Assembly (NCBI GenBank): GCA_030390025.1
Contig: CM059432.1
Span: 75,146,001-75,210,000, forward strand
Direction of reading: 5' to 3'
Origin: Squalus acanthias
Lineage: Eukaryota
Length of the DNA stretch: 64,000 bases
In this document: positions 1 through 64,000 of the stretch, in pieces
How positions within the stretch are numbered: the stretch's first letter is position 1
Layout: each line of letters begins with the position of its first letter
Program-made: the position numbers and the translations under genes
The notes under the pieces: model-generated
Databases searched by the model: none
Told to the model about the DNA's origin: nothing
The model's input: the letters and a program-made list of their open reading frames with translations, nothing else

Positions 1-2149
1 TTACCAAAAGCCAAACACTGTAGTGTTGAAAATAAAGAACAGTTTTAGGCAAACACAATCGCTCACAAGAATTAGCTGAGAAAATGCATTACTTTATACC
101 TATTTTGTTGATAACATTTCTGCTGATTATTTGGTGACGTGTGGAGAGCACTGGTGTCCAAATATATTTGTTAAGCAAGTCAGCTGTTTCTTACTCTGGC
201 CAAAATTCTTGTGCATTTATTATCTTGGCAAGAATTAGATTAATCTAATTAATGAAATTAAGAATTTCTACCACAAAGCCTACCTCTGAGCAAATAGGTT
301 TATATTGCAGTCATTGGGATGACCTTTGCAACAATTACATTTACTTATAAATTCTCAGCAGGAACAATGTCATAAAATATAGGGGACCGAGTGCTTTGAC
401 AAGAATTAGAAGCAGCTGAAAATTGCCAGTAATAAAATGGACAAAGTTGTGTGGCAGCAAAAATAATTTCATCACCTGAATTCCTTTTATGTATTCCATG
501 CACGCAACATGGTTGCTTCTTGTAAAAATGGACCTACTTTGTAGCTATTGTTCAAGTATATTCATCTAATTTTAAAATGAAGGGTGGTCTGCAGCAATTT
601 TGCATCAGTAGAGTGCAGGACAGGGCAAGGTATAAAAACCAATTCCTGTGCAGTCTTGCTATCAAACTAACATTTCTGGGAAATGTAAGCATAGGTGCAA
701 ACGGGAACATACAGTCTAATACCCAGGTTAAATGCTTCAGCTGACAGCAATCGGTCTGGGCATCTTCACAAACTTGAGGCTCAGACTTCTCATATGCAAA
801 AGCTGCCAATTGAAAATATTGTTAGAGGCATTTCTAATACAAAAACTGCTATTCTATAGGCAAGTTTAATAATTTTCTTATAAATATTGTAATTTGTATG
901 TCTTCATTTGTTCTAAACATTAATTTCTATTAGTAAGTGCTCAGCTCATCAATAAAAGCAAAATGGCAGCCAGGAAAATTTCCAAATATTTTAAGCAATT
1001 AATTGGCTTGCTGTTAGCTGACTGCTCTTTTTGATTCATAAATTTTTGAACATCAGGATTGGTAGTTTCCATTCTTCCTAAACACTTGCTGATTGGTACG
1101 TTCCCTACATGTTCAACTGAGATTTGTTGCCGACACCTGAAGTGTGCTAGAAAAAACAATAGGCTAGAGGCACAATAGATTAGATCTCTTGTGGCATTGT
1201 GCACAGTGAGTCATAGGATATATTGGAATAAAAATGGAACACTGATAGCTCACTACCCCAAGTTCTAACCTGTTTTCCAGCAGTGAGCTGATCAGAGGAT
1301 TATAGGAGGCTGGATAGAGGTGGCAATGAAAATGAGTGGGGGGGGGGGGGTGCGGTAAATGCTTCCAATGTCAAACTGGGGCACCGGGGGTGGTAAAGTA
1401 GAGAAAAGAATGATGGCAGGAGTAATTACAGGAAGTGTGGCGTGTATGCAAGACTTAATAAATTACTAGTGGTAGGCTTAAGGCCATACTACACAGGGCA
1501 GGGGCAGAGTAGGCCCAAAACTGAGCTGCTGCAGATGGATTGAGCTGAGACAACTACAAAAGATCTCCAGTACCTTAAATACCCAATAAACACAGCAAAC
1601 TACTCAAAAATTGGATGAGGAAAAAAAATGGTAGATGGACATGGGTGACTCAGACCACGGGGGCAGGAGGCCGACAACTGCAGCGTGACAGAAATAAGGT
1701 TTTCCCTGTTATAAACTGTTGACACAATGGCCTTGATTATAACCCCCTTCAACAGCAAGAATGGTACGTAGAAGGGGGGTCAACATGAGACCAAGTCTAC
1801 TTACCCACCTGGCGGCATCATAGCTTTAACTTTGAAGTCGGCCGAGAGACCGATGCATTTCCACGCTTGTATCAGCTGTAAAGGCCAGTGTCCAACGCTA
1901 ACTTTATGCCTAGGACTGTTCAGTTGGGTCCCTGGTCTCTTCCCAACCCGATTTCCTGCTCCCACCCACCAACCCCGACGTCAATCCTGCTGGTTTCGGG
2001 AGACACACTGCTGCATTATTTAAATGAGGCCCGGGAGTTAAAATGGCCTGGACCTCAGCATGAGGGATTTCCCTCCTGCATGCAACCCCGCTCGTCCCAA
2101 ACACCACCCTCCCCCACCACCCCAGGCTAAATTCGAGGCCATTAACTCA

Positions 2150-4033
2150 AGAGTTCTGCCATTATAAAATGTTGACAAAATGTGAGATTTAAAAATCCTG
2201 ACACTGGAAGTAAGTTTAATGTAGACAAGAAATATACACTATATAGAAGACTTTTAATATATTATAGGTACACTACCCCCTTGCACAATTACATCTGCAT
2301 GGCATTGCTCATGGTTAAGTCAAATGATACTGTTTTAGAAGGACAGGAATTTTATGCCGGAGAGGGACCATTTTTATAATAGAAATTTAATAGAAACGAT
2401 CCTGCTTTACAAAAAAAATTCAAATACTGCAGAGATTAGATAAACAAAGTTTCCTGTTCTAGTAAGACATTCATAAATTCTAAAGGATTAATTTAATCAT
2501 TCATGGCATCATTTTATTTCTCAATTACAGTGCAGGAAACCCATCTGAACAAGCTCATTCAGATCTTAAGGAGTCTGCAATTAGAGCAGTACGATCAGAT
2601 GATTTTGTTAAATCCAGAAAACAGTTGGAAGAAACAAATTCCAATAAAAAGTACTGGAGTTTTGATCCAAGCTGCACCATGAAAACGCAAGAATGATCTA
2701 CAATATTACTACCTCAATCTTCAATAGGCCGACTAAATTTTCCCACATTTTTCACACAACAATCAGTGTACAGGCCGTCATAAACTGGGCCCGAGGGCGT
2801 TAGAATCCTGGTTTTACCACTTCAACGAGAGAAAACTTTTGTAAATCCCACAACCAGGCAGCTTTGAAGATCGGCCCGTTCTGACTACACAGTTTTTAGC
2901 TTTTAATCAAGTTTACTTTTGGCATAAATTGACTCCTCAGGCAAGCAACTTGCATCTTAAAATCACATATCCAGGACTTATCCATTGATCTTCAGACAGC
3001 TAGACCTCCTCTTTTGGGGGAGAGGAAGAGAAGAGAACAACTGCCACAGTCTTCAGTCGAGGCCAATTTTATAAAGTTGGCCCCATCTCCAAAGTGGAAT
3101 CTGGGATGCAGTGAAAAACCAAGCATTTCTTTTTAATAAGGCCAAGGTTAAAATATTAGTCAGAGACCATGGTAAAGGAGAGAAAGAGACAGCACAAGCA
3201 GAAAGATTTAAATTTATTCAAATATTTTTCTGGCATTTCCTCTAGTTGTACAGAGTTATTATAGTGATAGACCATTTCAATAACGACTAATATTGGGGTT
3301 TGTTTCAGCATCAGCAAATAAATAAAAACATTTTTGAAAGTGCCAATCCAAAGAGCTCACATTCCCCTGCCTACCATTTAAACACAGCTTAAGGATTGAA
3401 GTTACAATGGAGGAATACGAGGAGCAACAAATCTTCATTACAGTACAGGCTGCAACTTAATTGAAAAACTGCAATTTATACAAACTAGGTTCTTTCAAAA
3501 AGCTAACATCTTAAGAAATTTAAAAAAGAGACAGATCACAGATGGCAAGATAAATTTTGCTTCATAAAAGGTGATGTTTTAATACGAACTGTACAAATTC
3601 ATACATTAACCCTAGAGGCAAGTTCACAAAATCAGAACCTATGGGGATGTTTTAATAATGAGAATGCAGTTTTAATTCACCACTTTAAAAAAAAATAGAA
3701 GCTACGAAAATCAGCTATAACTGGTACTACTATACTGATGAAATGCAATATTTCCTGTTCTATGTAGCAATTTTTCAGATTCACCATTTTCATTAGCTAT
3801 ACAAGAAGTGCTACCAAAATGCAGAAAACTAGTGTGGTTTAGCAAAACATATATTTTTAATCAGTTTAAATTGCTCAAGTTCAAGCGCCAAAGCACTACT
3901 GTGTGTAATTGCATCAGTTATACCAACAAGGTATGGTACACACTGTTGAGGAGATCTACTAGATTGCTGTCACAGTGCAGGTCCACAAAGGCAGTAGCTT
4001 GATCAATCTGTCTCTCACATTATGGGGATATAT
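2150..4033 (-). other. ASPH: Probable junctin 3' UTR
   Basis: AT-rich, TE-free stretch after the stop codon. Minus-strand AATAAA at 3213-3218 and 2513-2518, ATTAAA at 3651-3656 and 3578-3583. The true end cannot be determined from sequence alone. Confidence 0.5.
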
Positions 4034-4437
4034 TCATTTCTTATTCCCCTTCTTTTCCTTCTTAGTCTTAACCTCGAGAGACTTACTGGGTTCCTTTTTA
4101 TCTTTCACATGCACATGTTTTGCACCTCTGAGCTTCTCAAAAAACTTTTTAAACTTCTCTTTCAAGGACTCAGGTTTTTCCTTTGCTTTCACTTTCTCAA
4201 CCTTGTCTTTCTTTTCTTTTTCCGACCCCTTTTTCCTCATTTCAGGTTTGTTCACAGGCTTTTCTTTTTTCAGTTTCACCACTTTCAACTCTGCCTTTTC
4301 TTTCTTTGCTTTCTTAGACTTCTCTTCCTCAGCAGCTCTTATAGGTTTGGGTCTCTTAGCTTTCTTCTTTGTTTCAGCTTTCTTCTTTGTTTCAGCTTTC
4401 TCTTTTGCCTTTTTAAGCTCTCTCAATGCTTCCTTCA
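4034..4437 (-). CDS. ASPH: Junctin terminal exon, Lys/Glu-rich (KEKE-type) luminal tail (V)KEALRELKKAKEKAETKKK...KKEKKGNKK*
   Basis: Acceptor ttttgattttccttgaaatattaag|TG; 134-codon open frame ending TGA at 4034-4036. It begins VKE..ELKK.KEK like the recalled human junctin VKELTKEELKKEKEKPES. Confidence 0.9.
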
Positions 4438-4990
4438 CTTAATATTTCAAGGAAAATCAAAATAGATGAATGAAAAGCTGTACTTTTAGAAGGAACATTT
4501 TCGCTCTTTAGAAAAACAGCCTGGATTGCAGAGTTAAAGAGCTGCTTTACTCCATATATTACTGGGGGGGGAAACCATCAGAAGCCCATGAGTGTTCTCT
4601 ACCATACAACATTCCAAAAGTATTTTGAATTTAGAGATCATACTATGAATTACAAATACAGCATGAAAAAATCTGTAGGTACTGTATCATGGGAGGGATG
4701 GGGAAGGAGGTCTGACCTGGTATATAAAATGCTCCTTGCATTCAATTAGTTTACTAATAAACAAGCCAGTCAAACAGAGTTGTAGTTAAATTGAGTGCGG
4801 CAATATGAATTTTAGATTGGAAAAAGTATGCTACTAAACAGTCACTAGGATTTCAGCAAAGCTTAATGGTGCACGTGAAGTTTTCACACAATCACACTGA
4901 GCATGTCAATATCAAACAGCAAAATTGTAGATTTTGTCCTTTTGAGCTGTGCTCAAAGGATATTTTGAGCAGTATAGCCTAGGGACCAAG

Positions 4991-6885
4991 AAATTGAAAA
5001 AGGGAAAATGGAATATGAGCACAAACTAGCGAAAAATATAAAAACGGATTGTAAAAGCTTCTATAGGTATGTGAAAAGGAAAAGACTGGCAAAGGTAAAT
5101 GTAGGTCCTTTACAGTCAGACGGGAGAATTTATAATGGGGAATGAAGAAATGGCAGAGAAATTAAATAAATACTTTGTTTCTGTCTTCACGGAGGAAGAC
5201 ACAAAAAACCTCAAAAATGAGAAAACCGAGGGTGTGGCGAGAATGAGGAACTTAAAGAAATTATTAGTAGTAAAAAAACAGTACTAGCAAAATTAATGGG
5301 ACTAAAAGTCAATAAATCCCAAGGACCGGATGACCTACATCCTAAGGTTTTGAAAGAGGTGGCCATTGGGATAGTGGACGCATTGGTTGTCATCTTCTGA
5401 AATTCTGTAGATTCGGGAACGGTTCCTGCAGATTGAAAGATAGCAAATGTAACCCCGCTATTTAAGAAAGGAGGGAGAGAGAAAACGGGGAACTACAGAC
5501 CTGTTAGCCTCACATCAGTCGTTGGGAAAATGCTGGAATCTATTATAAAGGAGGCAATAACTGGGCACTTAGAAACTAATAGTAAGATTGGGCAGAGTCA
5601 ACATGGATTTATGAAAGGGAAATCCTGTTTGACAAACCTATTGGAGTTCTTTGAGGATGTAACTAGTGGAGTAGACAAAGGGGAACCGGTAGAGGTGGTG
5701 TATTTGAATTTTCAGAAGGCCTTCGATAAGGTCCCACACAAGAGGTTGGTGAACAAAATTAGGGCACATGGAATTGGGGGTAATATACTAGCATGGATTG
5801 AGAATTGGTTAACAGACAGAAAATAAAGAGTAGGGATAAACGGGTCTTTTTCAGGATGGCAGGCTGTGACTAGTGGAGTACCGCAAGGATCGGTGCTTGG
5901 GCCCCAGTTATTCACAATCTATATCAATGATTTGGATGAGGGGACTAAATGTAACATTTCAAAATTTGCTGATGATACAAAGCTAGGTGGCAGTGTCAGT
6001 TGCGAAGAGGATGTGAAGAGGCTTCAAGGGGATCTCGACAGGCTCAATGAGTGGGCGAGAACATGGCAGATGGAATATAATGTGGATAAATGTGAAGTTA
6101 TCCACTTTGGTAGAAAAAACAGAAAGGCAGAGTATTTCCTAAATGGTGAAAGATTGGGGAATGCAGATGCTCAAAGGGACCTGGGTGTCCTTGTACATGA
6201 GTCACTCAAAGTGAGTGAATGTGCAGGTGCAGCAAGCCATTAGGAAGGCAAATGGTATGCTGGCCTTCATTACAAGAGGATGAGAGTACAGGAGTAAAGA
6301 AGACTTACTTCAATTATATTAGGCCTTGGTGAGACCACACCTGGAGTACTATGTACAATTTTGGTCTCCTTACCTAAGGAAGGATACACTTGCCATTGAG
6401 GGAGTGCAACGAAGGTTCACGAGATTGATTCCTGGGATGGCAGGACTGTCGTAGGAGAAGAGATTGAGTAAACTAGGCCTGTATTCTCTTGAATTCAGAA
6501 GAATGAGGGGGGATCTCATTGAAGCATACAAAATTATTACAGGGCTTGATGTGGTGGATGCTGGGAGAATGTTTCCCTTGGCTGGGGAGTCTAGAACCAG
6601 GGGCCACAGCCTCGGGATAAAGGGTAGGCCATTCAGGACTGAGATGAGAAGAAATTTCTTCACAAAGGGTGGTGAATCTTTGGAATTCTCTACCCCAGAG
6701 GGCTGTGGAGGCTCAGTCATTGGGTATATTCAAAACAGAAGTCGATAGATTTCTGACTAGCAAGGGCATCAAGGGATATGGCGATAGGGCCAGTGAATGG
6801 AGTTGAGGCAGAAGATCAGCCATGATCTCATTGAATGGCGGAGCAGGCTCGAAGGGCCGAATGGCCTGCTCCTATTTATGTTCTT
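4991..6885 (+). mobile_element. CR1 LINE, 5'-truncated, disrupted ORF2 (reverse transcriptase)
   Basis: Motifs [35 protein letters not shown] and FADDTK; stops and frameshifts; CR1 3' hairpin and TATGTTCTT tail. Confidence 0.95.
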
Positions 6886-7587
6886 AGGACAGTACAATGG
6901 GAGAAATTTGAGGTGTTAAATTTAAAACTGCTTTTATATTGGTCTTTGCTCACATCTAGCAGAAATAAACCTGCTAGATTTTTTTGTTTAATATGAAAGA
7001 GTAGCCAGAAGACCTGTTCTTTCTCTTCCCCACCCCCACCTCACACCCCTGGATATTCCTAAAGCTAGTAATCTCGCTGCTCTAGCACACACTGATGTCA
7101 TCAGCATGCATTCATGCAATTACTGTCCCTGTAGCAACATAATGACACCACTCTGCAAACACACACTGGCCAAAATTCCATGGCTGGTTTGAGTAGGAAC
7201 AGAATGGCAGGCCTGTAGGAAGACCAGGTGCACATTAGGAAGGATCACACTTTAAAGCATCTTGGATTAAGTGTTTTTTTTTTTAAATATAGCATATTGT
7301 AATAAGCCGAGTGGCAACCCAGCTTAAGTTATCGAGATGACTTTCTCCTAAATTCTAGAACTAATGTTACAAGGTTCCTGCAAAATGCATGTAGCAAACA
7401 ATCCTGTATCATGATGCTGGTAAAGATACATTAACAATTGGAAACGGAAACATAAACACAACTCATGCAAAGTATTGCATTTAAATTGTCAAACTTCTCA
7501 ACAGGCACCTCTTCTCTCTCCAGCAGCTGGGTTTGTGCCTATTTAAAAAGATTTATTTTCCCATAAAGTAGTCCTCCAGACTCTGCT

Positions 7588-8412
7588 AGTCCAACACTCT
7601 CCTGGCTGTCCTCCTATCCTTTATAAACTTCAGCCCATTCCAGACACTTGAGCACATAATCTAGGCTGACACTTCAGTGCAGTACTGAGGGAGTGCTGCA
7701 CTGATGTAGTCGCCATGTTTTGGATGAGGAGTTAACCAAAGCCATTATCTGCTCTCTTAGGTGGGCGTAAAAGATTCCATGGCACTATTCGAAAAGATGT
7801 TGGGAAGTTTCTCCTGGTGTTCTGGACAATATTTCTCTCTCAACCAACATGACTAAAAAAATTATCTTGTCATTTACCTCATTGCTGTTTATGGGACCTT
7901 GCCATGTGCAAATTGGTTGCAACATTTCCCTACATTACAACAGTGATTTTACTTCAAAAGTACTTAATTGACTGTAAAGCACTTTGGCATGTCCTGCAGT
8001 AGTGATGGACGCTATGTAAAGGCAAGTTATTTTTTTTAAATCTTTCTTGCCTGTATCCTAACCCGCACCAAGTCCTGCCCACCCATTAACCCTGACCTAT
8101 GCAGGCTCACGGTTTCCCCAATGTCTCAATCTCTGTAATCTTCTCAAAAGCTACAACCTTCCTCTCAGAATTCTGACTCCAGCCACCTGTGCATTCCTCC
8201 ACTTCACACCTCCACTAGCAGTAGTGTTTTCAGCCACCTAGGCCCCACATTCAGGAATTTCCTCCCCGTCTTCCGTCAAGACTCTTCTCAAAATCCACTT
8301 TTTTTTTTAATCTTCCTAAAATTTCCCTCTGACTCGGGGTCCATTTTTTCCTTACGTCTCATTGGAGCATCTTGGGACGTTTCTCTGTTCAGAGCACTAT
8401 ACAAATTTAAGT
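7588..8412 (+). mobile_element. Decayed L2 LINE 3' fragment, split by the SINE
   Basis: Similar to the L2 at 33012-34259 (tccaacactctcctggct..., ctaacccgcaccaagtcc..., cttgggacgtt...gcactatacaaat). Confidence 0.65.
7641..8035 (+). mobile_element. Deu-domain SINE (SacSINE1/AmnSINE1-like) inserted into an L2 fragment
   Basis: Recognisable cagtgcagtactgagggagtgctgca...taaaagattccatggcactatt...caaattggttgc core and an L2-like tail gtaaagcactttgg...gctatgtaaaggcaag. Confidence 0.8.
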
Positions 8413-9049
8413 GGTCATTCATTCATGGAAGAACAAGATATTTGTTGATGAAACATTGGGAGTGGAGTGTCTTATCTATTTAAAGCACTTAGTATAATTA
8501 TACTACAATTGTGGGCGGTTTATTAGCAAGTCCAGTATCAGCATACTATGCTCTTAAAAATAAAAGTTGTCTATTATTTAAAGTAATGCCCTTCTCATTA
8601 CGTTCTTGGCTTCATTTGATTACTTTCTACAATCCTCTCAGTCCTCATTTTTGCCACGATTCTTTGTCCTGACACAAAGCTTTCCCTTTTATTTAATACC
8701 AGTCCTAACCTTTCCCATAGGCCATGATTACAACCATGGTTACAGCACTCCAGAATTACCTCCTTTGTTTTCTTGAGTGGATTCTACATCCAACTTGCAA
8801 TTTTCACTACCAATTGGCAGTGACACTCCATCTGTAAGCCTGTTTTTGAAGTAAACAGGCTGTATTGGGACCAGTAGATCAGTTGTTTTCAAAGTGCTGA
8901 TATTGCCTCCTCTTAATAAAAAAATGAAGTGTAGCACTTTACAAGTCGCCTGATCTGCAGGTCCATTCTCACACTATGCATGCCTGTCTGAACATTTGTA
9001 GCTCATTTGCCCCTGTATTCTAAAACTGGAACCACATGAAACTGCACAT

Positions 9050-10880
9050 AGAAGCTTACAACACAGAGGAGTAATTCAGCTCATTGTGTCTGTGCCAGCT
9101 TTTTAGGACAATTCATAACTAATCCCACTGGTCTGCTTTCTCCCCAAAGCCCTGTGTCTTCCTCTGCTTCATAGTTATTGAATTTTCCCTTAAATATGCA
9201 CTGGCTCTGCCTCAACCACTCCATGCGGCAAAGCATTCCATACTCCCATAACTTAAAAAAAAATTTAAAAATCACCTAACCTGCCCCTCACTCAGATACT
9301 TTTCCATTCATGACTCATCGCATACTAACCAGAGGAAATCATCTTTCCATATTCACCGAATCTAAACTCTTCCTAGTTTTAAAAACTTAATAAATCTCCT
9401 CCTAGCCATCTGTTTTCCAGCGGAAATAGTCCCAGTGTCTCAAGTTTCTCCTCGCTATAGTTTCTCATGCCTGGCCGTACTCTAGTCAATCTATGCAATG
9501 CAATACGCGCTCTATGGCCTAATTAATGCAATGTACAAATTTCTCTTTTTTTTTTGCTAATAATCTCTTGTTTGGAACCTTATCAAATACTTTCTGGAAG
9601 TACATATAGACATCAATAGACAACAACCTATCCACAATGTTAATGATGTTAAAAAATTCAACTACATTAGTCACATTAAATACCCTTCACAAATCCAAGC
9701 TGACTGATACTTGCCCATGTACTCAATCACTGTCTGATAGATTCCAGTAATTTCCTCACAATAGTGTTAAACTGACAAGTCTGTGGTTTCTCGCTCCCTT
9801 CCTTCTTAACTAACGGAGTGTCATTTGCAATTTTCCAATCCAAAAGCACAATACCTGAATCTACAGCGCTTTGGAAAATGACTAATGTATCTGCAATGTC
9901 CTCGCCTATTTCTTTTAATATCCTGGGGTGGAATCCATCAGGTACTGGAGATTTGTCAATCATAATTCCCATTATTTTCTTCATTACTTTTTTTCCCAAA
10001 AAAACTTGTATTAAATCTACTATGTCCCTCCCCTCGACTTATTTTTAGGTTCCCTTGTATTGCTGGTATTTTGTCCTCTTCCCAAGTACTAAATTAACAA
10101 GTCTACCATTTTCTTATTATCTATTTATAGTCTCACCTGTACCAGTCTTTCATGGACCCATATTCCCCTTTACCACTATCTTTGATGTATTTATATAAAG
10201 TTTTGCTGTTAGCTTTGATATCACTTGCAATTTTTTTTATATTCCCTTTTGCACTTACTACTTTCTTTGTATCGCTTTGTTGCTATTTATAGCTCACCCA
10301 TGTGCTGAATTTTCACTTTGTAGCATTTGTGTATGCCTTTTCTTTTAGCTTGATACGGTCTCTTACAGGTGAAGCTTTTGTTCTTTTAAGAGGCAAGTAC
10401 ACCCTTCAGCATCTTTCCATTAAATGTATACTCCCATTCCTCGATTTTCCTCCCAAAATTTATTACCTTATACTTAACCATTAAATTACATCTTCCACCA
10501 GTCTGTCAATTCCGCTAACCTACCCAAGGACTCTTGGAGTCCTCCTTTTGTTTGTCAAACCCCCTACATTTTATATATACCAAGATCAAAAGTGAACCCA
10601 GCACTGGCCCCTGGGGTATACCATTTCCAACCCTTCTTCTGTCCAAGCAACACGCATTTACTCTAACATGGTGACATACACATCAACCAACCTTCTATCA
10701 ATGCTTCTATTTCTTTTATACCATACATCTGAATTTTTGTAATAAGTCTCCTTTGATGCAACTTATCAAATGCCTTCGGAATATCCACATTTCCTCATCT
10801 ACTTCACATATCCAATTGGTCACTTCAAAAAAATCTATAGGACTAAGCAGATGCATTCGGTCACTCCCTTTGGCTCAAAA
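9050..10880 (-). mobile_element. Old decayed CR1 fragments
   Basis: Minus-strand ORF 9727-9999 DKSPVPDGFHPRILKE...DWKIAN; 3' end motif near 9050-9130; FDK and GVPQG remnants at 10480-10880. Confidence 0.75.
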
Positions 10881-11574
10881 GTTCCTGACAGCATGCTCAC
10901 ATCATCAAGATATATGCAACGTGCAAGTGAAAACAAAGGCGGCAATACAGTAAGCTAATATTTCTATTTGATGTCTTGTAAGCCTGCCTCCGCCTCCCCG
11001 ACATATCCTTGTCCTGAAAGAGTGTTTCCATATCCTTTGACCCACACTGCACAATGCCACAGGGGAATTGCATAACTAGACTAAATCTTTCTTCACTACA
11101 AAAAGCTATCAGTATTTGAAGAATAATCCCGTGGAACCCAGAAGCATCCATTTTGTTAAGTGAAGCAGATATGCTCAAAATACATTAAACTGTTTGCAAG
11201 CCATCAAAAAGAGAAGTCCATGCCAAAAATCAAATTTGTGATCTCTCAGAAAACAGACAGGTGCATGACTTGTTTCATGGAATTCACATTGCTCATATTT
11301 CATCATGTCCACTCACTTAATCAAAAACTGGATTCCATGAAGCAATTTGCTACACCAGTTTAAACCATAGGGAATACATCAAGGAGTACCGCACAAAGTA
11401 CTTACCTATCCGTTTACCAACCTTGGAAACTCGAGAGCAATTTCAAATTACACCATACAGTAACACACTATGAAAAGATGTTTATGTTCACCAGAATTCA
11501 TTCGAAGTTGTGCCATTATAAACTATAAAGCCACGATGGCAATTGTCAGCCCACGAATCCACATCACAAGATAA

Positions 11575-14125
11575 TTACAGATGTGGAAGGCCATTTGGCC
11601 CATTTTAGTTCATCCATCCATAAAAATTCTACAGTCCCATTACAGCATCCAATTAGTTCTGAAATGATTCCAGGATTTTCACCTCACCTATGTTATCAAT
11701 TGATCATCTTGTGTGAAGAATTTAGATATCAGTTCTAGATTTGCCTGTTACTAGTTTGGTCCTGTTGGCCCCTTGTCCTACCCTGGTAATTTGAAATCAT
11801 TTCCAGATTTACCTTTTCATACTATGTAATATCCACAGATCTCTGAAGGTTGCCACTCAAGTGGATAGAGCAGTAAAGAAGGCCTATGGTGTGTTGGCGT
11901 TTATTAACAGAGGGTTTGAGTTTAAGAACCGTGAGGTTATGCTGCAACTGTACAGGACCTTGGTGAGACCACATTTGGAATATTGTGTGCAGTTCTGGTC
12001 ACCTCACTATAGGAAGGACGTGGAAGCATTGGAAAGAGTGCAAAGGAGATTTACCAGGATGCTGCCTGGTTTGGGGGGGAGGTCTTATGAGGAAAGATTG
12101 AGGGAGTTGGGGCTTTTCTCTTTAGGAGCGGAGGAGGATGAGAGGCGACTTAATAGAGGTTTATAAGATGATGAGGGGGATAGAGTGGATGTTCAGAGAC
12201 TATTTCCTCGGGTAGAGGCAGCTGTTACAAGGGGGCATAACTATAAGGTGCATGGTGGGAGATATAGAAGGGATGTCCGAGGTAGATTCTTTACTCAGAG
12301 AGTGGTTGGGGTGTGGAATGGACTGCCTGCTGTGATAGTGGAGTCGGACACTTTAGGAACTTTCAAGCGGTTATTGGATAAGCACATGGAGCACACCAGA
12401 GTGATAGGGAGTGTGATAGCTTGATCTTGGTCTCGGACAATGCTCGGCACAACATCGAGGGCCGAAGGGCCTGTACTGTGCTGTACTGTTCTATGTTCTA
12501 TGTTCTATGTAATATCTTATATAACTGTAAAAGCTGCATTTCTCAAGATGATTTTTTTCAAGTCAGAGAAGCCTAAATTACTCCAGTCTCTCTTAAAGAC
12601 CTCTAAAGAGCTGCCTCACGGTTCTTCTCTGCACTTCCTTCAATGCTTGAAGCCTTCTTGTTTCAGTGATCAGAAATGAACTCAGTACTCACGGTACAGT
12701 CTGACTAGAGCACTATACATGAATTCCGCTGACTTGTACTGTACTGTTTTTGGTATATAGTTCAGTATTATATTGACTTTGTTGATTGCTGCTCTTCATT
12801 GGTTGGACATGTTACGCATCAAGCCTACTGAGACTCCAGGGTCCCTAAACTTGATCTGCAGCTATTTCAACACCATTCATAGAGTACATGTGTTGTCCAT
12901 TTTCCCTTCCTATGTGCAACACTTGGCACTTGGCTACATCAGATTTTATCCACTTCTGTTCTGTCCACTTAGTTTGTCCAGTTTATTCTGAAATTTCCAA
13001 ACTACTTCCTCAGATTCCACTGCCCCTCCTTAGATAGATTTTAAAATCCAAATCTTTAATGTAAATTAGAAGCAACTGTGGTCCCAACACCAATCCCCAG
13101 GGCAGTACTTCCTCCATCCATCCTGAATTAACTCCTCTAACCAGGACCCATTATTTCCTATTTTCAGTCAATTTCTTATCTATGCTCAAGATTTACCCCG
13201 AATCCTTACAGCTTTGAGCTCAACAGCCTACGCGTGGAACTTCATCAAATTTATTCTGGATGTCTTATCAGTCAACTTGGGATGCCACATTCTCAAAAAA
13301 AGTGATTGGTCAGGAACAGTCTTGCCGTCTGAATCCAAGGGGCTGCTTTTACTAAGTTATTGTTGTACCAATGACCTTCCAAGTTTACATCTGGCAAATT
13401 AATTGTAATATTTTACATGGAATTGAAGTATGACTGATGCAGTTGCCAGTCTCCAATTGGTCACCCTTTTTGAAAATGGGAACCATGTTCGCCTGTTTCC
13501 AATCTACTGGTATCTTTCAGTGTCGAGTGACTTAATGATCATCAATACTTCACAAATCTTCTCCCTAGTCTCCATCACTTTGGGATAATATTTCTATCCT
13601 TAAAGTTATTGTGACTCCTTTTAGCCTATCTAGAACTTCCATCTCATTTATTTCAAATTCCTCAATTGAGGAATTAACCATTCAGAACAATTCACTATCT
13701 TGTGCTCATTCTCTATTTCAAGCTTGTTTGCATCTTTTATGGGTTTCACCTCTTCTTTGACTGCCCTCTTAATTATGTTTTGCATCTACAACTATGATTT
13801 TTGTCTCTTTGCCCTGCTAATCACCTTAATATTTTTCTGCATATTTTCATCTACATCCCAGAGGATTTGTAAAGTTATTGTTCATCTTCATTTTACTTTG
13901 ATTTGTTTATTAATCTATTCACAGACATGCTGGTTTAAACTGAGTTTACTAGTTCTACGTATGTATTTATCTTGCATGCGCAACATTATACATTTAAAAG
14001 GTGTTCCACTTGCCCTCTACTGCAGCATTGCTGAACAACCTCTACCAATCAATTTGGTAAAGCCATTTCCTCACTTCTTTGAAATTAGCCCCTTCAAGTT
14101 TTTATACTTGGCTCCTGGTCGGTAT
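11575..14125 (-). mobile_element. Old decayed CR1, interrupted by a younger CR1 at 11834-12510
   Basis: Degenerate CR1 3' hairpin near 11585, and RT/linker remnants (ctagtcagactgtaccgtgagtactgagttc, ccctggggattggtgttgggacc). Confidence 0.7.
11834..12510 (+). mobile_element. Young 5'-truncated CR1 with (GTTCTAT)n tail and flanking duplication
   Basis: [18 protein letters not shown]; ctatgtaatatc at 11822-11833 and 12505-12516. Confidence 0.93.
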
Positions 14126-14253
14126 TTCTGAATAGATGAAACTTTAAAAAAAACTTGTGGGAAAATGTTCCGCAGAAAATGTCTTTGCACACTAGGGCAT
14201 GATGGAACATATGCAATTGGTGGGAACTGCAATTCATTATTAATGGCCATATT

Positions 14254-14267
14254 CATGCAGTGCATGC
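14254..14267 (-). promoter_or_regulatory. GCATG + TGCATG (RBFOX-type) pair about 60-70 nt downstream of the junctin 45-nt exon
   Basis: The minus strand reads aaaGCATGcacTGCATGaat. Confidence 0.5.
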
Positions 14268-14324
14268 TTTCACAAATCCAAATCAGCCAACCAGTCTAGC
14301 AGTTACTGGACTTTAGCAAAGTAC

Positions 14325-14369
14325 CTTTTTCCTTAGACTTTTCCTTTGCTTTCACTTTTCCTCCCGGTT
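14325..14369 (-). CDS. ASPH: Junctin-specific short exon (E)PGGKVKAKEKSKEK
   Basis: Acceptor tttttccttcttctgactgatag|AA and donor AAAG|gtactt; 45 nt, phase 1-1. Position and basic composition correspond to the recalled mammalian junctin exon EGPSGVAKRKTKAK. It joins the terminal exon in frame (G|TG = Val). Confidence 0.82.
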
Positions 14370-15350
14370 CTATCAGTCAGAAGAAGGAAAAATACACTAA
14401 CATTTTCAATTAGTTTAAAAACTAACGTCAGGTTCAACACATTATTTACACAGGCCTGAACCTCTCTAATACCTAATCAATGAACAATTTTACAGATCGT
14501 CTTAAGGTAGCTTACAAATTGAAGGACCCACATGCAGAGTCCCCCTAAGGATAGGACAAAACATGATACCGAGTTTAGCTTTACATCAATGAAACTTACA
14601 TTATGCATGAAAATAATCCATACCTGGTTAATATATTGAATTTAGCATTAGATTTGTCAGATTTCTTTTGACATCAGATTATATGGCAAATGATTTTAAA
14701 ACACTGGTTATAGTTGGGGTAGAAAGCAGGAAGAAATAACAAAAAACCTCAATAATACAAGACATGCAAGAAGCTAGTGATGAAATTGCTTCCGAATAAA
14801 GTGAAACCCAGAGTCTGCAAACCATATCATTCCTCAAAGATGACACCGGAAACCTTTGTAACTAGCATTTTGTTCTGAACCCAGGAAGTTATCACTTCTA
14901 ATCAGTTTCTTCATTAAAAAAAAATAAAACACGAAGGGCAGACAGTAACTGCATTGTCAGGCTAAAATCTAACATTTAATGGCCTGGAGAGTCCAATAAT
15001 CCTTTAACAATGAACATTTTGGTCACTTTTTAAATGACCAGCAGGAAACAACCCAAAATTATTTCACATCGTGCCTATACCCAAGCAAAATTTTTGACTC
15101 CCATCAGTCTGGGATGAATTCCACTCCACAGGCAAAACAGCAGAGTAAACCAGTTCTCCCTCATGGTTTTTTACATGACCTAAGGGACAACAGTTTGTCT
15201 TAGAGTCTGAAACCTGTTGTCATTACACTATACGTTTACACTGTATTCAACAATGAGAAAATGCTTTCACCAGATAGCTTTACTTTGACATCAGTGTATT
15301 GTTTCTGTTCATTATTAGATTGGTATGCTTCGCCAAGTGATGAAAACTAT

Positions 15351-15717
15351 GGCCCGGATTTTGCTGTGAGCGGTGAAGAAACGGTTTTTGCCATTCACCT
15401 TGTGTACAGTTGCCCACAGACTTTTTTTAGCAGGCTTGTCAGCAGAGACTGCCACTCATCTGCCTGTTTGAATTTGGCGCCTCTCACGGGGATCTGTGGT
15501 ATCTGAGCAGGAGTAGCAGTAAGGAGGCTAATCAATCAATCAATCAGAATACTGCAACAGCGCAGCCTGTGGAGGAGCAAAGCATCACTGACAGCAACTT
15601 CCAAATTTCTGCATTTAACTGCACATGTGCGGACGCCAGAAGTTGCGGTCAGTTTTACCCAATAATAACGGCGAGCACCAACAGCCTCGCCGTTATTAGT
15701 ACAGCAAAATCCAGACC
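15351..15717. mobile_element. PIF/Harbinger-type MITE
   Basis: TIRs GGCCCGGATTTTGCTGT / ACAGCAAAATCCAGACC; 3-bp TSD TAT at 15348-15350 and 15718-15720. Confidence 0.75.
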
Positions 15718-16567
15718 TATGTTTTCCCCTGTAATGGTTCTTCTATTTCCACTTAGCATTTCCAAGTAAGAATCAGAAACATCTTTGCTATGTAACACTG
15801 TTGCCACTTCAACTTTCACAAGAAATATTACTATCCTAATAATTCAATAATTTTTGAATATATTTTATGTGTTTTAGAAAACTAAAAGCCCCAGCCCAGA
15901 TCAGCAAACTGCAAACAACCGAGACTGTACTAAGAACCTTTCTGGTCTGTACTGCGCAGTTTCATGCCTGTCAGGACTTTTGCCAACTGAGCCATTGCTA
16001 AAATTCTACGTATTTTGATGCCAATCACGTGCAAAGGATGAAAATTAACAAGCATAACCTGGATGAAATCAGATGTCGAGAATAGTTGTATCATTCAAAC
16101 TTTTGACAGTCTACAGGTTGACAAAGTGATCAAACATAAATCAACATCAAGTAATCGGCTGACTAAAATGAGCTCCATTTTAAGCCATTTATATATACTG
16201 TAACACTGGAAGATCTTGCCACTTTTTGTAGTTTCCTTTATTATATATGAAGCACAGGCAAATTACAACATTCTTGCAAATCCAAAATATACTCCAGATG
16301 AGCATGATGCAACCACAAATCCAGTGGGCAGACAAGCCACCTATAACTATTCATTAAGTACTTTTTTTGAATTTTGAGCCAGGAATTTCATAGCCAACTG
16401 AAACACTGGATTGAAAAAAGTTTAAAATGGAAATATCAAAAGCAAATATGGATGAAGTATAGATCATAAATTCAAGAAAATGCATCTAATTTCAGAATGA
16501 AGCATGAAGTGAGTAGACACAGTTCCTTACATATGAAGTGAAAACTCAACTTCTGGCCATTGTAGTA

Positions 16568-16984
16568 CAGGAAACTTTAGTTTATCCGGCACCCAAATAT
16601 CCGGAATTCTCGCTTAACCGGCAAAAATCATCCTCCGAAAACTCCTCTCAAATAACCGGCAATGTTGCCGAGTTGCAGTCGAGTCCCCGCGAACGCCGAG
16701 TGCTCCGAAAAATCCTCTCAAATAACTGGCAATGTTGCCGATCCCGAGTCCGAGTCCGAGAACGCCGATTTAGTCAGTAGGGGTACTTTTCAAAAGTGCC
16801 ACTACTCGGCCTCCTGGCGCTGTCGCAAGTCCGAAACATTGCAGTAGCAGGAGTAGATTCTCCCGCGCTGCTTGGAGTCTCTTTGTTAAAAATAGCCTCT
16901 GTAGATATAACTCTGTTATCCGGTACTTTCGATAAACCGGCACCACGCCGGTCCCGTCTATGCCGGATAAACGAAAGTTTCCTG
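16568..16984. mobile_element. Tc1/mariner (pogo/Tigger-like) MITE, copy 1
   Basis: 24-bp TIRs CAGGAAACTTTAGTTTATCCGGCA / TGCCGGATAAACGAAAGTTTCCTG; TA on both sides; second copy at 39069-39429. Confidence 0.9.
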
Positions 16985-17958
16985 TATTAAGCCATTACAA
17001 AGGTGCAGTGCGGAGAAATTGTGAACCTCTCAAATCATCCCGGGAATATTAAGTTTTCACCTGTTTTTAAAAAATAAATTGTGATAAACCATTCAGAACA
17101 TTTACAAACCATGCTGAGATAGAACACGTGTACACACAGATGTGTTGCATTTAAAAAAAGAGTTTTCCTCTTCGGTGGATGGTTGTTGACTGCAACCTAA
17201 AGGATTTGTAGAACCATCTTTGCATACTTGTTGATACAAAATTATTTCTATCTAAATCAGACCATCATACATACACCAAAAAAAACTTCAAAAAAAGGAG
17301 AGGGGAGGAAACCTGCTTCAAGGTCAATGTAGATCTCAAAACATAAACCACCTGAAATAAAAATACATTTGCTCACAATTAGTTTTGTTTTATATAGCAC
17401 GTGTCATAATATTCATACAAAAAGCCATTGCAGGACTACAATAAGAAATCTCCTAGATTGTGTGTTCTCCCTCTTTGTATCCAGTCTAAACTTATTGCAC
17501 AAAACACACACTTTTGTTCACTAGAGATACAAGATTCTCCAGGAATAAACTGCGCTACTAATGAATATGGAATTTTTTTTAAACTCTTGCTCAAGTTTTT
17601 ATACAATTAACAGTAATGATTTCCATGACCTGAACTAATAAGCACTATTTTAGCAAAAAATTATGTGCTTTTTTATATAAAGTGCTCGAAGCTACTGAGC
17701 TCTGGCACTAGATAGTGCAGTCTTTCTTTGGAACATAGTCCCTCATTAGAATACTGAAAGACCTTTCAGCTGTTGAAGTATACATACCTTTACAGAAAAA
17801 AAGTTTTCCATTACGAGGAACCATGCCAATTAAAAAGATCTTGACGTACTTCAACTATACTGGTTGGATGGCAGTGTGCTATTGCTCTAATGTGTTGTGC
17901 CACAGAGTGGCAAAGTGCACAATTGCATCAAAGACTTCTCCAGATAGCAAAAATCTCA

Positions 17959-18024
17959 AAGGTGAAGGGCTGGATAAAGTGAAAGGCTGGATAAAGTCAA
18001 GGTGAAGGGCTGGATAAAGTCAAG
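17959..18024 (+). repeat. Three-copy micro-tandem of GTGAA(G/A)GGCTGGATAAAGT
   Basis: Directly visible. Confidence 0.8.
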
Positions 18025-18254
18025 TAATCAATCTAGTTTTGCACACCTATCAAATGATAGAGCAGCAGTAGTGAGCAGCTAAGCGCAGGCCTCCAGCCCA
18101 TCGCCTCTACAGCAGAAAAGCACCACTGCAGGTGGGAGGAAAAACTACAATCTAGTTTGTTGCAGAAACAAAAACCAAGTGCTTTACATTGCAAAGTGCG
18201 GTTATGTTTCTAGTTAGGGCCAAGTCTCACTACACCATATACAAATTCAGCTGG

Positions 18255-18585
18255 CAGTTCAGTACAGGGAGTACTCCATTGTTAGAAGTGCCCTCCTTTG
18301 AATAAGATGTTACACTTAAGCCTAGTCTCCCTATTCAGATGGAAGTCAAAGATCCCATGGCACTATTGGAAGAAATGCAGTACATTTTCTTGTTGTCCTG
18401 GCCAACATTCTTCCCTCAACCAACACCACCATCTCAATACAGTGTTTATGGATCCTCAATGAACAAAAGGGCTGCCATGTTCACTTGCATAGGAACAGTA
18501 ACTGCATTTTATAGTCATTATTGTATGTGAATTGCTTTGGAACATACAGACATGTAAAAGGTGCTTTAAGACTGATTCTTTCTTT
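18255..18585 (+). mobile_element. Decayed Deu-domain SINE
   Basis: aaagatcccatggcactatt...tgtcctggccaacattcttccctcaaccaacacc...gctttggaacat...aaaggtgct; homologous to 7641-8035. Confidence 0.65.
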
Positions 18586-19099
18586 CTTTATAGCATCCCT
18601 AGCTGAGTTTACCCAATGCTCACAAAATTCCAACACCACCATTCTGAAGCTAGATTTTAACACAATGTGAAAGAGCAGTCCAGGGTGACTCAGATATTTC
18701 TCTCCTCTCGATTCAGAAGCAGCAGCCTACAGGCATCTCCCCTCCGCAATGCCCCAGACAAGACCAGGAACTCACCAAATGAAAGATCACGAATGTGAAC
18801 TTGTTCCCTGATACTCCGATAGGCGTTCATGTTGGATAATATTTTAAATGCTCAATTTCAGCTTGGAATTTTTTTTAAACAATCTGTTCCTTAAAGATCA
18901 GAAGATTTTCATTTGGCTCTACTGAACACAAATCTGCTGCTGTAACACTTCAAAGAAAGATGGTTCAGGTTCCAATAATTCTAAGAAAATAAGAAATTCA
19001 ACTGAAGGTTTTGGTCAAGATTCCAGTAACCAAAGGTAAAAAATCAAAATGGTGTTGGCTGATGAATTAGTAAATCTTGTAGATTACAATGAAGCAGCC

Positions 19100-19897
19100 C
19101 GTGCCACATGTGGTAAGACCTGGACAAGATTCAGACTTGGGCTGATAACTGGCAAGTAACATACGTGCCACACAAGTGCCAGGCAATGACCACCTCCAAC
19201 AAGAGAAAGTCTAACCACCTCCCCTTGACATTCAACGCATTAACATCGTCAAATCTCCCACCATCAACATCCTGGGGGGTCACCATTGACCAGAAACTTA
19301 ACTGGACCAGCCACATAAATACTGTGGCTACAAGAGGTCAGAGACTAGGTATTCTGCGGCGAGTGACTCTCCTCCTGACTTCCCAAAGCCTTTCCACCAT
19401 CTACAAGGCACAAGTAAGGAGTGCGATGGAATACTCTCCACTTACCTGGATGAGTGCAGCTCCAACAAGACTCCAGAAGCTCAACGCCATCCAGGACAAA
19501 GCAGCCTGCTTGATTAGCACTCCATTCACCACCTGAAACATTCACTCCCTCCACCACCGGCACACCGTGTACTATCTACAAGATGCACTGCAGCAACGTG
19601 CCTAGCCTTCTTTGACAGCACCTCCCAAACCCGCAACCTCTACCACCTAGAAGGAAAAGGGCTGCAGGTGCATGGGAACACCACCACCTCCAAGTTCCCC
19701 TCCAAGTCGGAAATGTATTGCCGTTCCTTCATAGTCGCTGGGTCAAAATCCTGGAACTCCCTCCCTAACAACACTGTGGGAGTACCTTCACCACACGGAC
19801 TGCACCAGTTCAAGGCAGCGGCTCATCACCACCTTCTCAAGGGCAATAAATGCTGGCCTTGCCAGCGACGCCCACCTCCCGTGAATGTATAAATAAA
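19100..19897 (+). mobile_element. 3' fragment of a CR1/L2-group LINE of a different family from the main CR1s
   Basis: ORF ...GVTIDQKLNWTSHI...LGILRR...IYKAQVRSAMEY...IQDKA (RT thumb region); 3' end gggcaataaatgctggccttgccagcgacgcccac...gaatgtataaataaa. Confidence 0.8.
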
Positions 19898-20571
19898 TGA
19901 CAAGTACAGATTATAAGAATTAAAAGGAACTTGGTTGTCAAATTGTGCACAAGCAGGTTTGTTCTCTCAGCATAAGATTATGAGCACTCCCCGCAAATCC
20001 ACCCCCCCCCCAAATATAGATGAAAACTGGATATTCGTGTTCAACTTCAAACAAAACATTTAAGATTCAGAATGCACATTCCTCTATCCTTCCAACATTA
20101 GATTAATACTGTGGTTATGAAAGCAAATTTATACAGTCACACATTTAGGTCATTATTTCACTGATCTCTGGAGCAAATACCATAGCTTCAACTCAAGTGT
20201 GTAAAGGAAATAATTTGGCATACTTAAGTAAAAAGATAGTACATTTATTGGAGTATGTAAATAAAATATGTACCCCTGAAAAAAGTGAGTATTTAAATGT
20301 GAAAACCTTTTTGCTACAATAAAAATTGCACCATACCATTTGTTGCCCTCCTGTTCTGCACTGAACTGAATTCACATCAAATCTCTTTAACCCTGCATGT
20401 GCAATATTGGAAACAGTGCATCCTTCCCAAAGTTAAGCCAAAGCAGAACACTAATCCCACCACTGCTAGAAGCAAGTACCATTCCAAAAGAAATTCTAAA
20501 ACAAATGAATTTCCAATTAAATATTTCAAAAGTCTCATACTGCAGTACTTTTACAAACTATTTCAACTAAG

Positions 20572-22492
20572 AATTGAGGGATTAATTAAGAAGGGGAAAA
20601 CAGAATACGAGAGTAAGCTTGCAGGGAACATAAAAACTGACTGTAAAAGCTTTTATAGATATGTGAAGAGAAAAAGATTAGTGAAATCAAGCATAGGTCC
20701 CTTGCAGTCAGAATCAGGGGAACTTATAATGGGGAACAAAGAAATGTCAGACCAATTAAATATATATTTTGGTTCTGTCTTCACAAAGGAGGACACAAAT
20801 AACCTCCCAGAGACGTTGGGGAACATAGGGTCTGATGAAAGGGAGGAACTGAAAGAAATCAGTATTTGTAGGGAAATGGTGTTAGGGAAATTGAAGGGAT
20901 TGAAGGCCGATAAATCCCCAGGGCCTGATAATCTACATCCTAGGGTACTTAAGGAAGTGGCCCTAGAAATAGTAAATGCATTGCTGATCATCTTCCAACA
21001 TTCGATGGAATCTGGAACAGTACCCATGGATTGGAGGGTAGCTAATGTTACCCCACTATTCAAAAGGGTGGTAGAGAGAAAACAGGGAATTACAGTAAGC
21101 CTGACATCGGTAGTGGGGAAAATGCTAGAGTCCATTATAAAAGATGTAATAGCTGAGCACTTGAAAAACAGTGACAGGATCGGATAAAGTCAACATGGAT
21201 TTACAAAAGGTAAATCATGCTTGACTAATCTACTGGAATTTTTTGAGGATGTAACTAGTAGAATAGATAAAGGGAGAACCAGTAGATGTGGTGTATTTGG
21301 ACTTCCAAAAGGCTTTTGATAAGGTCCCGCATAAGAGATTAGCGTGTAAAGTTAAGGCACATGGGATTGGGGGCAAGGTATTGACTTGGATAGAGAACTG
21401 GTTGGCAGACAGAAAGCAAAGAATTGGAATAAACGGGTCTTTTTCCCCCGAGTGGCAGGCAGTGACTAGTGGGGTACCGCAGGGATCGGTCCTTGGACCC
21501 CAGCTATTCACAATATATATTAATGATCTAGACAAGGGAACTAGATGTAATATCTCCAAGTTTGCAGACGACACAAAACTGGGTGGGCGTGTGTGCTGCG
21601 AGGAGGATGCCGAGAAACTCCAGGATGATTTGGACAGGTTGGGTGATTGAGCAGAAGCGTGGCAGATGCAATATAACGTGGATAAATGCGAGGTTATCCA
21701 CTTTGGTGTCAAAAACAGAAAGGCAGATTATCTGAATGGCAATAGATTGGGAGAAGGGGAAGTGCAACGAGACCTGGGTGTCCTTGTGCACCAGTCGCTG
21801 AAGGTAAGCATGCAGGTGCAGCAGGTGGTTAAGGCGGCAAATGGTATGTTGGCCTTCATAGTGAGAGGGTTTGAGTACAGGAACAAGGATGTCTTGCTGC
21901 AGTTGTATAGGGCCTTGGTGAGACCACACCTTGAGTACTGTGTGCAGTTTTGGTCGCCTTATCTGAGGAAGGATGTTCTTGCCATGGAAGGAGTTCAGCG
22001 AAGATTCACAAGGCTGATACCTGGGATGGCAGGAATGATGTATGGAGAGAGATTGGGTCGATTGGGCTTATACTCGCTGGAGTTTAGAAGAATGAGAGGG
22101 GATCTCATTGAAACTTATAAAATTCTGACAGGACAGGACAAACTCGATGCAGGAAGGATGTTCCCGATGGTCGGGGAGTCCAGAACCAGGGGTCACAGTC
22201 TAAGTATAAGGGGTAAGCCATTTAGGACAGAAATGAGGAGGAATTTCTTCACCCAGAGAGTGGTGAACCTGTGGAATTCTCTGCCACAGAAGGCAGTAGA
22301 GGCCAATTCATTAAATAGATTCAAGAAGGAGTTGGATATATTTCTTAAGGCTAAAGGGATCAAGGGATATGAGGAGAAAGCAGGGACAGGGTACTGAATT
22401 TGGATGATCAGCCATGATCGCATTGAATGGCGGAGCAGGCTAGAGGGGCCGAATGGCCTACTCCTGCTCCTATCTTCTATGATTCTATGATT
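20572..22492 (+). mobile_element. CR1 LINE, 5'-truncated, relatively well preserved
   Basis: Long ORF2 segments 20572-21187, 21288-21650 (FADD) and 21666-22397; (TTCTATGA)n tail. Confidence 0.96.
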
Positions 22493-22499
22493 TGCTGAG

Positions 22500-23751
22500 A
22501 AGTACATCTGCTTAAATACCCCTTTCATCGAAAATGGTCCCATTGTGGAATATGGGCATCAAGAAATTTTAGATCTATTACCCTCAAATACTATTCTCTT
22601 ATGTACTCTCCATTATATCTGGCAATCCATACCTATGTGCATAACATTAAATTTAGAACAGAATACAAGTGTTTGAGAACTAGGTCTCCTATTTCTAAGG
22701 CTAAATTATTGCATTTTTTAATATAAAAATTTATATTAAATATAAATTTGCCATCAAATCCATGAAGGGAGCGGAGTTATCCAGCATTAGAGTTGCGATT
22801 TCCAGTTCCTTCTACAAGAATGTACACTAGAGCATTGTGCAGTTTAATGCACCTAAAAAGGTTACTAAATAACAGCAAGCAAAATCAAATCTTTACATTT
22901 CATTTATTCAAGTATCATTTCACGGAACCAAGAATGTCAAAAACATTACATTAGACATGCTAATTTAGTATGATTTTACGCAGGATACCAACATGCACAC
23001 TTCTCATGCTATGTTGACATTACAACCAGAAAATCTTGATACAAGAACTATTCACATATTAGTATACAGTACAAACAAAAAAAACAAATAAATTCTTATG
23101 TATTGAAACAGTAACTAGATCAATATAAAAGTCTTATTTACATGATGCAAACATGCTAAGTTTCTTTTGTATAATTATGCACAAGATCTATTTCCAAGCT
23201 GTAATCAATTCAGTTTGTTAGTACTTTATCATTAATGTGCCAACCTGATGGCGAACACTAATAGCTCCCTATCGGTTAACATTAGTGCAAAAACACACAG
23301 GAAAAAAAAGCAAAAGCACAAATTTTGCTGCATAAAAGCAGATACACAAGAACTAAGTTACACTCACGTGTAAGCATTTATCCCCTCCCTATGGCAAACA
23401 GCCACAGAAAGACTACCGTAGGTTGTAAATCCAGATAATTTATAACAAGATTTCATATATACATCAAGGTTTCATGTATACAATCAACAGTCCATATGGG
23501 TTAGTTTATTAAAAGGTGTTGCACATATTTTGTTACTGTCCATTGCTGCCGTCTGTAGTACTACAGTGCTCTGACGAGCAGTTTAACTGTGCATCTTAAA
23601 ACCCATTTATTAAAATCACATAACACCTTAACTTCAATAGACTTCCATTTTTTTTCCACCGGATCCAATTTTATTTGTGCGTCTCTTTAAAGTAACATTT
23701 GTTTCTTTTTAATATCTTCCCCCAACTTAATGTAGGATTTTAGAATGACTG
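22500..23751 (-). other. ASPH: Probable 3' UTR of the acidic terminal-exon isoform
   Basis: TE-free AT-rich stretch after the TAG. Minus-strand AATAAA at 23670-23675, 23606-23611 and 23505-23510. Confidence 0.45.
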
Positions 23752-23996
23752 CTATTGGTTCTGTAAATCCAGGATTACACAATTTTCTTTTCCCTGAACC
23801 CCTTCATTCTCTGACGTACCAGCAACATCCTCTGATGCTTCATTTTCTTCTTCTTCTAGTATTTCAAAAGGCGTCATTACATCATACAGAAATGAGAGGA
23901 AACCATAAACCCAATCTGAGGATTCCTCTGTTATAATATCTAGGACTTCCTCGAGTGTATCAATTTGTTCATTACTACCATCACCTTTAGTGAGGC
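23752..23996 (-). CDS. ASPH: Alternative acidic exon, either terminal or spliced at an internal donor (exon end 23820): (G)LTKGDGSNEQIDTLEEVLDIITEESSDWVYGFLSFLYDVMTPFEILEEEENEASEDVAG|TSENEGVQGKENCVILDLQNQ*
   Basis: Long polypyrimidine tract then gtgtag|GC. Open frame of 2+243 nt to TAG at 23752-23754. The internal donor GCTG|gtacgt gives a 177-nt phase 1-1 cassette. It resembles the recalled mammalian ASPH cardiac-isoform exon (GLTKDGSNENIDSLEEVL...DWFYGFLSFLYD...CVILDLHNQ). Confidence 0.9.
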
Positions 23997-24734
23997 CTAC
24001 ACAAGAATAAAAAGGAAAAGGAGAGAAAAGAAAGAAGTAGTCAGACAGAAATGGAAGAATATAGAACAGCAGGTGCTACGTTAGGTGTCCCACATCTGAT
24101 CAACACGCATATTTACTGGAAAACAGGGATGTGAATATCCAAGAGTCACAGCTTAAAATCACATCACTGCTTGTTACATAAAGAATTCTGGTTCTTCCTT
24201 CTTCTACTCCTCTCTTTTTCCACCCCCGTCCCCAAAGAAAAAAAAAACTACTTTTGCATTCTCAACCACTGAGTGAAGGCAAAGATTCTATTGAACAAAG
24301 TACTTCAATTAAACATTTTATTCAGAATATAAGTATGACAGCCCAAAAATAAACAACAGGAGGACCAGAATTCTAACTGAGGTAACAGCTACTAGATATA
24401 CAAGTTAGGAAGTGTACTCACTTGGATTTGGCGACCCTAATTTTTGCCACCTGTACAGTAATAACTAGAGCCATAGAATCCAGTTGGGTACAATATACAA
24501 CATGTACATTTTGGTCCACAATGTTCTAAAATATTTGAAATATAATTAACAAGGCTTATGTAACAGGTGTTTTTAGTTACGACCAGATCTAATGCATCAT
24601 CAGTGAACATACATTTTAGAGCATTGCGGTTCCAATTGAAACCAGTAAAAAAAACTCAAGACTGTGCATTGCAACCAAAACAACTTAGATTATATCTGTG
24701 ACAAGAGGTTTGTTGGATTTTCATTCCAGCCATA

Positions 24735-26675
24735 AGGGAACAATTGAGGGTAAGGAAAGAGGCATACATTAAGTGCACAGACAGCAGGGGAGTGCATGAT
24801 AAGAGAATATGAAAAGATTAGGAGAGAAGTCAAAAAAAACAATTAGGGAGGCAAAAAGGAACTATGAAATTAAATTATCAAGGAACATAAAACAAAATAG
24901 TAAAATATTTTATAGGCACATCAATAAAAAAGGTTGGGATGGGAATAGGGTCATTAAGGGATAGTCAGGATAATACCACAGGTAATGACAGAGAGATGGC
25001 AGAAATATTAAATTATTTTGCTTCAGTATTTACCAGGGATATAGAACAGGTGGACATGACATTGGATGATGAGATTAATAATGAGATAAGTGCAATTAAA
25101 ATAGGGGATATATTAAATAAATTAATCAAACTCAGGATAAAACCCCTGGTCCAGATGGATTGCATCCACGCATTTTAAAAGAATCTAGGGAAGATATAGC
25201 AGAGGCATTACCATGCATATTTAATAATTCGTTAGAAAAAGGTATACTGCCAGAGGACTGGCAGATAGCTAACGTAATACCAATATTTAAGGGGGATAGA
25301 ACATGTCCAGGGAATTAGACCAGTCAGCTTAACATTGGTGGTAGGAAAAATAATGGAATCCCTACTAAAAGAGAAAATAGAACATCTAGAAACCAAAAAT
25401 ATAATAAAGAAGTGTCAACATGGATTTCAAAAGGGAAAGTGTTGCTTGACCAACCTTATTGAATTTTTTGAAGAGGTAACAGAGAGAGTAGACAATGGTA
25501 ATGCAGATGTAATTTATCTGGATTTTCAAAAGGCCTTCGATAAGCTACCCCATAATGATGAACAAGGTCAGAGAATGCGGAGTCAGGGGACAAGTAGCAG
25601 AATGGATTGCTGGCTGGCTTCAGGACAGAAAGCAGAGAGTAGGAGTAAAGGGTAGCTATTCACAGTGGCAGAAAGTGGGTAGTGGTGTTCCACAAGGATC
25701 AGTGCTGGGACCACTGCTGTTCACAATTTACATTAACGATTTAGACTTTGGAATCAAAAACAATTTCTAAATTTGCAGATGACACCAAATTGGGCAGGAT
25801 AGTCAATACTGAGGAGGACTGCAACAAGTTACAGGAGGGACATTAATAAACCTGTAGCATGGGCATATAATTGGCAAATGAAGTTCAAAACAGATAAATG
25901 TGAGGTATTACATTTTGGTAGGAAGAATAGGGAGGTTACTTATCACTTGGAGGGTGCGAGTCTAGGTGGGGTGCAGGAACAAAGGGATCTAGGAGTACAA
26001 ATATACAAATCACTAAAAGTTGCGACACAGGTTAGCAAGGCCATAAATAAAAAAGCAAACCAAGCACTAGGGTTTATTTCTAGAGGGATAGAATTGAAAA
26101 GTAGGAAAGTTATGCTAAACCTGTATCGAACCTTGGTGCTCACCATATTATAAAAAAGGATATAGAGGCACTGGAGAGGGTGCAGAGAAAATTTACAAGG
26201 ATGATACCAGAAATGCGAGGGTATACACATCAGGAAAGGATGGAAAGGTTGGGTCTCTTTTCTCTTGAAAAAAGGCGGCTGAGGGGTGACCTAATAGAGG
26301 TCTTTAAAATTATGAACAATTTTGATAGAGTGGATAGAGAGAGAATGTTTCCACTTGTGGGGGAAGAGCATAACTAGAGGCCATCAATATAAGATAGTCA
26401 CCAAGAAATCCAATAGGGAATTCAGAAGAAACTTCTTTACCCAAAGAGTGGTGAGAATGTGGAACTCGCTACCACAGGGAGTGGTTGAAGCGAATAGTAT
26501 AGATGCATTTAAGGGGAGGCTAGACAAGCATATGAGGGAAAAGGAAATAGAGGGTTATGCTGACAGATTTAGATGAGGAAAGACGGGAGGAGGCTCATGT
26601 GGAGCTTAAACGCTGGTATGGACTGGTTGGGCCGAATGGCCTGTTTCTGTGCCGTATATCCTATGTAATCTATAT
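24735..26675 (+). mobile_element. CR1 LINE, 5'-truncated, frameshifted
   Basis: [41 protein letters not shown]; 3' hairpin gggccgaatggcctgtttctgtg. Confidence 0.93.
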
Positions 26676-28234
26676 AGGTTCTGGAAGGAACATACAAAAG
26701 TAGACAGAAAATAAAGTAAACAGAAGAGAATACAAATAATTACTCTGCTCAAAATAGATAACTATTAATCTCAGCAAAAGTTATTACACATCATCCTAAT
26801 GGAATACTGGTGCATTGCATTTAAACCTCTAATGCCAAACAGAATGATACAGATGTGAAGCATTAAGTTGGAAGAATTAACTAATAGATTTTGTAAATCT
26901 ACTTGAGGTTCAGAGAAGCTTTCATTTATCCTGGGGAACACTGAAAACTACGACTTCTAAATTGTATTTAACATAGATTCTGCAATTTCAGTTCAGGTTT
27001 CTTACCTGCAGTAACTAACATTGCAGAATCCCTGTTGGTGAGCTATATGAAATGCAACCATACTTATCACGCCTAAAAAACTACATTTTCTAATCACATT
27101 AGGTAACAATTCTGAAGTCTTAATGTTGAGCTTTAAAACTGCAGCAGACTTGTGATGGACTGAGCAGCTTATCCTCATTATGTTGCACATAAAACTATTC
27201 ACAAAAATATTACATACTTAGAGTATTGCACTTCAATTTACCAATAATAAATGTAACATAATAGCTTCTTGCCGTTCCAATTGTTTTATTTACCAATGAA
27301 AACAAATCCCTTAAATAGCATTTCTGCATCAAAAATATTTAGTTGAGACTAAGGAGTAATATTTTTTGATACATTTCCATTACATTTTTTCCCGTGGTGC
27401 CAGCAAATTCATTAAACTGTTACTGATAGCAGCCCCAATACAGTAAATGAGGTGGTGCTGCTACCTCCAGGAGATTGTGTACCATCAAAAGGGGATTGTC
27501 CACAGGTGCCTCTAGATGCAACAATGCCAAAACTGCAACATAAACCAGGGCCATCAACAGCCATGATTCATAGACCTATGGAGTGGTATTGCAGGCTTCA
27601 GCCTCGAGACACCCCAATGAGCCAGGTACAGCATCTAGATACATAGTGCAGAATCACAATTTAAAAAAAGTAAATCCTGCTGTGTGGATTTTCTGTTGTT
27701 TCAGCTGCTGTGGCATTTGCTGACAATATAGAAGAGGCAGTTTCTGCAACACATTCTTTAGCTGGTCCTGCAGAACTGCTTCCTAAATGGTCTTGCAATA
27801 GTAAGGTGCCATAAATTTCCAAACTATGTGCAGAGGACAATTTTTAAAATCTACAAATAGAATTTTAATGGCAGAATTATTAATTTTTTTTTTAAATGTG
27901 GTGTCAAAAACTGCATATTCTATAATATAAAAGTTTTTTAAATGCTTACAAGCTGCACAAATGGACAAAAGCAGAAAATAATCTTAAGACAGATCTTTGT
28001 AAATATCCAATTTACTTACACTTTAAAAAGTTTTGTATCTGTAGCAAATTACACAAAAAAAACCTGAATGGCAACCTATACGGAGTTTATTTGCTCCACA
28101 TGGGCTGCATACAATCTCATGGCCAGAATTTTGTAGTTACTGTTGAATAGGAATATGGATCTTTGGATGTGTGTCTTTTTTGGGCCCCAGTGTACTTGAG
28201 AGAATGTTGTTTGGGAGGGTGATCATCTCTTCAA

Positions 28235-28430
28235 CCATCTTAAAACTGTGTCCTCTGGTTACTGACCCTCCCTGCCAGTGGAAAGTGTTTCTTCTTATTT
28301 ACTCTATCAAAAACTGTCATAATTTTGAACACCTCTATTAAATCTCCCTTTAACCTTCTCTGCTCGAGAGAACAATCTCAGCTGCTCTAGTCTCTCCACA
28401 TAACTGAAGTCTCTCATCCCTAGTACCATT
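28235..28430 (-). mobile_element. CR1 3' ORF2 fragment
   Basis: Minus strand agagaaggttaaagggagatttaatagaggtgttcaaaattatg (RLRGDLIEVFKIM-like). Confidence 0.7.
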
Positions 28431-29059
28431 CCATTACTGATTGGCGACCTAAAGGGTTGATGTGGATGTTAAAGTATGAGATGCAAGATCTTTGATATTT
28501 CATTGCCATGTGAACTAGAGAGAGAATGCTATGCTGTCCCACTTGCTCTATACTGTTCTGAACATGTATACTTTAGAGGAGCCTGGACATTTCCTTGGAG
28601 CACCCATTTTAATTTTCTTTAACAGTGCACCTATGTCAGCAAGTACTTGTGGGCAACTGCTCAAAATTCCAATTTTATTTCTTCTAAAAGGAAAAGACCC
28701 AAGTGAACAAGTTATTTTCCCTCTGCTTCACATATTCCTCACCATTCTGCTTCATTGCCTCTCTGCCCCCAGACTAGTCACTGCTTTTGAGAGAGAGAAA
28801 GAGAGAGAGAAATTCCTCCTTCATCCAACTGTCCTGTTGGGAGCAGTAGGCTCTCTTAATGTTACCAAGCTATACGCAAAAGTCACCTGACTGTAGAACT
28901 GAAAAAGGGAGAGAGAGAATTTACGTAGATTCAGAATCTGAATGGTTGCAATGAACATCAAGGATATAATCACGAGTGAGCCTATCAGAGGGGAGTCTGC
29001 AATTATTTTTGCTACGTTTTTCTTTTTTAAAACTGTATTGACAGAACTTCATATGCTGA

Positions 29060-29175
29060 TGGGGTTATATGAAGAGGGGTGGGAGGAGGCTCGTATGGAG
29101 CATAAACACCGGCATGGACCAGTTGGGCTGAATGGCCTGTTTCTGTGCTATAGATTCTATGTTATTTTATGTAAC
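29060..29175 (+). mobile_element. CR1 3'-terminal fragment
   Basis: gggaggaggctcgtatggagcataaacaccggcatggaccagttgggctgaatggcctgtttctgtg; same end as 26580-26675. Confidence 0.75.
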
Positions 29176-29230
29176 TGGACTAGTTTCAGCAGGAGAGGTG
29201 TCAGTTTAAGGCGTTTGTTTTTTTTAAAAA

Positions 29231-29606
29231 GTCATTCTCAGGACATGGGCATCGCTGGCTAGGCTGGTATTTATTGCCCATCCCTAGTTGCCCCGAGAAG
29301 ACGGTGATACAACTGCATGGCTTGCTAATCCACTTCAGAGGGCCAAGTTGATGCAAGACTGGAGTCATATATAGACCAGACTTGGTAAGGACAGCAGGTT
29401 TCCTTATCCAAAAGGACATTAATGAACCAGTTGAGTTTTATCACAATTGGATAGGTTTATGGTCACATTTAAAAACAAACTAATACCAGCTTTATATATC
29501 CAGATTTTTTTTTAATTGTGAAAAACTGAATTCAAATTCTCAAACTGCCATTTGAACTCAGGTTCTCTGGATTACTAGTGCAGTAACATAACCACTATGC
29601 CACCGT
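29231..29606 (-). mobile_element. tRNA-derived SINE whose 3' tail matches the LINE at 19100-19897
   Basis: A-box-like TGGCATAGTGG (29592-29602) and B-box-like GAGTTCAAAT (29550-29559); tail cttctcggggcaactagggatgggcaataaataccagcctagccagcgatgccca. Confidence 0.75.
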
Positions 29607-29994
29607 AGAGACGTGAGGAACTCAGGTGGGTAGCCACCGTGTTGTGGCTTTGCTGGATTCATATTGCTACTTGAATCTCCTTAGCAGAGATTAGAGTCTG
29701 ATGATTTGGACTCTTCCTCGGCGAGTTGAGATGGGGATACGGCAAGCTGGAACCTTCTGGATTGGCCAGAGACTTTGTCGATGCATCCTCCAATGAGCCG
29801 GAGCATAGCCCTCCCAACAAACGTGAGGCATACCCCAGTCAGGAAATGGTAATGTAGGAACTCAAGAAATGCCAAGTGGTCTGGAACCCATTTATAGAAG
29901 CCCACATGACCCAGGGACATTCCACACAGCTGAGACCACCTCCACTGAAGTCAGAATGAGCCACAAACTCTGCCACTGCTCCACAAAAGACAAT

Positions 29995-30656
29995 GGGGTA
30001 GAGTTTCCGTTTTCGACTCAATCGGGAAACTGGGCGCAAATTGCCGTGTTTTCCGAAGTGAAGCTCAAGCTTGCATAATCACAAACATAAAATCTTCCAT
30101 GAACCAGCGCAACATAGTGGAACAATCCTTTATTTCTTTTTCTTTGCATTAAAAAATATTCCTTGATGTATTTAAGAGTGGTAAGCTGGTGCAGCTTTAT
30201 TAATCCAGCTGAAAATGGGTTTATCACAAAAAATAAGAGTGTCTAGTCCTCTACCAGTGGTAACGGATTTTAATTCACCGAACAGGATTTAAAACTGTAC
30301 TGAACCATTTACAAATTTCAATGGTGTACACGTCAGGTTTTTTTTAGTAAATTAAATAATTTTTAAATATGTAAAAACTTCTAATACGTGCCTACTAGTG
30401 CCTGTGCGCCTAAAAAAACTCAATTTGAAGAAACTCCTCGAACGCCCGCAAATGTGGAAACTCGCGATGCTCATTATTTCGATCTGGGGGCGTAGCCGCC
30501 TTCCAACACAATATTTTTTTTAAAAATCAGCGTTAAAGATCACGGAAACGCAATTTATGCTCGTCGTAACTTACGGTTAAAATTCAGCGATCTTTTGCAC
30601 TGGTTTGGCCGATTGCAGTCGGATTGCGCTGATGAAACCAGCGGAAACTCTAGGCC
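29995..30656. mobile_element. PIF/Harbinger-type MITE
   Basis: TIRs GGGGTAGAGTTTCCG / CGGAAACTCTAGGCC (13/15 match); 3-bp TSD AAT at 29992-29994 and 30657-30659; CpG-rich interior. Confidence 0.75.
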
Positions 30657-31095
30657 AATGCTTCAATCCGACAAAGCCCATCACATTTGTAAGACCCTCA
30701 ATAACTCCCGAAACATTGGCAAATTATCCGGACGCCCAAACAGCACACTGTTTTCAGCATATTTACCACTCCTACGCACCAATGTACACCTACGTACTGT
30801 GAAAACGTCAATGACTTTGTAACTTTACATGTATGATTTTTCTTAATGTATTTGGAGAATTTTTCCCCCCCCCAATCCCAATGATACGGATGTATATTCC
30901 TCTGCCTATTAGAAAATACATTACACATACTTATTTGCTCTTTCTCCCAGAAGCATTATTTCAATGTCCTTGCTTTTCCCAGTAGTCACAATTTTTAGTG
31001 TGCATGGAGAGGGAAAAAAGTTACAAATTGTTCAACGTAGATCACATAATAATTAGCAGCATTTAAAAGTAAGTGTCACACCAACCAAAGTCAGT

Positions 31096-31138
31096 CATGC
31101 AACTGCCAAACAAAGATGTGAATTTAAAACGCCATGCA
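31096..31138 (-). promoter_or_regulatory. Two TGCATG (RBFOX-type) intronic splicing elements just downstream of the GC donor
   Basis: Plus-strand catgca at 31096-31101 and 31133-31138, within 70 nt of the exon end. Confidence 0.5.
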
Positions 31139-31164
31139 AAATAAAAATCAGATAATATGCTTGC

Positions 31165-31233
31165 CTAGCAAAATTTTGGCATCCTCCACATCAAAATCAC
31201 CATCTCCGTCAGCATCATAGACTCCAAGTTTCC
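31165..31233 (-). CDS. ASPH: 69-nt exon with luminal EF-hand-like loop: (G)KLGVYDADGDGDFDVEDAKILL(G)
   Basis: Acceptor ttctttcacttctaaatag|GG and donor CTAG|gcaagc (GC donor); 69 nt, phase 1-1. It matches the recalled KLGIYDADGDGDFDVDDAKVLLG. It is absent from the ORF track because it is too short. Confidence 0.95.
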   Translation of the reverse strand, partial: GNLESMMLTEMVILMWRMPKFC

Positions 31234-31549
31234 CTATTTAGAAGTGAAAGAAGGAAAACAATTATATTACCCTTTGAATTAGCTTTCACTCCAATGAATG
31301 CACAGCATGTAAAAACATTAACCAGAACAGTTAAAGCTTTGGATGATCACAAGTTGAGAAATGTACAAAGCGTAATTACAACGTATTCTTCAAACAGTCA
31401 TACTCCACATAGCTCCAATACCAGAGGGATAACCATTGGGACATCAGCCTCTTTCAGAAAGATCAGGCAGGATCTCCATGACATTCCACTATAGCTGTAT
31501 ATTTTATTTAATCCCTCCAATATAAACACAACTTTAAGACCTATATCTT

Positions 31550-34500
31550 CTGACAAGAGGAAAGAATTCAAATGCAATTAAGACAGACAAAAATAGCCAT
31601 AAGATTAGTCAAGAGATCTTTGGAAAAGAAGATGGTGTAGCAATAGCAAAAGTTAGTTTAGCTATGTCAGAAATCAAAAGACTATTAAGGATCGTATAGG
31701 ACCACTAAAGGATACTGTAGGGCAGATTCAAATTGATTTTCAAGTTATGGCAGAGCTGCTGAATGACTATTTTGCATAGTCTATACTCCTGTAGATGATG
31801 CTCATGATCCAGGTGAGGAGCTGCTCATTATTGAATAGCATTAAGATAGTAATGTAATTTTGGATAAATTAGGGAAGCTCAAAATTGATAGGACTCCAGG
31901 TCCAGATAACATCCATCCAAGGCTGATTAAAGAGATGAGGCAAGTGCGCTGTGACCTCCTTGCCTGTATCTTCAATAGTTCAATAGAGGCAGGGATAGTT
32001 CCCTTAGACTGGATGCTAGTTCATGTAGTTCCTATTTTCAACAATAAAAAGGGGGACAAATCAAAGCCAGGGAACTACAGGCCTGACATCCATAATTGAG
32101 AAGATTATGAGACGTGTCCTTTATGATCACTGGGAAAGGGAATAGGACCATTATAAATTCAAAACATGGCTGTCCGAAAAATAGGTCATGGTGAGTGAGA
32201 GTGAGAGCGAGAGGTTTTTTTTTTTTAAAAAGGAAGTCACAAGATGGAATCTTGTGGTATCAGTAGAAATATAAAACACTGGATTAGGAATTGGCTCCAA
32301 TCCCGCAGTCAAAAAGTTGTAGTTAACGGTTGTGGTTCAATTTGGAGACATGTTACTAGTTGTGTTGCCTAGGGGTCGGTCCTCAGCCCGCTACTCTTCA
32401 TGGTCTTTAATGACCTGGACAGGGGTGTTGAGTGTATGGTAAGCAAGTTTGCAGATGACACCGAAATCTGTACAAGGGTCAAGCTAGTAGAGGAGTGCAA
32501 TCAAATCCAAAAACATTTAGATGTGATCGGGAAGTGGGCCACACATTGGCAAATGGTATTTAATTTAGCTAAATGTAGTGTCATGCATGTTTGTCAGGCC
32601 AACACAGAATACACGTATCATTTGCAGGGAACAATACTGAAAGAAGTAGTTGAGAGAGAAAAAGATCTTGATGTTATTGTGCACAAATCTCTGAAGGTTC
32701 ATGACCAATGTAGAGAAACTGTAGCTAAAGCCAACAAGGTATTGGGTTGTATTAATAGAACCACACAGTATAAATCAAAAGACACCATTTTGACACTGTA
32801 CAGTTCACTGGTCAGACCACATCTAGAGTACAGTGCCCAGTTTTGGTCCCCTTACATAGTGGGTGATATATTGGCCTTGGAAAAGGTCCAGAGGTGAGCT
32901 ACAAGAATGATTCCCAGATTAAAGAACCTCAGCTACTCAGATCGGCTCAAGGACATCGGTTTATTTACTTTAGAGCAGCGTAGACTTAGAGGTGACCTGA
33001 TGGAGGTCTATATGACATCCTTTGTGACTGTGACAAAGGTAAACTATCCCTGCTCATTCTGCTTGACATGTCTGCAGCTTTTGACACGGTTGAACACTCA
33101 GTCCTTCTCCAACGCCTCTCCACCGTCGTCCAACTGGGTGAGACTGCACTCGCCTGGTTCCATTCTTATCTATCTAATCGTAGCCAGAGAATCACCTGCA
33201 ATGGCTTCTCGTCCCGCTCTCGCATCATTACCTCTGGTGTCCCCCGAGGAGCTATCCTTGGCCCCCTCCTATTTCTCACTTACATGCTGCCCCTTGGCGA
33301 CATCATCCAAAAACACAGCATCAGTTTCCACACCCAGCTCTACCTCACTTCCACTCTCTTGATCCCTCCGCGGTCTCTAAATTGTCAGACTGCTTGTCCG
33401 ACATCTAGTTCTGGATGAGCAGAAATTCTCTCAAATTAAATATTGGGAAGACCGAAGCCATTGTTTTCGGTCCCTGCCACAAACTCCGTTCCCTAGCCAC
33501 TGACTCCATCCCTCTCCCGAACATCTGTCTGAGGCTGAACCACACTGTTCGCAACCTTGGTGTCATATTTTACCCTGAAATGAGTTTCCGACCACATATC
33601 CACAGCATAACTAAGACCGCCTATTTCCACCTCCATAACATCGCCCATCTCCGCCCTTGCCTCAGCTCATCAGCTGCTGAAACCCTCATCCATGCATTTA
33701 TTACCTCTAGACTTAACTATTCCAATGCACTCCTGGCTGGCCTCCCACATTCTACCGTACATAAACTTGAGGTCATCCAAAACTCAACTGCCCATGTCCT
33801 AACTCGCACCAAGTCCCGTTCACCCATCACCCCAGTGCTCGCTGACCTACATTGGCTCCCGGTTAAGCAACGCCTCGATTTCAAAATTCTCATCCTGGTT
33901 TTCAAATATCTCGCCCCTCCCTATCTCTAATCTCCTTCAGCCCCACAACCCCCCATGATATCTGCGCTCCTCTAATTCTGCCCTCTCGAGCATCCCTGAT
34001 TATAATCGCTCAACCATTGGTGGCCGTGCCTTCTGTTGCCTGGGCCCTAAGCTCTGGAATTCCCTCTCTAAACCTCTCCGCCTCTCTTTCCTCCTTTAAG
34101 ACGCTCCTTAAAACCTACCTCTTTGACCAAGCTTTTGGTCACCTGCCCTAATTTCTCCTCATGTGGCCCAGTGTCAAATTTGTGTGTCTTATACTCCTGT
34201 GAAGCGCCTTGGGACGTTTTACCAAGTTAAAGGCACTATATAAATACAAGTTGTTGTTGTATAAAATAATTAAAGGGCTGGATAGAGTACCCATTGATAG
34301 ATTAGTCCAGTTTAACAGATTGTAGAGGACATGGGGACATGAATTTAAACTAAGAAAAAGAGTAGGAATAGACTGGATATTAGGCGATTCTTCTTTTCCC
34401 AGAGAATTGAATGCTCTGGAATACATTGCCAGTTGGTGGGGTGGGTGCTGACTTTCTGCAAGCCTTCAAGAGGGAGCTGGGCCAGTGCCTTACAGGGCAG

Positions 34501-34840
34501 AGATTGCATCATATAGAAGGCAAATGCCTTCATAAGTAATACTTGGTCCATGTGATCCCCTGAACTGGTTTTGATCGCCTGAGGGGGTCAGTGGAATTTT
34601 AGAGTATATTTTCCTTTATTGGCCCTGGGTTTTTCTGTTTTTTGTTGTCTCTCCCACTCTCTCTAGGAGATTACATGGTTGCGAGGGTGGGTGTGAAAGG
34701 AGATGGGGGGGAACGGGGGGATTGGGGGGAGGAAAGGAGGAAGGAGTGTCCAGCCATCATGGTCTTGCCATCATGGTGTGGGGTAGGCTTGATGGACCAG
34801 CTGGTCTTTTGCTGCCCGTCATTTGCATATGTTCATTTTC
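31550..34840 (+). mobile_element. Older CR1 LINE, split by an L2 insertion
   Basis: [44 protein letters not shown]|; it resumes tataaaataattaaagggctggatagag after 34259. Confidence 0.85.
33012..34259 (+). mobile_element. L2 LINE, 5'-truncated
   Basis: DMSAAFDTV, GVPRGAILGP, LKLNIGKTEAI, SRLNYSNALL, LHWLPVKQR; tail gcactatataaatacaagttgttgttg. Confidence 0.92.
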
Positions 34841-36230
34841 GTAAATATATTTTTGATGTTCAAGCACATATACACACACAAAGTTCCGTTACAGTCATGC
34901 ATACTGAAAGTGGTAATGAACAAAAACAAATGAAGCCTGCACAACACTAACCTGAATACAATTCAGAAGGGCCAAAGATGAGAATGTCAGAAAGTATGGT
35001 AGAAAATAAGGAGTCAGACCCCTAAAAGGGTAGTAATCTAAATTATGCTTCTATAGGTTGTAGTTGATCGTAGTGCTTTTTCTAGGAAATGGGACGACCA
35101 GTGGGTCCTGGATCTAAGACAGACTTAAGTACTATATTGCCAAACCTCCTGCCTTTGAGAAGTGCCAAGAAAGTAATGTTCCAAAAAGCAGTGTTGTTCT
35201 AAATGGCTAGTTATCAAGTGTTGGCAATGGACCCAGTAAAAAAAAAAGCCCACAATTCAACTGAGTTCATCAAGAAGACAGCACCATGCCAACTGATAAG
35301 GAGGAGAATGAATTCTGCAAAGCAACATTAAGCATTGTCCAAAGGTTGAGACACACAACATTGTAGGTTGTACAATAAGTTACTAGAGGGAGGAAGAAAG
35401 AATTAAAAAAGTGATGGGGCTCAGTCCAATTTCCATGGGAAGGGCAAATAAGGCCGACAGTGCAACGTGCATTCCTTGTCTAACTGTACAGATAGTACCC
35501 CAGGAGTATCTAAATCGAAATGAAATTCCAAATAAGAATCAGAAATAAGACCGAATTAATATTATAGTCACATTCGTTACGCAGGAACACTCAGCCATTA
35601 GAATCTGGAGTTCATGAATGCTCCTAATTTTAACCAGGCTCAACAGCAATGCTGTATTTTATACATTCCATTCTGACCCTGGTTGAATGGGACCAGTATG
35701 AGCTTGCGCAGGGAATCAGATGAAAAGTTTGAAAAGGGAATTCTATGTATGGGATCACTTGCATGAAATAGGACATAACAGGGCATATTCCCAAGTGATC
35801 TTGAAATGTGAAATGTGAATACAGCAGATACATATATGCTGACTGCACTGGATCAGAATTCTTCAGCTAGAAATGTTTACTAAGTGACATCACAGAACAC
35901 ACTATGTCCAAATCTTGATCCATGCACCATAGACAATTTTTTTCCAATGTATAGTCGTATAACTGAGTGTCCGCCTTATAGGAAGGCGTAACTTATCAAT
36001 GGCCTGAGATGACTGACTGATCATTTTAATCATCATCATCTTCTTCTTAATATTCAAATAGTCCATTGCTTACAGAACGAGAAGGTATAGCTCTCCTAAT
36101 TCCTTAAAGAAAAGGTACAAGTTATGTAGAACAGAAGGTGCTAATTTTCTGGATTCAAATCTAAAACAGGACATTCCTATGATTTTAATTAAGTATAGTT
36201 TTTGTAGTGTAAGATAATTAAATAGGCACT

Positions 36231-36480
36231 CAGAGACAGAGAAAGATAGAGAAAAAGAGATAGAGATAGAGAGAAAAGAAAGAAAAAAATGCAGTTATAC
36301 AGCACCTTTCATGACCTCAGGATGTTCAGTGAGCTTCACAGCCAATGAAATATTTTTCAACTCTAGTCATTGTTATAATGTTGGGAAGCCATGGCAGGCA
36401 ATTTGTGCACAAGGTTCCACAAACAGCAATCAAATAAAAGACTTGATAATCTGTTTTAGTGAAAATGGTTGAAGGATATT
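36231..36480 (-). mobile_element. 3' half of a Deu-domain SINE with an (AG/AGAGAT)n microsatellite tail
   Basis: Reverse complement of the SINE 3' part (gtgcacaaattgcctgcc...tttcattggctgtgaagc...catgaaaggtgctgtataactgc). Confidence 0.65.
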
Positions 36481-37275
36481 TCTTATCTACATGCTGCTCC
36501 TTGGCAACATCATCTGAACATACAATGTCAGGTTCCACATATACGCTGACAACACCCAGCTCTACCTCACCACCACTTCTCTCGACCCCTCATGGTGCTT
36601 GTTCGACATGCATTATTGGAGGAACAGAAATTTCCTCCAATTAAATATTGGGAAGACCAAAGCCGTTATCTTTGGTCCCAGTCACAAAATCCATTCCCTA
36701 GCTACCGATTCCATCCCTCTCCTTGGCCACTGCCAAAGGCTAAATCAAACAGTTCGCAACCTTGGCATCCAATTTGACTGAGCCGAGCTTCCGATCCCAT
36801 AACCTTCCATCACCAAGACAGCCGACTACCACCTCCGAAACATTGCCCGTCTCTACCCCTGCCTCAGCTCATCTGCTACTGAAACCCTCATCCATACCTT
36901 TGTTGCCTCTAAGCTAGACTATTCCAATGCGCTCCTGGCCGGCCTCCCATATTGCACCCCTCATAAACTTGTGCTCGTCCAAAACTCTGCTGCCATATCC
37001 AAGTTCTGTTAACCCATCATCCCTGTGCTCGCTGACCTACATTAGCTCCCAGTCCAGCAACACCTCAATTTAAAAATTCTCATCCTTGTTTTCAAATCGC
37101 TCCATTGCCTCACCCCATCCCATCTCTGTAACCTCCTCGAACCCTACAACCCTCCGAGATCTCTGCACTCCTCCAATTCCAAACCTCTTGTGCATCTCCG
37201 ATTTTCATAACTCCACCATTGGCAGCTGTGCCTTCAGCTGCCTAGGCCCCAAGCTCTGGAACTCGCTCCCTAAAC
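36480..37275 (+). mobile_element. L2 LINE fragment, same family as 33012-34259
   Basis: YAD-N-TQLY remnant, NFLQLNIGKTKAVIFGP, ggccccaagctctggaactcgctccctaaacc. Confidence 0.85.
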
Positions 37276-38169
37276 CGTTGAACAGGATAGCCAAACTATC
37301 TTCATTCATTGTAGTATGTGATCAGCAGTACTTGAGACAGCAAAGCCTTCAGGCCTAGAATGAGCAACTTCACTCACAAGAGGCTGCCAAACAGCCATTC
37401 TTAACTGACAAATGCAAACTACAATCCTTAGCAAAAAGATTGCTCAAAACAGATAGGACCTTAAGATTTGCCCAGGCATTGATGTGGACCAAGGGGACGG
37501 TTCTGTATTTAACCAATGGTTTACTACACAATATAATAAAAGGAAGTAATTTTGTGCTGAAAACCTAGAGCCAGTCAGCCATAAATAATAATTTTGATTT
37601 GCTGATGGGCCCTGATCTATCTACAATAAAACAAATCTTTTTGCATAGTGAAACCAATGTTCTATCTATAATTTGTTCAAAAGGTGGAGAAAACGTAGAA
37701 CTGAGTCATCCTGCTGCAAAACAAATTCTGAAAAATTGACTAGCATGACTGGTTAACTGCTAGAGCCTGAAACTTATTAACTCTCCCACACAAAACCAGA
37801 ACTACCAGAAGTGAAGTTTCAAAAAAGAAATTGGAGTTCAGTAAGAAAATCATTTAAGTAGCATGTTAAAATCATAAAAGATATTGAAGGAAAGCAAATC
37901 AGATTTTCATGTATGGACTTTAAATATTCGCATGATAAACAAATTACCAGGAGAGAGCAGGCGATCCGAAGGCCTACATGACTAGCCAATCTCTCAAACA
38001 GACCTTCTGTCACTCTCCTCTTTTGAGAGAAACTGGTTTCATATTCATAGCCTTAGATCCAAGGTAGAACAGAATTACTTGTTATTTTTCTGGTCGACCA
38101 AAGTCTCCCCTATAGTATTACTCATTTTGGCTGCCAGAATATCAACAAGTGCATGACGTCCAAGATTAA

Positions 38170-39780
38170 TTACATAAAATATACAGCACAGAAACAGGCC
38201 ATTCAGCCCAACTAGTCTGTGCTGGTGTTTATACTCCACACGAGTCTCCCCCCATTCCATCTACCTCACCTCAGCCTTTCAGATTATCGTTCTATCCCTG
38301 TTTCCTTTTGAAAACATCTCAGCTAGTTGCCTCACCCACTTCCTGTAGTAGCGAGTTCCACATTCTAACCACTTTGAGTAAAGAAATTTCTCCTCAATTT
38401 CCCTATTGGATTGATTAGTAACTATCTTGTATTTATGGCCACTAGTTTTGGATTCTCCCACAAGTGGAAACATTCTCTCCACATCTACCCTGTCCAACCC
38501 ATGCATAATGTTAAAGACCTCTATTCGGTCACCTCTAAGTCTTCCCTTCTCTAAAGAAAAAAAACCCAACTTGTTCAATTTTTACAGATAGCTGTAATCT
38601 CTCAGTTCTGGTACCATCCTTGTAAATCTTCTTTGCACTTTCTCCAGTGCTTCCATGTCCTTATTAATAGTATGGAGACCAGAACTGTGCACAGTACTCT
38701 AAGTGCGGCACAGCCAGGGTCCTATACAAGTTTAGCATAACTTCACTACCTGTGAATTCTATTACCCCAGAAATAAATCCCAGTGCTTTGTTAGCATTTT
38801 TAATTGCTTAAAAGCAGCATCACAGGTCAGTAAATGATTTGTTCACCGATATCCCTAGATCCCTTTCCTCTTCTACCCCATTCAGTTTCTTATTTTCTAA
38901 AGGTGTACGTGATATTTCTATTTTTCCTACCAAAGTGCATCACCTCACATTTATCTACAGTAAAGTTCATTTGCCATTTAATTATCCAGTCTGCAAGTTT
39001 TCTAATGTCTTCTTGTATTATGTTGCATTCTTCCTCAGTGTTAGCTATACCTCGCCAGTTTGGTATTACAGGAAACTTTTGTTTATCCAGCACCCAAATA
39101 TCCGGAATTCTCGCTTAACCGGCAAAAATCATCCTCCGAAAACTCCTCTCAAATAACCGGCAATGTTGCCGAGTCGCAGTCGAGTCTCCGCGAACGCCGA
39201 GTACTCCGAAAACTCCTCTCAAATAACCGGCAATGTTGCCGATCCCGAGTCCGCCGATTTAGTCAGTAGGGGTAGTTTTCAAAAGTACCCAAATACTGTA
39301 TATTTCTTGATTTATTTATTTTTCTTTGTTAAAAATAGCCTCGGTAGATACAACTCTCTGTTATCCGGTACTTTCGATAAACCAGCACCACGCCGGTCCC
39401 GTCGGTGCCGGTTAATAAAGAGTTTCCTGTATTTGCAAATTTGAAAGTGAGTTAGTCGTTTCAAAGTCCAAATCATTAATGTAAATTATGAATAACAGTA
39501 GTCCCAGCACTGATCCTTGTGGAACACCGCTTTCAATCTTCCTTCAATATGAATAACTACCCTTTACTCCATACTCTGCTTTCTATTTTTTAGCCAATAT
39601 ACTATCCATTCAGCTATTTGTCCCAACTCCACATGCCGTAACCTTTGTCATGAGCCAACCGTGTGGTACCTTATTGAAGGCCTTTTGAAAATCCAAGCAT
39701 ATGGCATCTACTGCATTATCCTGGTCTACTCTTTCTGTACCTCTGCAAAGATTTCTTTCAGGTTAGCCAAGATAATCCAA
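38170..39780 (-). mobile_element. CR1 LINE fragment carrying MITE copy 2
   Basis: WQMNFTVDKCEVMHFG, RLRGDRIEVF; gcggtgttccacaaggatcagtgctggg; ttttcaaaaggccttc. Confidence 0.88.
39069..39429. mobile_element. Tc1/mariner (pogo/Tigger-like) MITE, copy 2
   Basis: Same TIRs and body as 16568-16984; TA at 39067-39068 and 39430-39431. Confidence 0.9.
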
Positions 39781-40026
39781 ATGGGACCATTACTGCAAAT
39801 TTTGGGAATCCAAGCTTGAAATATAGATGGTACTCCTTCAACACCATTTTACTTACTTTCAAATACCATGAAGTGTGGATGAATCATAGCACTGTCTAAG
39901 CATTTTAGAAGGCAATTCTCTTGGAAGTGCACGAGTCAGCATCTAAACATGTAGCAACAGTTAATGAGTATCTCTTCCAACTTGCACAGTGGTCACCATT
40001 CGAACGAGAGTCCTGGTGAACACTAA

Positions 40027-40530
40027 GCAGGGATTTTAACTCTTGGGCAGAAAGCAGGGGAGAGGCACCAGACTTCCTGCCTGGGAATTGCCATGTGAGG
40101 CCCAGTAAAGTTTAATGGCCAGGCTTCTAATATTTCATCAGTCAGACGTCTACCCAAAATGGGTGTAAAGAGTCAGCTGGCTGGCTATCGCCCTACAAAA
40201 AGCCCATTGGCACTCAAGTAAGTCACGAGAGGGGGCTTAGGAGGATTTTGCAGGTTGGAAGAAGGGGAGCCCAGGGCTGCAAAGTCCCAAGCTTTCTTGT
40301 GGGGCCTGGAAAAGCACTCCTGATCTGTTCAGTAAGCCTTCTAAATTGCGTCAGGGTCTTTATCTGAGCGATTGGACCCCCGATTTGCATATATTTATGG
40401 GGTATCTGCCCAAGTTAGGCAGACACGTCAATCGCCCTGTATTAAAACAGTAATGGACGGTATCTGAACAGCAGAAGGTACCAGGTTTTAACTCCCGTTG
40501 TCGCCAGGCGGAAGGAGTTAATATCGTCAC
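40027..40530. mobile_element. Possible decayed MITE
   Basis: Imperfect TIRs GATTTTAACTC / GAGTTAATATC around a GC-richer interior; no clear TSD. Confidence 0.35.
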
Positions 40531-41151
40531 TTTAGATTCGTTATACTTAGAAGCCAGTCTAGGCTTCCAGATTCCAATTGTGCAGAATGTTTACAAATTA
40601 TTTAACTTGCGTAGAAAGGGGCTGGACTTCACAACTTTAGTGGATATAGGAGCCAATAGTTGCCTACAAAGAATCCTGTTCGCAAAGATGACCACACATC
40701 ACTGGAATTGATCCTAGTGGATTCTTGCTGAGAAACTGAACTCCTGCTTAAAGAAAAATTATGGCGTTCCACAATAAGAAAGAGTTAGAAGTACGGATAT
40801 CAGTAACTTGAATTTGAGAGAGTCATCATCGATATTTTCACTAAGCATCTTGAACAAATTTCTGGCAACCGATTGAAGCACAAAATAAATTATGTTGACT
40901 TTTTGAAAAGCAAAATAATTTTCTATGCAACAATTAAAGTAGGGATTTACCCAATTGCCAAAAGAAAAAAACAGATTTGTCAGCCCAAGGAAAGCATCCT
41001 TATGTCAAAGGGTCATAGGAGACTGCTTCATAGCAACTCCTTATTAAAGCTTACCGCTCTGGTTCGAGAAGGATGTTGGAATGAAGACTACGTACTTAAT
41101 AATACAAGGCATACAGTATTGAATTGGCAAGATCCAACTAAAATATAGAAT

Positions 41152-43567
41152 GACATAAGAACACAAGAATAAGGAGCTGGAGTAGGCCATACGGCCTTTC
41201 GAGCCTGCTCCGCCATTCAGTAAGATCATGGCTGATCTTAGACCTCAACTCCACTTTCCCGCCTGATTCCCATATCCCTCGATTCCCCTAGAGTCCAAAA
41301 GTTTATCTATCTCAGCCTTGAATATACTCAACGATTCAGCATCTACTGCCCTTTCGGGTAGAGAATTCCAAAGATTCACAACTCAGTGAAGAAATTCCTC
41401 CTTCTCTCACTCTTAAATGGCAGACCCCTTATCCCGAGACTATGCCCCTAGTTCTAGACTCTCCAGCCAAGGGAAACAACCTCTCAGCGTCTACCCTGTC
41501 AATCCCTCTCAGAATCCTGTATGTTTCAATTAGATCACCTCTCATTATTCTAAACTCGAGAGTATAGGTCCAATTTACTCAATCTCTCCTCATAGGGCAA
41601 CTCTCTCATCCCAGGGATCAATCTAGTGAACCTTCGTTGCACCGTCTCTAAGGCACGTATGTCCTTTCTCAGATAAGGAGACTAAAACTGTGCACAGTAC
41701 CCCAGGTGTGGTCTCACCAAAGCCGTGTACAATTGTAGTAAGACTTCCTTACTCTTGTACTCCAACCCACTTGCAATAAAGGCCAACATGCCATTTGCCT
41801 TCCTAATTGCTTGCTGTAGCTGCATGCTAACTTTGTGTTTCCTGTACGAGGACACCCAAATCTCTCTGAACACCAACATTTAATCGTTTTGCACCACTGA
41901 AAAATATTCAGTTTTGCTATTCTTCCTACCAAAGTGAATAACTGCACATTTCCCCACATTATACTCCATCTGCCACCTTATTGCCCACTCACTTAACCTG
42001 TTTATATCCATTTACAGGCTGTGTGTGTCCTCCTCACAGCTTACATTCCCACCTAGCTTTGTATAGTCAGCAAACTTGGATACATTGCACTCGGTCCCTT
42101 CATGCAAGTTATTAATATAGATTGTAAATAGCCGAGGCCCAAGCACTGAGCCCACTAGTTACTGCCTGCCAACCGGAAAATGAACCCGTTTATCCCTACT
42201 CTCTGTTTTCTGTCCGTTAACCAATCCTCTATCCATGCTAATATATTACCCCCAACCCCATGAGCTCTTATCTTGCGTAACAACCTTTTATGTGGCACCT
42301 TATCAAATGCCTTTTGGAAATCCAAATATACTACATCCACTGATTCCCCTTTATCTACCCTGCTAGTTACATCCTCAAAAAACTCTAATAAATTTGTTAA
42401 ACACAATTTCCCTTTCATAAAAGCTTGTTGACTCGGCCTAATCATGTTATGATTTAAGTGCCCTGCTACCACTTCCTTAATAATGGATTCCAACATTTTC
42501 CCGACAACTGATGTCAGGCTAACTGGCCTGTAGTTCCCAGTTTTCTCTCTCCCTCCTTTCTTGATTAGCAGGGTTACATTGCTACCTTCCAATCCACTGG
42601 GGCCGTTCTAGAATCTAGGGAATTTTGGAAGATCACAACCAATGCATCCACTATCTCTGCAGCCATCTCTCTTAGAACCCTGGGATGTCGGCCATCAGGT
42701 CCAGGGAATTTGTTGGCTTTTAGTCCCATTAGTTTCGCAAGTACTTTTTCTCTACTGATATTAATCACTATGTTCCTCACTCTTATTAGCCCCTTGGTTC
42801 CCCACTATTTTTGGTATGCTTTTTGTGTCTTCTACTGTGAAGACAGATACAAAATATTTGTTTTAAGTCTCTGCCATTTCCTTATTCCCCATTATAATGT
42901 CACCTATCTCAGCCTCTAAGGACCAATGCTTACTTTTGCTACTCTCTTCCTTTTCACATACTTCTAGAAGCTCTTACAATCTTTTATATTTCTGCTAGTT
43001 TACTCATTCTATTTTCTGCCTTATTAATTTTTTGGTCATCCCTTGCTGGTTTCTAAAGCTCTCCCAATTCTCAAGCTTACTACTATTCTTCCCAACATTA
43101 TAAGCCTTTTCTTTTAATCTAATACTATCCTTAACTTCTTTAGTTAGCCACAGATGGATCACTTTTCCCAGTGGAGTTTTTAATTCTCAACGGAATGTAT
43201 ATTTGTTGAGAATTTTGGAATATTTCTTTAAATGTTTGCCGCTGCTTACCTACGATCATGCCTTTTAATCTAATTTCCCAATCTACCTTAGTTAACTCGT
43301 CCTCATACCTATGTAATTGTCTTTATATAAATTTAAGACTCTCATTTCTGCCTGAAATATTTCACTCTCAAACTTAATGTGAAATGTTATATTATGATCA
43401 CTCTTCCCCAGAGGATCCTTTACTATGGGATTGCTGATTAACCCTGTCTCATTACACAATACAAGATTTAAAATAGCCTGTTCGCTGGTTGGTTCCATGA
43501 TGTATTGTTCTAGGAAACTGTTTCAAATGCACTCCGTGAACTCATCCTCCAGACTACCTTTGCCAAT
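41152..43567 (-). mobile_element. CR1 LINE, 5'-truncated within the endonuclease domain
   Basis: EPTSEQAILNLVL...[32 protein letters not shown]; (CTTATGTT)-type tail at about 41152-41175. Confidence 0.94.
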
Positions 43568-45243
43568 GACACTTGCAGAACCTGGCAAGAATGTAAACTT
43601 TATGTTCAAGAATACCCAACTTAAGGAGCTAGGTTGCAGTATCCATACAAAGCATCAAAAAGAGAGAAAAAGTACTAAATGCAAAGGGCCAGAATATCAT
43701 GAGCACACTAAAGTAAGTTAGTGACAATTAAAATCTGTTGCAAATTTCAATCTTATAAGTTAGCGAATATGAGCTTTCATTATATCTTTAGACTAGAAAA
43801 ATTAAGACCATTCACAAAAATTACTGACTTAATCAGAGGAAATTGGAAAAAAAAACAAAGCAAAATGTAGTGTGAATATCCTTCAGTCAGTTTACTTGTA
43901 CCCTGCAGTTAAACGTTATGAACATTTAATTTTATTTGCTCTATAGATAGCCTGGTCAATATTTCAAAATACTTGGATATAAAACATGAAAACTGCTGGG
44001 CCCACTAGATGCTGCAAGTAAGCCAGTCTAAAAATGAACTGAAATTTACAGGCTTTATTTAGTGAACAATATTCCCACTTTTTTGGTTAACTTCAGCTAT
44101 TTTTTTTTCTTTTGTAGCATTAATCTGCAATTTACCTCTTTTTTTTAGAAATAGCATCAGGCAGCAAAAAATCCTTAATCTGCCTTTAAAATAATTTACA
44201 TGATTAATAATTTTGTGAGCTAGAGTAAATTTACTATGCATATTGGGAGCTACATTTCAGACTAAACCTCAAAATTTAAAACATTCATCCTAAGTAACAG
44301 AAGCCCAATCAGAACGTGGCTGGTTGGTCGGATAGCCTGTTCCTATCACATCAGTCAAATGCAGTTAAAGTGCGTGCAAATCCAAGTTTTAAAAATTTAG
44401 AAAGTGCTGCCATTTAGATTTTGCTCAGTGACTCAAATGATGCATTATGTTATTAACCATGGGGGTTTCATCAGTATAAAATGATGCATTTAAATGGTAT
44501 GCCAATAGTGTCAGATATATTCACACTAGCTAGAGTAGAAAACCTCTATAGCAAGAAGACAACTAAAATATTTTCTAAATCAAATTTAGCCAATCTTGGT
44601 CAGAAGTTCAACACAAACATGACATTGCACACATCACTAAATGTAATACAAGTCTTGTATACCATGGCATATTTTAGAAATGCACTGTAACTGAAATTGA
44701 AAATCAATTACTCGGCTACAAAATCCAAAAGATCGCAATCAGTTTTGTATATCCACCTAATTAGTAAAGCGACATACATTTCTAAACAGGTTTTCTGCCA
44801 GCACCCCAAAAAAACTAACTCTAACCTTAATTACAAGATCGATCAAATTAGAAATACTCTCATTGGGGGAAAAAAAAAGCTTTCCCACTATTACCTGATT
44901 AGTGGATCAGAACAAGGACTAAAACCTGCTTTGGCCGTTACTAAAAGTTAAAGTTTTATTTTTCTTGCATTTAGCCCAGGGCTATAAAGAAGCACATATT
45001 GAATGCTACTTTTAGGCAATAACTGGCACACAACGGTCTTCCCACATTCAATATTGTGTAAAATAAAAAGGGGCCCTAAAAATAGAAGGTACAGTGAAGG
45101 AAATCTAAACCAGTATGCACTGCAAATCCCAAGATAGAAGAAAAAAGTAGATAAATATAGCAGAACTAACAGATTCAACAGGTGCAGAGAGGAGATTTCA
45201 GGATGGAAGAAATAATAGCATATGGGAATAGTGAAAATCCTAC

Positions 45244-45288
45244 CTTGTAACACCTCTGAAAAGTTATAACGAAATTCCTTTGCTTTTG
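45244..45288 (-). CDS. ASPH: 45-nt cassette exon (A)KAKEFRYNFSEVLQ(G)
   Basis: Acceptor tttttatcatgcatgcag|CA and donor CAAG|gtagga; 45 nt, phase 1-1. It matches the recalled 15-aa junctin/junctate insert AKAKDFRYNLSEVLQG. Confidence 0.93.
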
Positions 45289-46145
45289 CTGCATGCATGA
45301 TAAAAATAAAAAATTGTACTGTGGATTAGAACTATTATAAACACAGCAAAATAAAAGAACCAAGACCAAGGCACATTAAAAGAATCCAAGTACAAGATAA
45401 ATGCGAAGTTCCAAAATGGATTAGTACAGTTTTAATTTGATTTTAAATATTAGATTTTACTCATTACAGTGCAACTTTTGACTATCCAATATTAAAATTA
45501 TATTGCACACAAAAATATATTTATTTAATTCACATTTGATATCATGAGTTATTCTTGGAACTCTAATAAGAACAGTTAAATCATCAGGTTATAAGTTATT
45601 AAAGTCAGACTGCTGGGCATTGAAGTTTATGAAGCCTACGCCAGTACAATTCACACGGATACTGTGAGACAACTCCTTCAGTAGAAATAACTACTATAAT
45701 GTACCATAGGTTACTGTCGTCCTACAGTTCTTGTATAAATGATCTATCCAGCAACTATCATTTTATTGGTTTATTTCTAGAGAATATGCTGGATTGGACT
45801 ATGGACAACTAGCTACAGAAATAACAGATGTGCAAGTAACTGTACTGAATCCTTGGTTTCAGTTACGCTACTATAGCAATGAAAGAGGCATTAGCAAGGG
45901 AGCTATCCATAGGCCACTATTCTCTCAACTGTGGCCCAGAAATTAAGAATGACTGAAGTACAAAATAGAGGAACTCATTAATAAAATAATTTTCAACAAA
46001 TGATAAGCCACAAAACAATATTGTGCACTCCACTTATACCACATCACTTTTCTCGAGACAGTCTTTAAGCAATAACATAAGACCTCCTTCCTTCAAGGAA
46101 AGAGCTTTATTCGGAAGTTTGAAAACTGAAATTGACAAAACTTAC

Positions 46146-46295
46146 CCAGAACATCTTCGTAATCCACCAAGTCAAACCAAACAACAGCTACAGATGACCA
46201 GACACCCAGTAAAGCGATTATCATGAACCATGTGAAGAATGAGCTTCCAGAAGGTCCATCGCTTTTCTTCCCATTTTTATTCGAGCTGTGCTTAT
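46146..46295 (-). CDS. ASPH: ASPH/junctin/junctate shared exon encoding the cytosolic neck and transmembrane helix: (D)KHSSNKNGKKSDGPSGSSFFTWFMIIALLGVWSSVAVVWFDLVDYEDVL(G)
   Basis: Acceptor gtttcttctttttcag|AT and donor CTGG|gtaag; 150 nt, phase 1-1. The translation closely matches the recalled ASPH/junctin TM segment SFFTWFMVIALLGVWTSVAVVWFDLVDYEEVLG. Confidence 0.97.
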
Positions 46296-46769
46296 CTGAA
46301 AAAGAAGAAACTCTAGTTAATCGTCTGTGCTGTGGAAACAAATTGATATAATGACTATCCTCCTACTACTGGGTTTTGTAACATTTATGCAAGGATAGAT
46401 TGACTGACCAAAACATAAAATGCTAATTGGATTGAGGTGGATTGACACCTTGCTTCACAACCCAATGGGCCAAAAATTGCAGTCGGAGGTGTATTTCCGG
46501 AGTACGCCTCCAACCTGTGAAAGGAATACGCACTTACTTGATGGCGGCCCTCCTTGATGCGGTCTGGCGTGCGGGGCAAAGGTCAGCGTAATGGCCCACA
46601 GATCCCAGGGACGCAGCCTGTGCGGAAGCATACCTGGGATCACGTTGGCCTAGCCCTCCAATCACAAAACAGAATTAGATTTTAATCATTTTTGAAGGGA
46701 ATCCCATAATCAGATTTAATGGAATCCCGAAACCAAATGAGGAAATACAAGTATGAAGACAGACTCGAT

Positions 46770-47165
46770 AATTGGGGCTGTTTTTGTTAGAACAGGAGAT
46801 TATTGGGTGATTTGATGGAGATGTTTAACATTATGAACGGATGGGACACAGTAGATAGAACAGTTTTCTAGAACAAGGAGACAGACATAAAATTAAATGC
46901 GAGACACTTCGGACAGATAGCCGGAGAAATCTTTTTATACAGAGGGTTGTGAGGCTGTGGAATGCACTAGAGTTAGTGACTGAAGCAAAGACCATGTCAA
47001 CATTTAAGAATAGGTTAGATGCGTGTTTGAAGGAAAAATAAATAAAAAGGATACGGGAAGAGGACAAGCACATAGGATTGGGACTATTGCTCATGGAGGT
47101 TAAACACCAACAGACGGTTGAGCAGAATGAACCGTTTCGATGTTGCAATTCTATGTAATTTTCTA
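46770..47165 (+). mobile_element. Decayed CR1 3' fragment
   Basis: ggagattattgggtgatttgatggagatgttt...tttttatacagagggttgtgaggctgtggaatgcact...ttctatgtaattttct. Confidence 0.7.
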
Positions 47166-49766
47166 CCTTCAACTCATTTTAATCATTTTCAGCTCCCTTT
47201 TATTTCCCATTCCATGCCCTCCCCAATGTGGATTCAGTGAGTTTCTGGATCAGGTTGACCCTACTCTTTCGTTTCTTCCCAAGGTTCGGGCGATGCTCTC
47301 TCTGTGACGGTGTGCGATCGAGCGTGATTCCTAAATAGGAGGGTTTTTTGGCATGGTTTACTTCTGCACCGCAAAACGACTTTCAGAGCTCGGTTTGCTT
47401 GATAGGTATTGAGGTGGAATGTCAAAGTGACGATCTTTTGCGGGTTTGGCCAAAGTCAGCATCGGCAGACGTAGGCCTCTATCCTCTGTAAATCACTGGT
47501 CAGGGTCTCCTTGTTGGTAGACAGATTCCTGTTTTGCACGGCCAAGGTAACGTCATCAGCATATACAAACTTGTAGGACTCCGTTTCGGGCAGATCACTG
47601 GTGTAAATGTTGAACAACATGGGCGCCAGGACAGAACCCTGTGTCCTATATCTGCTCTTATGGGTGCCAGTGTACACGTGGGAGTGTCGGTCGACCTAAG
47701 CGGCGGCAGCACAGAGGATGCAGCAGATAAAAGCAGCAGGAGACCAAGCCAGTGCGGACCCAAGCAGCGGCAGCACCTCAGACGATTTCAACAACAAAAA
47801 TCAAGGAGTGACGTCACAAGACAGCAGGTAGTTGATTGGTGGGTGAGTATTAACATTTTTTCTCTCTAACCTAAGATAGTGGTTTAAACTAGGAGCGGGA
47901 AACTATAACGTACTTTATTAAATTTATAACTTAACTAGTTAAACTAATTAATATAACTATAATAGTCATTAAATAAAGACTTCAACTAATTAAATAAATA
48001 AAATAAGGTCAGACCAAGACCTGGCAGAGCAAGTTGTGTGTCTGGACTGCTGTATGTGGGAGTTTGTGGACAGCGAGACTGTTCTGAGCAAACACGTCTG
48101 CAGGAGATGTCCCCGTCTCGAATCTCTCCGGCTCAGAATCACTGAGCTGGAGTGCGAGTTGGAGACACTCCGACACATAAAAGGGAGGGGGGAGTAGTAT
48201 CTGGACAGTTTGCTCCAGACTTCAGTCACACCTCGTAGAGGGGTGCAGGATCAAAATGGGGTTGGTGCGACTGATAGTGTGCAGAGTAAGGGGAACCCAG
48301 GTAAGAAAGGGAACGAGGATCCACAGAAACTGATCCTATCCAACAGGTACAATGTACTTGCTACCAGTGAGGATAAGGATAAAGACGGTCGGGGGGGGAG
48401 AAAGAGGGGAGAGAAAGAGAATGTGGTAGTTGTAGGGGATTCTATAATCAAGATCGAGAGTCCCACATGGTATGTTGCCTACCTGGTGCCAGGGTAAGGG
48501 ACATCTCTAACCGGCTTGAAAGGATATTGGAACCAGGGGGGGGGGGGGGGGGGGGGGTGCAAGGATCCAGTTGTCATGGTCCACTTTGGGACCAACAACA
48601 TAGGGAAGAGTAGGCAAGAGGTCCTGTTTGGAGAGTACCAGGAACTAGGAGCTAAATTAAACAGGACCTTAAGGGTTAAAATCTCTGGATTATTACCTGA
48701 GCCACATGCAAATTGGTAGAGAGATAAGCTGATTAGGAAAGTAAACATGTGGCGAAAGGAGTGCCGTGGGAAAGAGGGGTTCCATTTCATGGGGCACAGA
48801 CACCAGTATTGGGACAGGGAGGAACCGTACCATTGGGACCAGGCTCCACCTGAATCAGTCTGGGACCAGGGTGTTAGCGGAAAGGATAAATAGGGTGATC
48901 ACAAAGACTTTAAACTAATAAATGGGATGGGAGGAAGAGAGAAAGGGCTCAGGGGGAAATTGCAGTACAAATAGTAGTTCAAAAACAAATGAAAGGGAAG
49001 AGAGTAGTGTAGTAGTCAGAAATTGTGCTTTAGCACTACAGCTAAGGGGAAACCTAAAAGATGTAAAGCGATTAAACCAGGAGAGAGAAATAAGAAACAC
49101 GTGAGTAAAACATTAGAGCTGAAGGACAGGCTAGGGTGTGTGGCCCAAATAAGCGTACTTTATGCAAACGCACAGAGTATAAGGAATAAATTGAATGAAC
49201 TGCAGGCACGAATTCAAATTGGAGGGTATGACATGGTAGCCATTACTGAGACATGGCTGTAAGACAGTCAGGACTGGGAACTAAATATACCAGGTTATAA
49301 GGTTGATAGGACAGATAGGGAAAATGGCAGAGGGGGAGGAGTAGCCTTAGTGATTAACGATGAAATCACTTCAACGATAAGAGAGGATTTAAAGAGGGAA
49401 GCAGCCAGTGGAGACCTTATGGGTTGAATTAATAGGAAAGGATCGAAGACTGTAATGGGACTAGCACCCGTCAGAAAGGTAGTGAATTTCTTGAGTGTCC
49501 GGGATAGTTTTCTACAACTAGAGGCAACAAGGGGGCAAGCCATATTAGATTTAGTAATGAGTCAGATTTAGTTAACAGCCTAACTGTGGGTGAACATTTA
49601 TCCAATAGCGGTCATAACATGATAGAGTTCAACATAGCGTTTTAAAGGGAGAAATGCGAAACAGCTACTAAGATTCTAGATTTGGGTACGGCCAACTTCA
49701 AAGGGATGAGATAGAGACTGTCCACAGCAAACTGGGCAAATCTGTTCAATGGGTAAAATGACAGAA

Positions 49767-50617
49767 CATAAGAACATAAGAACATAAGAAATAGGAGCAG
49801 GAGTAGGCCAATCGGCCCCTCGAGCCTGCTCCGCCATTCAATAAGATCATGGCTGATCTGATCCTAACCGCCAATCTACTATCTATCACAGAACCATCTC
49901 CTGCATCTAACAGAATTGCACACACGAAATAGGAGCAGAATCAGGCTACACAGTCCCTGGGCCCGCTCCACTACCCACAGGGCCATGACCGATCCGAACC
50001 TAGACTCATGTCCAAATTCCTGCCCGCTCCCCGTAACCCTTAATGCCCTTTACTTCTAGGAAACTGTCTATTTCTGTTTTAAATTTAATTAATGTTGTAG
50101 CTTCTACAGCTTTTTGTGGCAGCATATTCCATGGACCTACCACCCTCTGAGTGAAGTAGTTCCTCCTCATCTCAGTTTTGAAAGAGCAGCCCCTTATTCT
50201 AAGACTATGTCCCCTAGTTCTCGTCTCACCCGTCATCGGGAACATCCTCCCCGCATCCACCCGATCCAACCCCTTCACAATCTTATATGTTTCAATAAGA
50301 TCGCCTCTCATTCTTCTGAACTCCAATGAGTAGAGTCCCAATCTACCCAACCTCTCCTCATATGACCACCCCCTCATCCCCGGGATTAACCGAGTGAACC
50401 TTTTTTGCACTGCCTCGAGAGCAAGGATGTCTTTCCTTAAGTAAGGACACCAAAACTGTATGCAGTATTCCAGGTGCGGTCTCACCAATACCTTGTACAA
50501 CTGAAGCAATACCTCCCTATTTTTATATTCTATCCCCCTAGCAATGAAAGCCAACATTCCATTTGCCTTCTTAATCACTTGCTGCACCTGCATACTAACC
50601 TTTTGAGTTTCGTGCAC
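49767..50617 (-). mobile_element. Young 5'-truncated CR1 nested in the full-length CR1
   Basis: Uninterrupted 203-aa ORF2 C-terminus; (CTTATGTT)n tail; CAGAA at 49762-49766 and 50618-50622. Confidence 0.93.
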
Positions 50618-52212
50618 CAGAAGATCAGTGGGAGATGTTTAAAAAAGAATTTATGATACAGAACCAGTTTATACCCCTGAGGGGGCAAGAGCTCTACTTG
50701 CCAAAAAAGCCATGGACAACTAAAGAGGTAAGGGACAGCATAAAACTAAAGGAAAGGGCATACAAAAAATAGCACAGATCCTGGCAAATGGAAAAGATAC
50801 AAAGAACAGCAAAGGGTCACAAAAAGGGAGCATGAAAAGAAACTTGCAAGGGCTATCAAAACCTATACAAAGAATTTTTACAGTTACATTAGGAAAAGGT
50901 GGGGGTCAGGTGCAATGTTGGCCCCTTAAAAACTGAAAGTGGTGATATTGTCAATGACAATGGGGAAATGGTGGACATGTTGAATAATTACTTTGCATCA
51001 GTATTTACAGTAGAAGAGGGTAGCATGCCAGAAATCCCAAAGAAACTAATATTGAAATCAGGGACAGGGACTCAATAAAGTTAATAGTAATGAAGAAAAT
51101 AATGGCACTAAAGAGTGACAAATCCCCAGGGCCAGATGGTTTCCATCCCAGGGATTTTAAAGGAAGTAGGTGAGCACAATGCAGATGCACTAACTATAAT
51201 CTTCAGATTCAGGAACCGTCGCTTTAGATTGGAAAATTGCACGTCACTCCGCTTTTTAAGATGGCGAGGGAAACCAGGGAATTATAGATCAGTTAGCCCA
51301 ATATCTGTTGTCGAGAAATTACTAGAGGCTATAATTAAGGATAGGGTGACTGAACACCTCGAAAATTTTCAGCTGATGAGAGAGAGCCAGCATGGATTTG
51401 TGAAAGGTAGGTCATGCTTGACAAACCTGACTGAATTTTTTGAAGAGGTGATTAAAGTAGTGGACAGGGGAATGTCTATGGATGTTATTTATATGGACGT
51501 CCCGAAGGCATTTGATAAAAGTCCCACATAAGAGACTGTTAACTAAAGTAGAAGCCCACAGAATTGAGGGCAAATTATTAACCTGGTTACGAAATTGGCT
51601 GAGCAGCAGGAGACAGAGAGTAGGGATAATGGGTAGGGACTCAAATTGGCAGGATGTGACTAGTGGTGTCCCATAGGGATTTGTGTTGGGGCCTCAACTA
51701 TTCACAATATTTATTAATGACTTAGATGATGACATAGAAAGTTATATATCCAAATTTGCCGATGACACAAAGATAGGTGGCATTGTAGGCAGTGTAGATG
51801 AAAGCATAAAATTACAAAGGGATATTGATAGATTAAGTGAATGGGCAAAACTGTGGCAAATGGATTGCAATGTAAGCAAATGTGAGGTCATCCACTTTGG
51901 ACCTAAAAAGGATAGAACAGGGTACTTTCTAAATGGTGAAAAGCTAAAAACAGTAGAGGCCCAAAGATACTTGGGGGTTCAGGTACAGAGATCATTAAAA
52001 TGTCATGAACAGGTTCAGAAAATAATCAAAAAGGCAAATGGAATGCTGACCTTTATATCTAGAGGACTGCAGTACAAAGGGGTAGAAGTTATGCTGCAGC
52101 TGTACAAAGCCCTGGTTAGACCACACCTGGAGTACTATGAGCAGTTCTGGACACCACACCTTAGGAAGGATATATTGGCCTTGGAGGGAGTGCAGTGTAG
52201 ATTTACCAGAAT

Positions 52213-52440
52213 TATTTTTTTTCGTTCATGGGATGTGGGCGTCACTGGCAAGTCCAGCATTTATTGCCCATCCCTAGTTACCCTTAAGAAGGTGGTGGTG
52301 AGCTGCCTTCTTGAAGCGCTGCAGTTCATGTGGTGAAGGTACTCCCAACAGTGCTGTTAGGGAGGGAGTTTCAGGATCTTGACCCAACGACAATGAAGGA
52401 ACAGCGATATACTTCCAAGTCAGGATGGTGTGAGACTTGG
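52213..52440 (-). mobile_element. 3'-terminal fragment of the 19100-19897 LINE family nested in the CR1
   Basis: Reverse complement matches 19700-19890. It interrupts the host at RFTRI|...ITRLQGL. Confidence 0.8.
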
Positions 52441-54753
52441 ATAACCAGACTTCAAGGGTTAAGTTACAAGGAGAGATTACACAAATTAGGGTTGTATTCG
52501 CTAGAATTTAGACGGTTAAGGGGTGATCTGATTGAAGTTTTCAGGATATTAAGGGGAACAGATAAGGTAGAGAGAGAAACTATTTCCACTTGTTGGGGAT
52601 TCTAGGACTAGGAGGCATAGTCTAAAAATTAGAGCCAGACCTTCCAGGAGTGAAATTAGGAAACACTTCTACACACAAAGGGTGGTAGAAGTTTGGAACT
52701 CTCTTGCGCAAATGGCAATTGATGCTAGATCAATTGTTAATTTTAAATTGGAGATTGATATCTTTTTGTTAACCAAAGGTATTAAGGGATATGGACCAAA
52801 GGCTGGTATATGGAATGAGGTCACAGATCTGCCATGATCTCATTGAATGGCGGAACAGGCTCAAGGGGCTGAATGGCCTACTCCTGTTCCTATACATGGA
52901 GTTGAGAAGATGGATCGCTGTTCTGCAAGTAAAAATGGTGAAGAGCATGAAAAGCAGTCCATGCTTCCGTACTGTGTCATACGCCACTGACAAGTCCACG
53001 AGTGCCACAGCTGTCTTGAGCGGGCGCTGGAAGCTCAAACCCTCTGTACAGCAGCACTCGCCCTGGTGTACTCTACAGCGGAGTACCGCTCTCCGGCATG
53101 GCCATCAAGTCCGCATGTCAAATCCGTTGATGTCCAGCTGAACGCCGAGAATTATCACCAATATGCTTTTATCGACACCAACACCTTGGCTGCCCGTGCT
53201 TGCAAACATCGTACCACCATACCTACGGCGCGAATATGCAGCCTCCAGAGAATACAACCGCGACATCAGCAAAGACAAGCCAATCCAGGCTGACTTGAAC
53301 AGCCTACCACCAACCCATCTCAAATCAAGGCGGCCATTTTGGACCGTCGCCGAAGCCCTTCAGCAACCTCCCCTCAGCCTTGATGACCGATGACGAAATG
53401 CTTGGAAGAACTATGACATACTAAATAGATTCCTTATAGGAGGACCCCACAGTACAACCTGAAGGATCAAACCTTTCTCGCAAACAGTGGACAACCATCA
53501 AACGCCTCAGAACCAGTCACGGTAGATGCTGCCACCTCCTCCATAGATGGAAGATTAAAACATCCCCAACATGCGACAGTGGAGCTCTTAAATCAGACCC
53601 TGAGCACATCATTGAGCACTACCCTCGGAGAAAATTCGCAGGCAGCCTACAAGATATCCACGCTGTTACACCAGAAGCTTTGGCCGGATATCTAACCTAG
53701 GTATTGACATTCAATTTATTCTTTTACTACTACCATACGAAAGACGACTACTCTCTGCCCTGAATCATTCCTCAATTTACAGCACAGATAGAAATCTTCT
53801 GCCAATATCACAACCCTTTGAAGAGAACAGGGAACATGCAAGCAAACTCTAGGCCAATTTCCCCCCCCTCCTTCCCTTGCTGTGGATATGGACAAGTGAT
53901 TAAATTTAAGAAAGGTGATAATCTGATTGGAGAGCAATTTTCCAGATATTTTTCTCCCTAATTTGGTCATGGGTGTTTTTTTCTCCCAGGAGATCACATG
54001 GCTACTGGCAGGAGACGGATGTCGTCAATCATGATGCTTACTGCATCATGGATGTATGGGGCAGACTCAATGGGCCAGCTGGTCTTTGCCTGTCCATCTT
54101 TAGTCTGGTCATATGCTCAACGAGCATGGCCCCTGAAAATCCAAGTCATTTGTTTTTCCAGTCAATTATGAAGTATAAAAGTGCTTAAAATTAATCAGAA
54201 TGCATCATTTTAATGTAATAATTCTAAATTTCCTGGGGAGCACGTTTTCAGACCCAGAGTCCTCCAAGAAATGCCGCTACAATTTTGTGCTCTGAACATC
54301 TGCATTTTCACTTTAGGTTTTTGGGTACTGGTGTTTTTTTCCTCCAATACTAGTCAAGGAGTGCTGGATGTGCCCATAATTTAAAGTTACAAAGTCCATG
54401 TAACTACTTGTTTTCATCGGTTATAATCAGGGCCTTAAATGGTCGACAGATTTTTACAGCAAGATTTTGAAGCTGTTGGACAGCTTTTTCTAACTTATTT
54501 GGTGGGCATGTATATAATATTCAAAGATTTTTAAAACTGCAATCAAATGCGGATTCCAATTATATCAAATAAGAGGAAGCTTATAAAACCTGAATCAGCC
54601 CTCAATTAGAACATTTCTTTTTTGACAGCAGCAATATTTGGATTCTTCTATCCAAAAGAACAGGTAGCAAAGAAAATTGTATACAAAGTAACATTTATTC
54701 GTCCCAAACAAATAAACAGTTCATTTCCCCACATGCAATTCAGTCTTTTAGAA

Positions 54754-55420
54754 CAGTGGTTCCCAAACTGTTTTGGTTGAAGTGTCCCTTTTCAAATGGA
54801 TTAGTAATCACGGATAACCCCCCAACATCTAAATTATAATACTCATAATATGGAAGTGCTGCATGGAAAGTGTTTTAATAATGCTTTTAAGAAAACAGGT
54901 ATTTACTTAGAGATATCAATGAGGTGGATGTGCCTGCTTTTCACACCAATTCTGGGTATTTCTCAGCAACAGATAGCCACTTCGTGCTGGACAATTTTTA
55001 AAGCCGTCAGCCAAGGTGAGTGAGGGCACAAGCACCCGTGCACATGCTGGGCTGCTGCTGGAAACATAACTCACCGCCATACTGTCCCACTGGCATGTTC
55101 TGTAACAGCGGCACTGTGGGATTGTATGTGTTTGCGTGAACACGTCAGGCACATGTTTGAAGAGCCCTGCAGGCGCTCTGATGTGTGTCAGAAGGATGGT
55201 ACAGGGTCGCAGCGCCAGGGAGAAGAATCAGCTCGACCGGCAGGGAGCGCTCATTGCAAAGTGAGTGAGAGCTGTGGGTCTCTGCGAGGAGGCGGGCCCA
55301 TCCGTTGATAATTCGCAAGAATTGAATCAGTGTCAGTTTTATGAAGAGGAGCAGGCTTCAAATTACCTCTGGTCGCAGACCCCCTGGAAAGTCTCTACAG
55401 ACCTAGTATAAGAAACACTG
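54754..55420. mobile_element. hAT-Charlie-type non-autonomous DNA transposon
   Basis: Termini CAGTGGTTCCCAAAC ... AGAAACACTG; 8-bp TSD TTTTAGAA (54746-54753) / TTCTAGAA (55421-55428), fitting the Charlie NTCTAGAN target preference. Confidence 0.8.
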
Positions 55421-55499
55421 TTCTAGAAGATCCAGTTCACATAAAACTTAACACGCACTGAATTTTATGAAGAATTAGCTCTTCTCAGTTTTGATATGA

Positions 55500-57088
55500 A
55501 AACCAGCCTTCAACCACAATCTAACCTATTCTTAAATGTTTGTTTACATGGCCTGTTTTAATCACAAATCTAGCAGTGCATTGCACAGCCTCAACCGCTG
55601 TATAAAAATGTTTCACCTACCCTGCCCTAAATCTTTTATATATTATGTCCCCTCAACCATTGGAAACAATCTGTTTCTATCTACTCTGTCCCATCCCTTC
55701 ATAACACCTCTTAAGAAATCAATTCTCTGATCTAACAAAAATAGCCCCAACTTTCCAAGTCTTCTTTCATATTTTTATTTCTTCATACTAGGCAGCATCC
55801 GAGTGAATCTACGCTGTACCCTCTCTATTGCCTCAACATCCTTCGGACAGTGTGAAGCCCAAAACTGTACTCCAAAATGTAGTCTTATTAAGGTTTCATA
55901 TAGATTCACCATTACATCCATACCTCAGAGACTCAATAACACTCCACAGTAGATGGACAGGTGGTGTGTGTCTCAGCGTCAGCTCCCTAACAAGTACAGC
56001 ACACACAGCAGGTAAAAGGGAACGATTCACTCCCGTCTAGTACTGTACGGCTTGTGTCAGCTCCTGTACATATACAGTATACTTCTATATTCCTTGCCAT
56101 AAAATCCAGTATTCCATTACGGCCTTATCCACTTGATGGCCTGCTTTTAATGCTTTGTAAACCTGCATCCCAAAAATCACACTGATCTTCAACAGCACCC
56201 AGCTTTCCCCAAAGTATAATCATTACTTGTTTTTAACAATTAAAAAAAAATCAACTTGTACCACCTTACTTTTACTGACTTTACTCACTTTTTGTCCATT
56301 CCACCATATTATCAATATCACCTTGAACTAATTTATTTATTATGGTTTCTATTTTATCATCTGGAAATTCGGACACAACTCTATAGCCCTATATCCAAAT
56401 CATCAATATACACATTGAACAGAAGCAGCCCTGAACAGAACCCCAAGGAACACCACTATCCACTTCCAACCACTGAGAAACTGCCTTTAACTCCTGTTGT
56501 ACCCTCCCTGTTAACCAGCTTTTAAATTCAATTTGCCAACTTCCCAATTCCATAACACCCATCTTCTCCCAATAGTCTTGTGCAGTAACCTTGTTGGAAG
56601 TCCTTGCACACCACATCCACTAATTTCCCCGCCATCCACCATAAGTCACCTCCTCAAAAGAACTCAATCAGGTTTGTCAACCACAATCTTCCTTCCTGAA
56701 ATTAGTGTAGACTTGCTTGAATTATTTTCTCTTCATCTAAATATTTAGTAATTTCACATTTAAAGATTCCAAAATATTCCCCATCATGTCAATCTATGGC
56801 CTGACCTGGGTCAGTTTGGTTTCCCTTTCTGAAAACAGATTATTGCCTTGCCCATTCTCCAGTCCTGACACACGTCCACTCAACAAAACCCTCAAAATAT
56901 AATTTCTAGGGTCTCTGCCATTTCTTCCTCCGTTTTCCCTTAGACCTTGGATGTATCCCATCATGTTATGCCACTTTGTCCTTGTTTAGCTTCAATTTTA
57001 TTTTATTTAAAAAATAACTTCGTTTGCTTTTACCAATTCTGAATTTACCTCCTCCCCAATGTTTTGTAAACACTGAAGCACATTATTT
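55500..57088 (-). mobile_element. Old decayed CR1 fragments
   Basis: DSGVPWGSVQG remnant; aggtacagcgtagattcactcggatgctgcc; linker remnants near 56900-57080. Confidence 0.6.
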
Positions 57089-57089
57089 A

Positions 57090-60000
57090 GTCATAGTCTT
57101 AGAGTTATACAGCACAGAAAGAGGCCCTTCGGCCCATCGTGTCCGCGCCGGCCATCAAGCCCTATCTATTCTAATCCCATTTTCCAGCACTTGGTCCGTA
57201 GCCTTGTATGCTATAGCGTTTCAAGTGCTCATCTAAATGCTTCTTGAATGTTGTGAGGGTTCCTGCCTCTACCACCCTTTCAGGCAGTGAGTTCCAGATT
57301 CCAACCACCCTCTGGGTGAAAAAGTTTTTCCTCAAATCCCCTCGAAACCTCCTGCCCCTTACCTTGAAACTATGCCCCCTGGTTATTGACCCCTCTACTA
57401 AGGGGAAAAGTTCCTTTCTATCTTATCCTATGAGGGCGCTCCGCTTCTTGCTTGAACAGAGGCCCAACCAGTCCCCATCCACCACCACCCTCCTCCGCCT
57501 GGCTGAACTTGTTCTCACAGTGAACAACTTCTCCTTTGACTCCACTCACTTCTTCCAAATCAAAGGTGTTGCTATGGGAACCCGCATGGGTCCTAGCTAT
57601 GCCTGCCTTTTCGTGGGATATGTGAACAGTCTTTGTTCCAGTCCTACTCAGGTCCCCTCCCTCACCTCTTTCTCCGATACATTGATGACTGTATCGGTGC
57701 CGTTTCCTGCTCTCGCCCTGAACTAGATAATTTCATTCACTTTGCTTCCAGTTTCCACACTTCCCTCACCTTCACATGGTCCATCTCCGACTCTTCCCTT
57801 CCTCGACTTCTCCGTCTCCATCTCTGGGTACAGGTTATTGACAAACATTCACTACAAGCCCACTGACTCCCACAGCTACCTGGACAACACTTCCTCCCAC
57901 CCCTCCTCCTGCAAGGACTCTATTCCATTCTCCCAGTTTCTCCGTCTCCGCCGCATCTGCTCTGACGATGCCACCTTTCATACCAGTACTTCTGACATGT
58001 CTTCCTTTTTCCCTCAACCGAGGATTCCCCTCTACAGTGGTTGACACGGCCCTTGACCGTGTCCATTCTATCCCTCGCACTTCTGCCTTCACCCCTGCCC
58101 CTCCCTCCCGGAACCATGACAGAGTTACCCTTGTCCTCACCTTTCACCCCACCAGCCTCCACATTCAACGGATCATCCTCCGCCATTTCCAGCATGATCC
58201 CACCACCAAAAGCATCTTCCCCAAACGCATCTTCCCCACACCTCCCTTTTCAGCATTCCATAGGGACCGCTCCCTCCGCGACACCCTAGTCCACTCCTCT
58301 ATCACCCCCAACACCCCTTCCCCTTCGCCCGGCACCTTCCGTGCAAGCGCAGGAGATGCAACACATGCCCTTATACCTCCCCCCTTCCCACTGTCCAGGG
58401 CCCCAAACACCCCTTCCAGGTGAAACAGCGATTTACTTGTACTTCTTGCAATTTAGTATAAAGTATTTGCTGCTCACGATGTGGTCTCCTCTACATTGGG
58501 GAGACCAAACGCAGATTGGGTGACCGCTTTGCGGAACACCTCCGTTCAGTCCATAAGGGGGACCCTGAGCTTCCGGTCGCCTGTCACTTTAATTCACCGC
58601 TCCACTCCCACTCTGACCTCACCGTCCTCGGCCTCTTGCATTGTTCCACGGAAGCTCAGCGTAAGCTCGAGGAACAACACCTCATCTTTCGATTAGGCAC
58701 TTTACAGCCTTCTGGACTCAACATAGAGTTCAACAATTTCAGATCATAACCTCGGCCCCAAAATATATATATATCCCCCCACATGGCAGCTGTCTTTCAT
58801 TCTGCCAGCGCAATTTACACTTCATCTAGAGCCATCCTTTGTTTTTTAACCTGTCCCATTACCATCTCCTTTTGCCTTGAATATCTCGCCTCGTCCGCCT
58901 TCTATCCTATCACAGACCTCCCCTTTTGTTCTTCCATCCCCTCCCCCCTTTCTCAGCCTCTACACTTGCTTAAAAATCTGTTCCATTTCCTGCTTTTTTC
59001 CCAGTTCTGACAAAAGGTCATCGACCTGAAACGTTAACTCTGTTTCTCTCTTCACAGATGCTGCCTGACATGCTGAGTTTCTCCAGCATTTTCTGTTTTT
59101 ATTTCCTTTCTATCTACCCTATCTATGCCACTCATAATTTTGTAAACCTCAATCAGGTCCCCCCTCAGCCTTCTCTGCTCTAAGGAAAACAACCCCAGCC
59201 TGTCCAGTCTCTCTTCATAGCTGAAGCGCTTCAGCCCAGGTAACATCCTGGTGAATCTCCTCTGCACCCTCTCCAATGCAATCACATCCCTCCTATAGTG
59301 TGGCGACCAGAACTGCACACAGTATTCCAGCTGTGGCCTAACTAGCATTTTGTACAGCTCCATCATAACCTCCCTGCTCTTATATTCTATGCCTCGGCTA
59401 ATGAAGGCAAGTATCCCATATGCCTTTTTAACCACCTTATCTACTACCTGTCCTGCTGCCTTCAGGGATCTATGTACATGCACACCATGGTCCCTCTGAT
59501 CCTCTGTCCTTCCTAGGATCCTACCATTGTGTAATCCCTTGCCTGGTTAGTCCTCCCAAAATGCATCACCTCACATTTTTCAGGGTTAAATTCCATTTGC
59601 CACTGTTCTACCCACCTAACCATCCCGTCTATATCGTCCTGTAGCCTGAGGCTTCCCTCCTCGCTATTTATCACTCCACCAATTTTCGTGTCATCTGCAA
59701 ACTTACTGATCATCCCTCCTACATTCATATCTAAATCATTAATCTACACTACAAACAGCAAAGGACCCAGCACCGATCCCTGTGATACACCACTGGACAC
59801 AGGCTTCCAGTCATAAAAACAACCTTCGACCATCACCCTCTGCCTCCTGCCACAAAGCCAGTTTTGGATCCAATGTGCCAAATTGCCCTGGATCCCATGG
59901 GCTCTTACCTTCTTGACCAGTCTCCCATGTGGGACTTTGTCAAATGCCTTACTGAAGTCCATGTAGACTACATCAACTGCACTACCCTCATCCACACACC

Positions 60001-61843
60001 TAGTCACCCCCTCGAAAAATTCAATCAAATTGGTCAGACATGATCGCCCCCTGACAAAGCCATGCTGACTATCCTTGATTAATCCTTGCCTCTCCAAGTG
60101 GAGACTAATTCTGTCCCTCAGAATTTTTTCCAATAATTTCCCTACCACTGATGTTAGGCTCACTGGCCTGTAATTCCCTGGTTTATCCCTACTACCCTTC
60201 TTGAACAATGGTACTACGTTAGATGTTCTCCAGTCCTCTGGCACCTCCCCTGTGGCCAGAGAGTTTCTGAAAATGTGTGTCAGAGCCCCTGCAATCACCT
60301 TCCTGGCCTTACACAGCAGCCTGGGATACATCCCGTCACGGCCTGGGGATTTATCCACTTTTAAGCCCGCTAAAACCGCTAGTACCTCCTCCCTCAATAC
60401 TAATTTGTTCAAGTATATCACAATCCCCCTGCCCGATTTCTATGCCTACATCGTCCTTCTCCATAGTGAACACAGATGCAAACTATTCATTTAAAACCTC
60501 ACCTACATCTTCCGGCTCCACACACAGATTGGCACTTTGGTCCCGAATGGGCCCTACTCTTTCCCTGGTTATCCTCTTGCCCTTAATATACTTATAAAAC
60601 ACCATGGGATTTTCCTTTATTTTGCCCGCCAGTGTTTTTTCATGCCCCCTCTTCGCTCTCCTAATTTCTATAAGTACCCCCCTGCACTTTCTATACTCCT
60701 CTAGGGCATCCACTGTTTAGTCCTTTGTATCTGCCAAAAGCCTCCCTTTTTTTCCCTAATCCATTCTTGTATATCCCTTGACATCCAGGGTTCCCTGCGC
60801 TTGTTGGTCCCACCCTTGACCTTTACGGGAACATGTTGGCGTTGTACTCTCTCTATTTCCTTTCTGAAAGACTCCCATTGCTCCGATGTGTATTTTCCTA
60901 CAAGTAGCTGATCCCAGTCCATTTTGGCCAGATCCTGCCTTATCATATTAAAATCGGCCTTCCCCCAATTTAGAACCTTTATTTCCGGTCCATCTTTGTC
61001 CTTTTCCATGACTACCTTAAATCTCACCGAATTATGGTCACGGTCACCAAAATACTCTCCAACTGACACATCTACCACTTGCCCGGCTACATTCCCTAGA
61101 ATGAGGTCCAGTACCGCCCCCTCTCTTGTAGGACTTTCTACATGCTGGCTCAAAAAGCTCTCCTGGATGCACTAAGAATTCCGCACCCTCGAAGCCTTTC
61201 ACACTCTGACTATCCCAGTTAATATTGGGGAAGTTGAAATCCCCGACTATTATTACCCTATTATTTCTGCACTTCTGAGATTTGTCTACATATCTGTTCC
61301 TCTATCTCCCCCTGACTGTTTGGGGGCCTATAGTACACTCCCAGCAAAGTGCTTGCCCCCTTTTTGTTTTTAAGTTCTACCCATATGGCCTCATTAGAGG
61401 AACCTGCTAAGATATCATCCCTCTTTACAGCAGTAATTGACTCCTTGATTAATATTGCGACACCCCCTCCTCTTTTACACCCCCCTCTGTCTCGCCTGAA
61501 GATTCTATACATTGAGCTGCCTGTCCTGCCCCTCCCTCAACCATGTCTCTGTGATAGCAACAATATCATACTCCCATGTGTTCATCAACACCTTCAATTC
61601 ATCTGCCTTACTCGCAAGACTCCTTGCATTAAAATAAATGCCATCCAGCCTTGCCATACTCCCTTGTGCCGTTACATATTTGCTCTGCCTTCCAGGCTGA
61701 CTTGCTTTTTCCTCTATATTTGGCTGTGCATCACCCCGTATTACAGCTCCACTCCGTATCCCATCCCCCTGCCAAGTTAGTTTAACCCCCCCCTAACAAT
61801 ACTAGCAAACCTCCCCGCAAGGATGTTGGTCCCGTTCCGGTCT
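57090..61843 (-). mobile_element. CR1 LINE (end of ORF1 plus complete decayed ORF2), split by Penelope
   Basis: RRDRGGCKRGGGVAIL, GVYYRPPN, SPTREGAVLDLIL, DHN, GNYRPVSLTS, FADDTK, LVRPQLEYC; 3' hairpin and tail at 57090-57150. Confidence 0.94.
57424..59102 (+). mobile_element. Penelope-like retroelement (RT plus GIY-YIG), 5'-truncated
   Basis: QIKGVAMGTRMGPSYACLF, RYIDD, PFLD, HYKPTDSHSYL, YIGETKR, RFAEH, PVACHFN, GLNIEF; 13-bp TSD TTCCTTTCTATCT at 57411-57423 and 59103-59115. Confidence 0.93.
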
Positions 61844-63729
61844 TAAGTATCCCTGCCAATTTCCATTTCTCTATCCTCTCGGGATCACTAAGCTACCTGC
61901 AATGGGGAAAGTTTACTTTATCAGAATAGATTAAACCATGATTTTGTTACTTCATTCTGAAAGCATGCTTATGATCCCAGTAAATGTTTGCCATTTGTAG
62001 TTTTATTATGCAAAATGAATTCTATTTAGGCAAGAATTAATAAAATGTGTACATACTCAGGCATTCAATACGCCAGAGATCATTTAGCACAACGCAAAGT
62101 CACAGCACTGGATTATTGTTTTTTTTTAATTAAGTACACAAACATGATCAAACTAAAAAAAAAATCCCAGTTGCACCATAAGCATAAACAAAATATACAT
62201 AAAATTCAGGATCAACTGATTTTAAAAAGCTGCTGTTATTTCATTAGTCATTCATCAATCCATGTCTCAATTCTTTAGGGCTTAATTTAGAAGCTACGTT
62301 GTTGCTCTATACCATTAGAGCATTTTATATTACTCAGTGAACAGTACATCAAATGAGATATATCTGCCAATCATTAAACACCATGACCCCGATATTTACT
62401 GGGGCAGGGATTTGGAGCAGGCAAGTTTTGTGGTGGTGGGAGGATAGAACGCAGGGGTGGGGGTTTCGGTGGGAGATCGTGAAGGTGGAGAGAGATGGGG
62501 GTGTTAAGCTTGTTGGGCCTGGAAAAAAACACCTTGTGGACCCAGCCCTTCTCACCTCCTTTTGCCTACTGGGTTTCCCAATGCTAGGAAAACCCGGATG
62601 ACAGCAGTAAAAAAATGTAAACCTTGTTAAAATAAAGGCACGCAGACTCCTTAAAAGGTTTCAACAACCGACCCACCTCCAGAGAGCAGAGTGGTCACCC
62701 ATCACTCGTCCCGCTTCCGTTAAAACCGGAAGTGGGTGAGTTCGAGGCAGGTTGGATTCCTACCTGACCCAAACATACCCGTTTTGGGGGGTTAAAATTC
62801 AATTGAACAAAAAACTTGACTAATATTTATATGTTCCAAACTTGTTTTTGCACTATTCCATTTTGTGCTTATCCAGCTACAGACACCGGTACCAAGAACA
62901 GACTATCGACTTGTATACTTCAAGCAACGGTAACATCACTCCCTGTTCAGAAAAAACACAGGCCAGATGTAGAGCAAAGGTACCTTAACATTACACCACA
63001 ACCTCAGATGGGCACCTCCTCCTGCACTAGTGCACCAGTCATTTTCCATACCAGCCATCCTCCTGACCTGAATAAGACTCAATTTATTAATTAGGGACAG
63101 TAGGCTCACTGCACTAGGAACTAGATTAACACTGCCCATACTTCTTTACCTTGGCTAGATGGAGCCCGGGTTCCAGGTTTGGAAAACAGAATATGCTCAT
63201 ATATACACATACAGTGAAACCTGTATAAACAGACACTTCCAAAAAAGACACTTGCAAAGAAAAGATACTTAGAGACACCCAAATAATTTGCATGGTAAAA
63301 AATACAAGAAGCAGTCCAAAACAATGGACATTCACAAATTGCAAACGGCTTTTAATGCCCTTTTATAAAACTTGAAAAACACGGAACGTACAGGTCTGTG
63401 CGGTTTTGTGAAAGAAACTGTTTTTGTGCAATGGCAAGCTCTTTACCCACTATCCATTGCAGCAGAGAAACCGCTCTCACTCTGGGATTGAATACTTGCA
63501 TGGCCATGGATGCTGGGTAAAGAACTCCCCGTTCTACTGAAATTTTCACAGTACATACAATGACCATTTTGAAAACAAGGACATTTGCAAAAAAGACAGC
63601 GGATGCCAGTCCCAAGTGTCTGTAATTGAAATGCAAATTGACACACTTTGGGAGAAAGTACAAGGAGAATAATATACTGAATTTGTAAAACTTTGAAAAG
63701 GAAGAGTCTTGAGGGTTCAGATGCTCAAA

Positions 63730-64000
63730 TCTTTCAAAGTGAGAGGACAAATTGATAAAGCTGTAAAAAAAAAAGCTTATGGACTGTAGGTTTTAGAGGT
63801 GTAGAGTAAAAAAGCAAAGAGGTAATGCTAAACCTATACAAATCAATCATTGGTTAGGCTAGTTAGAATATGGTGTCTGGTTCTGGGCACTTTGCTTTAG
63901 GAAAGATGTCAAGAGCACAGAGAGGGTTCAAAAGAGATTCACCGTGATACCAGGAATTAGAGGATTTAATCATGAAGGTAGACTATAGAATTTAGGGTTC
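63730..64000 (+). mobile_element. Decayed CR1 ORF2 3' fragment running off the window end
   Basis: gaggtaatgctaaacctatacaaatc...ttggttaggctagttagaatatggtgtctggttctggg...agagggttcaaaagagattcacc. Confidence 0.75.

Follow-up and report, generated by a model that had tools for sequence, protein, structure and literature searches.

ASPH exons in the window

The window, i.e. the whole 64,000-nucleotide stretch of Squalus acanthias DNA analysed here, contains the 5' half of ASPH on the minus strand, located by tblastn with shark models and by checks of exon borders. All the internal ASPH exons placed are multiples of three in length and of phase 1, and the optional exon described below falls, both in order and in phase, between the membrane and EF exons of ASPH and the junctin exons. 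The features are the following (positions are those of the window):

46146..46295, minus strand: transmembrane exon, 150 nt, phase 1, common to triadin (PF05279)
45244..45288, minus strand: optional 45-nt exon between the membrane and EF exons (tblastn, borders)
31165..31233, minus strand: EF exon with a DxDGDG EF-hand-like loop, 69 nt, phase 1, within Pfam PF05279, without a counterpart in triadin
23820..23996, minus strand: cassette part of the composite optional exon, 177 nt, phase 1 at both ends, coding for an acidic linker, an amphipathic EESSDWVYGF helix and an acidic run (borders, database models, triadin profile, hydrophobic moment)
23752..23819, minus strand: read-through part of the same exon, with donor gtacgt at 23819 and 22 codons ending in CVILDLQNQ, followed by TAG; the conserved C-terminus of a short isoform
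22890..23751, minus strand: 3' UTR of the read-through form, with AATAAA at 22908, transcript end at about 22890 and a probable poly(A) tail
14325..14369, minus strand: 45-nt junctin exon, probably equivalent to mouse Asph exon 4a, judging by its position and a GPGG/EPGG motif
4034..4437, minus strand: terminal K/E-rich (KEKE) exon of junctin, equated with exon 5a, 56% K+E, 133 codons to TGA

The name of mouse exon 4a comes from the part of PMC4356957 dealing with Asph exons, and the exon 4a peptide from the corresponding part of 10.1101/2022.05.11.491401. Between 46296 and 64000 of the window, tblastn with shark models did not reveal a first exon of ASPH; it may be too short, too diverged, or located outside the window. 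The EF exon is closed by a non-canonical GC donor, TAG/gcaagc (31163-31165, minus strand), situated just upstream of the alternatively spliced region, and such a weaker donor could favour a regulated choice of exons. The KEKE exon comprises an 18-nt unit repeated 2.7 times (4358-4405) and is one six-residue unit longer than that of the Mustelus model. Many open reading frame fragments of reverse-transcriptase-like retroelements, which we take to be of the LINE type, lie in the introns (e.g. 5000-6750, 19100-19900, 21000-22500, 25100-26800, and 57200-61500), where the contig depth is very high.

The optional exon begins with an AG acceptor at 23996, preceded by a tract with 17 pyrimidines out of 20, the most pyrimidine-rich among the six acceptors scored, and sits within a stop-free stretch of 107 codons (24075-23755, minus strand). 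An internal donor, CTG/gtacgt, delimits the cassette of 23996-23820, a multiple of three with phase 1 at both ends; past this donor the frame continues for 22 codons up to TAG at 23754-23752. An exon of this design, with a strong acceptor, a phase-1 internal donor, and an in-frame read-through to a stop, had been described in an earlier note made from the letters of the window, and the sequence, borders and frame bear the description out. The poly(A) signals which the note placed after the stop are also present, as four AATAAA motifs at 23675, 23611, 23510, and 22908 (plain motif positions). Transcript contigs cross the first three and stop near the fourth.

Transcripts, database models and conservation of the optional exon

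Four read sets presumed to be RNA (16 of 22 runs were so presumed) were assembled and aligned to positions 14200-31400 at 88% likeness. One of them, X1, gave a contig covering 22890-23994 at a depth of 70 (2-8 for the other X1 pieces listed), with 31 letters left unaligned beyond the acceptor and 22 past its far end, and X9, from a different organism and a different study, gave a contig covering 22904-23994 that also has 31 letters beyond the acceptor. The two contigs stop at 23994, which is the predicted position of the joint between 31165 and 23996 once shifted to the left, since the optional exon opens with GC, the same two bases as the donor that closes the EF exon. Without a joint, the alignment would have reached 23999. 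The far end lies ca. 13 bases past the AATAAA at 22908. These contig ends point to a spliced and polyadenylated read-through transcript in which the EF exon is probably joined to the optional exon and a poly(A) tail probably follows. The contigs of X1 and X9 cross the internal donor at 23820 unbroken, and no joint from this donor is present among the 15 joints listed (331 more were recorded) for the four presumed-RNA sets, in a table swamped by repeats. The bin of exon 4a (14369) has a depth of 0-2; given the repeats, neither the missing joint nor this low cover is evidence of absence. A third set, X8, has a loose end at 31164 continued by a sequence from outside the window, in frame and reading G-L-K-E-V-E-G-P-V, which by its likeness to models appears to be the start of ASPH exon 4, and would thus represent a form skipping both the optional exon and the exon at 14369. 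The X8 bin depths were also considered as cover of the cassette only, and were dropped, as repeats can yield the same numbers.

A search seeded with the exon found 88 ASPH-type proteins, from chimaera to mammals, and a mammalian query gave 121 matches, 120 of them listed. Altogether, the exon is present in 231 of the 370 non-triadin proteins retrieved, again from chimaera to mammals. Their exits were counted by pattern, in searches seeded with the exon and in one case with its tail, so the counts are not usage rates: 129 proteins read through, 24 pass from the cassette to exon 4a and on to the K-rich exon, 18 from the cassette through exon 4a to ASPH exon 4, 29 from the cassette directly to exon 4, 5 from the cassette directly to the K-rich exon, while 26 have other exits. 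Both the internal and the terminal use of the exon claimed in the earlier note are thus found among database models, and the position of the internal donor is kept from sharks to mammals. The read-through form is represented, for example, by XP_078396562.1 (Cetorhinus maximus X2). The cassette with a junctin tail is found in XP_078072367.1 (Mustelus asterias X22), XP_072897902.1 (Hemitrygon akajei X11) and XP_042202818.1 (Callorhinchus milii X1), and the cassette followed by ASPH in XP_031222505.1 (Mastomys coucha X5). All these database isoforms are predictions; they have the same exon, the same two exits and the same downstream partners as in the shark, with no substantive difference, and products derived from the window are identical to shark models at 166 of 168 and 262 of 289 residues, the latter in M. 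asterias. The exon and its isoforms are therefore not new discoveries, being already present in predicted annotation of the RefSeq and Ensembl type. A camel model with the exon bears the name 'isoform l'. The human isoform l curated in RefSeq, of ca. 203 residues, presumably ends in the optional exon and corresponds to the read-through form. In six models (set labels P0168, P0403, P0069, P0070, P0088, and P0089) the membrane exon or the 45-nt exon is joined directly to the optional exon. Such models, which skip the EF exon, have the exact order found in triadin and may be gene-prediction errors.

The peptide of the exon is 99% identical to that in the C. maximus model, and its cassette part is 100% identical to that of M. 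asterias. Cassette copies from bat, ground squirrel, macaque, eagle, pigeon, Xenopus, and gar share 42-46 of 58 residues (72-79%) with the shark peptide. This is close to the conservation of the membrane exon (35-41 of 49) and well above that of the KEKE exon, for which only 34-49 of 133 residues (26-37%) are identical in four junctin-type references. This difference between the exon and the junctin tail, in comparisons of shark with bony vertebrates, indicates strong selection on the exon. Moreover, 17-18 of the 21 residues of the tail past the donor are kept in macaque, pigeon, and gar, and this speaks for a read-through tail that is both translated and under selection.

Relationship of the optional exon with triadin

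A kinship of ASPH with triadin is already on record, since the two share the Pfam domain PF05279 (Asp-B-Hydro_N, aspartyl beta-hydroxylase/triadin N-terminus), which covers the membrane and EF exons and is present on nearly all the triadins retrieved. Its 66-position model misses the optional exon, and the region common to ASPH and triadin exceeds the Pfam record. A starting profile of 13 short ASPH isoforms was searched against 1.84 billion representatives and picked up two triadins of gar, one of them aligned through the optional exon. The triadin set (n = 121; 120 of the 313 hits of a follow-up search were listed) comprises proteins of gar, sturgeon, paddlefish, bichir, turtles, many birds, and koala; it is bird-heavy, with Neff of about 2, and has no named member from cartilaginous fish, lamprey, or invertebrates.

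A triadin HMM was built from 37 distinct post-membrane segments of 119 of these 121 proteins, with the membrane helix and the acidic run cut away. The window gave 2,823 six-frame stretches, and the optional exon was the sole significant match of this HMM among them (E 4e-7; next best 0.45). The shark segment scored 28.8 bits vs 1.4 for the reversed peptide, which retains the periodicity, and vs at most 12.7 in 5,000 shuffles (4,412 scored, none reaching the score of the shark segment), the latter being a lenient control in which the helical periodicity is destroyed. In hhalign, the ASPH exon matched the triadin segment at 97.5%, with E 5.6e-12, over 26 columns; the significant match is short, 26-33 columns. 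A reciprocal ASPH HMM hit the motif in 119 of the 121 triadins, and the pairwise identity of the shark exon to six triadins was 10-11 of 26. The likeness of the exon core and its acidic run to the segment following the triadin membrane helix, pointed out in the earlier note, is therefore a significant profile similarity that holds even without the membrane helix and the acidic run.

In both genes the core EE[ST][ST]DW.YG follows a phase-1 entry and precedes an acidic run, the distance from the split codon to the helix motif being 22-23 residues in triadin and 27 for the shark exon. As regards the intron phases, whose comparison had been proposed, the 5' border is of phase 1 in both genes: in human TRDN, according to the variant description in PMC7938306, intron 2 follows c.232 (c.232+2T>A = IVS2; 232 = 77x3+1). 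The 3' border of the triadin exon is probably of phase 1 as well, judging from protein models in which the acidic run is mostly followed by G, D, A, or V, residues with codons starting with G, and then by differing continuations. Triadin has the same succession as the ASPH form: an FDLVDY membrane exon, phase-1 entry, the EE[ST][ST]DW.YG helix, an acidic run, and K/E-rich exons. The two genes differ in that the helix exon is fixed in triadin (121 of 121 proteins, 119 by the strict pattern and 2 with one change) and optional in ASPH, that triadin lacks the EF-hand exon, and that the conserved read-through tail is established for ASPH and not for triadin. We infer from these features of sequence and order that the optional exon and the post-membrane exon of triadin probably share common descent. 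An origin before the duplication is the simplest reading, because the exon follows the PF05279 domain at one and the same place both in ASPH of cartilaginous and bony fish and in bony-vertebrate triadin. Among the listed hits with a named organism, in the searches with the exon and for triadin, none came from lamprey, hagfish, or an invertebrate; most hits of the starting profile carried no name.

Many bird, turtle, and gar triadin models continue past the acidic run with G-I-C/H/Y, which resembles read-through of a phase-1 donor. In gar and sturgeon triadins (set labels P0280 and P0296) an optional insert of 32 residues with two cysteines lies between the membrane and helix exons, in the place occupied in ASPH by the 45-nt and EF exons. 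A likeness of the gar insert to the 45-nt exon of ASPH was weighed and then rejected, because it is not retained in the sturgeon copy.

Products of the exon and competing explanations

Composite last exons in general can be skipped, spliced via an internal donor, or end the transcript. The optional exon is best explained, with a probability that we put at about 0.75, as an ancient composite exon of this kind, internal or last, in ASPH, junctin, and junctate, sharing an ancestral exon with the post-membrane exon of triadin. After the EF exon it would be either skipped or included, and upon inclusion the phase-1 donor at 23820 would compete with 3'-end formation near 22890. Read-through would give a short type II membrane protein of the ER/SR, composed of the membrane helix, EF loop, amphipathic helix, acidic run, and the CVILDLQNQ end, while the use of the donor would lengthen junctin, junctate, or full ASPH by an insert of 59 residues. 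The best-supported product is the short read-through membrane protein of ca. 160-220 residues.

The earlier note had put forward a different product, a junctin of triadin architecture arising by splicing of the internal donor to the exons at 14369 and 4437. The in-silico chain of the transmembrane, 45-nt, EF, and cassette exons with those two is open across all six exons to the stop, and it is this product whose 262 of 289 aligned residues are identical to the M. asterias model; the membrane, EF, 45-nt, and KEKE exons also read open without the cassette, as in ordinary junctin. The order of cassette, 14369, and 4437 is predicted in 19 full-length models from 12 named species and one further record (the 24 pattern hits less 3 without the membrane helix, 1 without the EF motif, and 1 with a short tail), namely Mustelus, Hemitrygon, Callorhinchus, Xenopus, four turtles, an eagle, Antechinus, a bat, and a ground squirrel. 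Together with the donor position kept from sharks to mammals, these models speak for such a product; nevertheless, it is unlikely to be the main one of the exon, made in striated muscle and bridging calsequestrin and the ryanodine receptor. Gene models assembled from short reads may combine exons seldom present on one transcript; in addition, the isoform is absent among the joints listed for our read sets (with exon 4a hardly covered). In mouse heart, RT-PCR spanning Asph exon 1 or 1a through 5a yielded one junctin band, according to the description in PMC4356957, and junctin (ASPH exons 1/1a-2-3-4a-5a) is described with 5 or 6 exons, in human too, in the passages of PMC9192596 and PMC3363337 devoted to its structure, whereas the cassette form would have 59 residues more. 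The triadin architecture is likewise only partly borne out: the helix, acidic run, and KEKE tail agree, but the EF exon is retained, while a DxDGDG loop is found in none of the 121 triadins, and the proposed isoform is a junctin plus a triadin-type helix, not a copy of triadin.

It is also conceivable, though rather doubtful, that only the short read-through protein matters, the donor being a tolerated by-product and the cassette models rare splicing noise. The tail past the donor is indeed conserved like the cassette, and both long contigs, those of X1 and X9, read through. However, the donor is used at the same codon in chimaera, shark, ray, turtle, bird, marsupial, and placental models, with three different downstream partners, and sits where triadin models, once past the acidic run, switch partner. 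A convergent origin of the two acidic amphipathic helices, in place of shared descent, would account for the shortness of the significant match, with flanks that differ, and for the lack of the ASPH EF exon in triadin, and the leniency of the shuffled controls leaves it some room. It is, though, highly improbable, as the match occurs at the same place in two proteins already sharing the PF05279 membrane domain, the specific core, phase-1 entry, and subsequent acidic run are all kept, and the reversed peptide, with its periodicity intact, falls far below the genuine one.

In molecular terms, the exon would add, on the luminal side, a helix of negative charge, strongly hydrophobic on one face, followed by an acidic run. 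For three ASPH copies the hydrophobic moment of the best 18-mer was 0.50-0.58 (shuffle p 0.001), and for the best windows of three triadins it was 0.52-0.55 (p 0.002-0.01), with five windows tried per protein. We suggest tentatively, at somewhat less than even odds, that the amphipathic helix lies along the luminal leaflet, or else packs on a partner or on itself, thereby bringing the acidic run, and the KEKE tail where present, near calcium-release channels. AlphaFold placed helices at the position of the exon with low confidence (pLDDT 45.7, pTM 0.19), which gives no structural support for this mechanism. A sequence search of the PDB found only full-length ASPH (9fvu), aligned up to the EF exon, and the optional exon in no solved structure; Pfam gave no real match to the exon (best E 0.026). 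In the ESM Atlas, the exon alone gave only phage-type leads under 0.9, and the whole short isoform gave PF05279 chordate clusters, with Chordata as the commonest phylum.

In the open literature no study of the optional exon was found; the coverage of subscription journals was thin, and the original papers on the cloning of junctin and junctate may show the exon. The sources on junctin and triadin consulted, in their passages on these proteins, call the two structurally related, ascribe five or six exons to junctin, and do not mention there the optional exon or its likeness to triadin (PMC4356957, 10.1101/2022.05.11.491401, PMC9192596, PMC7938306, PMC9026860, PMC3363337, PMC2764345, PMC12816917, PMC3388061). 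One screen of CPVT, as described in the part of PMC3363337 concerned, sequenced only six junctin exons, and would therefore have left the optional exon out. The exon is thus real, strongly conserved, of dual use, and annotated, but apparently unstudied. The exon itself, every isoform proposed, and the kinship of ASPH with triadin are already known from public predicted annotation and Pfam; what is gained is an extension of this kinship past the Pfam domain, and a paralogue with which the post-membrane segment of triadin can be compared. That the exon defines an overlooked class of ASPH products, a short triadin-like membrane protein of the ER/SR and, in some muscles, a triadin-like junctin, seems to us possible but rather unlikely. 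Were it so, the helix exon would be the conserved core of the ASPH/triadin ancestor, far better kept than the junctin tail, the short protein could partly replace triadin or act at calcium stores outside muscle, and variants responsible for arrhythmia or heat illness could hide in the exon, missed by screens of the junctin exons.

Diverged copies of the exon, some with K/E-rich tails, are present in ASPH-like models of bony fish (set labels P0145, P0147, P0184, and P0256), which suggests relaxed selection in duplicate copies.
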